A DNA stretch of 64,000 bases from positions 37,217-101,216 of the forward strand of contig JAKPTO010000026.1 in assembly GCA_029555085.1 (NCBI GenBank). The letters run 5' to 3'. Origin of the DNA: a bacterium. Lineage in GTDB: Bacteria > Patescibacteriota > Patescibacteriia > UBA1558 > S5-K13. A program made the position numbers and the translations under genes. Shown piece by piece: positions 1 through 64,000 of this stretch. The notes under the pieces were generated by a model. That model was not told the origin of the DNA. It did no database searches and worked only from the letters and a program-made list of their open reading frames with translations. Every line of letters starts with the position of its first letter. Within the stretch, counting starts at the first letter, position 1.

Positions 1-1984
1 CAAGTCCTGTTTGATCTGTTAATGCCTTCATAATCTCAATGTCAATTTTTTTAAGTTTATCAATTGGCGCGTATGAGAAAAAATCAATTGAACCGATTAT
101 TTTATTTTCAGAATACATTGGAACAGCTATAGCTGATTTAGCATTTAATTCTTTTTGCATTTTATCAGCTTGATCTTTTGTTATTGCTGGTTTAAACACA
201 TCAAATACTGAACTACTTTTTTCTATATTACCAGAAGTCATTGCTTTTATAGCTAAATTATCTTTATTACTAAAGGATACACTATATTCATGGGGTTTTT
301 TTGGTAAAAATCCTACAACTTTTTTTATATCTTCATCAATTGTCATTGCTCCTATATACATAGCTTTTCCATCCTCGTCTATAAAATTAATTACACCAGC
401 CACAAATCCCATTTCTTTTTTTATACTGGTTGCTATAAATGAAGCAACCTCTTGAAAGTCTAAACTTCTTGTAATAACATTGCTAATTTTTTGTAGCGCT
501 GTTAAGTATTTATTTTTAGTTTCTAAATCTATATTTACTTGTCTCAAACTAAGAGTTGCTCGTTCAACTCTTTCTTGTAAATGAAGGTTAAGGTCTTGAA
601 TTTCATTATATAATTTTGCTTTTTCAAGTGCCATAGCAACTTGTGGTGTTAGAACTGATAATAAACCAATATCTTCTTCAGAAAAAGTATCTCCTGATAA
701 TTTCTTATCAATACAAAGCAATGCTGTTATTTGATTTTCAGAAACAATAGGAGCAATTAATCCTATTTTCATCTTATCTAATCTATCTACAATGGATAAT
801 AATCTTTGTTTTTCAAGGTCATTTTTTTGTTCTCTTGCTAATCTATCTAACTCTTCCACAACTATAATTTGTTTTTTTTCTTGTAAATAATTTATTATCT
901 CATCGTTTTTTGTAAAAAATATATCTCCTGATTCAAAACCCTTATACATTCCTGTTACAGTATTTTGATATAAAAAATTGACATCTCTACATTTTATAGA
1001 TTTTTCAAGCTCCTCGGACAAATCAATAAATAATTTTTTAAGTTCAATTTCTTTTGCTATTATAAATCCTAATTTTTTCAAAACATCCTGATAGTCAATT
1101 TTATCCTTAAAAAATATTTTATCAGTGATTCGCGCAAGAAAACGCTTTAATGGGTCGAATCCCAAAACTATAGCAAAAGAAACAAATACTGAAACAAATA
1201 TTTTAGAAAAACCCTCTGCTTCAAAAAATTGACCAGTAATAAATGTTATTGATGTAAAAGCAAAAGTCACGATACCAACAAGAAGAAAATATAGAATGCT
1301 TTTTGAAACAACAACGCGTATGTCCATAAGACGATACCTAGCTATAGCGTAACCAATTCCCAATATATAAAACATTGTACAAAAAGATCCAAAAGGGTAG
1401 ATATTTATTAATTGTGGAAAAAAATTAGTAACTCCGCCACCAAAACTAATTAATGCCGTTACTAAAACATATATTGCTTGTTGTTTTTTTAACCCACTTA
1501 ATTTTTTATAATTCCTTAAAAGGATATATATCGATAAAAAAACTAAAACACTAAAAAATAATGGAAAAATCGGATAAATAATTCCTGGATCTATCCAATG
1601 TCTAAAACCAAATTTGGGAGAAATCCCCAATTTAAATAACTTTGTAAAACTTAACAAAGATAATACGCACCCGAATGATAAAAAAATCCTAAAAACGATT
1701 TTATTAACTCCTTTATAAATATCTAATAAAACCAGCACAAACAAAAAGAAAAAAATCGGTATATATATAGCACTAAAATCTAAAAGATACTGACAAAATA
1801 ATGCAATATTATATTTTTCAAAAAAAACAACACCAAATAAACCAAAAGACCATACCGATGTTGAGAAACTAACACAGGACCAAGACACATTCAAAAGAGA
1901 TCTCTTGTTTTTTGAAATTACAAAAATACCAATAAATAAACCAAGTATAGATGTAATTAAAGACGATAATCCAAAAAATGACAT
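1..1984 (-). CDS. Sensor protein, partial (C-terminus lies beyond the window start): N-terminal polytopic 7TM-type membrane domain followed by two GAF domains
   Basis: Translating the minus strand by hand from the ATG at 1982-1984 gives MSFFGLSSLITSILGLFIGIF... with about seven hydrophobic helices, then GAF-like segments joined by a coiled-coil linker. The ORF runs off the window edge, so it is missing from the ORF track. The start lies 4 nt from the stop of the upstream HAD gene. Confidence 0.5.
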   Translation of the reverse strand, partial: MSFFGLSSLITSILGLFIGIFVISKNKRSLLNVSWSCVSFSTSVWSFGLFGVVFFEKYNIALFCQYLLDFSAIYIPIFFFLFVLVLLDIYKGVNKIVFRIFLSFGCVLSLLSFTKLFKLGISPKFGFRHWIDPGIIYPIFPLFFSVLVFLSIYILLRNYKKLSGLKKQQAIYVLVTALISFGGGVTNFFPQLINIYPFGSFCTMFYILGIGYAIARYRLMDIRVVVSKSILYFLLVGIVTFAFTSITFITGQFFEAEGFSKIFVSVFVSFAIVLGFDPLKRFLARITDKIFFKDKIDYQDVLKKLGFIIAKEIELKKLFIDLSEELEKSIKCRDVNFLYQNTVTGMYKGFESGDIFFTKNDEIINYLQEKKQIIVVEELDRLAREQKNDLEKQRLLSIVDRLDKMKIGLIAPIVSENQITALLCIDKKLSGDTFSEEDIGLLSVLTPQVAMALEKAKLYNEIQDLNLHLQERVERATLSLRQVNIDLETKNKYLTALQKISNVITRSLDFQEVASFIATSIKKEMGFVAGVINFIDEDGKAMYIGAMTIDEDIKKVVGFLPKKPHEYSVSFSNKDNLAIKAMTSGNIEKSSSVFDVFKPAITKDQADKMQKELNAKSAIAVPMYSENKIIGSIDFFSYAPIDKLKKIDIEIMKALTDQTGL

Positions 1985-1988
1985 ATTT

Positions 1989-2645
1989 TTAATTTAATAA
2001 AATTTTATTCAAATTTTTTTGACTAATAATTTTTTCCATATATTTATCTGGATTAACAATGAATGGATTTTCAACAATCGACAACAAATGTAAATCTGAT
2101 AAATGATCGCCATATGCATAGCTCCCACTTAAAGAAAGATTTTTTTCTTTTAAAAATTCAAGTACAGCTTGTTTTTTTTGAACCCCATAAATAACATTTC
2201 CTTCTATTGTTCCAGAATAAAATCCATTATTTTTTTGTAATTTTGTAGCTATGCAAAAATCCATTTCCAAAAAATCTGATATAATTTTAACAAGTGGATA
2301 GATAGATGCTGAAAGTAGAATAGTTATTGCGCCCCTTTCTTTGTGATAATTCAGTATATCAAAAATTTTTTTATAAATTCTTTTCTTAATTTCGGAATTA
2401 AAAAAATCTGTCAATATTTTTTCTAAAGCCACCTCGCTCCAGCCATTAAAAAATTTAAAAACTTTTTCTCTTATTTTTATAACATTTTGCACTAATCCTA
2501 ATTTATAAAAAATAAACCAAATTAATACATAACTATAAAGAAAAAACCCTATTTTCTTGTTTTTAAAAAGGTATTTAATTAAAAATTTTTGAGACTGTCC
2601 CTTTATAACAGTATCATCTAAATCAAAAAACACTACATAGCCCAT
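1989..2645 (-). CDS. HAD-superfamily hydrolase, subfamily IB (phosphoserine-phosphatase-like)
   Basis: N-terminal FFDLDDTV (DxDxT motif I) and a C-terminal GDHLSD motif. It sits in an operon with an acyltransferase. Confidence 0.65.
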   Translation of the reverse strand: MGYVVFFDLDDTVIKGQSQKFLIKYLFKNKKIGFFLYSYVLIWFIFYKLGLVQNVIKIREKVFKFFNGWSEVALEKILTDFFNSEIKKRIYKKIFDILNYHKERGAITILLSASIYPLVKIISDFLEMDFCIATKLQKNNGFYSGTIEGNVIYGVQKKQAVLEFLKEKNLSLSGSYAYGDHLSDLHLLSIVENPFIVNPDKYMEKIISQKNLNKILLN

Positions 2646-2652
2646 AAATTAT

Positions 2653-3237
2653 TTAAATTACTAAATTTAATATTTCACTCCTCAATCTCTCAGTTAAATC
2701 ATTTTCATCTAGATCGTTTAAAACAATTTTTTTTCCTATATTAATATCACATTTCTTTAACTTCGGATATTTATCAAATCTAGACATTATTTCAAACGCC
2801 CCTTTTATACCAACTGGTATTATTGGAACATTTACATTTTTAGCAATTCTAACAGCGCCATTATAAAACTTTCCGAGTTTACCATCACTAGATCTAGTGC
2901 CTTCAGGAAATATTCCAATTGCTCTACCTTGCTTTAAATATTCGATTGCTTTATTAAGTGATTCTGATTTATCCTTTGAATTTCTGTCAACTTTTATCTG
3001 CTTTGTAGATTTAACAAGCCAACTCCACTGCCATTTTTGAAAAAATACCTCCCCTGCTAAAAAATATATTCTTCTTGGGCAAACAGCTATAAGAGTAAGA
3101 AAATCAAAATAGCTTGAATGATTTGCACATATTACAAATGGTCCTTTTTTGGGAATATTTTCAATTCCCTTAACACTTCTTACCCAAACCAACCTAATTA
3201 ATGTTCCAATTGTATATTTTAAAATCCAGTAAATCAT
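2653..3237 (-). CDS. plsC: 1-acyl-sn-glycerol-3-phosphate acyltransferase
   Basis: HX4D acyltransferase motif CANHSSYFD and the FPEGTRS motif. Confidence 0.8.
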   Translation of the reverse strand: MIYWILKYTIGTLIRLVWVRSVKGIENIPKKGPFVICANHSSYFDFLTLIAVCPRRIYFLAGEVFFQKWQWSWLVKSTKQIKVDRNSKDKSESLNKAIEYLKQGRAIGIFPEGTRSSDGKLGKFYNGAVRIAKNVNVPIIPVGIKGAFEIMSRFDKYPKLKKCDINIGKKIVLNDLDENDLTERLRSEILNLVI

Positions 3238-5064
3238 TTAATTATAAAAACTTCTTATTATTTTATTAAAATGCTCTATTATGGTTTCTCTTTTTATTTT
3301 TAAAGTTGGTGTAAGCTCATCATGTTTTTCATCAAATTGGCGTGACACAAGATAAAAATGAACAATCTGCTCGTACCTAGAAAAACCTTTTAATAAATTA
3401 TTAATCCTATCCCTATAAAAAATTTGTATTTTATCCAAATTTAAATAACTTTTTTCATTATCAACTGCTATATTATTCAAAGAGCAATATTTTTCTATTT
3501 CCTCAAAGTCCGGAACAATTAATGCTATTAGAAATTTTTCATTATTACCGATAACAATGGATTGATTTATATACTTATCATAATTCAACACTAATTCAAT
3601 ATTTCCAGGCACAACATTTTTCCCAGTTGATAAAACTATTACTTCTTTTTTTCTTCCGATTATATTTAAAAACCCATCTTTATCCAAAAATCCCAAATCC
3701 CCAGTATAAAACCATCCGTCAGTATCTATTACTTTTTCAGTTGATTCTTTATCATTATAATATTCCTTCATTACAGAGCTACCGCGAACTAAAATTTCTT
3801 TATCATTGTTTATTTTTACTTCTAAATTTTCCAACACAAATCCAACTGTTCCAAGTTTGTATTCATTCGTTTTATTTACAGAAATAATTGGCGAAGTTTC
3901 TGTGACCCCATATCCTTCTATTATTTTTATACCGACATCTTCAAAAAATCTAGCAATTCTTTTATCCAAACTTGATCCCCCTGATATTGCTAATCTTAAA
4001 TTCCCTCCAAATATATTTCTAATTTTTCTAAAAACAATCTTGTCTAAAATACCACATAAAATTAGTAAAAAAAAATTTATTTTTTTATTGTGTCTTTTAA
4101 GTGAGTTTAATTTGCTTTGATTTTTTATTGCAAAATAAAATAAATTATTTTTAAACTTTGAGTCACTTCTTAAATTATCATGAATTTTATCAAAAATTTT
4201 CTCAAAAATTCTAGGCACAGAAATAATTACCGTTGGCTTAGCTAGTTTTATATCATCAATAAGTGTTTTTGGGCTTCTGCTATAATATATTGAAACACCT
4301 GAAACTAACGGAAGAAATTGTCCCGCTACCCTCTCTAGTACATGTGACAGTGGTAAAAATGAAAAAAATATATCATTACTACATGTAGGCGTGTATTTTA
4401 AAACATTTTCTATATTGCTCAATATATTATAATTAGTAAGTACGGCGCCTTTTGGCATGTCAGTTGTTCCAGATGTGTATATTATTGTTGTAACAAGATT
4501 TTTATCGTTTATTGGTTCTATCTTTTTATTATTTTCAACTTTTAAAATATCATCAAAATATTTAACATTTTCTTTCTCAACTTTGTCAAAGGATATTATT
4601 TGTAAATCATCTATTAAATGCTCATCAATTCCATAAAAAACATTTAATAATTTGTCGTTTGATATAAAAATTATTTTGGGTTTTGTTTGTGAAATAATGT
4701 AGTCAATATATTTAGTTCCATAAGTTGTATGAATTGGAACTAAAATTAATCCCAAATAATTACAAGCTAAGTCAACAGTAGGCCACTCCCATCTGTTTTC
4801 AGAAAAAATTACAACCTTATCTCCTTTTTGTAATTTATTCTCAACGAAATAAGAAACTAATTTTAGAATATTTTCATTTAAACTTTTATAACTAATTTTT
4901 CTATAATTACCATTTTCTATGTATGCTAAAGCAGTATTACTTGGATATGTAATAACATTTTTTTTAAAATTAAGATATATGGTATTTTGATCCATTAATT
5001 TAGGTGATTTATATTTTAATTGTACCATAATTGGCCTAAAATAAAAAGAAAAAAACGAAGTCAA
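3238..5064 (-). CDS. Long-chain fatty acid--CoA ligase (AMP-binding enzyme)
   Basis: AMP-binding signature IIYTSGTTDMPKGAVLT and GYGVTETS. Confidence 0.85.
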   Translation of the reverse strand: MTSFFSFYFRPIMVQLKYKSPKLMDQNTIYLNFKKNVITYPSNTALAYIENGNYRKISYKSLNENILKLVSYFVENKLQKGDKVVIFSENRWEWPTVDLACNYLGLILVPIHTTYGTKYIDYIISQTKPKIIFISNDKLLNVFYGIDEHLIDDLQIISFDKVEKENVKYFDDILKVENNKKIEPINDKNLVTTIIYTSGTTDMPKGAVLTNYNILSNIENVLKYTPTCSNDIFFSFLPLSHVLERVAGQFLPLVSGVSIYYSRSPKTLIDDIKLAKPTVIISVPRIFEKIFDKIHDNLRSDSKFKNNLFYFAIKNQSKLNSLKRHNKKINFFLLILCGILDKIVFRKIRNIFGGNLRLAISGGSSLDKRIARFFEDVGIKIIEGYGVTETSPIISVNKTNEYKLGTVGFVLENLEVKINNDKEILVRGSSVMKEYYNDKESTEKVIDTDGWFYTGDLGFLDKDGFLNIIGRKKEVIVLSTGKNVVPGNIELVLNYDKYINQSIVIGNNEKFLIALIVPDFEEIEKYCSLNNIAVDNEKSYLNLDKIQIFYRDRINNLLKGFSRYEQIVHFYLVSRQFDEKHDELTPTLKIKRETIIEHFNKIIRSFYN

Positions 5065-5091
5065 AATAATGTCCCATTTTTATAAAAAATA

Positions 5092-5589
5092 TTATTCAAA
5101 CCATTGTATTGTATAGCCATTTGGCGCCTCTTTTGTAAAATCTCTATGAGGACAAACACCAAAACCAGTATTATCAAATTTCCTTTCAAATGAAACAATT
5201 TGAAATATTGCAAAAGATTTTTTACATCCGTATTCTCCTTCTTGGAATTTATGATATCTGTAATGAAAATTTTGATTATTTAAGGGATCCGACACATCGG
5301 ATAAAAAAAATTTCTCAATTAAATTTCTAAATAATGTTTTCCTGGCATCTATTGTTTCATAACTAACATCCCACTCATTTTGTGTTTGATTGTCTGGTAA
5401 CTGATCAAACTCTAACTTATATAATTCAATTGCTGTTCTTATTTGTTGCGCATTCTCCATTCTTATCGTGTCTCTAATTTTTTTTTGTTGACTTTTTGTA
5501 TACAATCCAATAATTATTGTTGAACAAAGAATAATTGAAACTAAAATTAAAATATTTAAAATAGATTTTGTGCCTTTCTCTGTTTCCAT
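5092..5589 (-). CDS. Membrane-anchored hypothetical protein with a GspG/pseudopilin-like core
   Basis: N-terminal TM segment, then RMENAQQIRTAIELYKLEFDQLP, which resembles the T2SS-G pseudopilin helix motif. There is no G-F-T-L-I-E prepilin cleavage motif. Confidence 0.35.
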   Translation of the reverse strand: METEKGTKSILNILILVSIILCSTIIIGLYTKSQQKKIRDTIRMENAQQIRTAIELYKLEFDQLPDNQTQNEWDVSYETIDARKTLFRNLIEKFFLSDVSDPLNNQNFHYRYHKFQEGEYGCKKSFAIFQIVSFERKFDNTGFGVCPHRDFTKEAPNGYTIQWFE

Positions 5590-5678
5590 TAAATTTCCAA
5601 ATAAATACTTATATATAAATTATATAATTTTTTCAATAAAAAAACCACCCTAAACTAAGTAGAGTGATTTTTATAAAA

Positions 5679-6341
5679 TTATTTTTGTGATTCTTCTTTT
5701 GTTTCCTCTGGTTCTTTGGTTTTTTCAGTTGTCTCTGGTGTTTCTGATTTTTCTTCTTCTACTGTCTCTGCCTTAGCTGGTTTCGCTATTACTATTGGTT
5801 GGTCTCCGTCAGTTAAAATTTCAACTCCGGACGGAACTTCTAAATCTGAAACTAAAATCATATCATTATAATTTTCAAGTTTAGATATATCTACTTCAAT
5901 TGATGAAATAATTTGACTTGCGAGACATTCAATTTCAATACGATCCATTGCTTTCACAAGAATCGCTCCTAGTTCTTTTACGGCTTTTGATTCGCCTGAA
6001 AAATTAATTGGGATTTCAACTGTCAATTTATTTTTTGCATCAAATCTATACAAATCAGCATGAATTATTGATCCAGTGATATGATCTTTGGCTATATCAT
6101 GTATAATTACTGGGATTTTTTTGTCTTCAAATTCTAAATTTAAAACCTGTGACTCACCCGTGGTATTAAAAATTTTCATAAACTCAGAATAAGAAACCTG
6201 CAAATTTAAATTTTCATGCTTTGGACCATAAACAACAACAGGTAAATACCCAGACGCTATGAGATTTTTCGCGCTTAAGCCACCAAAATTTTCTCTTTTT
6301 TGCGCTTTTAAGATTAATTCTGTCATTTTTTTAGCTTTCAA
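5679..6341 (-). CDS. rplY: 50S ribosomal protein L25 / general stress protein Ctc
   Basis: L25 N-terminal domain (LPVVVYGPKH... IIHADLYRF) with an acidic C-terminal tail. Confidence 0.8.
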   Translation of the reverse strand: MKAKKMTELILKAQKRENFGGLSAKNLIASGYLPVVVYGPKHENLNLQVSYSEFMKIFNTTGESQVLNLEFEDKKIPVIIHDIAKDHITGSIIHADLYRFDAKNKLTVEIPINFSGESKAVKELGAILVKAMDRIEIECLASQIISSIEVDISKLENYNDMILVSDLEVPSGVEILTDGDQPIVIAKPAKAETVEEEKSETPETTEKTKEPEETKEESQK

Positions 6342-6459
6342 GGTTTCGACTTTCAGCTTTCAATTAGCTAAAAACAAAACTCTAACTTAATTATTATAAT
6401 TATCTCATTATAAAACAAGACAAAATTTATGTCAATAATAAATTGTAAGTTAAAAAATT

Positions 6460-7560
6460 TTACAATACACCTTTTTCTATATTTTTCCTTATAATTCTCA
6501 TTAATTCCAAATAAAATTCTATATTATTTAAAGTTCCAAGTCTCATGGCTAAAGCATCTTCCACTTTAAACAAGTGATGTAAGTAAGATTTAGAATATAA
6601 TTTCAACTCATCAATATTTGAATTTTTATTTATAGCGGATTTATCTTTTTTGAATTCAGCATTTGTTATGTTTATAGTTTTATAAAATTTTCCTCTCAAA
6701 TTCTTATTTGTAAAATAATACAATCTTCCATGACGCGCTTCGCGTGTTGGAATTACACAATCAAACATATCTACTCCATTTTTAACAGCAGTTAAAATAT
6801 TATCAGGATAACCAACTCCCATTAAATATCTAGGACTTTTTTCTGGGAGCTTGTCTTTTAAAAATTTTAAAATTCCATACATTTCTTTATTTGTTTCACC
6901 AACAGCGAGTCCACCTATTGCATATCCATCAAATCCTATTTTCATAAGATCGTCTAAACTTTTTTTTCTTAAATCTTTATTTAGTGCTCCCTGAACAATG
7001 CCAAATAATAAATTTTTATTTTTAGGATCAAACTTTTTCTTGGACTCTTTACACTTTTTAGCCCAAATATTTGTTATATTAAGCGCTTTTTCTGTTGTTT
7101 GATAATCTGATTTTGAATCAATACACACATCTAATACCATTTGAATATCTGAATCCAAAACACTTTGAATTTTCATAACTTTTTCTGGAGTAAATAAATG
7201 ATTTGACCCGTCATAGGTTGATTTAAAATTAACACCTTCATTAGTAATTTTTCTAATTTTAGAAAGTGAAAAAACTTGAAAACCGCCAGAATCAGTAAGT
7301 ATTGGTTTTTTGTAATTTATAAAATTATTTAGAGATCCAAACTTTTTTATAACTTCTAATCCTGGTTTTAAATATAAATGATATGTATTTGCTAAAATTA
7401 TATCTGGATTTAATTTTTCTATGTCAGAAAAACTGAGCGACTTTATAACTCCACGAGTTGCTATTGGCATAAAAAATGGGGTATCTATTCTACCCAATTT
7501 TGTTTTTAAAATTCCAATTCTCGCACTGGATATTTTTGATTTTTTTAGTATTTTAAACAT
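6460..7560 (-). CDS. tgt: Queuine tRNA-ribosyltransferase
   Basis: LTDSGGFQVFSL, MGVGYPD and LANTYHL motifs are present. The C-terminal zinc-site cysteines appear absent. Confidence 0.85.
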   Translation of the reverse strand: MFKILKKSKISSARIGILKTKLGRIDTPFFMPIATRGVIKSLSFSDIEKLNPDIILANTYHLYLKPGLEVIKKFGSLNNFINYKKPILTDSGGFQVFSLSKIRKITNEGVNFKSTYDGSNHLFTPEKVMKIQSVLDSDIQMVLDVCIDSKSDYQTTEKALNITNIWAKKCKESKKKFDPKNKNLLFGIVQGALNKDLRKKSLDDLMKIGFDGYAIGGLAVGETNKEMYGILKFLKDKLPEKSPRYLMGVGYPDNILTAVKNGVDMFDCVIPTREARHGRLYYFTNKNLRGKFYKTINITNAEFKKDKSAINKNSNIDELKLYSKSYLHHLFKVEDALAMRLGTLNNIEFYLELMRIIRKNIEKGVL

Positions 7561-9555
7561 TTATAAATCAATTACTCTTTCTTTTCCGCTAGCTTTTTTA
7601 TCTCCTACTAATTCTGATGTTAAATAAGGAAAATCTTTACTAATTTTAGCTCCAGAAAATGAATCCATTCCGGAAATATTAGTTTGATTAATTAATGTAA
7701 CTATTTTATCTTTATGATTTTTTTCTGGTGTTAACAATATATTAAATTTCCCTGTATAATCTTTTGACTTTTCTAATGTTTTAATTTGCCAAACAACTTC
7801 TCGTGTTTCAGAATTATAAACCATATTTCCTTTTCCATAAACATTGGCCTCTCCCCAATCGACATTTGGAGGTAAAATTGTTTTCACATAAACATCATTT
7901 AAATCATTAGTTGGGGACTTTATCTGCCAAACAACTTCGTATGTTGTAGTTTCTCCGACAACTGGTGGAAGTGGACCAGAACCAACAGCAAGTCCGTTTT
8001 CATCGTAATATCTAACTTTTGATGACGCTTCTATTGGACTATTTAATTTATTAATTATTGTATTGGATAATACTTCTTTTTCCTCTGAAGATGCATTTTT
8101 ATATTTTAATTTTGCTTCTGATTTAACTAAATAATCTGTACTTCCTATATATTCATCATCAAATTGATGTAATTTAATTGAAATATTTATTTTTCCCTCT
8201 TGATTTTTTGCTAATTTTGCTAAAGATGGTATAGAATTTTTATCCCAAGTTATTGATAAATTATCTTCATTAAAATCTCCATTAAAATTATCTTGTAATG
8301 TTTCTTTGTCTAAATATTTTGAATCCAATTTTAAATTAATTACAATATTAGTTATTGCATCTTCTGAATTATTCTTATAATGTAATTCATATTTTAATTC
8401 ATCTCCCCAGTTCACAACTGCGTCAATTGGATTATTGTTTATGGAAATTTGCAAAGGAACATCAGAAGGAACAGACAATGTATCTTTTGAAACTTTTATA
8501 TATGGAATCCATTCTAAAACTAAATCGTTCTCTAAATTATGCTCAATACTATATAGAGATTTTATTTCAATTATGGCATTAAATGTTGATGTCGTATTAT
8601 TTGCTAAATCTAAAAATCCTGAGACCTTTATTTCACCGGAAGATTTTTTTTGCAAATCTCCCAAATTCCAAGTATTTTCTGATATTTGCTCTAGAGAATC
8701 GGCATTTACTTCGGATACAGAAAAACCACTTGGATATTCAAATCTAATTCTCGCATTTAATAAATTATTATCAGAAATATTTTTATATAAAATCTTATAA
8801 GCAACTCTATTGTTATTTCCAATCTCAGATGGCGAATCAATGCTCAATTCCATTAATGTTTTTTCTATTTTTATTGTGTGACTAACTTTTGTTTCAAAAT
8901 TTGAACTAAAATTTACGGGCTCATAAGCAATCGCGGATTCTATATTAAGCTCATCGTTGGTGTTTCCAATTACCTGAATATCTAAATTAATCTTTCCGTC
9001 TTCACCTGGATCCAAATCTCCTATTTTCCACAAATTAGCTCCTAAATTATCTGGTTCCTTACTTGAAGATACATAATAAACTCCTTCGGGATAATTTATG
9101 CGAAGTTCAACATTTTTCACTTTTACTTGTTCTTTATTTTCATATTTTATTGTGAGTCCAACTTTATGCCCAGAAATTACAGAATCTTCTCCGGAAATTT
9201 CTAACACCACGCCATTTCCACTTAGTGGCTTAAAATTATTAAAAAAATTCCAACCCAAATAACTTACAATAGCAACTGCTAAAAGAATAAAAATAATAAT
9301 CCATAATGATCTCATGCCTTTGTTTTTACCTTTATCAAATGTGGAAATGTTTTTTCTTCTACCCCAAATATTATAAATATCATCAGTGGAACCAACTTTA
9401 TCGTGATTGGGATTTTTTATACCTTTTAATTGCCTTTTAACAGGCATTCTTGGTTCCGCATAACTTTTACGGTTTCTTTTCTCTGAAGAAATTTTTTTTA
9501 TATTTACTCCATCGCCTAAATTTGGTTTTGATTTTGGATTCAATGTTTTTGACAT
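7561..9555 (-). CDS. Membrane-anchored surface protein with four DUF11/CARDB-like beta-sandwich repeats
   Basis: Basic N-terminal region, one TM segment, then repeated about 110-aa modules with recurring WNLGDL / WKIGDL motifs. Confidence 0.5.
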   Translation of the reverse strand: MSKTLNPKSKPNLGDGVNIKKISSEKRNRKSYAEPRMPVKRQLKGIKNPNHDKVGSTDDIYNIWGRRKNISTFDKGKNKGMRSLWIIIFILLAVAIVSYLGWNFFNNFKPLSGNGVVLEISGEDSVISGHKVGLTIKYENKEQVKVKNVELRINYPEGVYYVSSSKEPDNLGANLWKIGDLDPGEDGKINLDIQVIGNTNDELNIESAIAYEPVNFSSNFETKVSHTIKIEKTLMELSIDSPSEIGNNNRVAYKILYKNISDNNLLNARIRFEYPSGFSVSEVNADSLEQISENTWNLGDLQKKSSGEIKVSGFLDLANNTTSTFNAIIEIKSLYSIEHNLENDLVLEWIPYIKVSKDTLSVPSDVPLQISINNNPIDAVVNWGDELKYELHYKNNSEDAITNIVINLKLDSKYLDKETLQDNFNGDFNEDNLSITWDKNSIPSLAKLAKNQEGKINISIKLHQFDDEYIGSTDYLVKSEAKLKYKNASSEEKEVLSNTIINKLNSPIEASSKVRYYDENGLAVGSGPLPPVVGETTTYEVVWQIKSPTNDLNDVYVKTILPPNVDWGEANVYGKGNMVYNSETREVVWQIKTLEKSKDYTGKFNILLTPEKNHKDKIVTLINQTNISGMDSFSGAKISKDFPYLTSELVGDKKASGKERVIDL

Positions 9556-9558
9556 TTT

Positions 9559-10182
9559 TTAAAAAGAATTTAATTTTTTTTCTAAAACTTTTTCAAAATA
9601 TGTTTTTATATAATTTAAAATTATCAATTTATCATAGTTTAATTTTAACACTAATTGTCTATTTTTTAAATATGTATTTTCAGTAAAAATATCAATAATT
9701 CTCATTTCTTTCTTATTTAAAGAGATTTTGTTTTTTTCATAAAATCCAAATTTCTTCATAATACACAATAAATAACATATTTCTAAATCTGACTCATTGT
9801 ATAAATTAGAATTTACATCTTTTAAAAACTCAACTGTATTTTTGTAAATATATTTTTCCTGCATATTTTCTGGCAAAAAATTAAGTAAAATTTCTGACAT
9901 TTTATTAAAAGACAAAAATGCTCTAAAATTTTTATTTACATCAAAAGAATTTATAACGCTAACCTGCGCTATTTTATTAATTGTCTTTCCTTGTGATAAC
10001 ATAAAAAGACATAAATTACCGGGCATTAAAAATCCAGATAACTTACTTTTTGGAGATGAAACTGATTTTGCAACAGCACTAATAAGTCCATTTTCAAAAG
10101 TAAAAATACGATAAAATTTATCTTCATCTTTAAAATTTTTCGCATACAGGATTATTCCTTGCGTTATATATTCACTATTCAT
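9559..10182 (-). CDS. recO: DNA repair protein RecO (short form)
   Basis: N-terminal OB-fold pattern QGIILYAKNFKDEDKFYRIFTFENGLISAVAKS... It lies immediately downstream of ileS. Confidence 0.55.
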   Translation of the reverse strand: MNSEYITQGIILYAKNFKDEDKFYRIFTFENGLISAVAKSVSSPKSKLSGFLMPGNLCLFMLSQGKTINKIAQVSVINSFDVNKNFRAFLSFNKMSEILLNFLPENMQEKYIYKNTVEFLKDVNSNLYNESDLEICYLLCIMKKFGFYEKNKISLNKKEMRIIDIFTENTYLKNRQLVLKLNYDKLIILNYIKTYFEKVLEKKLNSF

Positions 10183-10192
10183 TTAGGCCCTA

Positions 10193-13072
10193 TTATTTTA
10201 AACTTATTTCAACTTCAAATTCATTTACCTTTACTTTTTTTTCAATAATTGGAGTATCAATTGATTCAAAAATAATATCTTTTGCTAAAACATCTTTCTT
10301 TAAAGATTGAATATTTTTCTTTATAGATTGAACAAAATTATTGTTCAATATTTTTAAACTAACTATAGCAGTATCTTTGATTGTCAAATTCGCTTGTTTT
10401 CTCAAGGCATTTATGTTTCTCACTAATTCTCGCAAATCTCCCTCGTTCTTTAATTCTTGTGTAATTTCAGTATTTAAATAAACCTCACCAATAGCTAAAT
10501 TTTTATCAAATTTGACCTCTTTTACATTTACTTCTTCTGATATTATATCTAAATACGCCTCTTGTAGTTCTCCGCCTTCTATATTATAAGAAGCAGAAGA
10601 AAGCACTTGCCTAACTTTTATTTGATTCTGGTCTCTCAAATTATGTAATTTCTCAACTATTTTACGAACCTTTTGCATTTCTGATAAAATTTTTAAATCG
10701 TCCTTGCTAAATTTATGTGTATCTCTCCAATTTAATAAATGCACGGATTCTTGATCTCCATAAACCTCTTTATAAATATGCTCCGCTGTGAAAGGAATAA
10801 ATGGAGAAATTGAAACAGCAAATTCCCTAAGAACAAAATTCAAAATTTTTGGAGCGAACTTGTCTTGGTTTTTAAATCTATCTCTCGATCTTCTTATGTA
10901 CCAAGTTGATAATTCCAAAATAAAATCTGAAATATGATCAATACATTTTTTAATATCATAAACCTCCAAACTTTCTGTAATATTATTTTGCAATTGCTTT
11001 ATTTCTAAAATAATCCATTTATCTAATAAATTGTCGCTTTCAATAAACTCTAAATCTGATTCGCTTTTATACATATTATAAAAAGATAAAATATTTGCTA
11101 ATGTTATAAAATATCTTCCATATATACTAGATAAATCTTTTTCAGAAAAACACAAATCGCCAGATTTTACAGCCTGAGATCCCAACAAATAAAAACGCAA
11201 TACATCAGCAGAATATTTCTGTATTATTTCAGTGGGCTCTGGATAATTTTTTAATCTTTTAGACATTTTCTTCCCGTCTTCTGCCAATACCATCCCATTT
11301 ACAACAACATTTTTAAATGCTGGTTTTTTGAATAATGCTGTCGCAAGCACCATAAGTGTATAAAACCAGCCCCTTGTTTGATCCTGACCCTCAGCTATAA
11401 AATCTGCTGGAAAATTTTTATCAAACCATTCTTTATTCTCAAATGGGTAATGTATTCCAGCGTATGGCATAGATCCGGATTCAAACCAACAATCTAAAAC
11501 ATCTGGGATTCTTTTTATTTTTTTAGAACATTTTTTACAATCAATTTCTATATCATCAATAAAATGCTTATGCAAATCATCTATTTTTTTACCACTTGCT
11601 TGTTCTAATTCCTCTTTTGAACCAAATACTACAATTTCTCCACAATCACATTTCCAAACAGGAATTGGTGCTCCCCAATACCTTTGACGAGATATTGACC
11701 AATCTCTTGCCCCTTCTAACCATTTGCCAAATCTTCCATCTTTAAAAGATTCTGGAATCCAATTTGTTTGTTTATTTGCATGAATTAAGTCTTTTTTAAT
11801 TTTTGTAACTTCGACAAACCATGATTTAGTTGCATAATTTAAAAGTGGACTATCGCATCTCCAACAATGAGGATAACTATGTTCATATTTTTCTTTAGAA
11901 AAAGCCAAATTTTTTGAATCAAGAAATTTTAAAATTTCTACATCCACTTTTTGATGATTGTCTTTTGGTTTTACATATTGACCAGCAAAATCTTTTACAT
12001 CACTTGTAAACTTTCCTTGAGAATCAACATGTTGTATAAATGGAAGTTTCATCTCTTTTCCCAAATTCATATCATCTTCACCATATGCTGGCGCAATATG
12101 AACAATTCCAGTTCCATCTTCAATTGTTACGAAATCCGCATTATAAATTTTATAAATATTTTCTTTATTTTTTAAATTTTTATCCACAAAATAATCAAAT
12201 AATGGTTTGTATGATTTACCAACAAGTTCCGCGCCTTTAAACTCCTTTATAATAGAAGGATTTACAAATTGATCTTTAAATACTTCATATCTGTCTTTTG
12301 CCAAAATATAAACATCATCTCCTGAGCTAATTTTTAAATAATGAATATGTTTCCCAACTGCCAAGGCAACATTACCTGGCAATGTCCATGGAGTTGTTGT
12401 CCACGCCAACACAAAAGTATTTGGCGAATCAACAAGTTCAAACTTAGCAGTTACTGAAATATCTTTTATGTCTTTATATCCCTGAGCTACTTCAAAATTT
12501 GATAATGTGGTTCCACAATGAGGACAAATATGCATGGATTTATAACCCTCATATATAAGTCCCTTTTTCCATAGTTCTTTAAAAACCCACCAAACAGATT
12601 CCATGTAGTTTACATCCATTGTTTTATAATCATCTTGCATATCAACCCACCTACCAATCATTGGAATAAACTTTCTCCACTCCCCAGCGTATTTCATAAC
12701 ACTTTTTCTACAATATTCATTAAAATCATGAACAGAATACTTTTCTTCTATTTCTTTTTTACCATTTAATCCCAATTCTGATTCAACTTCATTTTCAACT
12801 GGAAGTCCGTGACAATCCCAACCCCATTTTCTCCTAACATAATATCCCTGCATTGTTTTAAATCTAGGAATTACATCTTTTATAATAGACGCAACTATAT
12901 GACCATAATGAGGCAACCCATTTGCAAATGGCGGACCATCGTAAAAAGAAAAATCACCTTTTGTAGATTTTTTCAAAGATTTTTCGAAAATTTTATTTTC
13001 TTCCCAAAAATTTAAAATATCACGCTCTTTTTCGTATAAAGTAGATATTTTCTGATTATTATTTTTTTCCAT
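10193..13072 (-). CDS. ileS: Isoleucine--tRNA ligase
   Basis: HIGH motif (PHYGH), KMSKS motif (KMSKR) and the class I editing-domain region. Confidence 0.95.
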   Translation of the reverse strand: MEKNNNQKISTLYEKERDILNFWEENKIFEKSLKKSTKGDFSFYDGPPFANGLPHYGHIVASIIKDVIPRFKTMQGYYVRRKWGWDCHGLPVENEVESELGLNGKKEIEEKYSVHDFNEYCRKSVMKYAGEWRKFIPMIGRWVDMQDDYKTMDVNYMESVWWVFKELWKKGLIYEGYKSMHICPHCGTTLSNFEVAQGYKDIKDISVTAKFELVDSPNTFVLAWTTTPWTLPGNVALAVGKHIHYLKISSGDDVYILAKDRYEVFKDQFVNPSIIKEFKGAELVGKSYKPLFDYFVDKNLKNKENIYKIYNADFVTIEDGTGIVHIAPAYGEDDMNLGKEMKLPFIQHVDSQGKFTSDVKDFAGQYVKPKDNHQKVDVEILKFLDSKNLAFSKEKYEHSYPHCWRCDSPLLNYATKSWFVEVTKIKKDLIHANKQTNWIPESFKDGRFGKWLEGARDWSISRQRYWGAPIPVWKCDCGEIVVFGSKEELEQASGKKIDDLHKHFIDDIEIDCKKCSKKIKRIPDVLDCWFESGSMPYAGIHYPFENKEWFDKNFPADFIAEGQDQTRGWFYTLMVLATALFKKPAFKNVVVNGMVLAEDGKKMSKRLKNYPEPTEIIQKYSADVLRFYLLGSQAVKSGDLCFSEKDLSSIYGRYFITLANILSFYNMYKSESDLEFIESDNLLDKWIILEIKQLQNNITESLEVYDIKKCIDHISDFILELSTWYIRRSRDRFKNQDKFAPKILNFVLREFAVSISPFIPFTAEHIYKEVYGDQESVHLLNWRDTHKFSKDDLKILSEMQKVRKIVEKLHNLRDQNQIKVRQVLSSASYNIEGGELQEAYLDIISEEVNVKEVKFDKNLAIGEVYLNTEITQELKNEGDLRELVRNINALRKQANLTIKDTAIVSLKILNNNFVQSIKKNIQSLKKDVLAKDIIFESIDTPIIEKKVKVNEFEVEISLK

Positions 13073-13303
13073 ATATTTTTATTCTATTCTAATAAAAAAT
13101 TAAATTTATACTTGTTTAATTTAACAACAAAATCACAATAAATCAAGACTAAAAAAACAACATTTTTATTAACTCCAGCGCTTTATTTTTTTTATTATGA
13201 CGACTTTTTCTGATAACTTTTGACTTATTATTTGTTTCAAAACCAAAACTTGATGATATTATTGTTTTTTTTCTTTTTGATTTCATAATATTTTAATTAA
13301 AAA

Positions 13304-13531
13304 TTATTGTTTATTTTTCAAATATGATTTTATTTCGGCAATTGTAAAACGTTTATTGGTTTGGAGCCGTTCTATTTCTTTTATTGTTTTTAATGCTTTA
13401 CTTTTTTCATATAAACGATACCCGCCTCTTGTAAAAGAATCGGGTTTTAATAAACCCTCCTTGGTATAAAAATGTATTGCCGATGGCAATCTATTTATAT
13501 GAGACGCGAGTTCTCCAATTTTTAGTAACAT
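13304..13531 (-). CDS. MerR-family HTH transcriptional regulator (short)
   Basis: IGELASHINRLPSAIHFYTKEGLL...GYRLY, a MerR N-terminal HTH. Confidence 0.6.
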   Translation of the reverse strand: MLLKIGELASHINRLPSAIHFYTKEGLLKPDSFTRGGYRLYEKSKALKTIKEIERLQTNKRFTIAEIKSYLKNKQ

Positions 13532-13727
13532 TGTTATTTATTATTTTCATTAAGGTAGAATTAATCTTTGCTCTGCTCTACTACAATTATATATTAAAAA
13601 ATTAAAAGTGTAAAGTATGTATTATCACTTTATACTTTATGGTTATAAAAATAAAAAAACTTCTAAATTAAAAGTTAAAAATAAAAAAATCTCCCTATTG
13701 AGCTAGGGAGATTTTGAAAAGCTAGTA

Positions 13728-14207
13728 TTATTTGTTTTGCTCTGCGATATACTGATTAATTGCTGTTACTACTTTTCCGTCTGTCTTTAATTCTTCTATA
13801 AAAATAACATGAGCTTTATTTATAGACATTTCATCTTTTGGTCCATGTAATTCATTTCCTAATTTTACTAAAGATAGTCCTTGTTGTTGCTGTGTTGAAT
13901 CAGCTGGTTGTAATGCTGTTGTTACTTGTAAGTAGTATATATTCCTTAAAGTAACTTCTTCGTTGGTATTTTTTACAACATTGCCAAAGTAAACCTGACC
14001 GTTTGATAAAAATACTGCTTGCCATTTACCATTAGATCCATCTTTATCAATACCTAGAATATTAAATTTTGTAAATCTAGATACTCCATAAAGACATACT
14101 AGTATAACAGCAATAACAATTACTACTGTCATTATCCATCTAAAAATGGATTTCTTTTCTACTGGTTCTGTTACTTTTGTTGTAACATTTTCCGTTTTTT
14201 TGTCCAT
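13728..14207 (-). CDS. Hypothetical membrane-anchored protein
   Basis: ORF with a single N-terminal TM helix after a short polar leader. Confidence 0.4.
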   Translation of the reverse strand: MDKKTENVTTKVTEPVEKKSIFRWIMTVVIVIAVILVCLYGVSRFTKFNILGIDKDGSNGKWQAVFLSNGQVYFGNVVKNTNEEVTLRNIYYLQVTTALQPADSTQQQQGLSLVKLGNELHGPKDEMSINKAHVIFIEELKTDGKVVTAINQYIAEQNK

Positions 14208-14350
14208 ATTTTTGACCTTTCTTTATGATTATATTTAATTATTTTATAGAGATATTATAACACCTTTAAATAATTTTTTAAAGATGCTTTAACTACTATA
14301 TTTTTGGCTTATTTAAGCCATTTTATATATAAAATAATGTATAAATAAAT

Positions 14351-14773
14351 TTATTTGGTTTTTTCTACATACAAAGGAGCCACTCCTATTATCTTATCTG
14401 TGCTTGGTCTATATAAAATTACTTTCATGGATTTTGTATATATAAGCAAATTATCGCCATTTTCTGCATTCTCAAAAAAAGGATAATCTTTTAATTTTTC
14501 TTCATTTAAAACATTTGCAACCTGAGGAATTTCATCAGATGGCAATTCTATTAATCTTGAAACTCGTTTTATTATTTTTTCTGATCGTCCTCTATCTCCC
14601 ATATTTAGTTTGTAAGAATTTGATTTGATTTTTTTGTAAACAACTACAACGCCAAAACATATTCCAACAATTAAAATAATTATAATTATTATTTTAAATA
14701 ATTTTTTAAAATTAAAACTTTTCTTCTTTTTCTTTGAAAGTATTCTTAGATCTAGAACTCTATTTTTACTCAT
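14351..14773 (-). CDS. Hypothetical membrane-anchored protein
   Basis: Lys-rich leader and a single TM segment, similar in architecture to the neighbouring ORF. Confidence 0.4.
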   Translation of the reverse strand: MSKNRVLDLRILSKKKKKSFNFKKLFKIIIIIILIVGICFGVVVVYKKIKSNSYKLNMGDRGRSEKIIKRVSRLIELPSDEIPQVANVLNEEKLKDYPFFENAENGDNLLIYTKSMKVILYRPSTDKIIGVAPLYVEKTK

Positions 14774-14812
14774 GATGTTTATTTTCTAATTGGATTAGAT
14801 GTTTAATATAAT

Positions 14813-17800
14813 TTATTCTTCTATTGTCTCTATTGTGACTTCTGTTTCTGTTATTGTTGTTTCTGTTGTTTCCTCTGCCGAAGTTTCCTGTTCTGTGGTT
14901 GTATCTGTTTGAGTTGTGTCTATTGAGGTTTCCGTGGTTTGATTACCTGATGAGATATCATCCTCTATTGTAGTTTCTGTTGTGTCTTCTATTGGAGTTT
15001 CTTGTTCTGTGGTTGTTTCTGTTTGAGTTGTGTCTATTGAGGTTTCTGTGGTTTGATTACCTGATGAGATATTGTCCTCTGTTGTTGTTTCTGTTGTGTC
15101 TTCTATTGGAGTTTCTTCTATTAAACCCTGCTCTGTTGAAGATGAAATCAATTCTGATGTTCCATCGCTACTAAATATCATTCCCTTGTATGCTCCGAAT
15201 GAATGCCAGTCAAATATCACATCAGTTTCTTGAGTATTTTCTATCTTTATCACAAAACCATTCTTTGTAACTTCGTCTATATAATAACCGCCATTGATTA
15301 ATGCGCGTGGAGAAATCGTTATAACTGGATCATTTCTATATTCATGCTCAAACATGACTGCTGTACTTGTTGCGCCTGTTAAAATCTTTGCTTGACCAAC
15401 CGTATCACGACCTAAATCAACTAATCCCTCAACTTGCAATGCGCCAGACAATACCAAATCTTCTAATGCGTCAAGCGACATTCCAAATTGCGCTCTAATT
15501 TCATTAATTTGTTGCTGTTGTTCTTGTATTGCTGAAACCATTACTGGCGTAAATGATTCATAGTCAATTGATTTGTTTCCACTTTCATCAATATTTAAAA
15601 GTTCTGGCGCAATTTCTTCTACTTGAGTTGTTATAAATCCTAATTTATTAATTTGTGTTTCATTTTCTATCCATACGAAATTTACTGCTTCAATGTCTGT
15701 TAATTTATTAAGCGAAATTATTCCATCTAATTGATCTATTGTTGCATTTTCTACAATTTGTTCTGAAGATGGGACAGAATTATTTAATTGATTTCTTAAA
15801 TTAGTAATTTCATTATTCAATGAATCAAATCTTTGTTCTATGTTATATGAATCTATAATGCTTTGTATTTCTGAAATATTTTCATCTTTTGCTTCTAAGA
15901 CCTTAGTTGTCACCTCTTTTTCAATTTCATTCACTGTTACACTCTTATTGTTTCTTGAAATTAATACATTTATAGTTCCAAAATCTCCACTAAATGATTC
16001 AAGCGCAACTCCGACTGTTGAGTCGCCCTGATTTGCTTTCATTAAATATCCTTGTCTTGATGCACTTGTCAAAGAATCACCCGGATTAATATCTCCATTT
16101 TCATTTGAGACAAATGCTGGAATCTGACCTAAAAGCGCTACTAATTTATAATTTGGATTATTTTTGTATTCTTCTTTTGAATTTCCTATAAATCCAGGCT
16201 TGGTTGAAATAATTCCAATAATATTTGAATCACTTGATGTGGCGCACCTTGATATAGCATTGTTATTTGCAAAGTCAATACATACAACCTCTCCTGATGA
16301 AATATTTGTATTATTAGTATAAAAATATTCTGCATAGTCAGCTGCTGGTGTGTCATAACCAGTATCAGCTAAAACTAAGCCATCGGAGCTAACCGTAAAG
16401 ACATTATCCCCTTCCGAATTCTGCAAAACAAATCCCAATACTTTTTCCTTTCCAAGATTTTTTATCGTGGTTCGACCAATATAATCTACTGAAAAAAGAG
16501 TTTCTTCGTATTCCACCCTACTTTGTATCTCAAATAAATTAGCGGAAGGGTGAGCTGATGTATTTACTACTTTTAACACCGGAACATGCCCCAAGTCACT
16601 AACTATTGTAGCTGATTTAATTAATTCTATAGGTACATCCGCGATTATTTTAGATTGCGATAGTGTTAAAGGGGAAACATTATTGGTTTCATCTCTAAAT
16701 TCTAATGTCCCATATGCATATGAAGAAGAATGTGGTCTTATTGCCCAAGTAGATGTTCCTACGTGAATTTCTTCTGCCCAAAGATCAGTCCATCTATAAT
16801 CTGATGAACCAAGAGTATAGGTTAAATTTGACTCAGGAACAATATCTCGCATAGTTGATGTTCCTGTTACATTGAGTGTTCCAGCACCTGTATTTATTAC
16901 TAAATCTGTTCCGTTCCATAAAATATTTGCATCTTGATCTTCTCCGAGATAGAGAGCAGCATTATCTTCGTCTATATAAACATTACCTGTAGCAAAAGCT
17001 CGAAAATTAGCAAGATCTGCACGTGAATGACCTAACCATATCTTAGACGACGGTTGAGTGGCAAAAAAACTAGAGAGAGTATATATAAGACCATTAACTC
17101 TAAGAGCGCTACCAAAATATGAATGACCTTTTACATCTAAAGTTCCTTCTACATATAAATCATTATCATCAAGTTCAAGGGTACTAACTCCGCTATTTGA
17201 TATTGCATTATATGGTAACGCGCTTACTCCACCTATATTAAATACATTATTATTAGCAAATACTATATGACCACCTGTAGTATTTATTGTTAAATCTCCT
17301 GAAGAATCAGTTCCAAATGTTGTTGAAGTTGCAGAATTGTATCCTAGTGTCAATTGTGGTGAAGTTGAGTTTACTACATGAAGCGCGGATGACGGCGCTG
17401 TAATACCGATACCGACATTACCACCATTAAAATATGATGCACCCCTAGAATGCAGTAAAATAGTCGAGTCATTAGATGAATTTCTCATGGTAAGGGATGT
17501 ATTAGATCCGCTACGCAACAAAACTCCTCCTGAACTAGGCACAATATTTAACTGGCCAGACGCTCTAATTTCCTGATTTCCAGATGATGGGAAAAATGAT
17601 ATAGATCTAGTTTTAGTAGAATCATAAAAATAAACATCTCCAGTAACATCTAGAGTTGCTTGCGGATCATTTGTCCCAATTCCGACCCTTCCTGAATTAT
17701 AATAAATACCATTACCATATGCGTTTGGGGTCCACCGGGATGACACAATTGGCGATCCGTTTATAGAAAATCCGGCTGCATCTACTATTCCAGTTGAAGC

Positions 17801-20356
17801 AGTGATAGTTGCACGACCGCCGACTGATAAGTTATTCGTTAGTGTAGTGGCACCGTTTAAAGTTATAGTATCGTCACTATTTGCATATAAAATTCTTCCC
17901 CAATCACCATCACTGGCTCCATATTTTACAAACGCAGTTCCTCCACCCACGCCATAAGAACCCATTGGTGCGGTATAACCAGCAGCAAGATGTTCATCTG
18001 ATATAACAATATTCATTTCTCCTCCATAACCATCTACAACAAAACTTGCTATTGTATTAACATTACTATCAACTACTGTTAGCGCATACTGTGGTGTTGT
18101 GGTACCGATTCCGACGTTGCCTGATCCGACATTAACTGCTATGTTATTATAATGCATTATATCGTTGTAACCGCTAATATCTACAGCCTCATAAACTACC
18201 ATTGGTGCATCTCCCGCTAAATCATATATACCAAACTCATCGTTGCTAAACATTCCACCATTACCAATATAAAAACCTCCTTTGCTATAATCGCCACTTT
18301 CAAAACTAGCAATCATATCTGTACTTGAAACATGTAAACCGCTCAGAGGATCTGTCGTCCCTATCCCAACATTTCCTGAGTTATAGTAAATATCAGATCC
18401 ATTTGTAATCCACTGAGATGATACAATTGGCGAGCCATTTATAGAAAATCCGGCTGCATCTACTATTCCGGTTGAAGCGGTGATAGTTGCGCGACCGCCG
18501 ACTGATAGATCGCCTATAAACGAAGAAGCGCCTGATTGTAATATTTTTAATACTGTACCACCATAATAATAAGCATTCTCACTAGTATCATACACGGCTA
18601 TATAAGTATCATCACCCTTATTAATTAAACCTATTTCATCAGTTATGGCGCCAGAAACCAATGCTACTGGACCATATAAACCATTAGCAATTATCTCTGA
18701 TCCAAAATCAGCAATTCCCGTTAAAGCAGTAATAGTTACCTTGCCTCCTATTGATATATCTCCGGTAAAATTAGCTCCTGATAAAAGTGCATAAGAAGTT
18801 GAAGCAGCAGTCCACACAGGATCTAATTCTGTAATTAAACTTCCAAGTGGTGAACCATTCCAATAAAGATCTCCACCTAGATTATATAATGTATCTACTG
18901 TTACAGCTGGAGTTGAAGATGCGATATTCAAACCATTATTTGTTACTACTAATCCCATTGCGGTTGTTGTTGCAAACGAAGAACTTCCAGTTACTATTAA
19001 ACTAGCAGATGAATATAAATCTGATGATAAATTTACAGGACCGTCAAAAGTATTTATTCCCGTCCATGTATTATTATCAGATAAAGACACCCCTCCCCCA
19101 TTTTGAACTATCGTAGTTCCACCACCAATAAAATTATATACGCCCCCAGTAAAAGACCCGTCCTCCCCTTTATCTCCTTTGTCTCCTTTTTCGCCAGTAT
19201 CTCCTTTTGGTCCAGCATCTCCCTTGTCTCCTTTTTCACCTTTTACCAAAATTGTTTTTTGGATAACCTGCGTATCACCATTTGCTGTATGATAATTTTG
19301 AATTATTTGGGGTTGAACTTTGTCGGTAGCCCCGAGATAAATATTTTTTATCTCCTGCGTTTCAGCTGCATCTCTTATAAATCGAACAACGCTATCCCTA
19401 AGAACTAAATTTATTGATAAAACTTTATTCGCAAATTTTTTTGATATATTCTCAGAATAATCTCTATATTTATTTAAAGAAACAAGAGAATTAATTATTT
19501 TCTGTAAAAATGTTAGCTTAGATGAAATATTGACAGACACCTCGCTTGCGCCAAGTACTCTATGAGATGGGTTATTTTCTGTATAATAATTATCTTTTTT
19601 ATTTAAAAACGCTCTTGGGTTAAAATATGAAATCCTATCAACAACAGAATGAGCTAATTCTTTATAATTATTTTTATAGCGTTTTAATAAATTAAAATTA
19701 TTAAGTTGTGAATTTCTTAAAAATTTACCAAAATTTGTTAATTTATTTTTTATGTTTGAAAATTGATATTTGTAAGCATTGGAAAATTTCTCAGAAGAAA
19801 GTGATAAAATTCTTTCTACTTTATTTTGATTTTCTCCATAAGTACCGAGAGCAGAAGGAATAAAAAATCTCATTGTCAAAATTAATAAAAAACTTATAGC
19901 TAAAAAATTTGCCAATCCAATTAATTGATTCGGAGAATGTGGTTTTGGGGATCTAAACTTTGAAGATTTTAAATTAGAATATTTTTTAGACTTATCAAAT
20001 TTAAAAAATGTAAAAACTGACAATAAAAAATTTCTAAAAATGTTTACTATATGATAAAAAGTTTTTTTAAATTTTTCTTTATTAAAAAAATGAATTTCTG
20101 CTAAAAGTATGTCTGGTAAATTTGGTTTTCTATTAAGTGAAACATCTTCATACTGAATTTGAAAATTCATCTCACTATTCTTCTCTTCATACTCTTTCAA
20201 GTAGCTTTTTTTCGTAAACCATATTCCATCAATTTTCTCTGCTTTTAATTTTCCCTGCCTCGCGCGAAGAGATAAATATTCTTGTGAATATGAACAATAC
20301 TTTGTCGCCTGTGACAAAGTAATGTATGGTTCTATTTGTTGATTTTGTTCGTCCAT
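14813..20356 (-). CDS. Giant surface protein (1847 aa) with an N-terminal excisionase-type HTH, TM anchor, collagen-like Gly-X-Y repeats, duplicated tail-fibre-like modules, a peptidase-S74-like intramolecular chaperone domain and acidic T/E-rich C-terminal repeats
   Basis: ITLSQATKYCSYSQEYLSLRARQGKLKAEKIDGIWFTKKSYLKEY is HTH_17-like. GEKGDKGDAGPKGDTGEKGDKGDKGEDG is collagen-like. LSVGGRATITASTGIVDAAGFSINGSPIVSS occurs twice. GFITTQVEEIAPELLNIDESGNKSIDYESFTPVMVSAIQEQQQQINEI is S74-chaperone-like. Confidence 0.6.
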   Translation of the reverse strand: MDEQNQQIEPYITLSQATKYCSYSQEYLSLRARQGKLKAEKIDGIWFTKKSYLKEYEEKNSEMNFQIQYEDVSLNRKPNLPDILLAEIHFFNKEKFKKTFYHIVNIFRNFLLSVFTFFKFDKSKKYSNLKSSKFRSPKPHSPNQLIGLANFLAISFLLILTMRFFIPSALGTYGENQNKVERILSLSSEKFSNAYKYQFSNIKNKLTNFGKFLRNSQLNNFNLLKRYKNNYKELAHSVVDRISYFNPRAFLNKKDNYYTENNPSHRVLGASEVSVNISSKLTFLQKIINSLVSLNKYRDYSENISKKFANKVLSINLVLRDSVVRFIRDAAETQEIKNIYLGATDKVQPQIIQNYHTANGDTQVIQKTILVKGEKGDKGDAGPKGDTGEKGDKGDKGEDGSFTGGVYNFIGGGTTIVQNGGGVSLSDNNTWTGINTFDGPVNLSSDLYSSASLIVTGSSSFATTTAMGLVVTNNGLNIASSTPAVTVDTLYNLGGDLYWNGSPLGSLITELDPVWTAASTSYALLSGANFTGDISIGGKVTITALTGIADFGSEIIANGLYGPVALVSGAITDEIGLINKGDDTYIAVYDTSENAYYYGGTVLKILQSGASSFIGDLSVGGRATITASTGIVDAAGFSINGSPIVSSQWITNGSDIYYNSGNVGIGTTDPLSGLHVSSTDMIASFESGDYSKGGFYIGNGGMFSNDEFGIYDLAGDAPMVVYEAVDISGYNDIMHYNNIAVNVGSGNVGIGTTTPQYALTVVDSNVNTIASFVVDGYGGEMNIVISDEHLAAGYTAPMGSYGVGGGTAFVKYGASDGDWGRILYANSDDTITLNGATTLTNNLSVGGRATITASTGIVDAAGFSINGSPIVSSRWTPNAYGNGIYYNSGRVGIGTNDPQATLDVTGDVYFYDSTKTRSISFFPSSGNQEIRASGQLNIVPSSGGVLLRSGSNTSLTMRNSSNDSTILLHSRGASYFNGGNVGIGITAPSSALHVVNSTSPQLTLGYNSATSTTFGTDSSGDLTINTTGGHIVFANNNVFNIGGVSALPYNAISNSGVSTLELDDNDLYVEGTLDVKGHSYFGSALRVNGLIYTLSSFFATQPSSKIWLGHSRADLANFRAFATGNVYIDEDNAALYLGEDQDANILWNGTDLVINTGAGTLNVTGTSTMRDIVPESNLTYTLGSSDYRWTDLWAEEIHVGTSTWAIRPHSSSYAYGTLEFRDETNNVSPLTLSQSKIIADVPIELIKSATIVSDLGHVPVLKVVNTSAHPSANLFEIQSRVEYEETLFSVDYIGRTTIKNLGKEKVLGFVLQNSEGDNVFTVSSDGLVLADTGYDTPAADYAEYFYTNNTNISSGEVVCIDFANNNAISRCATSSDSNIIGIISTKPGFIGNSKEEYKNNPNYKLVALLGQIPAFVSNENGDINPGDSLTSASRQGYLMKANQGDSTVGVALESFSGDFGTINVLISRNNKSVTVNEIEKEVTTKVLEAKDENISEIQSIIDSYNIEQRFDSLNNEITNLRNQLNNSVPSSEQIVENATIDQLDGIISLNKLTDIEAVNFVWIENETQINKLGFITTQVEEIAPELLNIDESGNKSIDYESFTPVMVSAIQEQQQQINEIRAQFGMSLDALEDLVLSGALQVEGLVDLGRDTVGQAKILTGATSTAVMFEHEYRNDPVITISPRALINGGYYIDEVTKNGFVIKIENTQETDVIFDWHSFGAYKGMIFSSDGTSELISSSTEQGLIEETPIEDTTETTTEDNISSGNQTTETSIDTTQTETTTEQETPIEDTTETTIEDDISSGNQTTETSIDTTQTDTTTEQETSAEETTETTITETEVTIETIEE
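14816..15130 (-). repeat. In-frame tandem repeat of about 114 nt (38-aa unit ETPIEDTTETT.EDNISSGNQTTETSIDTTQT.TTTEQ, about 2.6 copies) encoding the C-terminus of the giant protein
   Basis: Near-identical consecutive nucleotide blocks are visible in the sequence and in the translated C-terminus. Confidence 0.8.
17600..18580 (-). repeat. Two tandem ~680-nt modules inside the giant gene, with a near-identical core of more than 60 nt
   Basis: gatgacacaattggcgatccgtttatagaaaatccggctgcatctactattccagttgaagcagtgatagttgcacgaccgccgactgata at about 17741-17830 recurs at about 18420-18510. The offset is 679 nt. Confidence 0.75.
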
Positions 20357-20759
20357 ATTGACAAGCTTGTATGAAATTTTATTTTTGTTTTAGATTTCAT
20401 ATCTTCTATTATTATATATAATTATATATAATTTACCCGATATATTCAATACTTTTTATCCGATATATTATTTTTTATACCCGATACGGTTTTTATCCCT
20501 TTATTTAAAGGACAAAAATCATATGGGATAAATTTTTATAAAATAAGACAAAGCATATAAATTTGACAAATTTTCAATAAAAAAATAATATTTTTCAAAA
20601 CCCAAATAAATTACCTATACAAATATTTATAGAAGTGGAAAACTATATAACCAATTTAGTTTAAAAATTAAATAAAATTACCTGAAAGTTAGAGTGCTTA
20701 CTTTATTATTTTTAACAAAGGCGCTATACTAAAATTATAAATATATCAAAAAATAATAT

Positions 20760-21218
20760 ATGGAAAAATTAATAATTTTGAATAAAAAAATTGACTACGA
20801 ATATGAAATCAAAGAAAAATTTGTAGCTGGATTAGTTTTGTTTGGCGATGAAGTTAAGTCAATAAAAAATTCTTCATTTGACATGAAAGATTCGTATATA
20901 AAAATTTCATCTGAGTCCGAAGTTCTTCTTCTCAATTTTAAAATTTCTCCATACAAAAAATCAAATTTAAACTTATTGAAACACAAACCCAATAGATCCA
21001 TAAAATTACTACTCAAAAAATCTGAAATTAAAAAATTAAATTCTCTTTTAAAAGAAAAATCCTACACTGCCATTCCTAAAAAAATTTTTGTAAAAAACAA
21101 TTTTATAAAAGTTGAAATTGCTGTTGTAAGGGGAAAGAAAAAATATGAAAAAAGAGAATTTATAAAAAATAAAGAAATTAAAAAAGATCTACAAAAAAAT
21201 TATAAACTTCATAGTTAA
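20760..21218 (+). CDS. smpB: SsrA-binding protein
   Basis: FVAGLVLFGDEVKSIKNSSFDMKDSYIKI... and the RSIKLLLKKSEIKKL pattern match SmpB. The gene lies directly upstream of the tmRNA. Confidence 0.8.
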   Translation: MEKLIILNKKIDYEYEIKEKFVAGLVLFGDEVKSIKNSSFDMKDSYIKISSESEVLLLNFKISPYKKSNLNLLKHKPNRSIKLLLKKSEIKKLNSLLKEKSYTAIPKKIFVKNNFIKVEIAVVRGKKKYEKREFIKNKEIKKDLQKNYKLHS

Positions 21219-21450
21219 ATTTTTTAATAAAAAATTTTTAAAAACCATCTTGTACAAATTTTGTGTTCAATTTAAAATGTCTAAAATTATCAAAATTACA
21301 CCCTTAAAATTATCAAATTTCACATAAACAATCTTCTTTAAAATTTCTAAAATACTAAAAAATTATATAAATTAAAAATAAAATTTTTTATATTTTTATA
21401 AAAAATATCCACTCCTAAATAGTACATATAAAATTTATTACATTTGGCGA

Positions 21451-21479
21451 TTGACAGATGATAAAAATTGCTGTATACT
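21451..21479 (+). promoter_or_regulatory. Near-consensus sigma-70-type promoter upstream of tmRNA
   Basis: TTGACA (21451-21456), a 17-nt spacer, then TATACT (21474-21479), about 42 nt upstream of the tmRNA 5' end. Confidence 0.5.
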
Positions 21480-21521
21480 AATCCTATAAATTATACGCAT
21501 AAAATTGTATAATTTTTTTAT

Positions 21522-21912
21522 GGGGATGTATCAATTTGATGCATAAAAAATTTGTTCTTTGGCAAGTCAAGTTTTGCGAAACTTGTAAAAAACGCTAAAT
21601 CATAAATGTCAAATCATTTATAGAAAAAGTTAAAGTTGCATTTAGTAATCCAGCTTTCAACTTTTCAATTGCTTAATCTTTTTTAAAAATTAAGCCATCC
21701 TCTATCTTCATACTCGATGGGGATTTACGAGGGTGTTATATTTTCGAGTTATACTATGGTAATTTCCATGTGCCATAGTGAAAACTTATGGAATATATAA
21801 ATAATATTTTTCTTATTTATAGTTATTTATAGAATTTTAAAAATAAGATAAACTTGTAGATAAAGAATGAATTGTTAGGCAGACAGGGGTTCAAATCCCC
21901 TCATCTCCACCA
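21522..21912 (+). ncRNA. ssrA: Transfer-messenger RNA (tmRNA, ssrA)
   Basis: The 5' GGGGAUG pairs with the 3' CAUCUCC acceptor strand. The 3' end GGGGTTCAAATCCCCTCATCTCCACCA is a T-arm, acceptor and CCA. A PK1-like TTTGCGAAAC element is present. Candidate tag frame is GCA TTT AGT AAT CCA GCT TTC AAC TTT TCA ATT GCT TAA. Confidence 0.8.
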
Positions 21913-22026
21913 TAATTTATTATTACCCAAATCTTTGATATAATAAATATGGTTTAATAATTAACCAAAAAACATATAAACAAATTTTTAAACAATAGAA
22001 ATACTAATAATTCTAAAAAATATAGA

Positions 22027-22509
22027 ATTAATAACCAAATAAGTATAGACAAGGTGTTTGTGATAGGTTCTAATGGTGAAAAATTGGGAATCATGGACAC
22101 GCATTCCGCTATTACAAAAGCAAAAGAATCAGGACTTGATCTAGTTGAAGTTTCTCCAAATGCTAATCCTCCGGTATGTAAAATAGTTGATTTCGGACAA
22201 TTTCAATACAGTAGATCAAAAAAACAAAAAACCAACAAGCCAAAAAAGGTTGAAATAAAAGGAATAAGATTGTCTCTAACCATAGGAAAACATGATTTAG
22301 AGGTAAAAAGAAATCAGGCAAAAAAATTTCTATCACAAAAAGATAAGGTTCGTATAGAATTAATGTTAAGAGGTAGAGAAAGGCAGCATGTAAATAAAGC
22401 AAAAGATGTAGTAAATGAATTTTTATCGGAAATAATAGATGATATATCCATAGAACAAGATATGCGCTATATGTCTGGAAAACTATCAATGATTATAAAA
22501 TCTAAATAA
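22027..22509 (+). CDS. infC: Translation initiation factor IF-3, probably starting at a non-canonical AUU codon
   Basis: The ORF-track start (GTG at 22054) cuts off the conserved RINxxIR N-terminus. The in-frame upstream sequence encodes I-N-N-Q-I-S-I-D-K from ATT at 22027, and a stop lies at 22015-22017. The rest matches IF-3 (GLDLVEVSPNANPPVCKIVDFG). Confidence 0.7.
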   Translation: MNNQISIDKVFVIGSNGEKLGIMDTHSAITKAKESGLDLVEVSPNANPPVCKIVDFGQFQYSRSKKQKTNKPKKVEIKGIRLSLTIGKHDLEVKRNQAKKFLSQKDKVRIELMLRGRERQHVNKAKDVVNEFLSEIIDDISIEQDMRYMSGKLSMIIKSK

Positions 22510-22595
22510 GTAAATTGAAAAAATATAAAGTTAAATACCTACAATAGAACAGGAAAATTATAAATATTGACATAAGCATTTTAAAACTAAAATAT

Positions 22596-22781
22596 ATGCC
22601 AAAATTAAAGACATACAAAACATTATCAAAACGAATAAGAATTACAAAAAACGGTAAAGTCATAAGAAGGAGTAAATCACAGGATCATTTTAATACTAGA
22701 GAAACTGGAAAGACAAAAAGAAATAAAAGGAAAGATGTAAAAGTCTCGGATGTTTATTCAAAAAACATAAGTAAATTATAA
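22596..22781 (+). CDS. rpmI: 50S ribosomal protein L35
   Basis: MPKLKTYKTLSKRIRITKNGKV... Confidence 0.85.
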   Translation: MPKLKTYKTLSKRIRITKNGKVIRRSKSQDHFNTRETGKTKRNKRKDVKVSDVYSKNISKL

Positions 22782-22823
22782 TACTTAAGCATTGTTTTAG
22801 TGCTTAATTAGGAAATAAATTAT

Positions 22824-23171
22824 ATGCCAAGAGTAAAAAGAGGTGTTACACATCTTAAAAAAAGAAAAAAAATATTGAAAAAAGCTAAGGGTTATAAATG
22901 GGGAAGAAAATCCACAATAAGAGCAGCAAAAACAGCTGTTAAAAAGGCCGGGCAACATGCGCTTCATGATAGAAGAAAGAAAAAGGGCGTTATGAGATCC
23001 TTGTGGACAACAAAACTCAACGCAGCGCTTAGAAAATATGAAATATCATATAGCAAATTTATAGACATGCTAAAAAAGCAGAACATAGAATTAGATAGAA
23101 AAATACTTGCTGAAATAGCAGAAAAAAATCCAGAAATATTTGAAAAAATAGTAAAATCTATTCAGAAATAA
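22824..23171 (+). CDS. rplT: 50S ribosomal protein L20
   Basis: MPRVKRGVTHLKKRKKILKKAKGY... Confidence 0.9.
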   Translation: MPRVKRGVTHLKKRKKILKKAKGYKWGRKSTIRAAKTAVKKAGQHALHDRRKKKGVMRSLWTTKLNAALRKYEISYSKFIDMLKKQNIELDRKILAEIAEKNPEIFEKIVKSIQK

Positions 23172-23172
23172 G

Positions 23173-23190
23173 AAAAACCTTTGGGTTTTT
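23173..23190 (+). terminator. Possible weak intrinsic terminator after rplT
   Basis: AAAAACC-UUUG-GGUUUUU hairpin with a U-run, immediately after the rplT stop codon. The stem is AU-rich. Confidence 0.3.
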
Positions 23191-23195
23191 CTGTT

Positions 23196-23272
23196 GGAGC
23201 GGTAGTTCAGTTGGTTAGAACGCCTGCCTGTCACGCAGGAGGTCGAGGGTTCGAGTCCCTTCCGTTCCGCCA
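23196..23272 (+). tRNA. tRNA-Asp (anticodon GUC), CCA encoded
   Basis: Manual fold: GGAGCGG acceptor, anticodon stem-loop CCTGC-CTGTCAC-GCAGG, T-arm GAGGG-TTCGAGT-CCCTT, 77 nt. Confidence 0.85.
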
Positions 23273-23442
23273 GAAAAATCTAAATATATAAAATAAATAC
23301 TCTATCAAATGTAGGGTTTTTATTTTTTACAAAAAGGGACGAGAAGTTTATCCCGCCGTATGGCGGGAAGTCCCTTCCGTTCCGCCAGAAGAATCTAAAT
23401 ATATAAAATAAATACTCTATCAAATGTAGGGTTTTTATTTTT
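23255..23442 (+). repeat. Tandem direct repeat of about 115 bp (about 1.6 copies) whose first copy begins inside the tRNA-Asp 3' end, with a GC-rich hairpin between the copies
   Basis: gtcccttccgttccgccagaa[a/g]aatctaaatatataaaataaatactctatcaaatgtagggtttttattttt occurs at 23255-23327 and 23370-23442. The hairpin tcccgcc-gtat-ggcggga lies at 23351-23368. Confidence 0.8.
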
Positions 23443-23649
23443 ATACAGATATTGCAAAACACATACCTTTATTTGACTCAAAGCGTTAATATGTTAAAAT
23501 AAACAATTAAATATTAAATGTTATATTATTTATTGTGAGAATAAACCAATAACAAATACAAATATCTTTAAAATAAAAAAACCTGTTAAAAAAGCAATAG
23601 AATTGATATAATTTATAAATAAAATAATAAAATACTAAATAAAAACTAT

Positions 23650-25335
23650 ATGACAAAAAAGAAGAAAACAATATTTATAATATTCTCTATTATTATACTT
23701 ATAATAGTATCTAGTTTTATTTTTAAAAAACCAAACACGACTTATACTACTGAAAAAGTACAAAGAAAAGACCTAAAACAAACTGTTAGTGAAACTGGGA
23801 CTATTAAATCCTCTGACGAAATAGAACTAAATTTTCAAAATACTGGAAAAATAACAAAAATCCTTGTAAATGTTAATGATAAAGTAAAAGAAAATCAAAT
23901 CTTAGCAGAATTAGATCATAGAAGCTTAGATATATCTGCAAAAAATGCAATCGCAAGCTTAGATATAGCAAAAGCTAATTTAAATAAACTAGTATCTGGC
24001 GCAACCCAACATGAAATAAATACACAACAAATTGCTGTTAATAAAGCTGAAACAGAATACAAATCTGCTTTAAATGAATTAGAAGAAGCCAAGGCAAGTA
24101 TAATAAAAACCTCTAAACAAGCAGAAACAGATGCTCTAATTTCAATTGATACAAATATTTCAAAAGCGCAAATAGCTGTCGATAATATCAACACAATTTT
24201 AAATGATAATGATGCTCAATATCTCTTGGGTGTTAAAAATTCATCAATACTTTATCAGACAAAAAATTCCTACAATGATGCAAAACTACTAATTTCAAAT
24301 GCTAAATCCTCTATCAATACAGCAAAAAATACTAAAACTAGAAATGATATAAAGCTAGCCATAAATAAAACAATCGAAGCTTTGGATTCAACATTTAGCG
24401 CATTAACAAATTCTTATCAAATGCTTGAAGATTCAATTATTTCCTATCAATTCACACAAGCAAAGTTGGATTCCTATAAATCTATAATTAGCACTCAACA
24501 AATAACCATATCCAATGCTCTATCCTCTGTTAAAAATTCGTTAAATATATTAAACAACACAGAACTAAGTAGCGACGGACTAACTATTTCAGGAAGTCAA
24601 ACAATTGCAACAGCTCAATCGAGAGTTGATTCTTCTTACCAAGCTTTTCAATTAATAAAAGCTCAACTTGATGAATTAAAAGCTCCTGCAAGAAGTCAAG
24701 ATGTTATTTTATATCAAGCACAGGTAAGGCAAGCTGAGGCCAATCTAGAATCCATACAAAATCAAATTGAATACAATATAATAAGAGCGCCAATTAATGG
24801 AACAATAACTCAAATTGAATATAAAAAAGGAGAACAATTTTTAGCTACAAAACCAGCAATAAAAATGCTATCTGAAAATAAATTAGAAATAGAAGTCGAT
24901 ATTTCAGAGTCAGATATTACAAAAATAAAAATTAATGATCCAACTGAAATAACCCTAGACGCTCTAACATCTGAAGAAAAACTATACGGAAAAGTTTATA
25001 ATATAGACCCAGCTGAAACAACAATTCAAGATGTAATTTACTATAAAACCAAAATCAGCTTTGATATTCCAGAAGAATTAGTGGAGAATATAAAACCTGG
25101 AATGACAGCAAATGTAATAATTACAACAAAAAATAAAGCAAATGTGCTAGTTATTCCATCTCGCGCTGTTATAGAGAAAAATGGGGATGGAAAATTTGTA
25201 AAAATATTAGAAAATAAAAAAGAAAAGGAAGTATCTGTAAAAACAGGAATATATGGCGATGATGGAATGGTAGAAATTTTATCAGGACTAAAAGAAGGAC
25301 AAGGAATAATAACTTCAACAAACACAAAAAAATAA
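23650..25335 (+). CDS. HlyD/MacA-family periplasmic adaptor (membrane fusion protein) with an extended coiled-coil hairpin
   Basis: N-terminal TM segment, a long alpha-helical region and a C-terminal beta-barrel-like domain. It is translationally coupled to the ABC ATPase (ATAATG overlap). Confidence 0.7.
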   Translation: MTKKKKTIFIIFSIIILIIVSSFIFKKPNTTYTTEKVQRKDLKQTVSETGTIKSSDEIELNFQNTGKITKILVNVNDKVKENQILAELDHRSLDISAKNAIASLDIAKANLNKLVSGATQHEINTQQIAVNKAETEYKSALNELEEAKASIIKTSKQAETDALISIDTNISKAQIAVDNINTILNDNDAQYLLGVKNSSILYQTKNSYNDAKLLISNAKSSINTAKNTKTRNDIKLAINKTIEALDSTFSALTNSYQMLEDSIISYQFTQAKLDSYKSIISTQQITISNALSSVKNSLNILNNTELSSDGLTISGSQTIATAQSRVDSSYQAFQLIKAQLDELKAPARSQDVILYQAQVRQAEANLESIQNQIEYNIIRAPINGTITQIEYKKGEQFLATKPAIKMLSENKLEIEVDISESDITKIKINDPTEITLDALTSEEKLYGKVYNIDPAETTIQDVIYYKTKISFDIPEELVENIKPGMTANVIITTKNKANVLVIPSRAVIEKNGDGKFVKILENKKEKEVSVKTGIYGDDGMVEILSGLKEGQGIITSTNTKK

Positions 25336-26048
25336 TGCTTATACAAATCAAAGATATAAAAAAAGAATATTCTAATGATGAAGTAGTAACTGAGATACTT
25401 CACGGATTATCTTTTGAAATTAAAAAAGGTGAATTTGTTTCCATTATGGGTCCATCTGGATCTGGTAAATCAACACTCATGCATATTTTAGGACTTCTGG
25501 ATAGACCTACAACTGGAACATATTTTTTTGAAAATCAAGATGTTTTAAAATTAACTGATGATGAATTGGCAAATTTGAGAAACAAAAAAATAGGATTTGT
25601 TTTTCAAGCTTTTCATTTACTACCAAAAACACAAGTAATAGATAATGTGATGCTTCCACTCATATACTCTGAAGAAAAAACAAATCACAATGAAAAAGCA
25701 AAACAAGTACTAGAAAGTGTTGGACTATCACACAGAATGTATCACTACACGAATCAAATTTCTGGTGGAGAAAAGCAAAGAGTCGCTATCGCAAGAGCTC
25801 TTGTAAACAATCCCGATGTTATTTTTGCTGATGAACCAACTGGAAACTTGGACTCAAAATCAGGAAAGCAAATTATGGAAATTCTACAAGATTTAAATGA
25901 CAAGGGCCATACCATTATTCTCGTAACTCATGAAACATACACCGCGGAACACGCTCATAGAATTATAAAAATTGTAGATGGACTCATAACTGAAGATTAT
26001 AAAGTTTCCAATAGGCGCTTAGCAAAAAACGAAAACGGCATAAAATAA
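25335..26048 (+). CDS. ABC transporter ATP-binding protein (MacB/LolD-type)
   Basis: Walker A GPSGSGKST, signature LSGGEKQRVAIARAL, Walker B IFADEPTGNLD. Confidence 0.9.
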   Translation: MLIQIKDIKKEYSNDEVVTEILHGLSFEIKKGEFVSIMGPSGSGKSTLMHILGLLDRPTTGTYFFENQDVLKLTDDELANLRNKKIGFVFQAFHLLPKTQVIDNVMLPLIYSEEKTNHNEKAKQVLESVGLSHRMYHYTNQISGGEKQRVAIARALVNNPDVIFADEPTGNLDSKSGKQIMEILQDLNDKGHTIILVTHETYTAEHAHRIIKIVDGLITEDYKVSNRRLAKNENGIK

Positions 26049-26049
26049 T

Positions 26050-27303
26050 ATGTTTAATTTTCTAAAACAATGCGCCAAACTAGCTATTAATTCACTTCTA
26101 GCTAATAAGACAAGAAGTTTTTTGACTATGCTTGGAATTATAATTGGGGTGTCTGCCGTTATAATTATTACTTCAATTGGAAGCGGTGCTCAAGATTTAA
26201 TTCTCTCTGAAATTAAAATACTTGGAACTGATACTATAAGCATTATGCCTGGCAAAGCAGAAGAAAATGGACCACCAGCTTCTGTCATGGGGATAATAAT
26301 TACAACCCTAACATACGAAGATGCAAAGGCGCTTCTCGAGAAAAAAAATTCTCAGCACATTATTAATGTTGCTGCTTACTCAAACACAAATGCGAATGTT
26401 TCCTGGGGTTCCCAGAGTTCAAACTTTGATATAATAGGAACAAATGTAGGTCACTTAACAATGAATAATTTTAATGTCGAAAGTGGGAGATTTTTTACAA
26501 TCGACGAGGAGAGTAATTTGGCAAAAATAGCAGTTTTGGGTAGTCAAGCGAAAGAAGATTTATTTGGGGATTCTGATGCTATAGGAGAAAAAATAAAAAT
26601 TAAAAAACAGGTCTTTGAGGTAATAGGGATACTAGAAGAAAAAGGAACAGTTGCTTTTCAAAATTATGATGACAAAATTTTTATTCCTATAAAAACAATG
26701 CAAAAATTAATTGTTTCCTCAGATGCTGTTGGGATTATAAGAGCAAAAGTAGACAACGAGAAAAATCTTCCTCTTGCTATAAAAGATGCTGAAACTACAC
26801 TTCGCGAAAGACATGATATAAGAGATAATTCTGGAGAGGATGATGATTTTACTGTTAGTAGTCCCGCAGAAGCACTTGAGGCGATTGAAACTGTTACGGG
26901 TGCTTTAAAATTTTTCTTAGCTGCGATGGGGGCAATTTCACTTATTGTGGGTGGAATTGGAATTATGAATATAATGCTTGTAAATGTCAGCGAACGCACA
27001 AATGAAATAGGTCTTAGAAAAGCAATCGGAGCAAAAAATAACAATATCTTAGTTCAATTTTTAATAGAATCAACAATAATAACACTTTCTGGTGGAATTA
27101 TAGGAATAATATTTGGGATACTTGTTTCTCTGCTTGTTAGTGTTATTGCTCAAGCACTAGATTATAATTGGGGATTCCATGTTTCAATGCTCTCAATAAT
27201 TATGGGAATTATTGTTTCAAGCTCTATAGGAATAATTTTTGGACTATACCCAGCGAAAAAAGCTAGTAAACTTGATCCAATAGAAGCATTAAGATATGAA
27301 TAA
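26050..27303 (+). CDS. ABC transporter permease, FtsX/MacB family (with periplasmic domain)
   Basis: N-terminal TM segment, a large periplasmic domain and a C-terminal FtsX-type 3-TM bundle. Confidence 0.8.
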   Translation: MFNFLKQCAKLAINSLLANKTRSFLTMLGIIIGVSAVIIITSIGSGAQDLILSEIKILGTDTISIMPGKAEENGPPASVMGIIITTLTYEDAKALLEKKNSQHIINVAAYSNTNANVSWGSQSSNFDIIGTNVGHLTMNNFNVESGRFFTIDEESNLAKIAVLGSQAKEDLFGDSDAIGEKIKIKKQVFEVIGILEEKGTVAFQNYDDKIFIPIKTMQKLIVSSDAVGIIRAKVDNEKNLPLAIKDAETTLRERHDIRDNSGEDDDFTVSSPAEALEAIETVTGALKFFLAAMGAISLIVGGIGIMNIMLVNVSERTNEIGLRKAIGAKNNNILVQFLIESTIITLSGGIIGIIFGILVSLLVSVIAQALDYNWGFHVSMLSIIMGIIVSSSIGIIFGLYPAKKASKLDPIEALRYE

Positions 27304-28582
27304 TATGATAAGAATAAAAAATTCAATAAAACTCGCTATTAATTCAATGAAAACAAATAAGGGAAGAACTCTTCTTACTATTTTAGGTATGGTAATTGGT
27401 GTAATGAGTATTGTTGTGGTTTTTTCAGCTGGAGAGGGATTAAAGAAATTAATCATAAAACAAATTGAATCCTTCGGTACTGATATTATTGAAATTGAAA
27501 CAAGAATCCCTGTGGGGAAAAATAAAATGGGCAATGAATCACATGAATCAGCCATGAGTATGGCTCAAGGAGTTCGAATAACAACACTAACATTAAAAGA
27601 TGTAGAAGATATAAAAAAAATACCAAATATAGATGGCGGTTATGGTGCGTTAATGGGGCAAGAACTCGCAACCTATGGTAGTAAAAGAAAAAAAGCGTCT
27701 CTTTTTGGAGTTAGTGCTGATTTTATAAACATTGATAAAAGTGAAATAAATAAAGGTAGATTTTTTACCAATGCAGAAGATGAGTCGCTCACAAAGGTTG
27801 TAGTACTAGGCGCTGGAATAAAAGAAGATTTGTTTGGTGACTCAGATGCAATAGGAAATTATATAAATTTAGGAAAATCAAAATACAGAGTAATTGGAAT
27901 AATGAAAGAAAAAGGAGCTGCCATGGGAATGGACTTTAACAGATATATATATCTTCCCGTGCAAACTCTTCAAAAAAAAATCATGGGGATAGATTATTTA
28001 ATGTATACTATATATAAATTAAAAAACTCTGAAATCACAGATGAAACAGTAAAAGAAGTAAAAATTATCTTAAGAGAAAATCATGATATAAATAATCCCG
28101 ACGATATAGTGGGTGTAGATGATTTTACTGTTGTAACAATGGAAGAAATGATGAAAACCGTCAATAGTATTACAAAATATGTAACCGGCTTACTTCTTGC
28201 AATAGTAATAGTTTCTCTTGTGGTTGGTGGTGTGGGGATTATGAATATAATGTATGTAATAATAAGCGAAAGGACATTTGAAATTGGCCTTAGAAAAGCA
28301 CTAGGAGCAAAAAATAAAGATATTATGTGGCAATTTCTCATGGAAGCAATAATAATATCAATTCTAGGGGCAATTTTAGGTATTATTCTAGGTATTCTAC
28401 TATCACTACTTATAACTTTTGCTGCAAATGCTTATGGTCTTTCCTCGAGTTTTAAAATACCCATTTACGCTCTTTTCATATCTCTAATATTTGCGGTTTC
28501 CACTGGTCTTTTATTTGGTGTTTTTCCTGCAAAAAAAGCTGCGGAACTTAATCCAATAACAGCTCTTAGAAATAAAAATTAA
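27296..28582 (+). CDS. ABC transporter permease, FtsX/MacB family (second paralogue)
   Basis: Same architecture as the preceding gene, with an 8-nt overlap. Confidence 0.8.
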   Translation: MNNMIRIKNSIKLAINSMKTNKGRTLLTILGMVIGVMSIVVVFSAGEGLKKLIIKQIESFGTDIIEIETRIPVGKNKMGNESHESAMSMAQGVRITTLTLKDVEDIKKIPNIDGGYGALMGQELATYGSKRKKASLFGVSADFINIDKSEINKGRFFTNAEDESLTKVVVLGAGIKEDLFGDSDAIGNYINLGKSKYRVIGIMKEKGAAMGMDFNRYIYLPVQTLQKKIMGIDYLMYTIYKLKNSEITDETVKEVKIILRENHDINNPDDIVGVDDFTVVTMEEMMKTVNSITKYVTGLLLAIVIVSLVVGGVGIMNIMYVIISERTFEIGLRKALGAKNKDIMWQFLMEAIIISILGAILGIILGILLSLLITFAANAYGLSSSFKIPIYALFISLIFAVSTGLLFGVFPAKKAAELNPITALRNKN

Positions 28583-28611
28583 CCTATGGGCAAGCTCGAA
28601 GGTTGAAAAAA

Positions 28612-29508
28612 TTATTTATACATTTCATCAACCCATTCACCAATTTTTACAACTGCATCTTCACTGTCACTTCTTTTATAAACCGACAAAACCGCAACAC
28701 AAATTTTCTTTTTCATGGGAGTTATATAACCAGCTGTAACATGAAATCTTGTTTCATTCAAAAAACCAGTTTTAGCTCCAAAATAATTCTGGGGATTATT
28801 TCTTAAATCATATACAGTGTGTTTTAAATTTATTTGTCTCCCCTCTCTTGTTGTGAAAGTATATTGTGGCTTGGAAGAATACTCGCTTATGTTTTCATTT
28901 GAAAATGCATGACATGTTACTATTGCCATGTCGCGAGCACTTGTTAAATTTTTCATTGACAATCCCGATGGATCGTCAATTAATGTTTTTGTAAGTCCCC
29001 ACTCGCTTGCAATTTTTCCCATATTTTCTAAAAATTGAGTTTTTGAAATTTCTGTAATTTTTGATAATTTATTTGCAGAATTATTTGCTGAAGCAATTAA
29101 AGTCGAAGCAAAAATATCTTTTATTTTTATTCTTTCTGTTGATTTTAATTTCAGAGTTACAAAAGAATCCCTTGGTCCAACATATTGCCTAAGATCTCCT
29201 TCGCTGTCTTGCCATGTTAAATTATAAGTTTTATTCCATAATGGAAAATGTTTTACAAACTCACTTGCGGTTATTAATTTCATCAAACTTGCGCTTGGCA
29301 TCTGACGCTCTTCTTGATGAAAATATAGCGGTTTCAAAGTTTCATATTCTATAACAGCTGCAGAAATATATGGAACATCTTTTCCGGTTTTCTCTTTATA
29401 CCAATTTGTAAAATCAACATAATTATCTTTTTTCTCTAAAGCAAAACAATTTGCAGGAATTGCAACTATTAAAATAAATAAAAAAATGATTAAAAATTTA
29501 TTTCGCAT
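28612..29508 (-). CDS. D-alanyl-D-alanine carboxypeptidase (serine-type, PBP5-like)
   Basis: Signal peptide, then SxxK (SLMK), SxN (SAN) and KTG (GAKTGF) motifs. Confidence 0.75.
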   Translation of the reverse strand: MRNKFLIIFLFILIVAIPANCFALEKKDNYVDFTNWYKEKTGKDVPYISAAVIEYETLKPLYFHQEERQMPSASLMKLITASEFVKHFPLWNKTYNLTWQDSEGDLRQYVGPRDSFVTLKLKSTERIKIKDIFASTLIASANNSANKLSKITEISKTQFLENMGKIASEWGLTKTLIDDPSGLSMKNLTSARDMAIVTCHAFSNENISEYSSKPQYTFTTREGRQINLKHTVYDLRNNPQNYFGAKTGFLNETRFHVTAGYITPMKKKICVAVLSVYKRSDSEDAVVKIGEWVDEMYK

Positions 29509-29719
29509 AAAACAATTATATCACAAAAATATTCTTTAGAAAATTATTATAAATCTTCACATCCTGAACCATTCCAAAATATCCACTGTATTTAAATTAT
29601 CCTCTCTTACAACTCACCCATTCAAAACAAAAATTAATCCTAAAAATAAAATTAATTTTTTCATATTATTTATTTTATTTACTTTTTATTATTATTTTTA
29701 ATATATTCCTCCAATACTT

Positions 29720-30016
29720 TTATATGCTCCCCCCTATCGCATAAACGAACATTTCACTTTGCTTCTTAACAACATATCGCATAAGCACAAATCCAAATCC
29801 ACTAGTAATGGTAATGGTCATATTAAGAAATTTCTTATTGTCAAAAATAAGAAAAGAAAATATTCCCCAAAATATTCCTAATTTAAAAATAAAAGAGAGG
29901 AAACGCGGAAACATTTTCATGAAAAATTGATAAATATTTAGAACAATCAATACTGGTTTTTCTATGGGCAGATATTTAAATATCTCTAAAAAATTATCTT
30001 TTTCAACTTGATTCAT
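29720..30016 (-). CDS. Small hypothetical membrane protein
   Basis: An ORF with two hydrophobic segments; no recognisable motifs. Confidence 0.3.
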   Translation of the reverse strand: MNQVEKDNFLEIFKYLPIEKPVLIVLNIYQFFMKMFPRFLSFIFKLGIFWGIFSFLIFDNKKFLNMTITITSGFGFVLMRYVVKKQSEMFVYAIGGSI

Positions 30017-30107
30017 TTAAATTAGCTATATTATTTATTTGAATTATCTTGATTTAATTATATCAATAATTTTAAGAAAATACATTATCCTCTTGTCATG
30101 TTTCATA

Positions 30108-30148
30108 GTGGGGAAAATAAAAGCTCTCTGAAAATTTTTCAGAGAGCT
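30108..30148 (-). terminator. Rho-independent terminator for the M23 peptidase gene
   Basis: Perfect palindrome AGCTCTCTGAAAATTTTTCAGAGAGCT at 30122-30148, 6 nt after the stop. On the minus strand it is followed by UUUUAUUUUCC. Confidence 0.7.
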
Positions 30149-30154
30149 CATGAA

Positions 30155-32746
30155 TTATTTACTAAAAACCAGTTTCTTGTCAAAAGAAAATCCGTTTACA
30201 TTTACCCGACAAATATAAACACCGCTTGAGCAAATTTTTCCTGAATCATCTTTTGAATCCCAGTTAATAGTTGCTGATTTGGATTTTGTGGGGACAAACT
30301 TTTTTACAAGTTGTCCTTTGATGTTATAAATCGAAATTTGAACTTCAGATGGTTCTTTTGTGTCTTCTATATCAAACATTAAGCTTACTGTGGAGTTAAA
30401 TGGATTTGGAAATATTTCAAATTTCTTTTTTAATAAATTCACTGTTTGACTTGGTGCGAGTATAAGTGACACATCATCAATCCAAACAGGAACATCTTGT
30501 TCTCCCAAATTCCATGAAATGCGTGCAATTCCAGAACTTGTGGCAGTAAAGCTCATTGTATAATTTTGCCAATCAGTTCCAGTGCTCACAACTTGCCATA
30601 GGCCAAAATTATTCCAGGGAGAATTTTCATTATATAACTCTACCTGGATTTGTCTTTGTGAGGTAGATTTCGCCCAGAAAGACAAAGTATAATTTTGACC
30701 CGATACAATGTTTAAATTCTGGTACAATTGAACCTCGAAGTGCAAACCATTTTGATTGGGATCAATAAATATTGAGTTATTCCCTGAATGGTAAATAGAA
30801 TTATCAATATAATAACTCGCTGTGGAATTGAGATCGCCAACCTCAAATGGTGCAAAATTTCCTGTTTCAAAACCAGGATTTATTATTAAATTATCTCCTT
30901 CTGTTTCCATATCAGATATTTTTTCAAAAACAACATTATCAAAATATTTACAACCAGCTGACTCGCCAATCATAAAATTCAAACGCGCTAATTGATCAGT
31001 TGTATTTGCTATAAAAATATACTGATATTTTTTCCAAGTTGAAGTGAGATTAATCTCTTTCCATAGACCATAATTATTCCATGGATCATTGTTGTTTTGT
31101 ATGCAAAATTTAATTCCCGATGCAGGATTGGATTTTGCCCAAAAAGAAACATTATATGACTCGCCTGATTCAATTTCAACAAGTTGCATAAGTTCTTCTT
31201 CGTAAAATAATCCGGAATCACCAATATTGATTTCTGCTTTAAAGTTTCCATCAACGCAATCACCGGATGTTATATCGAAACTTGCGCTATTTCTACTGTC
31301 ATTTAAAATCCAATAATTACAAATTCCAGAATCAAATCCACCGTCTTCGAAGTCACCACCCTGATAATCAACCATTCCACCACCAGCAAAATATTGAATA
31401 TTTTCTCCGGATTGAAATGAATTAACATCGCTATCGGAAACTTCTAAAACATTAGCAAAATTAAACCCATAGGTATTGAAGGTTGATTCGTCTATAATGA
31501 GACGACGCAATCCATTTTCTATATAATAACAAGCTGGACCTGGACCAGAAATTAATTTTCCATCCATGATTTTTTCATAGCTTACAAATGGCGCAATCTG
31601 ATAATAATTTAAAACATTTTGAGTAACTACTATATTAAAATTTGAATGATAATAGTTAATCATATAAACATTGTCAGAAAGCAATCTCAGAAGAATCTTT
31701 TGTCCAGTGTATGAAGAAGAAACTTCAATCCCTCGTTTAATAACATATCGTTCGTTCATGTTATTTACATTTTGCAATACTGTTCCGTATGGATAATCGC
31801 TTGAAGATGTAAGTTCAGATCCTTCCGCAAATTGAGATAAATATGAACTTGTTGTTGGAATCCAAACATCCGCAGAGTATCCTAATTGTTGCCAATTATT
31901 TACCCTTCGCTTCACAATTGTCGTAGAATTGTTTGACTGATAATCAAATACCCATCTCTGAGAATTCTCATCATAAACACAAGTTCCAACTTTTGGACTA
32001 ATATCAGGACCAATTGAAAATGAATTGAATTCTTCTTGACTAATTTCAACTGCATCAGACCAGTCAAATCCCCAAGTATAAAAAGGTGTCTCACTAGTAA
32101 ATCGTTGCATTTGCCTGTCACGAATCCAATAATAATTTGGAGTATTAGTTACATGAACCAATAAATCATCTGGTAGAATTCTTGGTTGTGAAACAACAAT
32201 GCCTGGGAGTGATGGCGGGTTTGATACGAAATAATGTTTATCTGGATTACAACCATTATTATATTGTTGTGTGTTGTTACTATACCAACCATAGGGATCA
32301 ATTGGTTCATTATTATAGTAAACACCAAAGTGAAGGTGAGGGTTGGTTGAATAACCAGTGTCACCCACCTTTCCTATAAATTGTCCTTGGTAAACAAATT
32401 CTCCGACAGAAACAGTTGCAGTATGGTAAAGCATGTGCGCGTATATTGTTTTGTAACCATTTCCATGGTCTATTTTCACATAATTACCATAATCCGTTCC
32501 TGTTCCATCTGGAATATCTCTTTGCACCGCAATAACCTGTCCACCATAAGCAGAAAGAATTCTTGTTCCCTCTACTGCGGAATAATCAATTCCGTAATTA
32601 TAGTTATAACTATAACTAGGTGGATATTGCCAACCAGATGAAATTATAAAATTTCCTTCAATGGGGAGTGTGAATATATGATCCACACCGAACAAATAAC
32701 CACAACACATTGTGATTATTACTAGAATTGTCATGAGAGTTTTCAT
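30155..32746 (-). CDS. Secreted M23-family metallopeptidase with a large beta-rich middle region (CBM-like repeats) and a T9SS-type C-terminal sorting/Ig-like domain
   Basis: Signal peptide; M23 motifs HGNGYKTIYAHM and NPHLHFGV. The C-terminus FPNPFNSTVSLMF...ISIYNIKGQLVKKF...SGVYICRVNVNGFSFDKKLVFSK matches the Por secretion-tail pattern. Confidence 0.7.
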   Translation of the reverse strand: MKTLMTILVIITMCCGYLFGVDHIFTLPIEGNFIISSGWQYPPSYSYNYNYGIDYSAVEGTRILSAYGGQVIAVQRDIPDGTGTDYGNYVKIDHGNGYKTIYAHMLYHTATVSVGEFVYQGQFIGKVGDTGYSTNPHLHFGVYYNNEPIDPYGWYSNNTQQYNNGCNPDKHYFVSNPPSLPGIVVSQPRILPDDLLVHVTNTPNYYWIRDRQMQRFTSETPFYTWGFDWSDAVEISQEEFNSFSIGPDISPKVGTCVYDENSQRWVFDYQSNNSTTIVKRRVNNWQQLGYSADVWIPTTSSYLSQFAEGSELTSSSDYPYGTVLQNVNNMNERYVIKRGIEVSSSYTGQKILLRLLSDNVYMINYYHSNFNIVVTQNVLNYYQIAPFVSYEKIMDGKLISGPGPACYYIENGLRRLIIDESTFNTYGFNFANVLEVSDSDVNSFQSGENIQYFAGGGMVDYQGGDFEDGGFDSGICNYWILNDSRNSASFDITSGDCVDGNFKAEINIGDSGLFYEEELMQLVEIESGESYNVSFWAKSNPASGIKFCIQNNNDPWNNYGLWKEINLTSTWKKYQYIFIANTTDQLARLNFMIGESAGCKYFDNVVFEKISDMETEGDNLIINPGFETGNFAPFEVGDLNSTASYYIDNSIYHSGNNSIFIDPNQNGLHFEVQLYQNLNIVSGQNYTLSFWAKSTSQRQIQVELYNENSPWNNFGLWQVVSTGTDWQNYTMSFTATSSGIARISWNLGEQDVPVWIDDVSLILAPSQTVNLLKKKFEIFPNPFNSTVSLMFDIEDTKEPSEVQISIYNIKGQLVKKFVPTKSKSATINWDSKDDSGKICSSGVYICRVNVNGFSFDKKLVFSK

Positions 32747-32934
32747 TTTTACCTCCTATGAAAATTTCTCAATTTCTTTAAAAATGTTTCGAGAATAAAA
32801 AATCGCCAAAAAAATCTGATAAATCAAATTAAGTTTGGCGACCCTGATTTTGAAATTATAAAAACCCAAGTCTCTTGTTAAAATTTAACAAGAATTAATA
32901 AATCGCTTTTCCTCGCTTTTATTTAATTGTTAAT

Positions 32935-33480
32935 CTACTTATTTATTAAAAAATCTTTAAATATACCCAAACTACCCACTCTAAATAAACCTATATTTTC
33001 TACTGTTTCGCAACCAACCATCACTGGGGCATATTCGTCTCTACATGTGCTAGCTCTACAATTATCACCTGCATATTTATACTCTACAAACATATTTTGC
33101 TTTATTAGTTGCTCTGTTAATGCAAACGGGAAAACACTACTAACAGAATAAATACCTCTTGGAACCTCTAATCTGTAACCTTTTTTATTTCTATATTTAG
33201 AATTAATTACTTGATTAGGTGTGCAATAATAATTATTTGTTTCTATATTTTTCGCGCAAACCAAAGATCCATCTGGAACAATTTCTGATGGATAGCTTAA
33301 TTCTCCCTCAATTGCCCCCATACAATTTTCTGATTGTATTTTTGTTGCTTCTCTTTCATCTGAAATACTCTGTGTATTGTTTATAATATTTTCTTGATTT
33401 TTACTATCATAAATTACAATATATATAACAAGTGATATAAATAGTATTATTGAAATAATTATTAATATTTTTTTCCACAT
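32935..33480 (-). CDS. Cys-rich secreted/membrane-anchored hypothetical protein
   Basis: N-terminal TM segment; about 10 Cys residues in the ectodomain. Confidence 0.4.
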   Translation of the reverse strand: MWKKILIIISIILFISLVIYIVIYDSKNQENIINNTQSISDEREATKIQSENCMGAIEGELSYPSEIVPDGSLVCAKNIETNNYYCTPNQVINSKYRNKKGYRLEVPRGIYSVSSVFPFALTEQLIKQNMFVEYKYAGDNCRASTCRDEYAPVMVGCETVENIGLFRVGSLGIFKDFLINK

Positions 33481-33634
33481 AAATTTATTTAATTTTATTA
33501 ATTATAAATTAAAAATACTTTTATAAATTAAAGATACTTCGATTTTTAAAAAATGTAAATACCAATTATTAACATAAAAAAAGGCGTCGTATTACTACGA
33601 CGCCTTTTAGATTTTAATAAAAATAACCAAATTT

Positions 33635-36600
33635 TTATTTTTTATATAAAGTGGAAACAAATCTTTGCATTCTGTCATTCAATACATCTAAAGCAATTCT
33701 TGTACTTTCTGGTGCGTTTTTTGGTATGCTCTTTAATGTGAGTTCCCAAAATTTTATCTCAAAATTATTTAACTTACTACTACCTGTTCTTTCCAGCTTT
33801 ATATCGCTTAATAATTTAAATGCTTTATCGTGTACAATGTCTTTATTAGCACTCTCCGTAATTATTCTATATAATTCAGTACCTCGTTCTCGGCTATAAA
33901 AAAATGTTCCAACTGAACTAACATCTGATGTCTGTTTAATAATGGAACCATTTTCATCAAATACTTGTTTAAGTGTTCCGCTTCTTCCCGCCTCCTTAAA
34001 AGTAACGAGCTTTGTATAATCATCGAGCCATTTCTCTGTTATTGTTCCTGTATTTGTTTTTATAATTTCTATATTTGGCTCGGAAATCAATTCTTGAAAA
34101 TTATTCTCTGTAATTTGCTCTAAGCCGGGACTTTGTGGATCAAGATCTGCATAATATTCCCCATGGTCTTTTTGAATTTCCAACACCCGATTATTACCAA
34201 CATTCGTTTCAAATTTAACTGGAATATTGTCTTCAACATCTTTCAATGCCTCTTCCAACTCAGAAAATGTATTAACTCTTTTAACTCCTAGTATCTCTGT
34301 TTGATTTTGAGCTATAGGCACACGATCTAATATATCTTCGACAGGTGTCCGTCCTGATATACCTTTGGTAGGCACATGATCTGGCTCAATAGTCAAATTT
34401 TGAACTGAGGATACTTGGTCTGATATATCTTCTATATTTGACTCAGAAATCAATTCTTGAAAATTATTCTCTGTAATTTGCTCTAAACCAGGGAGATTAG
34501 GATTAAAGTCTGTGTAATATTCTCCATTGTCCTCTATAATCCGTACAACATTACCACCAATTTCTACATCAGCCGAAGCACCTGCCTCTTTAAACTGAAA
34601 TACTTCTTTCAAATCAGAAAAATCCCTAACCACTGGAACCTCTGATGTTTCTATAGGTACATTAGTCAATGTATCTGGGGTGACTTCTATACTTTCTGTA
34701 GGTACATGATCTAACATATCTTCAGTGGGTACATGATCTGGTTTAATAACTGGGATTTCTGTATTACCATTATTAAACTCATCTTGCAACCTCGCTATTT
34801 GAAAATTTAACTCCTCTCCAGTATTTTGCTGTTGTGAAAGTAATTCTCGAGTTGCATTTAGTTCCTCAGATATCTTCGCTTGTATATTGGATGGAATATT
34901 TGGATCATCTAGCATTTCTTCTAATCTGGTAATTGATAATTTTGACTTTATTATATCATCATTTAACTCAAAATATTTACTTTGTAGCTCTTCTATTTGC
35001 TCAGGATAATTTGACTTAACTATATCTTCTACGGGTAGCACTTCTCTTACATTTGTTGGTCTGACAATTTCTGAAACATTAGGACCATGTTTGGGCTTAA
35101 TGACGCCCATTACATTATCTACATAATGTTTGTAAAAACTTTCATAAGACTTGGGTTTGACAAAGGCAAAAACCTCGTTAGTTTCTGGATCAACGACAAC
35201 TCTTGCTCCCGGCGCAACAACATTTGCATCAAAATTTTTAAGAATCAATGGTTCGCCATTAGGTCCAGAAGTAACAAGTGTCATTTTTGAACCACGAGGC
35301 ATGCTTATACCCAAAGTTTCAGAAACACTAGAGCCCTTAGCTACTGGAACGCCTTGATCTGCCAACTCTTGAATACGTTGAGGGTTCAAACCCTTAATAT
35401 CTTGAAAATTAGATACATCTGATTTTTTTGGAGAAAAACTTTGTGATGCCTCATTTATATCATCCGCTCGACTTGTTGAGATAACCTGATCTTTTTTACC
35501 AAAAACAGAGTTCTTCAAATTCTCAAAAGACTTTCCTAATCTCTCCATTCTTGAAACTATATCAGCATAACTTACAAAATTATCTTTCATGTTTTCCAAT
35601 ACATTACCCTGAGTAAATGTTTTGGTAAAACATTGTACCATGTTATCCACACTTGCACCAGATGTTTGTATTCCTGATAAAGCTTGCGTTCCCATACCAA
35701 GAGCCATTAATAATTCCCCCCAAGCTCTCATCATGGTAGTTTTTTTATCAAAACCTTTTAATTTTCTAACATCACTATGTTTTTTTAATTTATCATTTTC
35801 TACATAAAAACTTGATTCATATCGTTTTCCAGATAATCCATAATATGTTTCTAAAAACATTGTTTTAAATGCATCTCCAAGATATTGATGTGCTTTCATT
35901 TTTTCGCCAACCTTATTCCAGGAATATTCCTTTTGATATTTCAATGCTGATTTATCTAATTTTCCACCAAATGCAAATATTCCATACATAGCACCTCGAA
36001 GTCCAGCCGCACCTATCCCGCCACCAAAAACCATAGCCGTATTAAGTGCATCTTTTACAAGTATACTTCCATTTACTGTTCCTTGTATATAATCTTGCAA
36101 AATATAATCTATTTTTTTTGACCTTTGTTTTCTTAAATCATTTTTTGATTCCAAATTCGTAAGTAGAACTTTGTTTAATCTATTTCTCATTGTCATCTGA
36201 TCATGATCAGAAATAATATACAATAACTTTTCTTTATCTGTTAATGAACCTTCGTTAAACTTTTTTTCTATTTCTTGTCTTTTTTCTTTTGGTAAATCAT
36301 AATAATTCTGAGATCTGGCATTCTTTATCATTTCATTATATTGCATTGCTTTTTCTTTTACATCATCTACAGAAATTTTTTCATTTTTTATAAAATTTTC
36401 TCTAATTTTATTATTCTCCATTGAAAGAGTTTTTATTTTACGCTCTAATTCTTCTCTTTCTGTTTCATCTTTTGTGTTTTTATATATCTCTACATATCTA
36501 GATATTGCAGCAACTCTTCTTTTGTAATTATCATCTTGGTAAAGCTTCTGAAATTTTTCCTTATTAGAAGAAATCAACTCTGCTAAATCGCTTGTTTTCT

Positions 36601-38758
36601 TTTCTGCCTCAACCCTATCTTTCTTTGTTTCACTTTTTTGATCAAAATATTTATACACATCTGTTCTCTTGCCAAGAGCAAAATTAATTTTTCCTCCACT
36701 TATTTTATCAAGTCCATGCGCAAGTCCAGCGCCAATCCAATCACCAATGGCTTTAACACCAAACATTGAACCGATAATATTATATATTCCCTTACCTGTT
36801 GCTGCGCATAAGGCCCTCTTTTCTTCTTTTTCTTCTGGTGTTTTTGGTTTCTTAAAAATCAAATCAAAAGTTTTCTTAACCCTATCCTTAAATTTAACTT
36901 TTATCTGTTCTTCTTTTAACTCTTCATTGATAATATGTTCTTCCGGCGTATTAGATTGAATTTCTTTTTCTGATTCAAAATTATTGTAAGTAGATGTCCA
37001 TTTTATTTCTTGTCCCCATTCTGGACTGGTATGGGTAGATGTCCATTTTGCTTCCTGTCTCTCTCCTTGACTCGTATTAGTTTCCCATTGTTGTTCTTGA
37101 TTAGTATTAGATATTGTCTCTGGTTTTATTTCTTTTATTCCAAGTACATTGCTTATATATGTATTTGTATTTTCAAGAAGACTTGGTGCTATTTTTGTCA
37201 CAAAATTTACAATAAAAGACTCATTACCCTCCCTACCCTCATCTTCTACTCTATCCTTAGCTTCTAAAAATTTTCTTACCTCAATAATCTGATTATCGCT
37301 TAGTCTACTCAACTTGTACTTTAAAATATCAACTCCGGTATTTTCTAATTCTAAATGTTTATTAAAAAATTTTTCCTCTGTTTTCGGCAAATCGTCTTCA
37401 AAGACTTGTTTTTCTTTAATAACCTCCTCTTCTGATTTTTCAAAATTCTCTGATTTTGAAGTCTCTTCTTTTTCTGATTTAATCTTTTCTTCTGAATTTC
37501 CTAACAACTCTTTAACTTTATCTCTTAAACCGTATGCTCTAGTAACGAAATTAATATGATAGCTTTCGTGTCTCACTTGATCAATTATCTGCTTCAATTC
37601 CTCTGGACTATATTTTTCTTTGGTACCATCTATTGTCCCAATTTCTTCTATGGCAGAAAATAATTCCTCAAAATTTTTAGCATTGCTAATTTTTGCTTTT
37701 TGATTTTCTAGTAACTCTACAACCTTATCTCTTAAACCGTATGTTCTAGTAACATAAGTATTGCGAAGATCTCCATTCCTTACTTGGTTAATGATCTGCT
37801 TCAATTCCTCTGGACTATATTTTTCTTTGGTACCATCTATTGTCCCAATTTCTTCTATGGCAGAAAATAATTCCTCAAAATTTTTAGCATTGCTAATTTT
37901 TGCTTTCCTATCTTCTTCTGTTTCTATTGTATTTTTTTTATTTTTCCCCTCAATTTCTTTTTTAGATTCACTTTCTCTCATCATTTCAATGAGTTTTTTT
38001 GCATGCATTTTAGCCCATTGAATTTGTCCTTCATTATTTTCATAATCTAAACCTGCTTCTGGGTTAGGATGATTATCTTTTTCCCTATTTTCTATATCAT
38101 GTTGTTTCCAACTCATAAGAATTTTATACGCAATAGCTGTTTCTAAATCATTTGTAGTATCTCTATACATGTCATAATGTTTGTAATAATCATTAAAAAT
38201 GCCTTTATAATCTATACCCGTTTCCATATCTGGATTTTCAAAAAAATTCTTATACACTTTTTCAACTTCAGATTCCATATATTTATAATCTTCTGGATTG
38301 TCTGGTAATTCTGTTTTTATAACTCTCTCTGGAACCTGATCTAAAACATTGAGATCTTTTTCTGATTCAAATTTTTCATCTATTTTTTCTTGTCCATCTT
38401 CGGGGATTTCTTTCGCATACTCGTCTGATGCTGATATAATTTCTTTTGCCCTTTTTATTCTCTTATTAATCTCAGGGACTAATTTTCTTAAATCTTCTAA
38501 ATAATTAAAAAAAAGAGAACGATCTTCATCAAATGTTTCTTGGTCACTCGATATAAGTATATATTGATCTGCACTAAATGATATATCCGACCTAATTTCT
38601 TCGAGTAATTCTTCACCCCTATTTAATATTTTCTCTAAAGCTTGTTTCTTAAATCTTATGAATCCATCTGGGTTATTATTATCTATAAATTCTCTGTATT
38701 GCTCATTCTTATCAACTAAATTTTTTAAATTCTCTGTAGGTTGTTTTATTTTATCCAT
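33635..38758 (-). CDS. Giant hypothetical protein (1707 aa) with internal about 70-aa and about 100-aa repeats and glycine-zipper hydrophobic segments
   Basis: A single uninterrupted ORF. KAKISNAKNFEELFSAIEEIGTIDGTKEKYSPEELKQII occurs twice. The C-terminus has duplicated GEYY.D..P..PGLEQITENNFQELISE modules. Two Gly-rich segments (GxxxG runs) are present. Confidence 0.55.
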   Translation of the reverse strand: MDKIKQPTENLKNLVDKNEQYREFIDNNNPDGFIRFKKQALEKILNRGEELLEEIRSDISFSADQYILISSDQETFDEDRSLFFNYLEDLRKLVPEINKRIKRAKEIISASDEYAKEIPEDGQEKIDEKFESEKDLNVLDQVPERVIKTELPDNPEDYKYMESEVEKVYKNFFENPDMETGIDYKGIFNDYYKHYDMYRDTTNDLETAIAYKILMSWKQHDIENREKDNHPNPEAGLDYENNEGQIQWAKMHAKKLIEMMRESESKKEIEGKNKKNTIETEEDRKAKISNAKNFEELFSAIEEIGTIDGTKEKYSPEELKQIINQVRNGDLRNTYVTRTYGLRDKVVELLENQKAKISNAKNFEELFSAIEEIGTIDGTKEKYSPEELKQIIDQVRHESYHINFVTRAYGLRDKVKELLGNSEEKIKSEKEETSKSENFEKSEEEVIKEKQVFEDDLPKTEEKFFNKHLELENTGVDILKYKLSRLSDNQIIEVRKFLEAKDRVEDEGREGNESFIVNFVTKIAPSLLENTNTYISNVLGIKEIKPETISNTNQEQQWETNTSQGERQEAKWTSTHTSPEWGQEIKWTSTYNNFESEKEIQSNTPEEHIINEELKEEQIKVKFKDRVKKTFDLIFKKPKTPEEKEEKRALCAATGKGIYNIIGSMFGVKAIGDWIGAGLAHGLDKISGGKINFALGKRTDVYKYFDQKSETKKDRVEAEKKTSDLAELISSNKEKFQKLYQDDNYKRRVAAISRYVEIYKNTKDETEREELERKIKTLSMENNKIRENFIKNEKISVDDVKEKAMQYNEMIKNARSQNYYDLPKEKRQEIEKKFNEGSLTDKEKLLYIISDHDQMTMRNRLNKVLLTNLESKNDLRKQRSKKIDYILQDYIQGTVNGSILVKDALNTAMVFGGGIGAAGLRGAMYGIFAFGGKLDKSALKYQKEYSWNKVGEKMKAHQYLGDAFKTMFLETYYGLSGKRYESSFYVENDKLKKHSDVRKLKGFDKKTTMMRAWGELLMALGMGTQALSGIQTSGASVDNMVQCFTKTFTQGNVLENMKDNFVSYADIVSRMERLGKSFENLKNSVFGKKDQVISTSRADDINEASQSFSPKKSDVSNFQDIKGLNPQRIQELADQGVPVAKGSSVSETLGISMPRGSKMTLVTSGPNGEPLILKNFDANVVAPGARVVVDPETNEVFAFVKPKSYESFYKHYVDNVMGVIKPKHGPNVSEIVRPTNVREVLPVEDIVKSNYPEQIEELQSKYFELNDDIIKSKLSITRLEEMLDDPNIPSNIQAKISEELNATRELLSQQQNTGEELNFQIARLQDEFNNGNTEIPVIKPDHVPTEDMLDHVPTESIEVTPDTLTNVPIETSEVPVVRDFSDLKEVFQFKEAGASADVEIGGNVVRIIEDNGEYYTDFNPNLPGLEQITENNFQELISESNIEDISDQVSSVQNLTIEPDHVPTKGISGRTPVEDILDRVPIAQNQTEILGVKRVNTFSELEEALKDVEDNIPVKFETNVGNNRVLEIQKDHGEYYADLDPQSPGLEQITENNFQELISEPNIEIIKTNTGTITEKWLDDYTKLVTFKEAGRSGTLKQVFDENGSIIKQTSDVSSVGTFFYSRERGTELYRIITESANKDIVHDKAFKLLSDIKLERTGSSKLNNFEIKFWELTLKSIPKNAPESTRIALDVLNDRMQRFVSTLYKK

Positions 38759-38775
38759 ATTTTTGTAATTAAATT

Positions 38776-38964
38776 TTATTTATTTAAAAATTTCTTTCTA
38801 ATATTTTCTAATTTTTTCTGAGTCATCAATGTTTCTATTTTTTTTACAATATCGTTTCTTTTTTTTGAAATAATAGATAATTCCGCCATTATAATATTTA
38901 ATTCTTTATCAACTTCCTCTATAAGATCCTTATAATTCTTTATTTTTGTTTTTATTTCTTCCAT
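38776..38964 (-). CDS. Small coiled-coil hypothetical protein
   Basis: 62-aa ORF with heptad-like charge pattern. Confidence 0.3.
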   Translation of the reverse strand: MEEIKTKIKNYKDLIEEVDKELNIIMAELSIISKKRNDIVKKIETLMTQKKLENIRKKFLNK

Positions 38965-38974
38965 GTATTTATAT

Positions 38975-39292
38975 TTATTTTTTACTCCTTTTAAAAATAG
39001 AATCTAGTTCTGTTATTGTTTTTTCATCAATTTTTTTCTCTTTCTCGGCATATTCAATTGCCAATTGTTCTAATTTATTTTCCAATTCAATATTTAATAA
39101 GTCTAATTGCTCAGATGCAAATTTATTCTCAAGCGTCATTGCTACTTCTGCTACCTTTTCCGGAGGGAGATTATTTAATATCTCTATAAATAATTCCTTT
39201 GCATCATCGGATATATTCATAGAAGCTAACAAAAAACCCAGCTTTTTACCAAAACCGCCTATCAATTCTTGGTCATTTATTTTTTTGCTCAT
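38975..39292 (-). CDS. Hypothetical protein
   Basis: 105-aa ORF, tightly packed upstream of the previous gene. Confidence 0.35.
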   Translation of the reverse strand: MSKKINDQELIGGFGKKLGFLLASMNISDDAKELFIEILNNLPPEKVAEVAMTLENKFASEQLDLLNIELENKLEQLAIEYAEKEKKIDEKTITELDSIFKRSKK

Positions 39293-39296
39293 ATTG

Positions 39297-40073
39297 TTAT
39301 TTTAATAATAAATTATACAATTTTTTATATTTTTTGTCAATAAATAAAAAATAACTCGCAAATAATATAAAAATTAAAGCCATTATTTGCGGAAATCTAA
39401 TTCCGAAAATATGAAGTGTTGTATCAATTCTTAAAAATTCCATAAAAAACCTAATAATTCCATAACCAAAAACATACAACAAAAATATTCTTCCTTCTTT
39501 GTAATGTCTCTTAAATACTCTCATTAGTATAAAAAATAAAATTAAATTTAAAATAAATTCATATGCAAATATGGGATGATGATGAAACCCTGTTTTTTGT
39601 ATATATATTGCCCATGGCACATTTGAAACTTTTCCATACAATTCTGAGTTAAAAAAATTACCCCATCTCCCAATTGCTTGCCCAAGTGGAACAACAAGAG
39701 CAAAAATATCTAAATATTTTAGCGAATTCAATTTATGCTTTTTACAATAAAAATAAACAGTTAATATTCCAGCTATTATTGCTCCTTGAATTGCTATACC
39801 GCCACGCCAAATTCTAAAAATCTCCCAAAAATTATACTTATAATATTTAAAATCGAAAAACAATACTGAGTAAATTCTAGCCCCAATTATTCCAAAAATT
39901 ATAATATAAAAATATAAATTTTCTAAATGATTTTTATCAATTTCACTGCCCCTGGATAATCTTTCTATTAAATACATACACAATAAAATACCAAAAACTA
40001 CTATAATTCCGTAAAAATATACATTGATTAACCCAAGGCGCAGTAATATTGGATGTGGATTTGCATTTATCAT
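39297..40073 (-). CDS. lgt: Prolipoprotein diacylglyceryl transferase
   Basis: Lgt signature GRWGNFFNSELYG in a polytopic membrane protein. Confidence 0.85.
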   Translation of the reverse strand: MINANPHPILLRLGLINVYFYGIIVVFGILLCMYLIERLSRGSEIDKNHLENLYFYIIIFGIIGARIYSVLFFDFKYYKYNFWEIFRIWRGGIAIQGAIIAGILTVYFYCKKHKLNSLKYLDIFALVVPLGQAIGRWGNFFNSELYGKVSNVPWAIYIQKTGFHHHPIFAYEFILNLILFFILMRVFKRHYKEGRIFLLYVFGYGIIRFFMEFLRIDTTLHIFGIRFPQIMALIFILFASYFLFIDKKYKKLYNLLLK

Positions 40074-40783
40074 TGATTTGTTGTATTTTTAATTGCTTCT
40101 AAAATTTGTTCCCAAATTTGTTTATTTATAACACCCTGAAATAACTCCCCGTTTACAAAAAATGTTGGCGCTCCATTTACACCCGCTTTCAAGCCCAATT
40201 GAACATCAGAATAAATAAGGGATTCATATTTTTTCGAAAGATAACAGTCTTTAAATTTATTAACATCAAGATGAATATCCTTTGCAAACTGCATAAATGC
40301 AGATTCTCCTAAAATTCTCTGATTTTCAAATAATTTATCGTGCATTTCCCAAAACTTTCCTTGTTCATTTGCACAGCTTGATGCTAATGCGGGAGTTATA
40401 TCATCCGATATTGGAAAATATCTGTATATTAATTTTACACTATCTTTATTATCATTGACAAAATTTTTTAAATCTACATATGCAGACAAGCAGTATGGAC
40501 AATTAAAATCTGAAAACTCAACTATCGTCATGATTGGAGATGAGGCCCCTCTCTGAGGAGAAGTTTTAGATTCCAACTCTTCTCTTTTAACTTTTTCTTT
40601 TGGGGTATTTGATGTGTTGCTATATGCAGAATAAAGAGTTAAGTCACTATTATGCATAATAATTGAACCGTCTTCTATTGCTTTTTTATAATCAAATACT
40701 TTTTTGACAAATAAAATAGCTACTGTCAAAAAAAAGATTAAAAAAACCCCTAAGAATATATGCCATTTTTTAATTTTAATCAT
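40070..40783 (-). CDS. DsbA-family thiol:disulfide oxidoreductase (membrane-anchored)
   Basis: N-terminal TM segment; thioredoxin-fold CxxC motif FSDFNCPYC. Confidence 0.75.
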   Translation of the reverse strand: MIKIKKWHIFLGVFLIFFLTVAILFVKKVFDYKKAIEDGSIIMHNSDLTLYSAYSNTSNTPKEKVKREELESKTSPQRGASSPIMTIVEFSDFNCPYCLSAYVDLKNFVNDNKDSVKLIYRYFPISDDITPALASSCANEQGKFWEMHDKLFENQRILGESAFMQFAKDIHLDVNKFKDCYLSKKYESLIYSDVQLGLKAGVNGAPTFFVNGELFQGVINKQIWEQILEAIKNTTNQ

Positions 40784-40789
40784 ATGATT

Positions 40790-42214
40790 TTATTTATTTA
40801 TAAAATTTTTTTCTAAATTCCATGCTAATTTCAAAACATTTTCCTCGTCCATATATTTTCCCATAATTTGTAATCCTATTGGCAAGTCATTTGATTTTAG
40901 AGGTATTGAAATTGCTGGAATATCCGCGATACTTGCTGAAACTGTAAATATATCAGAAAAATACATTTTTAGTGGATCTTTTAATTTTTCTCCGATTTTA
41001 AAAGCTTTCGTTGGTGTGGTTGGAGTAATAATAAAATCTACATTTTTAAAAATTTCGTTCAATTTATTTTTTATATCGCCTTGAACTAACATTGCTCTAT
41101 TATAATAAGCTTCTTTATATCCACTTGATAAAACATAATTTCCTATTAAAATTCTTCTTTTAACTTCATCTCCCATACCCATTGTTCTATTTTTTTTGTA
41201 TGCATCGTCTAAAGAATCATACACCTTGGAATCAAAACCATATCTAAACCCATCATATTTCGCTAGATTTGAGGAACTTTCCGCTGGCTGAATTATACAG
41301 TAGGCAGCAAGAGCTTCATCAATAAAAGACATGTTTATTTCTTTTATTTTTATTTTTGCTCCCCTTAAATCTTTAATTAATTTGTCAAAAGACTCTAATA
41401 TGTTTTTATCTGTTACAAAATTATCAAAATTTTTTGGTATTCCTATTGTTATATTTTTTATTTTTGATTTTATATTACGAATATTAACTTTTTTAGTATT
41501 TAAATTTGTTGCATCATCGTCGTCTTTACCAACAATTACATTAAATAAGATTGCACAATCAAGAGAAGAATTAGCAATTGGTCCTATTTGATCAAATGAG
41601 GAGGCAAGTGAAATAAGTCCATTTCTTGAAATTCTTCCATAGCTTGGTTTTAATCCACAAACTCCGCAAAAACTAGCCGGCTGTCTTATGGAACCGCTAG
41701 TATCACTTCCTAAAGCAACAGCACAATGACCAGAGGCAACTGAAACAGCGCTACCACCAGACGAACCACCAGAAACTCTTTTTCTATCATGAGGATTTAA
41801 TACAGGACCAAAAAATGATGTCTCATTCGATGATCCCATTGCAAACTCATCCATATTTGTTTTACCAAGAATAATAACACCACTTTGTTTTAATTTTTTA
41901 ATAACATATGCATCGTACGAAGCCACATAATTAGACAACATTTTTGAACCAGCAGTTGTCTTGTGATCCTTAACTAAAATATTATCTTTTATGGCTATCG
42001 GAACTCCTTCTAATAATTCTAGTTTTTTACCGCTTTTAATTTTTTCATCAATTTTTTGTGCTTGTTCTATTGAATCATTCTCAAAAATAGTAATAAAATC
42101 ATTCAAATTATCTGACTTAATTTTTTTTATACAATCTTTTATCAAATCAACACAAGAGATTATTTTATTGTTTAACTCTCTATTAATTTTCTCTATTGTA
42201 AAATTATTATTCAT
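40790..42214 (-). CDS. gatA: Glutamyl-tRNA(Gln) amidotransferase subunit A
   Basis: Amidase signature GGSSGGSAVSVASGHCAVALGSDTSGSIRQPASFCGVCGLKPSYG; gatC lies immediately upstream. Confidence 0.9.
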   Translation of the reverse strand: MNNNFTIEKINRELNNKIISCVDLIKDCIKKIKSDNLNDFITIFENDSIEQAQKIDEKIKSGKKLELLEGVPIAIKDNILVKDHKTTAGSKMLSNYVASYDAYVIKKLKQSGVIILGKTNMDEFAMGSSNETSFFGPVLNPHDRKRVSGGSSGGSAVSVASGHCAVALGSDTSGSIRQPASFCGVCGLKPSYGRISRNGLISLASSFDQIGPIANSSLDCAILFNVIVGKDDDDATNLNTKKVNIRNIKSKIKNITIGIPKNFDNFVTDKNILESFDKLIKDLRGAKIKIKEINMSFIDEALAAYCIIQPAESSSNLAKYDGFRYGFDSKVYDSLDDAYKKNRTMGMGDEVKRRILIGNYVLSSGYKEAYYNRAMLVQGDIKNKLNEIFKNVDFIITPTTPTKAFKIGEKLKDPLKMYFSDIFTVSASIADIPAISIPLKSNDLPIGLQIMGKYMDEENVLKLAWNLEKNFINK

Positions 42215-42218
42215 AGAT

Positions 42219-42491
42219 TTACAAAACCTTCTTTACTCTTAGTAAATTATCCTTTTTGTCAGCAAATTGTGATATAAGTAAATCGCTTTGGGATGTTTTA
42301 ATTTTATCTTTTCTTAAATTTGTATATTTACTATTATTGGATTTTATTTTTTCTGAGATTGGATACTGCTGAACTTTTTTTACATAATTTAAAATATTGT
42401 TAATATCTTTCAATAAAGTACTTTCCTCTTTTTTAGAAAGTTGTATTTTTGAAAACTCAGCAAGTTTTAAAATTTCTTTTTTCGTTAACAT
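42219..42491 (-). CDS. gatC: Glutamyl-tRNA(Gln) amidotransferase subunit C
   Basis: 90-aa protein with the GatC-like N-terminus MLTKKEILKLAEFSKIQLSKKE. Confidence 0.7.
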   Translation of the reverse strand: MLTKKEILKLAEFSKIQLSKKEESTLLKDINNILNYVKKVQQYPISEKIKSNNSKYTNLRKDKIKTSQSDLLISQFADKKDNLLRVKKVL

Positions 42492-42495
42492 GTTT

Positions 42496-44511
<2,016 letters not shown>

Positions 44512-45348
44512 CTAATTAAAATCTTTTAACAAAGATTCTTCAGAAAATATAACATAATCAAATAACCCAGATAAAGGATCTTCTCTTCTTAAACTAACAG
44601 ACAATGCTTGTCTATTAGCATTTTCTATATCTCCTCCGGGATATTGACCAATTGTTTTTATTACATATATATTTTTAAACTTCAGAGAATTATTATCTCC
44701 ATCAAATGCTTGAATTTTTAAATCATGAATATCACAAAATAAAGCTTTGACTCTAAATTGATAAATCTTATTTGGATCTAAACTAGAACCGCCAATTTCA
44801 GTTATTGAATCACTTGACTCGTTTAGTAAAGATTTATAAACATGTTGCGATTCGCCCCCCGCGCTCCAAACAATACTTCCTCCGGACTTCCATTCATTTA
44901 CTGTAAGTTCTATCCAAGAACTATTTGGCGACTCTTCGGTGGAACAATTATCCTCCCAAGAAATTGAAAGATAAGATAGATTACTCGCCTCCCCTAAATC
45001 CTCTAAATTGTAAAGGTCGAATTGAAAAAATTGATTTTTTTTGAGACCTATATTTATACTTTGAATATCGTCATCTACTGTTCTAATTATGGAACTATCA
45101 AAGCCATTAAAAAAATAACTGTCGGTATTTAATTTTTCTGGAATTATGTTTTTTTGCCTTAAATAGTATATTGCTTGTTCATTGCCTGATTCTGCAGCAT
45201 AAAAAGCAATATTTGCATTATCAACGCTTTTAGATTGCTTAATTTGCCTTAAAGAGAATCTTGATACATAAAGAACACTTACCAAAATAGAAGTCATAAT
45301 TAAAAACGCTAATAAAAGAGCTGATCCATTTTTAACTTTAATTGTCAT
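44512..45348 (-). CDS. Pilin-like / minor pseudopilin protein
   Basis: N-terminal hydrophobic anchor; last gene of the pseudopilin operon. Confidence 0.4.
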   Translation of the reverse strand: MTIKVKNGSALLLAFLIMTSILVSVLYVSRFSLRQIKQSKSVDNANIAFYAAESGNEQAIYYLRQKNIIPEKLNTDSYFFNGFDSSIIRTVDDDIQSINIGLKKNQFFQFDLYNLEDLGEASNLSYLSISWEDNCSTEESPNSSWIELTVNEWKSGGSIVWSAGGESQHVYKSLLNESSDSITEIGGSSLDPNKIYQFRVKALFCDIHDLKIQAFDGDNNSLKFKNIYVIKTIGQYPGGDIENANRQALSVSLRREDPLSGLFDYVIFSEESLLKDFN

Positions 45349-45350
45349 AA

Positions 45351-45911
45351 TTATTTTATATAATTTCTTGCACTTACTGTTGTTTGTAATAAAATTTCTG
45401 CACCATCTCTATTATCAACAAATGTCATAACAATTGTTACAAGTGTTTGCTTGTTTAAATCCCCAGCAAGCTTTTCTGTTGATATAGTTGGGCTAATATA
45501 AAAATACATATCTTTCACGCTAACACTATTTCCAGTTACATCACTCCAACCAGAATCATTATATTTAACTTGCAGAAAAGTATTGTTTTTTCCTCCAACT
45601 AATTTTACTTGTTTTCGAAAAAAAATCTTATTACCGGAATTATCTTCTAGAGCCAACTCTGTTATTGGGTTTTTTACTGTAAAATCTGGATAATAAGAAT
45701 AATCAACATTACCCAATCTTACTTCTCTAGATATATAATCCATTGCGAACCTCATCTCATTTTGTACCCTTTGCATTGCTATAATCTTTGTATTTGCCTT
45801 CATTGTTAATATGTACACACCAATACAAATCGTTGAAACAATACTAAAAATAGCAGTCGCGACAATCATTTCAAGTAATGTAAATCCTGGTTTTTTATAT
45901 ATTTTTTCCAT
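45351..45911 (-). CDS. Type IV pilin/pseudopilin with prepilin-type N-terminal cleavage/methylation motif
   Basis: KKPGFTLLEMIVATAIFSIV. Confidence 0.7.
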   Translation of the reverse strand: MEKIYKKPGFTLLEMIVATAIFSIVSTICIGVYILTMKANTKIIAMQRVQNEMRFAMDYISREVRLGNVDYSYYPDFTVKNPITELALEDNSGNKIFFRKQVKLVGGKNNTFLQVKYNDSGWSDVTGNSVSVKDMYFYISPTISTEKLAGDLNKQTLVTIVMTFVDNRDGAEILLQTTVSARNYIK

Positions 45912-45922
45912 AAATTAAAATA

Positions 45923-46582
45923 CTATTTCCAATTATATATCCTTTCTTGTATCTGGGTTGTTTTGATCGAACCTCCATCGTTCCAACCAACTAAAGAAGT
46001 TACCTGTAGGCCTATAAAATTTGTAGGATCTTCGCATTCTGATTCTGGTGATGTATTAATTATTTCATCTTCCCATTCATCATTATAACAAATCGCATCT
46101 ATATATATTATTCTATAAAAATTAGCATCCGACAATTGATAAGAATCTAATCCCTCCATAGAATCTTTATGAACATATATTTTTTGATTTGGCGATTCTT
46201 CTGGCCAAGCTAAGAACAATTTACATTGTCCAGTCTCAAGACATTTATCCCAAGGTATGCTAATGTATTCTAAAATATATCCATCTTGATCTTCCCTGGG
46301 ATACTTATTATCTAATATAAATGTTCTTGAATCTCCATCAATTGCTAAATCCGGTAATAATCCACTGCTCCACGCTAATCCATCAATCCAATTTGAATCT
46401 CTTATATTTCTAACAACTTCCACTCCTTCTCTGGCTAAGTTCGTGGCTTTAAGCATATTATGATTGAAACGCTCAACCCTAAGATTCGCCACAACTAAAT
46501 TCATAATAGATAAAATACCTACCACTGCTATATAAATAGCTATTACTACCTCCAATATTCCCTGTGCTTTACTTTTTTTCAT
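45923..46582 (-). CDS. Type IV pseudopilin-like protein
   Basis: KAQGILEVVIAIYIAVVGIL, a variant class III signal. Confidence 0.55.
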   Translation of the reverse strand: MKKSKAQGILEVVIAIYIAVVGILSIMNLVVANLRVERFNHNMLKATNLAREGVEVVRNIRDSNWIDGLAWSSGLLPDLAIDGDSRTFILDNKYPREDQDGYILEYISIPWDKCLETGQCKLFLAWPEESPNQKIYVHKDSMEGLDSYQLSDANFYRIIYIDAICYNDEWEDEIINTSPESECEDPTNFIGLQVTSLVGWNDGGSIKTTQIQERIYNWK

Positions 46583-46584
46583 AT

Positions 46585-47166
46585 TTAATTATTTAAAAAT
46601 TCAGACCATGTTTTACCAGAACCTGGAGTAATGTTTATTACCCATTTCCCCGGTGCCTTAGTACTGCCTAAAAATATCTGACAAGACAAAACATTTTCAT
46701 CTTTATTTTCATCTATAATAATAGACATTAAACCTTTTGGCATTGAAAAATTAATATCTAATGATTCTAATTCTTTTTCTTCGTATCCAAGTTCTGATTC
46801 ATCTTTAATTTTACACCGTAACTGATCAAAATAAAACTGACTTTCTAAAATATTTTCTGAATAAATTAAATTTTCATTATAAAAACCATAAACACCAATA
46901 TCTGCGTAAATATTATATGAATATGAACCATTTACATCCTTTAAAAAAATTATTCCATAACCATTAATAGGTACTGTATTTTGAATTTTTTGACCTGTTA
47001 GTGAAAGATTTTTTGTAAATCCTATTGAATCTTCTATGTCATAAGCTGTTAAACGAAATTCATTTATTCTTCTTGTATATCCATAATCAAGAATAACAAC
47101 ACTTAAGAGAATTACAAATATACCAATCGCAACTACAACCTCTATTATTGTAAAAGCTTTTTTCAT
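46585..47166 (-). CDS. Type IV pilin/pseudopilin with prepilin-type N-terminal motif
   Basis: MKKAFTIIEVVVAIGIFVILL. Confidence 0.7.
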   Translation of the reverse strand: MKKAFTIIEVVVAIGIFVILLSVVILDYGYTRRINEFRLTAYDIEDSIGFTKNLSLTGQKIQNTVPINGYGIIFLKDVNGSYSYNIYADIGVYGFYNENLIYSENILESQFYFDQLRCKIKDESELGYEEKELESLDINFSMPKGLMSIIIDENKDENVLSCQIFLGSTKAPGKWVINITPGSGKTWSEFLNN

Positions 47167-47960
47167 ATAATTAATAAATTAATATACCAATTCAATAATT
47201 GCTCTCCGAAAAGAAAAGAAATAAACATTGCAAAAGAAATAAATGGTCCAAGAGGAATTTTTAATTTAGTTTTTTCTTTTTTAGATTTAGATAATAAAAG
47301 AAAAATACCAATTATTGCTCCGGAAAAGTAAGTAATCAATAACGCCACAATTGTAATTTTAAATCCCAAAAGCGCACCCATAAAAACCCCGAGCAATATG
47401 TCTCCACTACCAAGCCATTTTCCTTTTGAAATAACATATTGTATACCAAAAAAAATTACTCCGAGAACAATCCCATAAAAAATATTTAAAATATTATTTT
47501 TCATTATTAAATTAAAAATAATAGATAAAACTATCCCCAAATAAACTATAAAATCCACTATTAAATAGTATTTCAAATCATAAATAAATATAAAAGACAA
47601 AATAAATACAAGTATTAAATAAAATATAAAGCTAATAATTAATTGACCATGAAGCCAAAGTCCAGAAACAAAGAAAAACCAATATCCGAATGAAAATAAA
47701 ATTCCTAGAATTACCTCAACAAAAAAATTCTCAAATTGAATCTTTGATTTACAATATCTACATTTCCCAAGTAAAACAATGTAAGAAAAAACTGGAATTA
47801 AATCTAAAATCCCCAATGTTTTTTTACAATTAAGACAATACGATCTATTAAGTATTGATTTTTCTTCATTTATTCGATAAATCAAGCAATCTAAAAAACT
47901 ACCAAAAACAGCCCCTAAAATAAAAAATAGTATATAGAACATACCATTATTATAGCACAA
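47163..47960 (-). CDS. Prepilin peptidase (A24 family)
   Basis: N-terminal zinc-binding CxxC...CxxC (CLNCKK...CRYCKS) and a polytopic membrane domain with GSGD. Confidence 0.8.
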   Translation of the reverse strand: MCYNNGMFYILFFILGAVFGSFLDCLIYRINEEKSILNRSYCLNCKKTLGILDLIPVFSYIVLLGKCRYCKSKIQFENFFVEVILGILFSFGYWFFFVSGLWLHGQLIISFIFYLILVFILSFIFIYDLKYYLIVDFIVYLGIVLSIIFNLIMKNNILNIFYGIVLGVIFFGIQYVISKGKWLGSGDILLGVFMGALLGFKITIVALLITYFSGAIIGIFLLLSKSKKEKTKLKIPLGPFISFAMFISFLFGEQLLNWYINLLII

Positions 47961-47996
47961 AATCTCGGATTATAATATTTATATTTTCATCCAAAA

Positions 47997-48614
47997 TTAC
48001 TTCAAAATTGTACCTGTTTTTATATACCAGATATAAATATCTAACTCTCCCTGACTCATATCCAATTTTTTGCATATTTTATGCATTTTTTTCTCTATTT
48101 CAATATATCTCTTTGGTGTTAATGTTTTATATTCAGCTATTATTCCGTTATCAATCAAACTACTAATAATATGCCTATCTAAAATAGCATAATCAAAAAA
48201 ACCAACATTTCTTAAAAAATGCGACGATTCCTTCATCCCAAGACCTTTTATATTTTTCAAAAGCCACATTCTTTTATCATTTTCTTCTAATAAAATATCT
48301 TTGATGTTTTTATACTTTCTTGCCAAAACAATACGATTCGCGCGTTGAGGCCAAAATCTATGACCTGATTTTTTCAAAAATCTTGCTAATTTTTCTTCAT
48401 TCCAATTTAAAAAACCATTCGGAGTTAATTTTTTTTGAATTTCAATTGACTCTTTTGCTTTCCAATTTGAAGTTAATAAACAATAACAAAGTTCAAAAAA
48501 CCATTCATTGTTTGATTTTTTGTTTAAAATTAAAAAATCTTTTAATCTTCTATCAATTTTATTTTTGATTTTTGATTTTCTTATTTCTTGAATTTTGTTT
48601 ATTAATTTTTTCAT
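47997..48614 (-). CDS. ogg: 8-oxoguanine DNA glycosylase/AP lyase, Ogg2-type (HhH-GPD)
   Basis: GLGMKESSHFLRNVGFFDYAILDRHI carries the HhH-GPD catalytic Lys and Asp. The start is moved to the internal MKKLINK (48614), which shortens the overlap with nth to about 56 nt. Confidence 0.55.
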   Translation of the reverse strand: MKKLINKIQEIRKSKIKNKIDRRLKDFLILNKKSNNEWFFELCYCLLTSNWKAKESIEIQKKLTPNGFLNWNEEKLARFLKKSGHRFWPQRANRIVLARKYKNIKDILLEENDKRMWLLKNIKGLGMKESSHFLRNVGFFDYAILDRHIISSLIDNGIIAEYKTLTPKRYIEIEKKMHKICKKLDMSQGELDIYIWYIKTGTILK

Positions 48615-49269
48615 AATGTAAACAATAATTTTTAATTTTACAAATATTACATTTTGGACCAATTGGCCTACAAATATTTTGACCAAACAATACTAATACA
48701 AAATTTATTTTTTTCCAGTACAACTTATCTAAATTTTTTCTTAAAAACATTTCGGTTTCATACGGAGTCCTTGTGTTTAAATATCCAATTCTATTTAATA
48801 TTCTATGAACATGCGTATCCACACAAATTGCTGGTTTTTTTAAAACTGTAGAAATATATAAATTTGCTGTTTTTCTCCCAATTCCTGGAAGTTTTATAAG
48901 TTCATCGATAGTTTCCGGAATTTTAGAATTGAAATCCTTATTTAAAACAAAACATAATTTTTTTAAATTTTTTGCTTTTGTTTTATAAAAACCAACTGGA
49001 TAAATCAATTTTTGTATTTGTAGATTTGTTAATTTTTGCAAATCTTTACAGTTGCTTACTTTTTCAAATAATCTTAATGATGACTCAAGAGTTGTTTTGT
49101 CTTTTGTTCGTGACGATAAAATTATTGAAATTAAAATCTGAAAATTGTTAAATTTTTTAGAATACAAAAAATCAACAGCAGGAAGTTCAAATTCACTAAC
49201 CTGCTGTGACAATAAATCAAGTATTTTTTCTATTTTTACTTTGATTTCCATAATCCATGAAGATTGCAA
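48559..49269 (-). CDS. nth: Endonuclease III
   Basis: HhH LPGIGRKTANLY, VDTHVHRILNRIG and a [4Fe-4S] ligand set C-x6-C-x2-C-x5-C (CRPIGPKCNICKIKNYC). Confidence 0.9.
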   Translation of the reverse strand: MQSSWIMEIKVKIEKILDLLSQQVSEFELPAVDFLYSKKFNNFQILISIILSSRTKDKTTLESSLRLFEKVSNCKDLQKLTNLQIQKLIYPVGFYKTKAKNLKKLCFVLNKDFNSKIPETIDELIKLPGIGRKTANLYISTVLKKPAICVDTHVHRILNRIGYLNTRTPYETEMFLRKNLDKLYWKKINFVLVLFGQNICRPIGPKCNICKIKNYCLHYEKINKQNSRNKKIKNQK

Positions 49270-49637
49270 TATGCTCTAACCGTAACAATATTTGCTTTAG
49301 CGTAGAAGTCTGCTTCTGGTTTATCTCCTGGATTTAAAAATTTCTTCCCAGACTTTCCATCATCAGTATTAATTTCAATCCACTCTATAAAATGAGATTC
49401 TTCCATTGGATGTTCAGTTGATCCAACCTTAACTTTGTAACCAAATTCTGTTTTTTCTATAATTGGAACATGTTTTTCATTACCCTGATCTTGTGATTTT
49501 TCTCCTTCTAATCTCATAGCCGTCCCACAACAAACAAGTGATTCTGCTCCAATGTTTAAAACCTCAATAACATTGCCACAAATATCACATTTATAAATCT
49601 GTTTTTTCTTTGTCATAATATTTAAATTAATAATCAA
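49236..49637 (-). CDS. dfx: Desulfoferrodoxin (two-iron superoxide reductase)
   Basis: N-terminal desulforedoxin-like YKCDICGNVIEV...CCGTAM; C-terminal centre II His/Cys ligands. The true start is probably the second Met (MTKKKQIYKC). Confidence 0.8.
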   Translation of the reverse strand: MIINLNIMTKKKQIYKCDICGNVIEVLNIGAESLVCCGTAMRLEGEKSQDQGNEKHVPIIEKTEFGYKVKVGSTEHPMEESHFIEWIEINTDDGKSGKKFLNPGDKPEADFYAKANIVTVRAYCNLHGLWKSK

Positions 49638-49692
49638 TTATAAAATTTTAAATACTAAGTAACCAAAATGGAAATTTGATTATTAGTTGTTG

Positions 49693-50262
49693 TTACTTGG
49701 ACATTGTTTCAAAATATGCTTTTGGGTGTTTACATGCTGGACATTCTTCTGGGGCATTTTCTGATTCATGAACATAACCACAATTTCTACAAACCCAATA
49801 AACTTTTTCTGATCTTACAAAAGTAGTATTGTTTTCTAAATGTTCTAAAAATTTCTTATACTTTTCTTCATGATGTCGTTCTGCCTCGGCAATACTCCTA
49901 AGTCTAATTGCAATATCTTTTAAACCCTCGCGTTCTGCTATATCAGCAAATTCTGGATACATTGATGTATGTTCATAATTTTCTCCAGCAATTGCTGCTT
50001 TTAAATTCGCAATTGTATCACCTAAAACAGTAGGACATTCTGAATCAACTTTTATAGCTTCTCCACTATTTTGAGTTAATTCGTTTATAAGTTTCATTAG
50101 AACTTTTGCATGTTCTTTTTCTTGATCTGCTGTTAGTGTAAAGTTAGCTGAAATCTCTTCAAATCCCTCTTTTTTAGCAACAGAAGCATAATAAGTATAT
50201 CTATTTCTAGCTTGTGATTCACCTATAAAAGCTTTTGCTAAATTTTTAATTGTTTCTTGCAT
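49693..50262 (-). CDS. rbr: Rubrerythrin
   Basis: Di-iron ferritin-like domain with a C-terminal rubredoxin-like CRNCGY...CPACKHP. Confidence 0.9.
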   Translation of the reverse strand: MQETIKNLAKAFIGESQARNRYTYYASVAKKEGFEEISANFTLTADQEKEHAKVLMKLINELTQNSGEAIKVDSECPTVLGDTIANLKAAIAGENYEHTSMYPEFADIAEREGLKDIAIRLRSIAEAERHHEEKYKKFLEHLENNTTFVRSEKVYWVCRNCGYVHESENAPEECPACKHPKAYFETMSK

Positions 50263-50339
50263 AATTTTTTAATTAATTATTAATATTTTAAGTATATCAA
50301 ATTCAAACAGCATTATAAAGCGTTGTTAATAGCGTATAA

Positions 50340-51554
50340 TTATTGATAATATTTATTTCTATTATAGTTAAATTCAAAAGATTTATTAAAATCAGATACT
50401 AATGATGGAATATTTGAAACCATAATTGACTCATCGTTTCTAAAAAATCCCCCAGAACTCCAATTATTTGTTCCAAAAAGAGCTATTTTATCATCAAAAA
50501 TCATTAGATGATGGTGTAAAAAAGAATTTAAATTTTGTTCATTAAATATTTGTTTTAATTCTTTATTTCTATTTTCATCAGTCAAAATTTCTAAATTATC
50601 TAAATGATTTTGCTTTTTCTTTTTTATCATAAAATTAAATACGGAACCATCTACTGAAAAATTATAATCATCTGTTAAAATTTTTACACTAATCTTTTTT
50701 GATGCTAATAATAAATCTTCTGCAATATCTCTATCTGTCATAAGCCAAATCATGGATTTTATGTTGTCCTTTGAATTCTCAATCAGATTCAACATTCTAT
50801 CCTTGATACCAGTATTTATTCTTTGTGGAGTAAACCAAATTTCTAAAAATCCTTCTGGATATTTTATAAGAGCAGCGAATGGATTATATTCTTTTGATAA
50901 TTTATCTCTTCCGCGTAAACCAGAAAATATTCTATCAAATTCCTCTCCATATATTTCAATAATTTCTGGCCTGTCAGTTTCTAAAATAAAACTCGGATCA
51001 TATTTATCTTGAATATAAGTAAAATTATAAGAACTAAAGAGTAATTTCTGGGTCTCCTCGCCTCTATCAATTATTATAAATTTATGATGCATGTATTCTG
51101 ATTTTTGAGTATTAATGTTCCTAGACAAAATATCTTTTCTTGTAATATTATCTCGCTTTTCTGAAAACAATCTATTATTTATATCTCTATGCACATCACT
51201 AAAAACTAATTTTATATTCACTCCTCTGTCTGATGCTTTATAAATTGCATCTCTTATCCTTTCGTCGTTCATAGAATAAATAGCCACTTCAATGGTTTTT
51301 TGTGCAGAATTTATAGAATCAATAACAATTTTTGACAAAATGTTTTGTCCAAATTCATCATTAAAATGTAAACTCCCTGAAAATGGTTCTGTGATTTCTA
51401 TGATTTTCGCAGGCCTAAATTCTACTATTCTTCTCTTCGAAAAAGATGTAAAAAATAAGTATATAAAAATTCCCATTGTAATTAATAAAAGAATTGGAAT
51501 TGCCCAAAAAATAAATGTCTTATGTGATTTTTCTAATTTCATCACCCAGCTCAT
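50340..51554 (-). CDS. Membrane-anchored phospholipase D-superfamily (HKD motif) protein; the second HKD motif is degenerate (HxHxxxxD)
   Basis: N-terminal TM segment; HHKFIIIDRG...FSSYNFT is a canonical HxKxxxxD..SxN motif. The second copy HHHLMIFDDKIALFGTNNWS lacks the Lys. Its start overlaps the upstream ABC-like gene by 35 nt. Confidence 0.55.
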   Translation of the reverse strand: MSWVMKLEKSHKTFIFWAIPILLLITMGIFIYLFFTSFSKRRIVEFRPAKIIEITEPFSGSLHFNDEFGQNILSKIVIDSINSAQKTIEVAIYSMNDERIRDAIYKASDRGVNIKLVFSDVHRDINNRLFSEKRDNITRKDILSRNINTQKSEYMHHKFIIIDRGEETQKLLFSSYNFTYIQDKYDPSFILETDRPEIIEIYGEEFDRIFSGLRGRDKLSKEYNPFAALIKYPEGFLEIWFTPQRINTGIKDRMLNLIENSKDNIKSMIWLMTDRDIAEDLLLASKKISVKILTDDYNFSVDGSVFNFMIKKKKQNHLDNLEILTDENRNKELKQIFNEQNLNSFLHHHLMIFDDKIALFGTNNWSSGGFFRNDESIMVSNIPSLVSDFNKSFEFNYNRNKYYQ

Positions 51555-53235
51555 ATTTTTGCTGATAAGTTAAATAATTATTATTTTCTTTTGAAAATAC
51601 TATAATAATAGAATCTTCAAGTTTTTCACTTAATATTTCTATTATTTTTATAATATCATTATAATTCAAATCAATCCAAATATTGTCAATAATAATAAGT
51701 TGTTTTTTATTAACTATGCAATGGAGCGCTTGAAGAGCAAAGCATGAAACATTATTATTAAAAGCCAACACACAAGAAGAATTAACATTATTTATAGAAG
51801 ATATTTTTGATGCAATAAATTGATTTTCAGATATTACCTTGATCACATTTTCAATTTCAGAAGAATTAATTTGTTCTTTATCTTTCCCTAAAATAAACTC
51901 CATCAAACTTTTTTCTGAAAATATTTTAGGATCGAAAAAATATGCGCCACAGAATAATTTTTGCCATATTGGATAATCATATCTTTTATTGTCTATTTTC
52001 ACCTTCATTGCCTTGGGATTATAAATACGCATTCCTGCAAAAATTTTAGCCAAACTTGTTTTTCCTGAAAAATTCTCTCCAAAAAATAAAATTCTTTCTG
52101 ATTTTTTAAAATGAAAATCTAGATTTCTGAAATATTTACCATCTTTAAATAATTTTGTTTTTTTTGCGTGAAACAATATTTCATTATGAATTTTTAAAGT
52201 ATTTTTTCTACGCAAAACTGCTCCTTTTTGCAATACTGTTAAAAACAAACCCAATCTTGCTGGAAAAAAATATAAACCAACTCTTAGCGCTTGATTAAGT
52301 GTTCTTGGAAAATAGAACATTAAAAATAAAAATAAAAATCTATTATCTCTACCAAGTAAATTTATAAAAGAAAAAAACTCATTTGTAAAAAAATTGCTTA
52401 AAATTACAATTATCAAAACTATCACAAATACAATTTTTGCGCTTATTCCAATCCAAAGATTTCTTCTAATGCGAAAAAAAGAATCTATATTAACAAGACG
52501 ATCAAACTTTTGTAGCACACTATCTTCATTATTAAAATTTTTATTAAAATATTTTTCTGATAAGCTAATATCGATATGTTTTATTATTTGTGAATAAAAA
52601 GTGACTTCTTGCGAAATATATTTTTTTGCAACATAATAAGCTATTATTCCTATAAGAATAGAAAGTGCCACGAAAAAAACGAAAACAATAAATAAATTTA
52701 ATCCTATTAAATATGCAATGAGCATTGCCACAGAAAAATATATGAACCATCTAATTATTCCAAAAAAAACAATTGATACACCCATTGAAACAAGCGATAA
52801 TTGATAAGAAATTTTTGCTATTAACCTACCCTGCCTTTCGTTGTTCATTGTTTCAACGGGTCTATCAATAAATGATTTAAATATTCTGCGCCTAATATCA
52901 TTTGCAAATAATACCACAATAGTTTTTTCTTGTTTTATAGAAAAAAATGAACTTATGATAAACAACAATATAAAAATAGCAAAAAATTGCCAAAAAAATG
53001 GGTCTAAAATACTATTTAGCTGAGATAATTTATTTCTACTAAATACAATAAGAAACGCTTCTATTACACAGGAAACAAAAATTAAAAGAACAAGACGCAA
53101 AATATAAAATTTATATTTTTTAAAAAAATCTCGTAAATACCCGTAATGTAAAAACGATAATTTTATATCTTTGTATTTATTCCTTGTTTTTCTAATTTCT
53201 TTTATTAATCTAATTTGTTCTTTTATTTCTTTCAT
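51520..53235 (-). CDS. ABC-exporter-like membrane protein (TMD-NBD fusion) with degenerate ATPase motifs
   Basis: About 330-aa polytopic N-terminal domain, then Walker A GENFSGKTS, a degenerate signature VSCFALQAL (versus LSGGQ) and Walker B LIIIDN (no catalytic Glu). It overlaps the RT stop by 26 nt. Confidence 0.5.
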   Translation of the reverse strand: MKEIKEQIRLIKEIRKTRNKYKDIKLSFLHYGYLRDFFKKYKFYILRLVLLIFVSCVIEAFLIVFSRNKLSQLNSILDPFFWQFFAIFILLFIISSFFSIKQEKTIVVLFANDIRRRIFKSFIDRPVETMNNERQGRLIAKISYQLSLVSMGVSIVFFGIIRWFIYFSVAMLIAYLIGLNLFIVFVFFVALSILIGIIAYYVAKKYISQEVTFYSQIIKHIDISLSEKYFNKNFNNEDSVLQKFDRLVNIDSFFRIRRNLWIGISAKIVFVIVLIIVILSNFFTNEFFSFINLLGRDNRFLFLFLMFYFPRTLNQALRVGLYFFPARLGLFLTVLQKGAVLRRKNTLKIHNEILFHAKKTKLFKDGKYFRNLDFHFKKSERILFFGENFSGKTSLAKIFAGMRIYNPKAMKVKIDNKRYDYPIWQKLFCGAYFFDPKIFSEKSLMEFILGKDKEQINSSEIENVIKVISENQFIASKISSINNVNSSCVLAFNNNVSCFALQALHCIVNKKQLIIIDNIWIDLNYNDIIKIIEILSEKLEDSIIIVFSKENNNYLTYQQKYELGDEIRKIT

Positions 53236-54427
53236 AATGAAAGTCTAAATAAAAATTATATAATGATTTTATTTTTAAATATTCTATCTCTTTTCTTAAC
53301 AACCTTCTGTTGCGTGGTGAATATTTACCAAATATAAAATCTGTTAAAATACGGAAAAAATCTTCTGATAATTTTTTTATTTGTTCTGAGTTATTGATTT
53401 GTGGTTTATCTTTTATAATTTTTTGAAATTGGTAGTTAAAATTTTTTTCTGGATGTCCCATAATCCTTCTCAGTAAATACTTTTTTTTACTTAAATTATA
53501 ATTTTTATATTTTAAAATACTTTTCCAACCAGCAATAATACGCTTAATATATGATTTTTCTAAACTAATAATTCCTGAATTAAAGCAGTAGCCTAAAAAA
53601 GAAAAATTTTCTTTTGCATCACCAATAAATAATTTGCTATTATTTATTGTTAAATTTCTAATATTCAAATCTTTGATAATTTCTAATTTTAATTTATTTA
53701 GCTTGTCTATGTTATTATCAAAAATACCTATATCATCTCCTATTCTTATATAAAATGAACATTGTTTTTGATATTTATGATCAAGGTCTGTTAAATATAA
53801 ATTATTAAAAAGTGCTATTAGTGGAACACCCTGGACAAGACCTATATCAGGTGCTTCTATCTTACCATTTTTATATATTTTATTAAAAATAAATAATTTT
53901 AATAAATCTAATATTTTTCTATCTTCAAAAATGTTTTCCAGTTGTGAGTATAAAACATTCTTATCAATCAAGTCAGAATAGTTTTCCAAATCTAACACTA
54001 ATGCTTTGTCTGTAGAAAAATTTTTCCTATATCTATGGCAAAAATTTTTTGCTGCAAAATATGGTGGCTTGCCCGGCCTATATGAAAACAATCTTTTTGA
54101 AAAAACTTTTTCAAATTCTGGTAATAAAACTCTATAAATTGCCTGTGCTTTTATACGATCTTTTATATTATAAATAAAAATATCCCTGAATTTCTCGGGA
54201 TTATTTTTTTTAGGAATTGAAACAATAAGTGCTGGCTCAATTTCCCTATTTTCAACTAATTCTTTTTGACAAATATCTATAAGCTCCTTTGAATTTAAAT
54301 CTCTGTCTTGTATTGAAATATTATCCAAACCGTGATATCTAAAACTTTTACTATCTATAGAAAATTTTTCCACTATATCTAAATAAGCAGATCGAATATT
54401 ATCATAAGATACAATTTTATTAAACAT
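53210..54427 (-). CDS. Stand-alone reverse transcriptase (retron/defence-associated RT-like), IGDD active-site variant
   Basis: RT motifs 0-7: SYDNIRSAYLDI; IPKKNNPEKFRDIF...IKDRIKAQAIYRVLLPEFE; FSYRPGK; ALVLDLENYSDLID; GLVQGVPLIALFNNLYLTDLD; YIRIGDDIGIF; FLGYCF. There is no endonuclease or maturase domain and no room for group II intron RNA. Confidence 0.75.
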   Translation of the reverse strand: MFNKIVSYDNIRSAYLDIVEKFSIDSKSFRYHGLDNISIQDRDLNSKELIDICQKELVENREIEPALIVSIPKKNNPEKFRDIFIYNIKDRIKAQAIYRVLLPEFEKVFSKRLFSYRPGKPPYFAAKNFCHRYRKNFSTDKALVLDLENYSDLIDKNVLYSQLENIFEDRKILDLLKLFIFNKIYKNGKIEAPDIGLVQGVPLIALFNNLYLTDLDHKYQKQCSFYIRIGDDIGIFDNNIDKLNKLKLEIIKDLNIRNLTINNSKLFIGDAKENFSFLGYCFNSGIISLEKSYIKRIIAGWKSILKYKNYNLSKKKYLLRRIMGHPEKNFNYQFQKIIKDKPQINNSEQIKKLSEDFFRILTDFIFGKYSPRNRRLLRKEIEYLKIKSLYNFYLDFHYERNKRTN

Positions 54428-54433
54428 ATTTTT

Positions 54434-54615
54434 AAAAATCGTCCTCAGGATATATAATAAAAATACTATATATTAATAAATCTAATGAAGACCCCCGTCC
54501 ACAAACTGGTTACAACCGTTTCCATTTTAATTAATTCGATATTAACGAATATAAAAAATTAAAACTAAAACGATTATTAATATCTCCTAAAATAGGAGTT
54601 TTGAGGATGATTTTT
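54434..54615 (-). other. Noncoding region bounded by a 14-bp inverted repeat, directly upstream of the RT gene; candidate msr/msd-like ncRNA locus
   Basis: AAAAATCGTCCTCA (54434-54447) and TGAGGATGATTTTT (54602-54615) are reverse complements with one mismatch, 154 nt apart. An internal hairpin CTCCT-AAAAT-AGGAG lies at 54584-54598. The GC-rich segment gacccccgtccacaaactggttacaaccgtttcc is also present. The proximal arm lies 10 nt from the RT start codon. Confidence 0.35.
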
Positions 54616-54694
54616 AAAAGTACATAATATATTATAGCATGTCAATAAAGCGTATGTAAAGAATAAATATATAATTTTGTGATATAATTAATCT

Positions 54695-56758
54695 ATGAAT
54701 CTAGATACAACACTTGATAAAATCTACGGAATAGGTCCAACAATCTATAAAAAATTACAAAAAATCGGATTAAATACAATATCTGATGCTATTTTTTATT
54801 ATCCATTTAGATATGAAGATTTTTCCCATTTAAAACAAATAAATGAGCTTGTAAATGAAGAATCTGCCACTATAAAAGGAAAAATCATACTTTTAAACAA
54901 TAAGAGATCTCCTAGAAAAAAAATGAATATCACTGAAATGCTTTTAGGAGATGATTCCGGACAAATTCAGATAATTTGGTTTAATCAACCATATATTAAA
55001 AATATATTACAAATTGGAGATGAGATATTTGTTTCAGGTGTTGTAAAAAAATCACTTTTGGGATTATCACTTATAAATCCAAATTATGAAAAAACTAATA
55101 GAGACACATCACACACTGCAAGAATTATTCCTATATATCCATCAACAGAGCATTTATCACAGAAACAACTTAGATACATAATAAAACAATCCTTGTCTTG
55201 TATAAATGAATTACATGAAAGGTTACCAAGTCAAATTATTAAAAAAGAAAATTTAATAGAAATAAAAGAGGCAATAAAACAAATTCACTTTCCAGATAAT
55301 TATAAAAAATTAGATCTTGCAAAAAAAAGATTATCATTTGATGAAATATTTTTATTATCATGTTTATCAAAATTTATTAAAAAACAAAATATTGAATTAA
55401 GCGCTCCTCAAATTAATTTCAAGGAAAAACAGATAAAAGATTTAGTAAAAAAAATTCCATTTAAATTAACAGAAGATCAAAGAAAGGCAACCTGGCAAAT
55501 TCTAAAAGATATTAGCCACAAAATTCCAATGAATAGACTTCTTGAAGGCGATGTAGGAAGTGGAAAGACAATTGTTTCTTTTATCTGCGCTTACAATGTA
55601 ATCTTGAACAAATATCAAGCAATTTTAATGTCTCCTACTCAGATTTTAACAAAACAACACTTTGAAAATGCTGTAAAATTTTTCAAGGACTATGATATTA
55701 ATATTTTACTTTTTACAAACTCTGACAGATTATTATTTAATGGAAAAAAACAATTAGCACAAAAATTAACAAAAAAAGAAATTAATAAGTTTGTCAAAAA
55801 ATCTGATTTTATAATAGGAACTCATTCTTTAATTCAGCAAAATGTAGAATTCAAAAATATTGGGCTCATAATAATTGACGAGCAACACAGATTCGGAGTT
55901 AAGCAGCGTCAAGAATTAACAAAAAAATCAGATATTAGTCCACACTTTTTATCAATGACTGCAACTCCAATTCCAAGATCTCTAGCGCTTACAATTTATG
56001 GAGATTTAGATATTTCAAAAATTTTACAAAAACCAGCAAACAGAAAAAAAATTATTACAAAATTTGTATATTCTCGCAACAGAACAAAAGCTTATGAATT
56101 TATTTATAACCAGATCCAAAACGGCAGACAAGTTTTTGTTGTGTGTCCACTTATAAATGAATCGGATAAATTAGGAGTAAAATCCGTAATGAGTGAATAT
56201 GAAAAATTAAGCAACGACATTTTTCCAAATTTAAAAATAGAATATTTACATGGAAAAATGAAAGAAACAGAAAAGCAAAAAATTCTAAAAAGTTTTTCTG
56301 ACAATGAAACAAAAATTTTAGTATCAACTTCTGTTATTGAGGTTGGAATTGATTTTCCAAATGTAACAATAATGATAATTGAAGGTGCTGATAGATTTGG
56401 ATTGGCATCACTCCATCAATTTCGAGGTCGTGTTGGTCGCGGAGAACATCAATCATTTTGCTTTTTATTTTCTGAATCAAACTCAGAAAAATCCCGTAAA
56501 CGTTTAGAAATATTAACAAAAACAGATAATGGATTTGAACTCGCAGAATATGATTTAAAATTTCGTGGAAGTGGAGATTTGTATGGAATAAAACAATCAG
56601 GATTTATGAATGGAGTGAAAATTGCAGATTTATCAGATTTAGAATTAATCAAAAAATGCAATATTTGGGCTCAATATATTTTTGAAAAAGGTCTTGAAAA
56701 ATTCCCTCAAATAAAAAAAGAGATAGAATTACTATCTTCTGATATTCACTTGGAATAA
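54695..56758 (+). CDS. recG: ATP-dependent DNA helicase RecG
   Basis: N-terminal wedge/OB domain; Walker A GDVGSGKT; DEQH box IIDEQHRFG; TATPIPRSL; QFRGRVGRG. Confidence 0.9.
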   Translation: MNLDTTLDKIYGIGPTIYKKLQKIGLNTISDAIFYYPFRYEDFSHLKQINELVNEESATIKGKIILLNNKRSPRKKMNITEMLLGDDSGQIQIIWFNQPYIKNILQIGDEIFVSGVVKKSLLGLSLINPNYEKTNRDTSHTARIIPIYPSTEHLSQKQLRYIIKQSLSCINELHERLPSQIIKKENLIEIKEAIKQIHFPDNYKKLDLAKKRLSFDEIFLLSCLSKFIKKQNIELSAPQINFKEKQIKDLVKKIPFKLTEDQRKATWQILKDISHKIPMNRLLEGDVGSGKTIVSFICAYNVILNKYQAILMSPTQILTKQHFENAVKFFKDYDINILLFTNSDRLLFNGKKQLAQKLTKKEINKFVKKSDFIIGTHSLIQQNVEFKNIGLIIIDEQHRFGVKQRQELTKKSDISPHFLSMTATPIPRSLALTIYGDLDISKILQKPANRKKIITKFVYSRNRTKAYEFIYNQIQNGRQVFVVCPLINESDKLGVKSVMSEYEKLSNDIFPNLKIEYLHGKMKETEKQKILKSFSDNETKILVSTSVIEVGIDFPNVTIMIIEGADRFGLASLHQFRGRVGRGEHQSFCFLFSESNSEKSRKRLEILTKTDNGFELAEYDLKFRGSGDLYGIKQSGFMNGVKIADLSDLELIKKCNIWAQYIFEKGLEKFPQIKKEIELLSSDIHLE

Positions 56759-56793
56759 ATTAAGAATATAAAATAAGCTAAACAATTCAAAAC

Positions 56794-58131
56794 TTAAATT
56801 AAAAACTTTTTAAGTTCTTTTATATTTTTGATACAATTCAAATTAATTCCTTTTACATCAACTGCTTTTTCAAAACTTGGAATAATTATATTTTTAAATC
56901 CTAAATTCACTGCTTCTTTTATTCTCTCTTTTGTTTTTGGTATTTGTCTAATTTCTCCATTGAGTCCTACTTCACCAAAAAATACTGAATTTTCCATAAT
57001 TTTTTTATTTTCATATGATGAATAAATTGCCACCGCAACCGCTAAATCAAGCGCGCGGTCCGAAACTTTGAAGCCACCAGTTAAATTAATATAAACATCA
57101 TATAAATTTAATTTTAAATCTAATTTTGATTGAAGTACTGCTATAAGTAATTCTAATCTTTTCTGATCATAACCAGATACGGTTCTTTTTGGATAACCAA
57201 AATTTGTTTTTGATACAAGTGCTTGAAGTTCTAACATTAAAACCTGATTTCCTTCTATAATAGAAGTAATTGCCGTGCCTGAACTTTCTGGATTAATTGA
57301 TGACAAATAAATTTTTGATGGATTTATCACTTCTTTAAATCCTGATTTTGTCATCTCTAAAATTACCGACTCATCAGTTGCTCCAAATCTATTTTTAACA
57401 GATTTCAAAATTCTAAATCTATGCAATCTATCACCTTCAAGACTCAGTACGCAATCAACTAAATGTTCCATTGTTTTAGGTCCCGCTAAATCACCTGATT
57501 TATTTACATGACTTATGATGAGAGTTGCAATATTAAATTTTCTTGCAATTTCCATAATTTTTACAGTACAAGCCCTTACTTGCGCGACTCCACCTGGATC
57601 GCTTTCAATCTCACTCGTGTAAAGTGTTTGAATTGAATCTATAATTAAAAAATCTGGTTTGATTTTTAATATTCCAGCTAGAATTATTTCTATATTATTT
57701 TCTGCCAAAAACTTTACTACTTTACTATCAACTTCCAATCTATCAAAACGAGATTTTACTGAACTTGCACTCTCTTCTCCTGAAACATATAAAGTATTTA
57801 AACTCTTGTTTATAATTTGAGAAATAATTGTAGATTTTCCAATCCCCGGCTCACCACCAAGTAAAACCAAAGAAGAAGGAACTAATCCTCCTCCGACTAC
57901 TTTATCAAAATAAGTTAATCCTGTTTTTATTTTTTTAACTTGTTCATTTTTTATTTTTGACAAATCTATGAAATCAACTTTTAAATCTTTTAAATTTTCT
58001 GTTTTGTCTTTTCTTTCGTCTTCGATAAATGTTTCTTTTTCTAATGTTCCCCAAGCACCACACTCAATACACTTTCCAGCCCATTTCGGAAATTGTGCTC
58101 CACATTTTGAACATGAATATATTGTTTTCAT
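56794..58131 (-). CDS. radA: DNA repair protein RadA (Sms)
   Basis: N-terminal zinc finger CSKCGAQFPKWAGKCIECGAWG, Walker A GGEPGIGKST, KNRFG motif, Lon-like C-terminal domain. Confidence 0.9.
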   Translation of the reverse strand: MKTIYSCSKCGAQFPKWAGKCIECGAWGTLEKETFIEDERKDKTENLKDLKVDFIDLSKIKNEQVKKIKTGLTYFDKVVGGGLVPSSLVLLGGEPGIGKSTIISQIINKSLNTLYVSGEESASSVKSRFDRLEVDSKVVKFLAENNIEIILAGILKIKPDFLIIDSIQTLYTSEIESDPGGVAQVRACTVKIMEIARKFNIATLIISHVNKSGDLAGPKTMEHLVDCVLSLEGDRLHRFRILKSVKNRFGATDESVILEMTKSGFKEVINPSKIYLSSINPESSGTAITSIIEGNQVLMLELQALVSKTNFGYPKRTVSGYDQKRLELLIAVLQSKLDLKLNLYDVYINLTGGFKVSDRALDLAVAVAIYSSYENKKIMENSVFFGEVGLNGEIRQIPKTKERIKEAVNLGFKNIIIPSFEKAVDVKGINLNCIKNIKELKKFLI

Positions 58132-58157
58132 TTAATTATATTAGTTTTATATTTATA

Positions 58158-59570
58158 TTATCTACCGATTCCCTTTCTTGCTATATTCTCAAATCCTAAT
58201 TCTTTGCATTTATTATAACGAGCTAATTTTAAATTACCAGTAGAAATAGCCCACTGACTCGTTGTGCCTCCAGCATATCTTCTAAAACAAAGTTCCAAGT
58301 TACCATCTTTACAATACTGATGTTTCCATCCTAAAACAAAAGCTTCTAAATTAGAATCAATAGTTAATAATGAATCAAAACTAAAACACTTATTTTGATA
58401 TATAAAACCATTATTATTATTACATAAAATATCTTGTTTAGAATGGTAAGTAATTTGACCCAAACCCAATCCAAATGTATAACCTTTTTTATTTATATAG
58501 TTTTTCCAATTAGAAATAGAGACCCCTGGAATATTTTTATCATAAACATACTTAGAGCAATTAGGATTATTACACAACTCTCTTTTATTGCTATTAATTT
58601 TTCCTGCCAACCAATCCTTGCAACAAGAAGGATAAAGATTACATATATGTGCCCTGCGAGCAATAATATCACAAGCCGTGTCTCTAGTAACAGCCGAGTC
58701 ATTGCCAAATGCTCTTGGGTCTCCTCCTGATTCTTGATGAATTACAGCATAATAAATACACTCATCTATATTGTTCCACTTAGCAGACTTTTGAATACCA
58801 ACAATTACTTCCTCAGAAAAAATATGACTATCACCAACAGATTTTATATTAGACCCAGATCCAATATAAGAACCACTACTAGCTAATTCATATCTATCAA
58901 CTTCAATAGGTATAATCTTCTCCACCTTTATTGGTACTATATTCAACAAGGCTGGATTTATTGTTTGGAGTATCAAAACAGAAGAAACGCATAAAACAAA
59001 CCCTATTAAAGCATTTTGTAGTCTTGATTTAGCTTCCCCTATTTTACTCTGATTTCCTCCTGCTAATACCCACTGAAAACCAGCCAATATTATTGCTAAA
59101 ACAGCCACGATTCCTGATAAATATATTAAATATCTAAAAAGTACTACTAAAAAATCTCCAATCAAAGCACCGCTTACCTCTACTTCACTTCTAAAACCTG
59201 GTATTCCGACTTCTGGAGTAAATGATATAGATTTTGGTTCCCCAGGAGTTTCATCTACGCCTTCATTTGAATTATTTTGACAATCAGAAGCCCATTGTTT
59301 AATAGCCTCCTGTTTATAGTGATTACGAAATTCAATATCATGCACAACTTCAGCTGGAAATCCAGCTGCCGTATTCTGCAACTCCCTATCCATCCAAGTC
59401 GTATACAAACCCTGATAATCAACGCTAGATTTATTTAAATCAGTGGCCGGACAATAACTCGGCCTTAAGTATTTTAAATTGGGATCATCCGGTAACTGTG
59501 CCTCTACGCCTCTAAAAAAAAACAGAAACGCTACACTAAAAATAAATAAATATCTCCTTATCTTATTCAT
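58158..59570 (-). CDS. Secreted/membrane protein with a VirB2/TrbC-like paired-TM segment and a C-terminal Cys-rich lytic transglycosylase (SLT/VirB1-like) domain
   Basis: Signal peptide. Two hydrophobic helices separated by a short loop (…GFQWVLAGGNQSKIGEAKSRLQNALIGFVLCVSSVLIL). The SLT catalytic motif IHQESGGDPRAFGN...FGLGLGQIT has many Cys residues in inserts. Confidence 0.45.
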   Translation of the reverse strand: MNKIRRYLFIFSVAFLFFFRGVEAQLPDDPNLKYLRPSYCPATDLNKSSVDYQGLYTTWMDRELQNTAAGFPAEVVHDIEFRNHYKQEAIKQWASDCQNNSNEGVDETPGEPKSISFTPEVGIPGFRSEVEVSGALIGDFLVVLFRYLIYLSGIVAVLAIILAGFQWVLAGGNQSKIGEAKSRLQNALIGFVLCVSSVLILQTINPALLNIVPIKVEKIIPIEVDRYELASSGSYIGSGSNIKSVGDSHIFSEEVIVGIQKSAKWNNIDECIYYAVIHQESGGDPRAFGNDSAVTRDTACDIIARRAHICNLYPSCCKDWLAGKINSNKRELCNNPNCSKYVYDKNIPGVSISNWKNYINKKGYTFGLGLGQITYHSKQDILCNNNNGFIYQNKCFSFDSLLTIDSNLEAFVLGWKHQYCKDGNLELCFRRYAGGTTSQWAISTGNLKLARYNKCKELGFENIARKGIGR

Positions 59571-59574
59571 ATTT

Positions 59575-60237
59575 TCATTTGATAATTGATTTTATAATAT
59601 TTTCCAAATTTTCTTGAGTTATCTCACCTTCAAATTTTTGTTGATTTATAAAAATTGTTGGAATTTGCTCTACTTTAAGCACATATGCCTCCACTATATT
59701 ATTATCTATATCTTCCAAGTACTTCTGCGAAGAATAACATGATACAAATTTATTTGTATCCATTTTTAATTTTTCTGAAATTCTTTTATATAAATCTAAA
59801 GAAAATTTTTCATCGGTATTTAGTAACTCATTATTATATTCCCAATATTTATCCTGCTCAAGAGAACAACGAGCCGCTAGAGCTGAACCCTTTGAAAAAA
59901 TATTTGTAGAAAGTGGCAAATCTTTCCAAACCAAATTAACATCTTTTGGATATTTTTTTATTATTTCATCTATAATATTCAAAATATTTTTTGTTTCACT
60001 TGTTTCATAATCAGTAAATAAATAAATACTAACCTGTGTATTCCTCTCTCCTTTAATTGGATCATTTATAAATGATGATAATAAATATTTTTCTTGGGTC
60101 GTGGTTTCCACAATTTGCTTTTCATTTTTAATTTTTATAATCTTATAAAAATTAAACAAATTATAAAATAAAAAACTAAGACCTATTAGAATAAAAATCA
60201 TTACAATAATTGAAATTATTTTGTCTTGCTTGTTCAT
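59575..60237 (-). CDS. DsbA-like thioredoxin-fold protein lacking the CxxC motif (membrane-anchored)
   Basis: The DsbA-like context VSIYLFTDYETSET has the CPxC replaced. Compare the intact paralogue at 40070-40783. Confidence 0.45.
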   Translation of the reverse strand: MNKQDKIISIIVMIFILIGLSFLFYNLFNFYKIIKIKNEKQIVETTTQEKYLLSSFINDPIKGERNTQVSIYLFTDYETSETKNILNIIDEIIKKYPKDVNLVWKDLPLSTNIFSKGSALAARCSLEQDKYWEYNNELLNTDEKFSLDLYKRISEKLKMDTNKFVSCYSSQKYLEDIDNNIVEAYVLKVEQIPTIFINQQKFEGEITQENLENIIKSIIK

Positions 60238-60265
60238 TTTTTTATCAAATATTGAATATTAAATT

Positions 60266-61501
60266 TTATTTCAAATCAATACTATATAGATACCCAGTAG
60301 ATGAATCTATATAATACATCTGTGAATCATTCTGATTCGTATATATCTTATCTATTGAAATTCTATTATTATTTACCATTGGCTGGGCAATTATTTGCTG
60401 ATTTCCTGTTGATATATTTATTTTATAAATAGAATAAGGAATTCCACTTGCTAAACCCGGATTAAGCCCAGCTCCTCTTGGCATAGAATCTGGCACAGCA
60501 CAATAAACAACATCATTATTTGATTGACTAAAAGAACATTTATTTATCCAGGTATTTATTCCCATAGATACCTTCCCATAACCCAAATCGTCTCCCTGAC
60601 CATTTGCAAACCACAAAGTTGGCTTAAAATCGCTTCTCTGTGATGTAACATTATATAGAAGTTTATCGCCTTGCGTATTCCACATACCATCAAAATTAAA
60701 ACCATCAACAACCAATGATCTTAAATTTTTATCATCTTCATTGATAAAATATATTTCCTGTCTTTCTAAATCATATTGTTTTCTAAAGGTTGCCATCACC
60801 TCGCCATTTGGGCTCCAAATATTTTTTATATTCCTTGCCTGATCAGCTATCGGCCTTATAAATTTGAAATTACTCGCGTCTGAATTAGAAGTGACTAAAT
60901 AATTCTGATCTTCATAATCACCCATCCATTTATAAGACAATTTATCACCTGTTTCAGAAAAAGCAAAGTCTTGAGTTTCTTGTGGAAATCTTGCTATAAA
61001 TTCTTCTCTTTCAAAATCATACAATACTTTTGTATTATCTGGATATTCTAAAATTGCTTGATTTTTTGTGGGTGAAAAAGTTGCATTAGTTACAGAATAA
61101 AATTTCCTATCAGATAATTTAGAAATAGTACCATCCCCTGAAACCTTGAAAAAACTCTGATTCAAATTATCATAATACACAACTCCATTATTTACTGCGC
61201 TATAAGTGTTTATGCTTGCTATATTTTTACCAACAACTTCTTGAGAATTTGTTACTAGCTCTTCATCTGTTCCCATAATTTCTGGTTTAGTTGTGATAAT
61301 TGTCTCGCCTCCAGTATCTATTATCTGCGGACCACCAATACCAACATCTGGAAACCCTACATCACTAGGCGTGGTATCAATTGGTGAAGAAATTGGTTCT
61401 TGCTTTCTTGCAAAAAATGTAAAATAAATAAGAAAAGCCATTCCGATACTAACCGCTAAAAAAAGTAATATTAAAATTATTTTTTTTGTATTTTCAGGCA
61501 T
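60266..61501 (-). CDS. Membrane-anchored periplasmic beta-propeller-like (TolB-like) protein
   Basis: N-terminal TM segment; repeated beta-strand-rich blocks with a WSPNG-type motif. Confidence 0.4.
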   Translation of the reverse strand: MPENTKKIILILLFLAVSIGMAFLIYFTFFARKQEPISSPIDTTPSDVGFPDVGIGGPQIIDTGGETIITTKPEIMGTDEELVTNSQEVVGKNIASINTYSAVNNGVVYYDNLNQSFFKVSGDGTISKLSDRKFYSVTNATFSPTKNQAILEYPDNTKVLYDFEREEFIARFPQETQDFAFSETGDKLSYKWMGDYEDQNYLVTSNSDASNFKFIRPIADQARNIKNIWSPNGEVMATFRKQYDLERQEIYFINEDDKNLRSLVVDGFNFDGMWNTQGDKLLYNVTSQRSDFKPTLWFANGQGDDLGYGKVSMGINTWINKCSFSQSNNDVVYCAVPDSMPRGAGLNPGLASGIPYSIYKINISTGNQQIIAQPMVNNNRISIDKIYTNQNDSQMYYIDSSTGYLYSIDLK

Positions 61502-61619
61502 TGTAATTTTATTATTTTATAAAATATTTAAATTAATTTTTTATAATTTATCATCAATCGCCACCAAATATTGATAAAAAATACTATCCATTCTTTCACA
61601 GTTAAACTTTTCAACGTTT

Positions 61620-62513
61620 CTAAGTAACCCCTAGTAAATCCCCTATTGCAGACTTTAGTAAGTCTAATAAATCTTTTATAGCATCGATAGGATCTGTTAA
61701 AATATACCCTATTAAAAATAATAGTAAAAATATAATTGTCAAAAGTGCTATAATTATAGCTCCTATAAGAACAAAAGCTATCATTGCTCCATGGTTCATT
61801 TTATCCTTACCTTCTAATATTTCTTTTGTCGCTAGGGCTGGATTTGTTATAGAAACAAAATGACAAAATAACTGACTACCCATTATATATTTACCTATAA
61901 AATGAAATGCCAAATAAAACCATGTTAAACCATAACTATCGATTAAATGTTCATAAGAAAACTTATAGGCGGCAAAAGATGCTAACTTTAATTTGTTTTT
62001 AGCTTTTGTTTTAGCATCAGCTGCCTTTTTCTTAATATTAGCAATTCCCTGTCCTAATTTACTATTTCTTAATTTCTCTTTTTGTCTTTCTAAAAATCTT
62101 GCCTTTTGTTTTGCCTGTTCAAGAGCTGCTTTTGGATTTTCATCTGGATCAATGGTTTGAGAAATTTCTGAATTATCATTCTGAGCATTGACATTATCTG
62201 AATTATCTTGATTTGTATCTGATTGCCTGTAGTCTGGTTGTTGATTTATTGCACCAATGGTACTTAAAGGTAAATCGCTATTGCTTGGCCTAACTAATCC
62301 ACTCTCACCCTCTCTTTTCGCAGTCTCCCTACCCTGTCTTAACTGTGAAATAGGCCCCCTTAAATCTTCTGGGGTCGACGCCTCTTCCAAAAATTCTGTT
62401 CCATATTTTATAGAGGATTTAACTCCCCCAGTAATACCACCAACTTCATTTCTAACTGCACCAGCAACAGTTTTAAAGCGTCTCCCAATAGTTGATGATG
62501 CTTTACTTGGCAT
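61620..62513 (-). CDS. Hypothetical membrane protein (polar N-terminal region, C-terminal multi-TM region)
   Basis: The C-terminal third carries 3-4 hydrophobic helices. It may be a T4SS membrane component; no diagnostic motif was found. Confidence 0.35.
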   Translation of the reverse strand: MPSKASSTIGRRFKTVAGAVRNEVGGITGGVKSSIKYGTEFLEEASTPEDLRGPISQLRQGRETAKREGESGLVRPSNSDLPLSTIGAINQQPDYRQSDTNQDNSDNVNAQNDNSEISQTIDPDENPKAALEQAKQKARFLERQKEKLRNSKLGQGIANIKKKAADAKTKAKNKLKLASFAAYKFSYEHLIDSYGLTWFYLAFHFIGKYIMGSQLFCHFVSITNPALATKEILEGKDKMNHGAMIAFVLIGAIIIALLTIIFLLLFLIGYILTDPIDAIKDLLDLLKSAIGDLLGVT

Positions 62514-62517
62514 AATA

Positions 62518-63081
62518 TTATTTCCATGAAACAGAATCTACTAACCATTTATCATTTACAAAAACTAATGACAAATCTGCTTTTTTATAAAAAGTTGCTT
62601 CTTCTCCGTTTTTCGATTCTATTTGCTGTAATTGAAGAGAAACAAGCGCCGAATTATTATCTAACTCTAAAATCGTTGCATTTATAAGTTTAGTAGTTAT
62701 TCCATAATAATTTTTATTATCTGAAAAATTAGCATTACTTGATATATAATTTTTTGCCTGACTATACATATGATCAGTTATCATTGGAGAAATAAGTTCA
62801 TAAAAATCTTCTGTTTGATTTGACCACGATCCATAGCGTTCTATAAAATTTCTCGCAGTTTCGATTACTAATGAATTTTCATCAATTTTTGCATTAGATT
62901 CAAATTCTAATGAGTTAAATTCTTCTTTTTTAGGTTCTTCCATAACCTGCTGTGGCGGAATCTGATCCTCTGGTTTTATAATTTCCTGTTTTGGTTTTTT
63001 AAAAAATATAATTAAAAAAGTCAGCAATATAATTATTATTAAAATAACCAAGATAATTATTTGTTTTTTATTTATTTGCAT
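62518..63081 (-). CDS. Hypothetical bitopic membrane protein (VirB8-like architecture)
   Basis: N-terminal TM segment plus an about 150-aa extracytoplasmic domain. Confidence 0.3.
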   Translation of the reverse strand: MQINKKQIIILVILIIIILLTFLIIFFKKPKQEIIKPEDQIPPQQVMEEPKKEEFNSLEFESNAKIDENSLVIETARNFIERYGSWSNQTEDFYELISPMITDHMYSQAKNYISSNANFSDNKNYYGITTKLINATILELDNNSALVSLQLQQIESKNGEEATFYKKADLSLVFVNDKWLVDSVSWK

Positions 63082-63113
63082 ACAATTTTATTTCAATTAA
63101 TTATTATATTAAA

Positions 63114-64000
63114 TTAATTTTGAATCCTATTTAATTGTTCAAATTCTTTTTTTGCGGCTTCTATTTCAAGTAATTGTCTTGGATCTGATGTGATTAGTTG
63201 ATCCTCTGTGTACGATGCTTCAATTTGAATAGCAACATGTTTATTTCCAGCAAAAAATATTCCCTGACCAACTTTTCCTTGTAATAATAAATATTTTTCT
63301 TCCTGGGTTAATAAAAATGTTTTTTGTATTAACTCAATAGCCGCTGGAGATTGTTTTAATAATAATTGCAAAGCCGAATTTGTAACTATTGCTTGTCCAT
63401 ACGGAGAAATCAAGAAATCATTCACATCCTGAGTTATAGTTGTCACTCCTAAATAATATTTTCTACATCTTTTGACAAGTGAAAAAATAAACTTAGCGCT
63501 ATCTTCGTGTTGCATTAACCACCAAGCCTCATCAATAATTAATATTCTTTTTTTCATACTTGACCGAACTATATTCCATATATAATTTATTATTGTATAA
63601 ATTGCTATAGGACGAAGTTCATCTTCTAAATCTCTAACACTGAAAACCACTAACTGATTTGATATATTAACATTGGTTGGGCTATTAAATAATCCGGAAA
63701 ATGTTCCTTCTGTATATTTTTTAATTCTCTGAGCTAAATTTTCTCCCCCCTGAATTCCTTCTAAAACTTCCTCAAAATCTTTCATAAGTGGAGATTCTAT
63801 ATTGTCTATATCACTGTCTTCAGTTATATCTTTTTTTGCGTATGTTTCTACTAATGCTCTATCAACAATTGAATCTTCCAGATGCGTCAAATCTCCAACC
63901 ATTAATCTAGTCAATCCCTTTAGAGTTATAACTGCGCTTCTTATTATATCACCAATTCTCATTTCCTTTGTAAGTCCACGCGGTAAATCAAATGGATTTA
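63114..64000 (-). CDS. VirB4/TrbE-family type IV secretion ATPase, C-terminal part (N-terminus beyond the window end)
   Basis: Walker B region RILIIDEAWWLM, then KRCRKYYLGVTTITQDVNDF, characteristic of VirB4. The ORF continues to the window edge. Confidence 0.6.
   Translation of the reverse strand, partial: NPFDLPRGLTKEMRIGDIIRSAVITLKGLTRLMVGDLTHLEDSIVDRALVETYAKKDITEDSDIDNIESPLMKDFEEVLEGIQGGENLAQRIKKYTEGTFSGLFNSPTNVNISNQLVVFSVRDLEDELRPIAIYTIINYIWNIVRSSMKKRILIIDEAWWLMQHEDSAKFIFSLVKRCRKYYLGVTTITQDVNDFLISPYGQAIVTNSALQLLLKQSPAAIELIQKTFLLTQEEKYLLLQGKVGQGIFFAGNKHVAIQIEASYTEDQLITSDPRQLLEIEAAKKEFEQLNRIQN

What the first reader, a model, noticed from the sequence alone, without database searches (positions are those of the whole stretch)
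51520..53235. ABC-exporter-like protein with a catalytically degenerate nucleotide-binding domain, co-operonic with the RT
A type-I exporter-like six-TM domain is fused to an NBD. The NBD retains Walker A (GENFSGKTS) but has VSCFALQAL in place of LSGGQ and LIIIDN in place of the Walker B hhhhDE. ATP hydrolysis is therefore unlikely. A pseudo-ATPase membrane protein whose start overlaps the RT stop suggests an effector or sensor role rather than housekeeping transport.
Basis: seen in the sequence. Interest (0 to 1): 0.5.

Follow-up and report, generated by a model that had tools for sequence, protein, structure and literature searches.

The report
Non-catalytic ABC protein in RT operon
A membrane protein shaped like an ABC exporter, but lacking the residues needed to burn ATP, always sits next to a reverse transcriptase gene that carries its own structured RNA, nearly always with a membrane-anchored PLD enzyme gene as well, in a group of ultra-small bacteria; I found no description of this membrane-linked reverse-transcriptase system in the papers I searched.

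Summary
ORF 51520-53235 (-) encodes a 571-aa half-transporter with the six-helix type I exporter fold plus a nucleotide-binding domain (NBD). It keeps the Walker A lysine and the Walker B aspartate. It lacks the catalytic Glu (Asn instead), the LSGGQ signature, the Q-loop Gln and the H-loop His.

This is a family trait, not an error. All 95 homologues share the changes, and the NBD is under purifying selection (dN/dS 0.08-0.28). A canonical ABC ATPase in the same window is intact.

The gene never occurs alone. [quoted passage not shown] In all but one it precedes a membrane-anchored two-HKD PLD protein, usually with overlapping reading frames. The three proteins co-evolve (r = 0.94).

It shows strong covariation, has no Rfam match, and is tandemly duplicated in some genomes.

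The cassette is restricted to Patescibacteria, is absent from viral contigs, and is not described in the RT and retron papers I searched.

Best reading: a non-hydrolysing ABC-fold membrane adaptor or transducer in a new RT-ncRNA-effector system. Its function is inferred, not shown.

The parts
54631..54660 (-). Promoter-like site TTTACA-18 nt-TATAAT with an extended -10 TG, about 10 nt upstream of the ncRNA
   Evidence: It is the best-scoring site (11 of 12) in 50200-54760. Similar TTGACT/TATAAT boxes are visible upstream in L003 and L009. This is a consensus match only, not shown to be functional.
54428..54621 (-). Structured ncRNA or leader (about 195 nt). It has a closing stem P1, hairpin P2, a long stem P3 whose tip loop forms a pseudoknot with the P2-P3 junction, a variable hairpin P4, the conserved CUCRUUGGAUUUAAU segment, and hairpin P5. 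It ends at the RT start codon.
   Evidence: MFE -53.9 kcal/mol, z = -6.4. Covariance model R1 matches it at 127 bits and finds 35 sites in related loci. 95.4% of cells are paired versus about 42% when partners are slid; 35 of 40 pairs show compensatory change, including 5 of 7 pseudoknot pairs. No Rfam family matches.
53210..54427 (-). [quoted passage not shown] Motif C is R-I-G-D-D (family consensus RVGDD). There is no intron RNA and no recognised maturase domain.
   Evidence: RVT_1 E 3e-13. Group II RT/maturase model 125 bits, cut-off 300. PADLOC generic RT 6.8e-39, UG26 2e-31. Nearest solved structures: GsI-IIC RT 4e-17, other group II RTs, Cas6-RT-Cas1. 150 homologues conserve the catalytic residues.
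51520..53235 (-). The finding: ABC type I exporter-fold half-transporter with a non-catalytic NBD, 571 aa
52237..53112 (-). Six-helix transmembrane domain (aa 42-333). The most conserved stretches are in the cytoplasmic loops.
   Evidence: Helices 42-70, 78-123, 132-177, 181-220, 237-283 and 299-333 in the model. Invariant E103, N112, R115, T212, E237, D251, R255, R258 and G320.
51523..52203 (-). NBD-like domain (aa 345-571). Walker A is at 52057-52080, the signature-position segment at 51712-51756, and Walker B with Asn at 51682-51699.
   Evidence: Motif census on 95 sequences. Coordinates verified by translation. dN/dS 0.08-0.28.
50340..51554 (-). Membrane-anchored PLD-superfamily protein, 404 aa. 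It has an N-terminal TM helix (51447-51512) and two HKD lobes: HKD1 MHHKFIIID at 51018-51092, and HKD2 FLHHHLMIFD...GTNNW at 50460-50522, where His replaces the Lys.
   Evidence: PLDc_2 twice, E 3.8e-31. NucT, DrmC and DpdK models below their cut-offs. By sequence the nearest solved proteins are NucT, Zucchini and Nuc. AlphaFold2 pLDDT 93. Best folds are a bacterial PLD, PLD3/PLD4 and F13. Charge bias around the TM helix is 5.0 versus 2.2 K+R.

Best explanation
The protein is a non-hydrolysing ABC-fold membrane subunit (a pseudo-ATPase) of a four-part module: promoter-proximal structured ncRNA, group-II-like RT, ABC-like protein, and a membrane-anchored PLD enzyme.

Shown:
- It has the exporter fold.
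- It lacks every residue that ABC ATPases need for catalysis and for ATP-sandwich dimerisation. Most members keep the P-loop lysine and the Walker B aspartate.
- The altered residues are themselves conserved and under purifying selection.
- The gene is always next to the RT, usually with overlapping frames, and co-evolves with RT and PLD.

Inferred:
- The three proteins form one membrane complex.
- The ABC-like dimer does not pump. It acts as an adaptor or conformational transducer that tethers the cytoplasmic RT-ncRNA particle, or senses its nucleotide or cDNA product through the remodelled NBD surface.
- It couples this to the PLD enzyme, whose catalytic domain is predicted to lie on the outer face of the membrane.
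- At the system level it most likely works like retron or DRT-type RT-ncRNA-effector immune modules, here built at the envelope.
For: Fold and motifs:
- establish the fold and motif positions.
- Census of 95 members: K392 in 94, D517 in 95; N518 in 92 and Ser in 3, never Glu. LSGGQ is replaced by the conserved N-P-L-S-A-F-A-L-H-A-L-H-C-L. There is no Q-loop Gln and no H-loop His. W520 and D522 are conserved.
- dN/dS of the NBD part is 0.08-0.28 in 10 pairs.
- The canonical NBD in the same window is intact.

A discrete family: 89 cluster representatives at E <= 1e-30 among 1.84 billion proteins; ordinary exporters appear only at about 60 bits.

Synteny:
- RT, ABC-like and PLD lie in that order in every locus with enough flank.
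- This includes very divergent L051, where Walker A and the Walker B Asp are gone but RT RVGDD and the HKD motifs remain. L053 has the ABC-like and PLD genes, with the upstream gene cut by the contig end.
- Reading frames overlap at both junctions in nearly all loci.
- Pairwise identity matrices of the three proteins correlate at r = 0.94, Mantel p = 0.001.
- L052 keeps RT plus ABC-like but has a small DUF2975 membrane protein in place of PLD. This suggests RT and ABC-like are the core and the third gene is exchangeable.

The ncRNA is real.

Precedent for the RT + ABC-type ATPase + nuclease layout: type I-A retrons (PMC7736814).
Against: - No experiment exists. Loss of ATPase activity, complex formation and the role of the ncRNA are all inferred.
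- Flanking genes are housekeeping-like with no defence-island or mobile-element signature. Part of the synteny is vertically conserved: rubrerythrin and desulfoferrodoxin lie downstream in both the window and L005. The cassette is absent from IMG/VR. These weaken the immune reading.
- An extracytoplasmic PLD domain is an odd place for an anti-phage nuclease effector.
- The retained P-loop in most members would also fit a real nucleotide-dependent activity.
Confidence: 0.5

Rival explanations
1. It is a conduit. The exporter-fold dimer passes nucleic acid across the membrane without ATP hydrolysis. Either RT-made single-stranded cDNA goes outward, perhaps driven by polymerisation, to be processed by the outer-face PLD exonuclease. 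Or fragments produced outside by the PLD nuclease come inward for salvage or uptake.
For: - The PLD is predicted N-in/C-out.
- Its best two-lobed structural matches include PLD3/PLD4. From my own knowledge these are type II membrane 5' exonucleases acting on single-stranded nucleic acid.
- By sequence the nearest solved proteins are the nucleases NucT, Zucchini and Nuc.
- Type IV pilus or competence genes lie near some cassettes. In L011 two pilin genes sit between the ncRNA and the RT. PilM, T2SSE and T2SSF are directly upstream in L007. DprA and ComM are next to L008.
Against: - No ABC exporter is known to pass nucleic acid (my own knowledge).
- Without the signature motif the ATP-driven alternating-access cycle cannot run.
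- Pilus genes are near only 6-8 of 40 loci, and four of those share one ancestral arrangement.
- The most conserved parts of the TMD are cytoplasmic loops, not the cavity.
Confidence: 0.2
2. It is a lipid-handling pair. The PLD is a phospholipid-modifying enzyme and the MsbA-like protein presents or flips lipid. The RT and RNA only regulate the pair or are hitch-hiking.
For: - The closest ABC structures are lipid flippases, MsbA and PglK.
- PLD1/2 and PssA are also structural matches of the PLD protein.
- Source annotations call the PLD 'cardiolipin synthase-like'.
- From my own knowledge, Patescibacteria lack de novo lipid synthesis.
Against: - The tightest linkage is RT with ABC-like: overlapping frames in nearly all loci, and retained in L052 where PLD is absent.
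- Sequence-level matches of the PLD are to nucleases; the cardiolipin synthase model scores only E 0.022.
- An ATP-independent flippase has no need for a conserved remodelled NBD.
Confidence: 0.1
3. It is the degenerate half of an ordinary heterodimeric ABC exporter whose competent partner is encoded elsewhere.
For: Heterodimeric exporters with one degenerate site (TM287/288, TmrAB, BmrCD) are among the best structural matches.
Against: - No second half-transporter gene is adjacent in any of about 50 loci.
- This subunit has lost both its own Walker B Glu and H-loop and its own signature. Both composite sites of any dimer would therefore be crippled, not just one (the logic of ABC site composition is established knowledge).
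- Some members have no Walker A at all.
Confidence: 0.04
4. It is a decaying pseudogene, a mis-called ORF, or an artefact of AT-rich composition.
For: Pfam scores are barely above the cut-offs.
Against: - Full-length ORFs of 555-588 aa in 69 homologues, with conserved N-termini.
- dN/dS 0.07-0.18 over the full length.
- A confident exporter-fold model.
- A canonical ABC ATPase in the same window is intact.
Confidence: 0.01

Closest known systems
Type I (type IV fold) ABC exporters: MsbA, PglK, PCAT1, HlyB
   Same: Half-transporter layout: N-terminal elbow helix, six TM helices with long cytoplasmic extensions, and a C-terminal RecA-like NBD. It has a P-loop and a Walker B Asp, and an ICL1 motif related to the exporter coupling-helix region.
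   Different: No catalytic Glu, signature, Q-loop Gln or H-loop His in any member. Only 12-18% identity. Never found in a transport operon and always found with an RT.
Heterodimeric exporters with one degenerate site (TM287/288, TmrAB, BmrCD), and the ABC proteins used as channel or regulator (CFTR, SUR)
   Same: Catalytic residues are lost in an exporter-fold NBD. There is precedent that ABC proteins can act as switches rather than pumps (my own knowledge; structural hits).
   Different: In those proteins one consensus site remains and ATP binding still drives dimerisation. Here both halves of both sites are degenerate in a single gene product.
Type I-A retrons (for example Retron-Eco7/Ec78): RT + msr/msd ncRNA + ABC-type ATPase (PtuA-like) + HNH nuclease
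   Same: The parts list matches: ncRNA next to the RT, an ABC-class P-loop protein, and a nuclease-family protein in one operon (PMC7736814).
   Different: - The retron ATPase is soluble and has Walker A and B; the effector is HNH.
- The RT here is group-II-like, not of the retron clade: retron RT models score E 1e-5 against 1e-39.
- The RNA has no conserved branching G after the closing stem.
Group-II-intron-like (G2L) and CRISPR-associated RT lineages; UG26/UG17 of the UG/Abi family
   Same: The best RT matches by profile and by solved structures. These are free-standing RTs without an intron RNA (PMC8632793).
   Different: None of the three RT and retron papers I searched reports an ABC exporter-like or PLD partner or this ncRNA. 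Matches cover the RT core only. Motif C is RVGDD rather than YxDD.
PLD3/PLD4 and Nuc/NucT/Zucchini (PLD-superfamily nucleases)
   Same: Two-lobed HKD fold with an N-terminal membrane anchor, as in PLD3/4. Sequence similarity to NucT, Zucchini and Nuc.
   Different: Only 11-14% identity to PLD3/4. The second HKD has His in place of Lys. The substrate is unknown.
FtsEX, LolCDE and MacB mechanotransmitters
   Same: These are ABC systems that do not transport across the bilayer but control extracytoplasmic enzymes. That is the functional logic I propose here (my own knowledge).
   Different: They have a different fold (type VII) and need ATP hydrolysis. The resemblance is only by analogy.

Membership tests
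ABC transporter, type I exporter half-transporter | Six-helix exporter TMD (Pfam ABC_membrane, exporter fold) | tested here: met
   31 bits against a cut-off of 28. Foldseek to MsbA, TM287/288 and PglK gives E about 1e-13 and TM about 0.6.
ABC transporter, type I exporter half-transporter | NBD with a Walker A P-loop, GxxGxGK[ST] | tested here: met
   GENFSGKT in the window. K in 94 of 95 and T/S in 92 of 95 members. Lost in the divergent branches P0265, P0268, P0274, P0280 and P0281.
ABC transporter, type I exporter half-transporter | Walker B hhhhDE with a catalytic Glu | tested here: not met
   LIIIDN in the window. Asp in 95 of 95; the next residue is Asn in 92 and Ser in 3, never Glu.
ABC transporter, type I exporter half-transporter | ABC signature LSGGQ | tested here: not met
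   Replaced by NNVSCFALQALHC; absent in all 95 members.
ABC transporter, type I exporter half-transporter | Q-loop Gln and H-loop His | tested here: not met
   YFFDP and IIVFS at those positions.
ABC transporter, type I exporter half-transporter | ATP hydrolysis coupled to substrate transport | not testable with these tools
   Needs biochemistry.
Heterodimeric ABC exporter with one degenerate site | A second, competent half-transporter gene in the operon | tested here: not met
   None found in about 50 loci.
Heterodimeric ABC exporter with one degenerate site | Degeneracy confined to the motifs of one composite site | tested here: not met
   Both the Walker B/H-loop set and the signature are lost in the same chain.
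Retron | RT of the retron clade | tested here: not met
   Retron RT models score E 8e-6 and 3e-5, against 6.8e-39 for the generic RT model. NCBIfam's only match is the group II RT/maturase model, and the closest solved structure is a group II intron RT.
Retron | msr/msd RNA with terminal inverted repeats and a conserved branching G | tested here: inconclusive
   A closing stem like a1/a2 is present. The conserved sequence after it is CAAAAC, with no conserved G. No msDNA data exist.
Mobile group II intron | Intron RNA domains flanking the ORF, and an RT/maturase at the full-length cut-off | tested here: not met
   No group II RNA family is found in the window. TIGR04416 scores 125 bits against a cut-off of 300. 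The next gene overlaps the RT stop.
Diversity-generating retroelement | Template repeat and variable repeat pair | tested here: not met
   Only short AT-rich chance repeats in 50300-54700.
UG/Abi defence RTs (UG26, UG17/DRT10) | Full-length match to a class profile and the class-specific partner | tested here: inconclusive
   UG26 matches profile positions 39-288 of 398 only, at 107 bits. The reported UG26 partner is a Vsr-like endonuclease, not ABC or PLD (PMC9226505). No phylogeny was built.
PLD superfamily (neighbouring gene) | Two HxKxxxxD motifs on a two-lobed fold | tested here: met
   HKD1 is canonical. HKD2 is HxHxxxxD...GTxNW. The fold is confirmed. The Lys-to-His change makes this a variant.

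The most novel reading that the evidence does not exclude
The cassette is a new kind of reverse-transcriptase machine that works across the membrane. The RT, programmed by its pseudoknotted RNA, docks on the dead NBDs. It feeds or signals its DNA product through the exporter-fold dimer to a PLD3-like exonuclease on the cell surface. This would be an RT-driven envelope system for nucleic-acid export, uptake or surface defence, with no counterpart among retrons, DRTs, DGRs or CRISPR-associated RTs.
Probability: 0.15. Interest if true: 0.9.

Novelty: new variant of a known kind. Interest (0 to 1): 0.7.

Why it matters
- RT-ncRNA-effector modules (retrons, DRTs) are an active field in bacterial immunity and a source of genome-engineering tools. 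All characterised ones come from cultivable phyla, and they use soluble or small membrane effectors.
- This would add a module restricted to Patescibacteria with a group-II-like RT, a compact pseudoknotted RNA and an ABC exporter scaffold that has given up ATP hydrolysis.
- I know of no other bacterial case in which an entire exporter-fold NBD has been repurposed under selection.
- It would also give a testable handle on how these ultra-small, host-dependent bacteria deal with nucleic acids at their envelope.

Tried and rejected
- DGR: rejected. No template/variable repeat pair, and the RT motif 4 region is of the group II type.
- Mobile group II intron: rejected. No intron RNA, and there is no room for one.
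- Known RNA family for the leader: none, even at E <= 10.
- Phage origin: no relatives in IMG/VR.
- Defence-island context: none found among 129 nearest neighbours of 36 loci.
- General linkage to type IV pili: only 6-8 of 40 loci, partly one shared synteny, so I do not claim it.
- A match of the variable hairpin elsewhere in the window: none.
- Literature: searches for an RT + ABC + PLD system in Patescibacteria found nothing. Full-text term searches of three RT and retron classification papers found no ABC-exporter or PLD partner. The retron classification paper reports only soluble ABC ATPases and nothing on PLD.
- P0278, a distant DNxW-type ABC protein, lies at a contig start and has no PLD downstream. 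I left it outside the family.
Full report
**1. The observation.**
The window is AT-rich (about 27% GC). Homologue names place it in the Patescibacteria, near Falkowbacteria. ORF 51520-53235 (-) encodes 571 aa.

- Pfam finds ABC_membrane and a partial ABC_tran just above their cut-offs. NCBIfam finds only weak, far-below-cut-off similarity to MsbA-type exporters.
- A profile of 26 family members matches MsbA, TM287/288, PglK, PCAT1 and HlyB in the PDB over both domains.
- An AlphaFold2 model (pLDDT 80.9) has six long TM helices plus an alpha/beta domain. It superposes on type I exporters over the full length.
They are GENFSGKT (Walker A), NNVSCFALQAL at the signature position, and LIIIDN at Walker B. 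In addition there is no Q-loop Gln and no H-loop His.
- The MacB-type ATPase at 25335-26048 in the same window has every motif intact. Base composition is therefore not the cause.

**2. It is a family trait under selection.**
- Sixty-nine homologues of 555-588 aa were found, and every one that carries an informative organism name is from Patescibacteria, apart from one labelled Sphaerochaetaceae.
- An exhaustive profile search of 1.84 billion cluster representatives gives 89 at E <= 1e-30. Ordinary exporters appear only near 60 bits.
- Motif counts in 95 unique sequences:

| Position | State in the family |
|---|---|
| Walker A Lys | 94 of 95 |
| Walker B Asp | 95 of 95 |
| Residue after the Asp | Asn 92, Ser 3, never Glu |
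| Signature | conserved N-P-L-S-A-F-A-L-H-A-L-H-C-L |
| W520 | 92 of 95 |
| D522 | 92 of 95 |

- dN/dS is 0.07-0.18 over the full length and 0.08-0.28 for the NBD part.
- Deeper branches have lost the Walker A too. In L051 both Walker motifs are gone, while the neighbouring RT keeps RVGDD and the PLD keeps its HKD motifs.
- The domain is therefore retained for something other than ATP hydrolysis, and in some lineages for something other than nucleotide binding.

**3. The genetic context.**
- The window and the first nine fetched loci, including RT homologues down to about 40% identity, show RT (about 400 aa), then the ABC-like gene (about 570 aa), then PLD (about 400 aa). All 40 species-representative genome loci show the same order. 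The only incomplete cases are contigs cut short.
- The reading frames overlap at both junctions in almost every locus.
- Pairwise identities of the three proteins correlate at r = 0.94. The ABC-like protein evolves fastest (mean identity 39%).
- Two genomes carry two divergent copies: L012/L029 and L014/L044.
- One GC-rich variant (L052) keeps RT plus ABC-like but has a small DUF2975 membrane protein instead of PLD.
- Flanking genes are diverse and housekeeping-like.
- No relative is found in viral contigs.

**4. A fourth component.**
- The 270-nt gap upstream of the RT holds the best promoter-like site of the region.
- It also holds a conserved RNA element. The window copy folds with z = -6.4 and has no Rfam match.
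- A covariance model built from 14 loci finds 35 sites.
- On that alignment 95.4% of cells pair, against about 42% in slid controls. Thirty-five of 40 pairs show compensatory change, and 0 of 500 shuffles reach the observed values.
- A pseudoknot between the P2-P3 junction and the P3 tip loop is supported by five co-varying versions: AUAUUA/UAAUAU, AUAUCA/UGAUAU, AUGCCG/CGGCAU, GUAUUA/UAAUAC and GCAUUA/UAAUGC.
- Several loci carry two or three tandem copies. These differ mainly in the apical part of hairpin P4 and keep the closing stem through compensatory changes.
- In L011 two pilin genes lie between the RNA and the RT.
- Tandem and displaced copies argue for an RNA that acts with the RT, not a purely cis-acting translational leader. 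However, in the Falkowbacteria group the 3' strand of P1 looks like the RT's Shine-Dalgarno sequence and the 5' strand like an anti-SD mimic. That is my own reading of the alignment.

**5. The partners.**
- The RT is group-II-intron-like by every comparison. It has no intron RNA.
- Its motif C is R-V/I-G-D-D and the steric-gate Tyr is conserved.
- The PLD protein has an N-terminal TM helix with a strong positive charge bias on the N-terminal side (5.0 against 2.2 K+R over 42 sequences). By the positive-inside rule the catalytic domain is predicted to lie outside the cytoplasm. This is an inference, and the window's own protein is ambiguous on this measure.
- By sequence the PLD resembles the nucleases NucT, Zucchini and Nuc.
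- By fold (pLDDT 93) it resembles a bacterial PLD and PLD3/PLD4, and also F13, PLD1/2 and PssA. A nuclease is favoured, but a lipid enzyme is not excluded.

**6. How it most likely works.**
Shown:
- exporter fold;
- catalytic motifs absent but the replacement residues conserved;
- obligate genetic coupling to the RT, and usually to PLD;
- a real structured RNA.

Inferred:
- The three proteins form one membrane complex.
- The ABC-like dimer cannot run an ATP-driven cycle, because without the signature motif no ATP sandwich can form.
- It therefore serves as an adaptor or transducer between the cytoplasmic RT-RNA particle and the membrane-anchored PLD.
- The layout mirrors type I-A retrons, which combine an RT, an ncRNA, an ABC-type ATPase and an HNH nuclease (PMC7736814). 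A conflict or immune role is therefore the leading system-level guess.
- The lack of defence-island context and the predicted outer-face PLD keep a nucleic-acid trafficking role alive.

**7. Novelty.**
No paper in the searchable library links an RT to an ABC exporter-like protein or a PLD in these bacteria. Term searches of the RT and retron classification papers found no such partner. I file it as a new variant of the RT-ncRNA-effector kind. The membership tests show that it is neither a functional ABC transporter in the defining sense nor a retron, DGR or group II intron.

Noticed in passing
window 54428-54621 (-): A conserved structured ncRNA of about 195 nt with a pseudoknot lies directly upstream of the RT start. 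It has no Rfam match and strong covariation across 35 sites in related loci.
   Followed up: yes
L005 4326-4515 and 4629-4811; L027 2440-2609 and 2615-2811; L009 5602-5778 and 5787-6003; L042 923-1194 and 1229-1511; L008 5137-5349, 5413-5682 and 5759-5955: Two or three tandem copies of the ncRNA lie upstream of one RT. In L005 the copies are 90% identical apart from a completely different apical hairpin P4, and they keep the closing stem by compensatory changes.
   Followed up: partly
L011 612-2808: The ncRNA (612-795) is separated from the RT (2809) by two same-strand type IV pilin genes (878-1873 and 1901-2800). One of them has a weak ComP_DUS match.
   Followed up: partly
window 53729-53752 (-), RT motif C: The RT family has R-V/I-G-D-D instead of the usual YxDD, which is a GDD-type motif C. 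One homologue (P0151) carries a precomputed Bunyavirus RdRp Pfam hit. The steric-gate Tyr is conserved.
   Followed up: partly
window 50460-50522 (-), PLD second HKD: The second HKD motif has His in place of the Lys (FLHxHxxxxD...GTxNW) throughout the family. The protein's N-terminal anchor and two-lobed fold resemble the PLD3/PLD4 exonucleases.
   Followed up: partly
L052 3794-7090: A GC-rich (60%) variant of the cassette has the RT (YRRVGDD) and an ABC-like protein without Walker A, followed by a 150-aa DUF2975 membrane protein instead of PLD.
   Followed up: partly
L051 about 2500-2760: A perfect 46-nt inverted repeat (ACTTCCGCTCGAGCGACTCTGAAAGAGTCAGCTCGGGCTCGGAAGT and its reverse complement), with arms about 150 nt apart, lies in the 520-nt gap upstream of the divergent RT. 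Model R1 does not match there.
   Followed up: no
window about 54440-54450 and 54603-54615 (-): The 5' strand of ncRNA stem P1 (AAUCAUCCUCA; AAUCACCUCC in L005) resembles the 3' end of 16S rRNA, the anti-SD. The 3' strand looks like an extended SD for the RT. This does not hold in the L006 and L009 groups.
   Followed up: partly
window 23650-28582 (+): A canonical MacAB-like system: an HlyD-family protein, an intact ABC ATPase and two MacB/FtsX permeases. I used it as an internal control.
   Followed up: yes
window 44512-47960 (-): A prepilin peptidase-like ORF and four short ORFs with hydrophobic pilin-like N-termini lie 2.4 kb downstream of the cassette (my own reading of the translations, not profile-searched). 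Further genes I read as DNA-repair genes lie around it, from similarity I recognised rather than from profile searches: LigA 42496-44490, Nth-like 48559-49269, RecG 54695-56758, RadA 56794-58131.
   Followed up: partly
window 49236-50262 (-) and L005 11337-12019: Rubrerythrin and desulfoferrodoxin genes lie downstream of the cassette in both the window and L005 (in L005 with Fpg, ribosomal protein L33 and an AI-2E transporter gene in between). This indicates vertically conserved synteny in one sub-lineage.
   Followed up: no
window 14813-20356 (-) and 33635-38758 (-): Two giant ORFs of 1847 and 1707 aa. The first coincides with a local GC rise to 0.37-0.38. Neither was analysed.
   Followed up: no
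window 21522-21912 (+) and 23196-23269 (+): A tmRNA gene and a tRNA gene. These are the only Rfam gathering-threshold matches in the window.
   Followed up: no

Follow-up and report, generated by a model that had tools for sequence, protein, structure and literature searches.

Characterised members of the class 2 UG/Abi reverse transcriptases (RTs) use noncoding RNAs (ncRNAs), according to two reports (PMC9226505; PMC12632851). In DRT10, a template adjoins a stable boundary helix (PMC12632851). For the UG families, the accessible text of PMC9226505 predicts ncRNAs for UG2, UG8, UG27 and UG28 and mentions none for UG26; the neighbour reported for UG26 is an occasional Vsr-like endonuclease rather than ABC and PLD genes. 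The domesticated group II-like RT G2L4 acts in DNA repair; its function-defining change lies at the X of YxDD (YIDD), and it keeps the Tyr and its Phe gate, F150 (bioRxiv 10.1101/2025.01.14.632616). In other RTs, an incoming nucleotide has its sugar contacted by the gate Phe and by the residue in second place of YADD, and the Tyr contacts a substrate base (PMC8363836; bioRxiv 10.1101/2025.01.14.632616). F143, the gate residue of the group II intron RT GsI-IIC, is described as a residue that all RTs conserve and that keeps rNTPs out, and an F143A mutant still makes DNA efficiently (PMC8363836).

The window, by which we mean the whole stretch of 64,000 nucleotides analysed here, encodes an RT that, together with an upstream ncRNA, a pseudo-ABC membrane protein and a phospholipase D (PLD) family protein, appears to make up a previously undescribed four-part system of these ultra-small bacteria, the Patescibacteria. 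A preliminary description of this DNA had drawn attention to the RT motifs; it did not cover the most informative features, namely the loss of the gate aromatic, the ncRNA that goes with the RT upstream, and the ABC-like and PLD genes as obligate partners. Coordinates below are positions in the window, and all the features given lie on its minus strand, the preliminary description having named no strand for the RT.

Motifs, fold and placement of the RT

The RT gene (53210..54427) is an uninterrupted ORF of 405 aa with a group-II-intron-like fold, and the Pfam profile RVT_1 covers residues 71-280 (50 bits; cutoff 29.6). Motif C/5 reads RIGDD (53732..53746) and motif B/4 reads QGVPLIA with the usual SP replaced by IA (53813..53833), as the preliminary description had it, and both readings are borne out by the coding sequence and the family alignment. 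Motif 7 reads FLGY. The RT is intact and retains, like the rest of the family, the catalytic residues D146, D231, D232, K265, K73 and R81; RT length is also uniform over the family (more than 160 proteins).

Judged from the alignments, RIGDD and QGVPLIA characterise the family and are not chance changes. Motif C is VGDD in 109, IGDD in 9 and LGDD in 2 of 120 homologues. As the 161 family members compared were picked for having GDD, the Gly found in all 161 reflects that choice; the residue preceding GDD is Val in 141, Ile in 10, Leu in 3, Met in 3, Cys in 2 and Tyr in 2. Among the 92 nearest RTs outside the family, the first residue of YxDD is Tyr (87) or Phe (5) and the second is mostly Ala (56), Ser (27) or Gly (5). 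At the SP position of motif 4, family members have Ile, Val or Thr followed by Ala, Gly, Ser or Val, whereas outside the family Ser (72) or Ala (19) is followed by Pro (84). A further change lies in motif A, DLENYSD (D146 to D152; 53972..53992), where a gap-free HMM alignment pairs DlknysD with DLEKFFD and places S151 at the steric-gate position held by F143 in GsI-IIC. The residue at this position is Ser in 120, Thr in 22 and Phe in 10 of the 161 members (Ser/Thr in 142), compared with Phe in 88 of the 92 neighbouring RTs. Y150, which precedes the gate position, is kept in 155 of the 161 members. Across the family, four residues near the catalytic site are, as aligned, replaced: Val/Ile stands for Tyr and Gly for Ala of YADD, Ser/Thr for the gate Phe, and IA for SP. 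The nucleotide pocket is rebuilt in a way seen in no characterised RT. The aromatic steric gate appears to be lost, and Y150, from its place in the alignment and model, might substitute as the gate.

The AlphaFold2 model (pLDDT 92.4, pTM 0.85) predicts the full fold of a group II intron RT, thumb included. With Foldseek, the chain superposes from end to end, thumb and D regions included, on full-length GsI-IIC (TM 0.78-0.80; 408-442 alignment columns); other structural matches include DRT9 and DRT2. A C-terminal extension without a recognisable X domain had been proposed previously. The extension of ~115 aa after motif 7 exists and has no match in Pfam, but the supposed absence of an X domain does not hold, since the full-length superposition on GsI-IIC identifies this tail as the likely equivalent of the thumb/X region and a D-like helical region. 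The tail (residues ~291-405; 53210..53557) would form six helices, with block-mean pLDDT of 92-98 to residue 390, 85 at 391-400 and below 50 at 401-405.

By profile comparison, the RT fits no named clade at a member-level score, which agrees with the unusual or unclassified clade suggested in the preliminary description. With the PADLOC profile RT_UG26, the match is confined to the RT domain and reaches 107 bits, whereas a genuine UG26 protein (P0181) matches over its full length with 472 bits; the NCBIfam group II RT profile TIGR04416 scores 124.9 bits against a curated cutoff of 300. When the RT domain is taken by itself, the highest-scoring PADLOC profile is the CRISPR-type RT profile PDLC01136 (132 bits), which gives 244-289 bits for the five proteins scored (RT-Cas1, RT-PrimPol or stand-alone). 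The UG17/DRT10 (86.4 bits) and Drt9 (55.7 bits) profiles are likewise below member level or cutoff, and no Drt2 profile was among the PADLOC matches at E<=1. Retron RT profiles score at most 23 bits (RT_IX 23, RT_II-A 21), and a search for DGR-type TR/VR repeats in 47000-59000 returned only AT-rich matches of 35-46 nt with 71-75% identity; these results agree with the preliminary description, which had found neither the retron-specific NAxxH/VTG motifs nor a DGR-style motif 4. The best PDB sequence match is a group II intron RT (114 bits), with G2L4 at 38 bits.

UG26, a class 2 UG/Abi RT, is by these comparisons the nearest named family: the genuine UG26 protein aligns to window RT residues 33-389, C-terminal domain included, and in a rough NJ tree UG26 sequences fall inside the smallest clade enclosing all GDD-family members. 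UG26 keeps YxDD, and CRISPR RTs keep Y[AS]DD. RVT_1 is the sole Pfam match of the window RT, with no match to RdRp family profiles, while a sister protein (P0165) passes the RdRP_1 threshold (33 vs 23.9) and a family member (P0082) barely passes Bunya_RdRp (25.1 vs 25). A full-text literature search found the VGDD or IGDD motif in no paper, and no report that connected an RT with Patescibacteria/Falkowbacteria, with an ncRNA, or with the pair of ABC transporter and phospholipase D.

The upstream ncRNA and the downstream partners

Directly upstream of the RT start codon, and on the same strand, folding and covariation define a structured ncRNA of ~193 nt (54428..54620). It has an MFE of -54.7 kcal/mol (z = -5.4 vs shuffles) and scores 130 bits with the covariance model R1; an Rfam search of 49000-59000 gave no family at E<=1. 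The architecture is shared by 23 independently folded homologues and consists, in order, of the closing helix P1, P2, J2/3, a long P3 with an apical hairpin, the variable P4, the conserved J4/5 and P5. A structure-blind MAFFT alignment has 89.3% of cells paired vs 38-48% when slid, and over 60 distinct sequences 90.2% are paired vs 37-45% in the control, with double changes in 52 of 56 pairs. A promoter-like site, TTTACA with an 18-nt spacer and a TG-extended TATAAT (54631..54660), is recognised by consensus match only; it is the best match within 50200-54800 (11/12 positions plus TG) and its predicted start lies a few bases before the 5' end of the ncRNA.

Covariation supports P1, in which a pyrimidine-rich 5' strand (54602..54619) pairs with a purine-rich, Shine-Dalgarno-like 3' strand (54430..54447): compensatory changes occur in 17 of 18 pairs and 91% are paired. 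The distance from the end of the covariance model to the RT start codon is 0-70 nt depending on the clade, and this variation makes a general role of P1 in masking the ribosome site doubtful. Covariation likewise supports a pseudoknot between J2/3 (AUAUUAA, 54577..54583) and the P3 apical loop (UUAAUAU, 54539..54545), which is closed by the 4-bp stem of the hairpin at 54534-54550. The pseudoknot pairs, which stand outside the covariance model, have double changes in 7/7 and 91.9% of cells paired (93.8% on the MAFFT alignment), and the closing stem is 96% paired with 4/4 pairs covarying. The P5 hairpin (54450..54473) has compensatory changes in 10 of 11 pairs. The P4 arm (54490..54512) differs in length and sequence between homologues, is the main difference between two tandem ncRNA copies at one locus (L008), and has no second copy of its sequence within the window. 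J4/5 (54474..54489; consensus CUCAUUGGAUUUAAU) is a conserved single-stranded segment with the core CUCAUUG across clades, and is a candidate RT contact or template-initiation site. Where identified, which is the case in more than 50 of 69 genome loci and ~30 of 40 independently sampled metagenome loci, the ncRNA always lies on the RT strand and upstream of the gene. In two loci (L002 and L101) it lies ~2 kb from the RT, in four loci terminator-like hairpins occur between ncRNA and RT, and several loci have tandem ncRNA copies.

The gene overlapping the RT 3' end by 26 nt (51520..53235) encodes a 571-aa membrane protein of ABC-exporter fold with a degenerate nucleotide-binding domain (NBD). 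It matches ABC_membrane (31 bits; cutoff 28) and ABC_tran (25.8; cutoff 25) in Pfam and, weakly, PDB profiles of type-I exporters (MsbA, PglK, PCAT1-type). In its family the Walker B Asp is kept in 62/62 and followed by Asn in 58/62 instead of Glu, the LSGGQ signature and switch His are absent from the proteins compared, and one distant member also misses Walker A. From these motifs, the protein is predicted to have an exporter fold without catalytic motifs and to be hydrolysis-dead. The next gene (50340..51554; 35-nt overlap with the ABC gene) encodes a membrane-anchored tandem PLD-family protein of 404 aa and Nuc/NucT/Zucchini type, with two stretches matching PLDc_2 (108 bits) and with Zucchini/MitoPLD, NucT and Nuc as nearest solved relatives by PDB profile. 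Its invariant motifs are H156-x-K158...D163...N177, a canonical HxK(x)4D(x)6G..N, and H347-x-H349...D354...G361..N364, which is invariantly HxH(x)4D(x)6GxxN. Lys and Arg number 128 in the N-flank of its single TM helix vs 59 in the C-flank, an asymmetry that predicts PLD catalytic domains outside the cell. One distant homologue carries an LTD domain, which is typical of secreted bacterial nucleases, on its PLD protein.

Association of these genes is strict. Where contigs allow the test, RT-seeded loci have an adjoining ABC-like gene in 65/65 and PLD in 62/62, and ABC-seeded loci have the RT in 40/40 and PLD in 37/37; in every one of the 69 mapped loci, the ABC-like and PLD genes follow immediately downstream of the RT. 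A relative with 27% RT identity still has the triad, another has it in rearranged order, and sister RTs with RYGDD adjoin ABC exporters in 2/2 informative contexts. Inheritance of the system looks vertical: synteny persists down to ~41% RT identity (e.g. RecG upstream in the window and in L055), genomes carry 1-3 paralogues of the system, three old paralogous clades coexist in single genomes, and 2.9 million viral contigs yielded 1 match. Neighbours include pilins, giant surface proteins, sigma/anti-sigma pairs and rubrerythrin, and no cas-like genes were among the recurrent neighbour clusters inspected. The loci inspected have no defence-island signature, which speaks against a defence role, as do the conserved synteny and old coexisting paralogues, which are more typical of vertically inherited cellular functions.

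Possible mechanism and role

We give a probability of roughly 0.5 to the RT being the polymerase subunit of an undescribed four-part system that depends on the ncRNA and is coupled to a membrane complex. As we infer it from sequence, alignment and model, a single promoter would read through the ncRNA, the RT, the pseudo-ABC protein and the outward-facing PLD nuclease, the overlapping genes being probably translationally coupled. The RT would bind the upstream ncRNA as a dedicated scaffold and template, like class 2 UG/Abi RTs (DRT2/9/10) and retrons, and polymerise a short product, for which the variable P4 arm or the neighbouring junction strands are the most plausible source. With the gate aromatic lost and Gly in motif C, it is probably poor at excluding ribonucleotides. 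At the membrane, the hydrolysis-dead ABC-like protein may provide a dock or conduit, and the ecto-nuclease may act as the effector or as a processor. The least certain step is the role, for which a retron- or DRT-like conflict system (phage defence or exclusion) is a tentative choice held at somewhat less than even odds; nucleic-acid trafficking at the envelope is ranked just behind it. PLD domains predicted to lie outside the cell are a poor fit for a cytoplasmic abortive-infection nuclease.

In a housekeeping envelope pathway of an episymbiont, an RT product made on the ncRNA would be handled at or through the ABC-fold protein and cut or attached outside by the PLD, or conversely foreign nucleic acid would be imported and then copied by the RT. 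The spatial order of a cytoplasmic RT, a membrane protein and a predicted outward PLD suits such a pathway, as do the LTD domain of the distant homologue, vertical inheritance with conserved synteny and stable paralogues, the single viral match and the frequent pilin or giant-surface-protein neighbours; NucT-type PLD nucleases also act in DNA uptake and purine salvage. We nonetheless hold it to be somewhat unlikely. To our knowledge, ABC-mediated export or import of RT products has no precedent, an NBD that lost its hydrolysis motifs implies that active transport needs another energy source, and the adjacency of pilin and surface genes may mean little in genomes that have many of them. Also unlikely, and more so, is an RT that is no longer a DNA polymerase and copies part of the ncRNA as an RNA-templated RNA or mixed ribo/deoxyribo polymerase. 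The Ser/Thr gate of most members, the invariant GDD as in RdRps, the threshold scores of P0165 and P0082 and the exclusion of rNTPs by the otherwise conserved F143 are consistent with this, and gate mutants of MMLV and HIV RT incorporate rNTPs. However, the window protein matches RVT_1 only, the widely kept Y150 might act as gate, 10 of 161 members retain the gate Phe, and GsI-IIC remains an efficient DNA maker with F143A. It is improbable that a cell-encoded bacterial enzyme of RT descent, with the sugar gate lost and GDD gained, works in vivo as such an RNA-templated RNA (or mixed) polymerase on its own pseudoknotted RNA and passes its product to the hydrolysis-dead ABC-fold conduit for trimming or attachment at the surface by the ecto-PLD; if true, this would be a nucleic-acid export or display pathway of ultra-small episymbiotic bacteria, not phage defence.

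The ncRNA could instead be only a cis-acting leader controlling operon expression, as a riboswitch or as an autoregulatory site bound by the RT in the manner of DIVa of group II introns, and neither template nor scaffold. Such a leader would fit the extent of the ncRNA, from the predicted transcription start to just short of the AUG, the resemblance of the 5' strand of P1 to an anti-Shine-Dalgarno opposite the Shine-Dalgarno-like 3' strand, and the terminator-like hairpins that follow in some loci; pseudoknotted, junction-rich folds are also typical of riboswitches. Yet the P1-AUG distance varies widely between clades, the terminators do not overlap P1, and in L002 and L101 the ncRNA is far from the RT. 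In addition, the ncRNA strictly co-occurs with its RT family, and dedicated ncRNAs are used by all of the nearest characterised relatives of that family; its otherwise conserved fold has a hypervariable arm, where the L008 copies mainly differ. A leader function alone has a low probability. The remaining reading, a mobile group II intron in decay or another leftover selfish retroelement of no cellular function, is effectively refuted: the RT is nearest group II intron RTs by sequence and structure, but intron RNA domains are lacking (0 Rfam matches), the ABC gene overlaps the RT 3' end, gene partners and synteny are fixed, and length and catalytic residues are uniform over the family.

Comparison with known systems

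The four-part system resembles several described systems in part. Like UG26, the RT has a size of ~400 aa and no extra enzymatic domain, but UG26 keeps YxDD and the Phe gate and the window family does not. Group II intron RTs (GsI-IIC, PDB 6AR1/6AR3/7K9Y) provide the best PDB sequence match and the full-length fold match, whereas the window RT falls below the group II cutoff, lacks intron RNA, has fixed cellular gene partners and belongs to a family with [VI]GDD for YADD, S/T for F143 and IA for SP. G2L4 is likewise a domesticated group II-like RT, but the similarity is weak and G2L4 keeps the Tyr and F150 that the window family is without; G2L4 is not known to have a partner ncRNA or to be accompanied by ABC or PLD genes. 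CRISPR-associated RTs are the nearest large outgroup in the all-protein search, yet the window protein is RT-only, without Cas1 fusion, and the CRISPR RTs keep the Phe gate along with Y[AS]DD. With viral RdRps, the window family shares an invariant G230-D231-D232.

Unlike the pseudo-ABC and PLD found here outside any defence-island context, the partners of DRT2, DRT9 and DRT10 are none or SLATT, the UG17 and Drt9 profiles score far below member level on the window RT, and the ncRNA fold in the window matches no Rfam family. What these systems share with the locus is an RT of ~400-500 aa with a dedicated structured ncRNA beside its gene. From retrons, the locus differs in the low retron profile scores and FLGY motif 7 of its RT, in the pseudoknotted multi-helix fold of its ncRNA and in effector types not listed for retrons. 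It is nevertheless like retrons in its gene order of ncRNA, RT and effector(s), in the hypervariable internal arm of its ncRNA, and in ncRNA ends joined by a covarying P1 as in retron a1/a2, by analogy only as the fold differs.

Altered motifs and nucleotide pocket of the reverse transcriptase

The reverse transcriptase (RT) gene occupies exactly 53210-54427 on the minus strand and is uninterrupted, encoding 405 aa, of which residues 71-280 match Pfam RVT_1 with 50 bits (cutoff 29.6). Direct translation places DLENYSD (motif A) at 53972-53992, QGVPLIA (motif 4) at 53813-53833 and RIGDD (motif C) at 53732-53746, all on the minus strand; the ORF, the Pfam match and the translation together bear out the RT with RIGDD and QGVPLIA reported in the preliminary description. 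The window has a G+C content of about 21-39% with genes including RecG, RadA and rubrerythrin, and the closest RT homologues are from Patescibacteria (Falkowbacteria, Magasanikbacteria). The 188 relatives given by a word-indexed protein search vary little in length (about 400-420 aa). At E<=1e-30 an exhaustive search gave 47 representatives of 50%-identity clusters, followed by a long tail of other RTs.

Judging from the aligned sequences, the motif variants are a trait of the whole family. Among the first 120 proteins, motif C is VGDD in 109, IGDD in 9 and LGDD in 2. We picked 161 family members by the presence of GDD and compared them with the 92 non-family RTs nearest to them. The residue preceding GDD is V in 141 members, I in 10, L and M in 3 each, and C and Y in 2 each, versus Y in 87 and F in 5 of the non-family RTs. 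The second residue of motif C is G in all 161, as the selection dictates, and A (56), S (27) or G (5) in the comparison set. The 'S' position of motif 4 is mostly I (106), V (18) or T (16) in the family versus S (72) or A (19) outside it, and the 'P' position is A (111), G (17), S (12) or V (11) versus P (84). Three proteins with RYGDD (P0160, P0165 and P0168) look like intermediates. As D146, D231, D232, K265, K73 and R81 are conserved among the 161 members, the RT looks catalytically competent. Near the N-terminus, Y31 (window 54335-54337) is a family-specific Tyr (146/161), at a position that is mostly A, S or T in neighbouring RTs; model confidence is lower in the 20 residues around it (block pLDDT 77-79), and a role for Y31 in priming or stacking is pure speculation.

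Profile alignment to the group II intron RT GsI-IIC runs without gaps from the catalytic Asp to the next Asp (DlknysD versus DLEKFFD), and therefore sets S151 opposite F143 and Y150 opposite F142. At the gate position the 161 members have S (120), T (22), F (10), A (5), G (2) or I (1), versus F in 88 of the 92 outgroup RTs. In GsI-IIC, the gate residue F143, described as conserved throughout RTs, stacks on the deoxyribose and keeps out rNTPs (PMC8363836). G2L4 retains the gate equivalent, F150, and in YxDD it is likewise the second residue that is packed onto the sugar of the incoming nucleotide (bioRxiv 10.1101/2025.01.14.632616). Of the four replacements specific to the family, at least two are thus at residues that touch this sugar in other RTs. 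The loss of the steric gate and the remodelled pocket, as placed by alignment of the members with the outgroup, were absent from the preliminary description and extend it. Gate mutants of the MMLV and HIV RTs are reported to incorporate rNTPs, and by analogy with them the family RT would discriminate less against ribonucleotides, so that its sugar selectivity is probably relaxed.

The RT has a group II-like fold; its catalytic residues are intact, and its nucleotide pocket is remodelled. An AlphaFold2 model from an 86-sequence alignment (pLDDT 92.4, pTM 0.85) was searched against the PDB with Foldseek, which ranked GsI-IIC RT first (TM 0.78-0.80 over 408-442 columns), followed by DRT9, G2L4, DGR, other group II RTs and DRT2. 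Since the match is full-length, the C-terminal 115 residues form a thumb/X and D-like region in the model, and the earlier view of a C-terminal extension without a recognisable X domain is to be given up.

By profile score, the proposed position outside the characterised RT clades stands, as all named-family scores are well below member level. The RT scored 107 bits with PADLOC RT_UG26 (472 for the genuine member P0181), 132 with the CRISPR-type PDLC01136 (244-289 for five proteins) and 125 with the NCBIfam group II RT profile (cutoff 300); its scores were 86 with UG17/DRT10, 56 with Drt9 and 23 or less with the retron profiles. In a rough NJ tree, UG26 sequences lie inside the smallest clade holding all family members, with CRISPR-type RTs next. 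In PMC9226505, a defence role for UG26, which belongs to the class 2 UG/Abi RTs, is called inconclusive, and the contigs of true UG26 proteins were too short to inform on gene context. A search for TR/VR repeats of the DGR type in 47000-59000 was empty, and a DGR was dropped, in line with the lack of a DGR-style motif 4 in the preliminary description. Against Pfam, the window RT matched RVT_1 alone and no RdRp profile. Two other proteins, both also matching RVT_1, gave weak signals: the sister RT P0165 (L120) exceeded the gathering threshold of the viral RdRP_1 profile (33 versus 23.9 bits), and the family member P0082 barely exceeded that of Bunya_RdRp (25.1 versus 25).

A pseudoknotted RNA, probable partner of the RT

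The RNA (ncRNA) encoded upstream of the RT is a pseudoknotted structured RNA. A promoter-like site at 54660-54631 (minus strand) matches 11 of 12 consensus positions plus the TG, and the 193 nt between it and the RT start codon (54428-54620) fold at -54.7 kcal/mol (z = -5.4 versus shuffles). Homologous upstream regions, each folded alone, give a common architecture of a long closing helix P1, hairpin P2, strand J2/3, a long P3 with a 7-nt apical loop, a variable arm P4, the conserved strand J4/5 (CUCAUUGGAUUUAAU) and hairpin P5. Across 23 sequences aligned with MAFFT without structural information, 89.3% of cells are paired versus 38-48% with slid partners, with double changes in 43 pairs; among 60 distinct sequences the values are 90.2% versus 37-45% in controls. 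The pseudoknot between J2/3 and loop 3, whose pairs lie outside the covariance model, is 91.9% paired with double changes in 7/7 pairs. In more than 50 of 69 genome loci, the covariance model places the ncRNA upstream of the RT and on its strand, and it does so too in about 30 of 40 metagenome loci, which were gathered through the ABC protein rather than the RT. We regard it as a well-supported new structured RNA family. A target for P4 was sought in the window and none was found. Another covariance-model match at 28274-28387 (plus strand; 21.7 bits, E 0.005) lies inside a 428-aa ORF and was taken as chance.

An Rfam scan of the locus at E<=1 gave no match, so the ncRNA is neither a known family nor an intron domain; even with a group II-like RT beside it, an intron remnant is hardly credible. 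Across the whole window, Rfam found only a tmRNA (21522-21912, 91 bits) and one tRNA, tRNA-Asp(GTC) (23196-23272), and no rRNA was found. It could also be argued that the RNA is only the leader of the RT message. Tandem copies precede a single RT in L008 (5519-5707 and 5822-6003), L013 (5632-5801 and 5808-6003) and L029 (5603-5783 and 5788-6000), and also in L036, L068, L080, L096 and L107; the L008 copies are near-identical outside the variable P4/J4-5 region, as if two RNA 'cartridges' shared a single RT. In L002 (3805-3987; RT at 6001) the ncRNA is about 2 kb upstream of the RT, with two type IV pilin-like genes in between, and in L101 (156-375; RT at 2180) about 1.8 kb upstream. Terminator-like hairpins with a U tract stand between the ncRNA and the RT start codon in L043 (5975-6000), L045 (about 915-945), L035 (about 5960-5990) and L040 (about 1320-1345), suggesting a discrete transcript, or attenuation, in some lineages. 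None of these features is decisive; together they favour a discrete partner RNA, and a mere leader is very unlikely.

In many homologues the P1 3' strand (window 54430-54447) is an extended Shine-Dalgarno-like sequence, GGGGGUGAU, and the P1 5' strand (54602-54619) is similar to the 16S 3' tail, AUCAUCCUC. For the clade of the window, masked translation of the RT is a possibility; for the others it is not. P1 as a general Shine-Dalgarno sequestrator was dropped, given the wide variation in its distance to the AUG and its lack of Shine-Dalgarno character in two clades. An alternative pairing of the J4/5 'CCUCA' with the P1 3' strand was also dropped, as by inspection the segments do not covary.

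Membrane partners and inheritance

The RNA and the RT belong to a deeply conserved new module with a pseudo-ABC protein (51520-53235) and a phospholipase D (PLD) nuclease (50340-51554), both on the minus strand. When neighbouring ORFs were clustered, a 571-aa family and a 400-aa family stood downstream of nearly all RTs. With tblastn, the ABC-like gene was found after the RT in all loci with room (65/65), and so was the PLD gene (62/62); metagenome loci seeded with the ABC protein have the RT upstream in 40/40 and the PLD gene downstream in 37/37. In the window the genes overlap by 26 nt (RT/ABC) and 35 nt (ABC/PLD). The ABC-like protein has a type-I exporter TMD and an NBD, both barely above the Pfam thresholds, with weak PDB profile matches to type-I exporters. 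Among 62 sequences, Walker A is mostly retained (K in 54), the Walker B Asp (62/62) is followed by Asn instead of the catalytic Glu in 58, and neither LSGGQ nor the switch His was found; in a distant member Walker A is lost too. The PLD protein has two PLDc_2 domains (108 bits), with Zucchini/MitoPLD, NucT and Nuc as nearest solved relatives, and both its HxK motif and an HxH variant are invariant. It has a single N-terminal TM helix, flanked by 128 K/R before and 59 after, a charge pattern that predicts catalytic domains outside the cell.

A relative with a 27%-identical RT retains both partners (hhalign E 6.5e-45 and 9e-43). In the distant member L123:2721-7996 (GCA_042568435.1) the PLD gene, which encodes an LTD domain, comes first, then a non-coding gap, the RT and the ABC gene; within the gap are 2-3 tandem non-coding repeats of about 197 nt (92-96% identical), with G+C above the flanks and a sequence unrelated to the window-type ncRNA. 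RYGDD sister RTs are convergent with, and adjoin, ABC exporter genes in 2/2 informative contexts, L116:1059-4134 (P0160) and L119:13-3297 (P0168), where the two genes overlap tail-to-tail; the exporter inspected, that of L116, has an intact Walker B Asp-Glu and the switch His. Neighbours such as a SoxA-type cytochrome c suggest a non-Patescibacteria host for these contigs, so the link between RT and ABC may be older than the Patescibacteria family.

Flanking genes differ among the three RT clades and are conserved inside each. RecG is upstream in both the window and L055 (RT identity 41%), and rubrerythrin and desulfoferrodoxin are downstream in both the window and L001. In the window, the PLD gene is immediately followed by rubrerythrin-like and desulfoferrodoxin-like genes (49236-50262, minus strand); L008 and L011 again have rubrerythrin, about 2.4 kb downstream. 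Members of different clades occur in one genome (L006 with L030, L012 with L042, L005 with L067). Pilins, giant surface proteins and sigma/anti-sigma pairs make up the neighbourhood rather than defence genes. A G+C-richer stretch at 15-19 kb of the window is an 1847-aa ORF (14813-20356, minus strand) with a collagen-like GxxGxx run, repeated 'GNVGIGT(T/N)xP' units and a Ser/Thr/Glu-rich tail; by eye, this ORF, which was outside the neighbour clustering, resembles the giant protein (cluster c6) upstream of one paralogous RT clade. One of 2.9 million contigs in a viral collection carries the system, L069 (IMGVR_UViG_3300001866_000229), with the ncRNA upstream of the RT (40.8 bits); this is probably a piece of host DNA wrongly labelled viral. 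A phage-borne element was dropped, since this single locus, with an ncRNA of the same kind, resembles a host contig.

Possible roles and relation to known systems

By analogy with DRT2/9/10 and retrons, the ncRNA would be both scaffold and template for the RT, and the ABC-like and PLD pair may act at the membrane downstream of it. We give this reading, an RT-ncRNA polymerase with a membrane pair, a probability of about 0.5. Phage defence is favoured by base rates, and as the purpose of the module it is a tentative proposal at somewhat less than even odds. Vertical inheritance, stable paralogues, the lack of defence islands and a predicted outward-facing nuclease pull towards a cellular envelope function; the trafficking of nucleic acid at the envelope, by export, display or uptake, is a rival reading that we rate as somewhat unlikely. 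In a further alternative, the RT would act as an RNA polymerase. The altered gate leaves room for this, and the family may be a lineage shifting towards RNA synthesis; we consider RNA-polymerase chemistry unlikely.

Full-text literature searches gave no description of the family, motif or operon; the tree of Toro 2019 was outside these searches, so an unnamed G2L or unclassified branch of that tree may include some members. Literature on VGDD/IGDD, on Falkowbacteria/Patescibacteria with RT, and on RT with ABC transporter and phospholipase D gave nothing relevant, and the myRT paper does not mention the family.

The family likely represents domesticated RT-ncRNA systems with unusual enzymology and partners. 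The pseudo-ABC membrane protein and the predicted outward-facing PLD nuclease, a combination for which we found no description, add a new class of such systems. To our knowledge, few defence or retroelement systems apart from DGRs are known in Patescibacteria. Compact RT-ncRNA pairs are under exploration as programmable tools for nucleic-acid synthesis. In all characterised RTs known to us, the incoming sugar lies over an aromatic gate and the catalytic motif is Y/F-x-DD, or L-V-DD in telomerase; with the gate, motif C and motif 4 all changed and the catalytic residues kept, the family is a natural experiment on sugar selectivity. In view of the apparent vertical inheritance and stable paralogues, a domesticated RT may here serve the cell in a role other than defence, for which G2L4 and telomerase are rare precedents.

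Follow-up and report, generated by a model that had tools for sequence, protein, structure and literature searches.

In our reading of the sequences, the inverted repeat located in front of a reverse transcriptase (RT) gene in the Patescibacteria DNA analyzed here (the window, the whole stretch of 64,000 nucleotides) is helix P1, the closing stem of a pseudoknotted RNA of about 195 nt encoded on the RT strand. We assign a probability of roughly 0.7 to the full reading, in which P1 is part of a dedicated noncoding RNA (ncRNA) belonging to a four-part system that also comprises a group II intron-like RT, an ABC-like protein, and a PLD protein. That the RNA is the cognate structured RNA of this RT is very probable, and the odds that it is reverse-transcribed, judged by analogy with retrons, DRT2, DRT9, and DRT10, appear to be even. 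The RNA co-occurs exclusively with one RT family and the two genes downstream of it.

RTs paired with an ncRNA have precedents. The DRT2, DRT9, and DRT10 enzymes use an adjacent upstream structured ncRNA as a template (PMC12632851), and retrons and these DRT systems are further covered in PMC9226505. Retrons, DRT2, DRT9, and DRT10 each revealed unexpected modes of DNA synthesis, and several are now genome-engineering tools. The system described here pairs a defined pseudoknotted RNA with a group II intron-like RT, whose class has until now been described as lacking an RNA partner, and it spans a large part of the uncultured Patescibacteria, together with two unusual membrane proteins. Full-text literature searches turned up no paper on this RT family, nor on its RNA or operon. 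With Rfam 15, nothing reached gathering scores in the whole window or in 12 related loci, and a search of the region at E-values up to 10 returned just a chance-level snoRNA match (E = 8.6).

Extent and fold of the RNA

The initial annotation described a 14-bp inverted repeat with arms AAAAATCGTCCTCA (54434-54447) and TGAGGATGATTTTT (54602-54615), separated by 154 nt. Both sequences are found at these positions and the spacing is correct, but the length had been understated, as a repeat finder delineated arms of 21 nt (54427-54447 and 54602-54622) that are complementary at 19 of 21 positions and lie 154 nt apart. Because the repeat is longer than first noted, its proximal arm reaches the A of the RT start codon and does not end 10 nt short of the AUG, as had been proposed. 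A scan of the whole window for repeats of this class (21 nt, at least 19 matches, arms 100-250 nt apart) detected this one only, and none was present in 10 composition-preserving shuffles of the window. The folding of both strands had been suggested as a check, and both gave lower energies than shuffled sequences, the minus strand by the larger amount: −53.3 kcal/mol (z = −6.4) was predicted for the minus-strand RNA from 54622 to 54428, vs. −43.1 kcal/mol (z = −5.4) for the plus strand of the same region.

The coordinates of all elements are given in Table 1. From the 5′ end, the helices and junctions are ordered P1, P2, P3, P4, J4/5, and P5, and a 6-bp pseudoknot connects J2/3 with the P3 loop. 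The CTCCT-AAAAT-AGGAG hairpin and the GC-rich stretch that had been pointed out between the arms were confirmed at 54584-54598 and 54490-54509, and both belong to the structured RNA, as P2 and P4, respectively. The 12 pairs of P1 evaluated in alignment A4 were 97.5% paired, with compensatory changes in 11 of them. The corresponding values were 93.6% and three of four pairs for P2, and 91.5% and nine of ten pairs for P5. P3 measures 55-71 nt across homologs, mainly 65-68 nt. Since the alignment of its outer stem was too inconsistent for column-wise covariation, that stem was assessed by per-sequence folds; when P3 was folded by itself, 37 of the 41 homologs had 15 or more pairs around the loop. 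P4 is hypervariable in both length and sequence across the family, the inserts being about 20 nt at the shortest and more than 130 nt at the longest. The conserved single-stranded segment that follows, J4/5, is inferred to be a candidate template or protein-contact segment.

Table 1 Features of the RNA, its promoter-like site, and the operon in the window, followed by the parts of the tandem locus L008 (locus coordinates)
Feature	Position	Strand	Remarks
Promoter-like site for the RNA/RT transcript	54631..54660	−	sigma-70-like, 11/12 consensus matches
−35 box TTTACA	54660-54655	−	18-nt spacer to the −10 box
−10 box TATAAT	54636-54631	−	TG-extended
Whole structured ncRNA, ~195 nt	54428..54622	−	predicted start to base before RT AUG
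P1 5′ arm UACUUUUAAAAAUCAUCCUCA	54602..54622	−	repeat finder and covariation
P2 hairpin CUCCU-AUUUU-AGGAG	54584..54598	−	preceded by conserved AAAAC of J1/2
Pseudoknot 5′ strand AUAUUA (J2/3)	54578..54583	−	partner 54544-54539
P3 long hairpin, ~66 nt	54512..54577	−	7-nt loop UUAAUAU carries the pseudoknot 3′ strand, 54544-54539
P3 tip stem	54550-54546 / 54538-54534	−	all 4 pairs covary
P4 short GC-rich hairpin GUGGACGGGGGUCUUC	54486..54503	−	matches the GC-rich stretch of the initial annotation
J4/5 conserved single-stranded segment CAUUAGAUUUAUUA	54474..54487	−	family consensus C-R-U-U-G-G-A-U-U-U-A-A-U
P5 hairpin AUAUAUAGUA-UUUU-UAUUAUAUAU	54450..54473	−	covariation
P1 3′ arm UGAGGACGAUUUUUAAAAAUA	54427..54447	−	extends through the A of the RT AUG
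Reverse transcriptase, 405 aa	53210..54427	−	group II intron-like; motif C R-I-G-D-D
ABC exporter-like protein, 571 aa	51520..53235	−	transmembrane and nucleotide-binding domain; overlaps RT stop by 26 nt
Membrane-anchored tandem PLD (Nuc/NucT-like) protein, 404 aa	50340..51554	−	N-terminal membrane helix
L008 tRNA-Tyr	3417-3501		
L008 RNA copy 1	3519-3707		
L008 terminator	3718-3737		plus T tract
L008 RNA copy 2	3822-4003		

Transcription from the promoter-like site is predicted to start on the minus strand at about 54624-54622, that is, at the base of P1 and the first base of the distal arm. In 35 of the 44 homologs, a −10-like box precedes the RNA at a distance of 0-27 nt, which is a weak test in AT-rich DNA. 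Shine-Dalgarno sites precede only 1 of the 43 long ORFs in the window; the purine-rich P1 3′ arm is therefore not simply a ribosome-binding site. The possibility that this G-rich arm is a Shine-Dalgarno sequence masked by an anti-SD-like 5′ arm was also considered, and was weakened by the same count and by the spacing of 11-15 nt. Several genes, including recG, carry TGnTATAAT only 5-7 nt before their ATG (54677-54697 in the window, and others), a proximity that suggests leaderless mRNAs.

Conservation, covariation, and displaced copies

An RT-first survey, in which one genome per GTDB species was scanned, yielded 57 loci. Almost every locus carries a 14-nt segment that stops 6-35 nt short of the RT ATG and has its complement 165-300 nt upstream. 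The arms differ between species and remain complementary, as in AAAAUCAUCCUCAA / UUGGGGGUGAUUUU and CACUCAUUCCCUAA / UUAGGGAGUGAGUG, and in the further diverged pairs GGAUCGCUCCCUGA / UUGGGGAGCGGUUU and GAUAACUACUUCUA / UAGAAGUAGUUAUC. When 18 upstream regions were aligned with MAFFT, without any structure model, the RNAalifold consensus recovered P1, P2, the P3 tip, and P5, and 21 of its 30 pairs showed compensatory changes.

A covariance model (R1) was built from this 18-sequence alignment and used to realign its 44 best matches. Standard pairs filled 94.7% of the helix cells in the resulting alignment, vs. 39-47% in controls in which the 3′ partners had been slid by 1-3 columns; compensatory changes affected 27 of 30 pairs, vs. 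13-19 of 30 in the slid controls, and the covariation score was 0.70, vs. about 0.12. Because this alignment was fitted to the structure of R1, and is biased to that extent, more weight is given to the MAFFT result and to the pseudoknot. The pseudoknot helix lies outside R1; over the same 44 sequences it was 98.4% paired, with compensatory changes in all 6 pairs, and slid controls reached 18-53%. Its two strands change together, as in AUAUCA:UGAUAU, AUGCCG:CGGCAU, GCAUUA:UAAUGC, and GUGUUA:UAACAC, and in the window AUAUUA (54583-54578) pairs with UAAUAU (54544-54539). The covariation test in orthologous loci that the initial annotation had called for was thus strongly positive, and its proposal of a structured ncRNA closed by the repeat, upstream of the adjacent RT gene and on the same strand, is supported. 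An all-against-all column search for additional tertiary pairs gave no clean helix and was dominated by clade composition effects and G-U tolerance.

The strand of the RNA, which could not be told from the window's arms in the initial annotation, was settled by comparison across loci. R1 scored 131 bits on the RT strand of the window and 20.8 bits on the opposite strand. Across the helix cells of the 44 homologs there were 99 G-U and 22 A-C oppositions, an excess that also points to the RT strand.

R1 detected the RNA in loci from all major clades of the RT family. It gave no matches in the three most distant operons (L071-L073), of which only L071 and L072 display a P1/P2/pseudoknot plan that can be read by eye. 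An RNA-first pattern scan of metagenome contigs returned 11 matches; six were confirmed by R1, all directly upstream of the RT gene, and the other five were chance matches that R1 did not recognize as this RNA.

The RNA is not always a single copy adjoining the RT gene. In L008 (3371-4003), the order is promoter, tRNA-Tyr, RNA copy 1, ATGTTTCGCTAG, terminator, promoter, RNA copy 2, and RT, ATGTTTCGCTAG being a three-codon remnant. Since copy 1 has its own intrinsic terminator, it constitutes an independent ncRNA gene, which is probably co-transcribed with the tRNA-Tyr. Tandem copies are also present in L013, L029, L036, and L057; those of L036 (924-1513) and L057 (3393-3989) share 76-83% identity, with P4 accounting for most of the differences. 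The 5′ arm of copy 2 in L036 is perfectly complementary to the 3′ arm of copy 1, and the arms of copy 2 oppose each other with four A-C oppositions, which hints that the two copies may pair with one another. Three paralogous type IV pilin-like genes are found in L002 (794-3992), and two of them separate the RNA (1805-1987) from the RT gene (4001) by 2 kb.

The reverse transcriptase and its operon

Profile scores and a structural match place the protein as a free-standing group II intron-like RT. RVT_1 was its sole Pfam domain, and the NCBIfam model for group II RT/maturases (TIGR04416) scored 125 bits, under its cut-off of 300. With PADLOC, the generic RT model reached 132 bits, followed by UG26 (107), RT-Cas1 (101), UG17 (86), and UG27 (61); the UG26, UG17, and UG27 matches are partial and well below member-level scores, vs. 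125-132 bits for the group II models. The PADLOC retron models RT_IX and RT_II-A scored 23 and 21 bits. UG38, the UG group borne by CPR bacteria, which from the accession numbering presumably has a PADLOC model, was not among the PADLOC matches to this RT. When compared with the sequences of solved structures, the RT scored 113 bits with the GsI-IIC RT, 94 with Cas6-RT-Cas1, 50 with DRT9, and 46 with DRT2; weaker matches were the RT of a diversity-generating retroelement (DGR; 43), G2L4 (37), and retron RTs (24-32). An AlphaFold model based on a 30-sequence alignment had a pLDDT of 90.5, and its best Foldseek match, over the full length, was the GsI-IIC RT (TM 0.79-0.80), followed by G2L4 (0.71) and DRT9 (0.70).

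About 186 homologs of the RT, of roughly 401 aa, are detectable, and all those with a named source come from Patescibacteria (Falkowbacteria, Magasanikbacteria, and others). In favor of a competent enzyme, D146 and G230-D231-D232, the catalytic residues, do not vary in the family; motif C reads R(I/V)GDD family-wide in place of YADD. Motif 7 is FLGY, the form of group II RTs, and not the VTG of retron RTs. Ser388 and Tyr390 near the C-terminus, as well as Tyr31 in a low-confidence loop, are also invariant (alignment A1); by analogy with the C-terminal Ser/Tyr of DRT10, these are possible candidates for priming residues.

A homolog of the 571-aa protein is encoded downstream of the RT in 57/57 loci. 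This protein is of a very divergent ABC exporter type, with marginal Pfam scores. Walker A is kept and Walker B reads hhhhD-N in at least 95% of members, the catalytic Glu being replaced by Asn; no conserved ABC signature motif was found across the family. A homolog of the 404-aa PLD protein follows in every locus with enough sequence, usually with overlapping stop and start codons. Its PLD domains are closest to the Nuc/NucT nucleases, MitoPLD/Zucchini, DrmC, and DpdK, and both of its motifs are conserved, the first in the canonical form (HxKxxxxD) and the second as HxHxxxxD, with HxH replacing HxK. In a PLD-first search, the three distant members that were looked up (485-491 aa) all belonged to the same RT-ABC-PLD operon in housekeeping surroundings.

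The genes neighboring the operon are housekeeping genes, such as recG, radA, and those for rubrerythrin, ribosomal proteins, and GMP synthase, and the RT was found on a single IMG/VR viral contig; a defense role is therefore not indicated. A viral origin, also considered, was rejected on the latter count. In one clade, the 23S rRNA gene begins about 400 nt after the PLD gene (L029:8468-9206 and L030:8488-9215). Several genomes harbor two paralogous RNA-RT-ABC-PLD systems from different clades. PHAI01000003.1 carries both L006 and L030, L012 is paired with L042 and L036 with L049, and the two systems of one genome lie about 110 kb apart on the same scaffold.

Alternative explanations and a proposed mechanism

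Regulation in cis is the main alternative to a dedicated ncRNA. A purely cis-acting leader, either a riboswitch or a translational operator bound by the RT, would never be reverse-transcribed; in its ligand- or RT-bound fold, P1 would close over the start region and control the translation of RT, ABC, and PLD. Group II intron RTs do bind a stem-loop covering their own start codon, and here the P1 3′ arm enters the AUG. Moreover, the RNA lies in the 5′ UTR at most loci, the P1-closed junction with its pseudoknot and near-invariant junction nucleotides is aptamer-like, and the operon encodes an ABC-type protein. However, a riboswitch is always located in the 5′ UTR of the gene it regulates, on which its expression platform acts; in L008, one copy stands alone after a tRNA and is closed by a terminator of its own, so that no gene is left for it to control, and the RNA of L002 lies 2 kb and two genes away from the RT. 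Also at odds with a leader are the tandem copies with divergent P4, the 20 to >130 nt range of the P4 insert, the rarity of Shine-Dalgarno sites (1/43 genes), by which the G-rich arm is not obviously a ribosome-binding site, and the exclusive linkage to one RT family in the RT-first, RNA-first, and PLD-first searches. A leader of this kind is, on balance, unlikely.

The initial annotation had seen the signature of a retron ncRNA. The arms would then be a1/a2, the interior would be msr-msd, and the RT would prime from the 2′-OH of a branching G to produce msDNA. The arrangement is indeed that of a retron insofar as terminal inverted repeats close a structured RNA directly upstream of the RT gene and on its strand, a variable hairpin (P4) lies beside conserved ones, and effector genes follow the RT in a tripartite or quadripartite layout comparable to the tripartite retron scheme with accessory genes (PMC7736814). 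The signature itself was not borne out. The RT belongs to a different clade, retron RTs scoring 24-32 bits vs. 113 for the group II RT (TM 0.79), and its motif 7 is FLGY. The columns following the 5′ arm read A(A/C)AAC and lack the conserved G at which a retron would branch, and the conserved pseudoknot is a non-retron feature. The suggested search for retron msr elements gave no Rfam msr match in the window or the 12 related loci. We know of no listed retron type with an ABC-like protein and a tandem PLD protein as effectors. We consider a retron to be very improbable.

It is likewise very improbable that the RNA is a functionless remnant of group II intron domains I-IV left in front of a domesticated RT, even though group II intron RTs are the nearest relatives of this enzyme; the likelihood is, if anything, slighter than for a retron. 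Neither Intron_gpII nor group-II-D1D4 of Rfam matched the window or the 12 loci, and the next gene overlaps the RT stop, leaving no room for domains V-VI. Compensatory changes persist across RTs only 36-40% identical to that of the window, a sign that the fold is still under selection. A regulatory element of divergent recG and RT promoters had also been proposed. A DNA operator, or a chance palindrome, would fit the divergent intergenic position and the AT-rich outer ends of the arms. That element is refuted, since recG adjoins the RT in 1 of 57 loci and the RNA travels with the RT, and the chance that the repeat is an operator or a chance palindrome is close to nil: the repeat is unique in the window and absent from its shuffles, its arms change sequence between species and stay complementary, and the G-U pairs and the strand-asymmetric model score point to an RNA. 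A diversity-generating retroelement, which would have a template repeat and a near-identical variable repeat in a target gene, was rejected as well: no stretch of the RNA exceeding 14 nt recurs in the window, and the DGR RT scored 43 bits.

The best reading, reached by analogy, is thus that of a new RT-RNA-effector system, with the RNA as scaffold and perhaps template, that would resemble retrons and DRT2/9/10 and be a member of neither. Among the nearest known systems are the DRT10 (UG17, formerly G2L3) and DRT9 defense systems. In these systems as here, a free-standing RT without an extra enzymatic domain has a structured ncRNA of 140-200 nt just upstream in its operon, with four stem-loops on a closing stem. 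RNA and RT co-evolve, and the locus also encodes a membrane protein; the DRT10 RNA itself is described as a central stem bearing four stem-loops (PMC12632851). The scores for UG26 (107 bits) and UG17 (86 bits) and the DRT9 TM value of 0.70 go in the same direction. In contrast, the RT described here matches group II intron models at least as well, the gene order is RNA-RT-ABC-PLD rather than RNA-SLATT-RT, and the RNA, in which a pseudoknot covaries, gave no match to a described family. The system also lies outside defense islands and is restricted to Patescibacteria. Protein priming and tandem-repeat cDNA are features of DRT10 and DRT9 in this comparison.

The RT also resembles the G2L enzymes, in that fingers/palm, thumb, and C-terminal domain are of the group II type and intron RNA is absent. 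G2L RTs are defined by that absence and have not been described with a cognate ncRNA (PMC8632793). The named G2L4 is distant, however, with just 37 bits and a TM of 0.71, and motif C is (I/V)GDD here. The likeness to the telomerase RNA core is formal only: both have an enclosing helix (P1), a pseudoknot, and a conserved single-stranded segment, here 3′ of the stable P4, but the order of the elements differs and the RT was not TERT-like by any test run.

Under the four-part reading, transcription of the operon would yield the RNA as its 5′ portion, and some genomes would additionally produce it as a molecule of its own. The RNA would fold into a P1-closed multi-helix junction locked by the pseudoknot between J2/3 and the P3 loop, and the RT would bind it in this form. 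If the analogy with retrons and DRT2/9/10 holds, the RNA might provide the template for a defined cDNA, and perhaps the primer context as well. The leading candidates for the template would be J4/5, the single-stranded segment that follows the stable P4 hairpin, and the variable insert of P4 itself; a U-rich or A-rich bulge in P3 is a further candidate. The RNP or its cDNA would control the two membrane proteins. With some 20 bp of duplex running up to the AUG, P1 would also set the level of RT translation through its folding or cleavage, and it probably restricts this level as long as the helix is neither opened nor cleaved. A template function would make the system a new RT-RNA mechanism; otherwise, the RNA would be a new class that controls an RT operon. 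The covarying structure provides exact boundaries and testable mutants, which makes direct synthesis and assay feasible.

A more specific version, which we regard as doubtful, and somewhat more so than a leader, is a telomerase- or DRT10-like RNP, housekeeping-like across Patescibacteria and frequently present as two paralogs in a genome, with J4/5 as the template and a product gating the ABC-like and PLD proteins. P1 would act as the enclosing helix, next to the pseudoknot, P4 as the template-boundary hairpin, and J4/5 as a short template that would be copied, perhaps repeatedly and perhaps with protein priming from Ser388 or Tyr390. The product might gate a non-hydrolyzing ABC-like protein and a PLD nuclease, for instance in the handling of incoming DNA. 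Direct repeats of the A-B-A′ type, which would mark a template of the telomerase or DRT10 kind, showed a marginal enrichment in J4/5: the mean longest repeat was 3.86, vs. 3.57 in shuffled sequences, and 6 of 500 shuffles were as high, the sequences compared being mutually related. If correct, this version would add a fourth class, by mechanism, to the bacterial RT-RNA systems, and its group II-like RT would bridge intron RTs and the UG/telomerase branch.

The RT of the window is also encoded by a contig deposited at ENA (L070; NODE_291, 93,755 bp), the match of protein P0001 to it covering 95% of the query at 100% identity. The public annotation of that contig differs from the window: recG is split into four pieces and the RT has 393 aa; in the window, recG is a single ORF of 687 aa (54695-56758) and the RT has 405 aa. 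These differences may stem from sequence errors (coverage is about 1.8x) or from the use of another gene caller. The window further contains a tmRNA gene (21522-21912, 91 bits), a tRNA gene (23196-23269), and two very large minus-strand ORFs, at 14813-20356 (1847 aa) and 33635-38758 (1707 aa).
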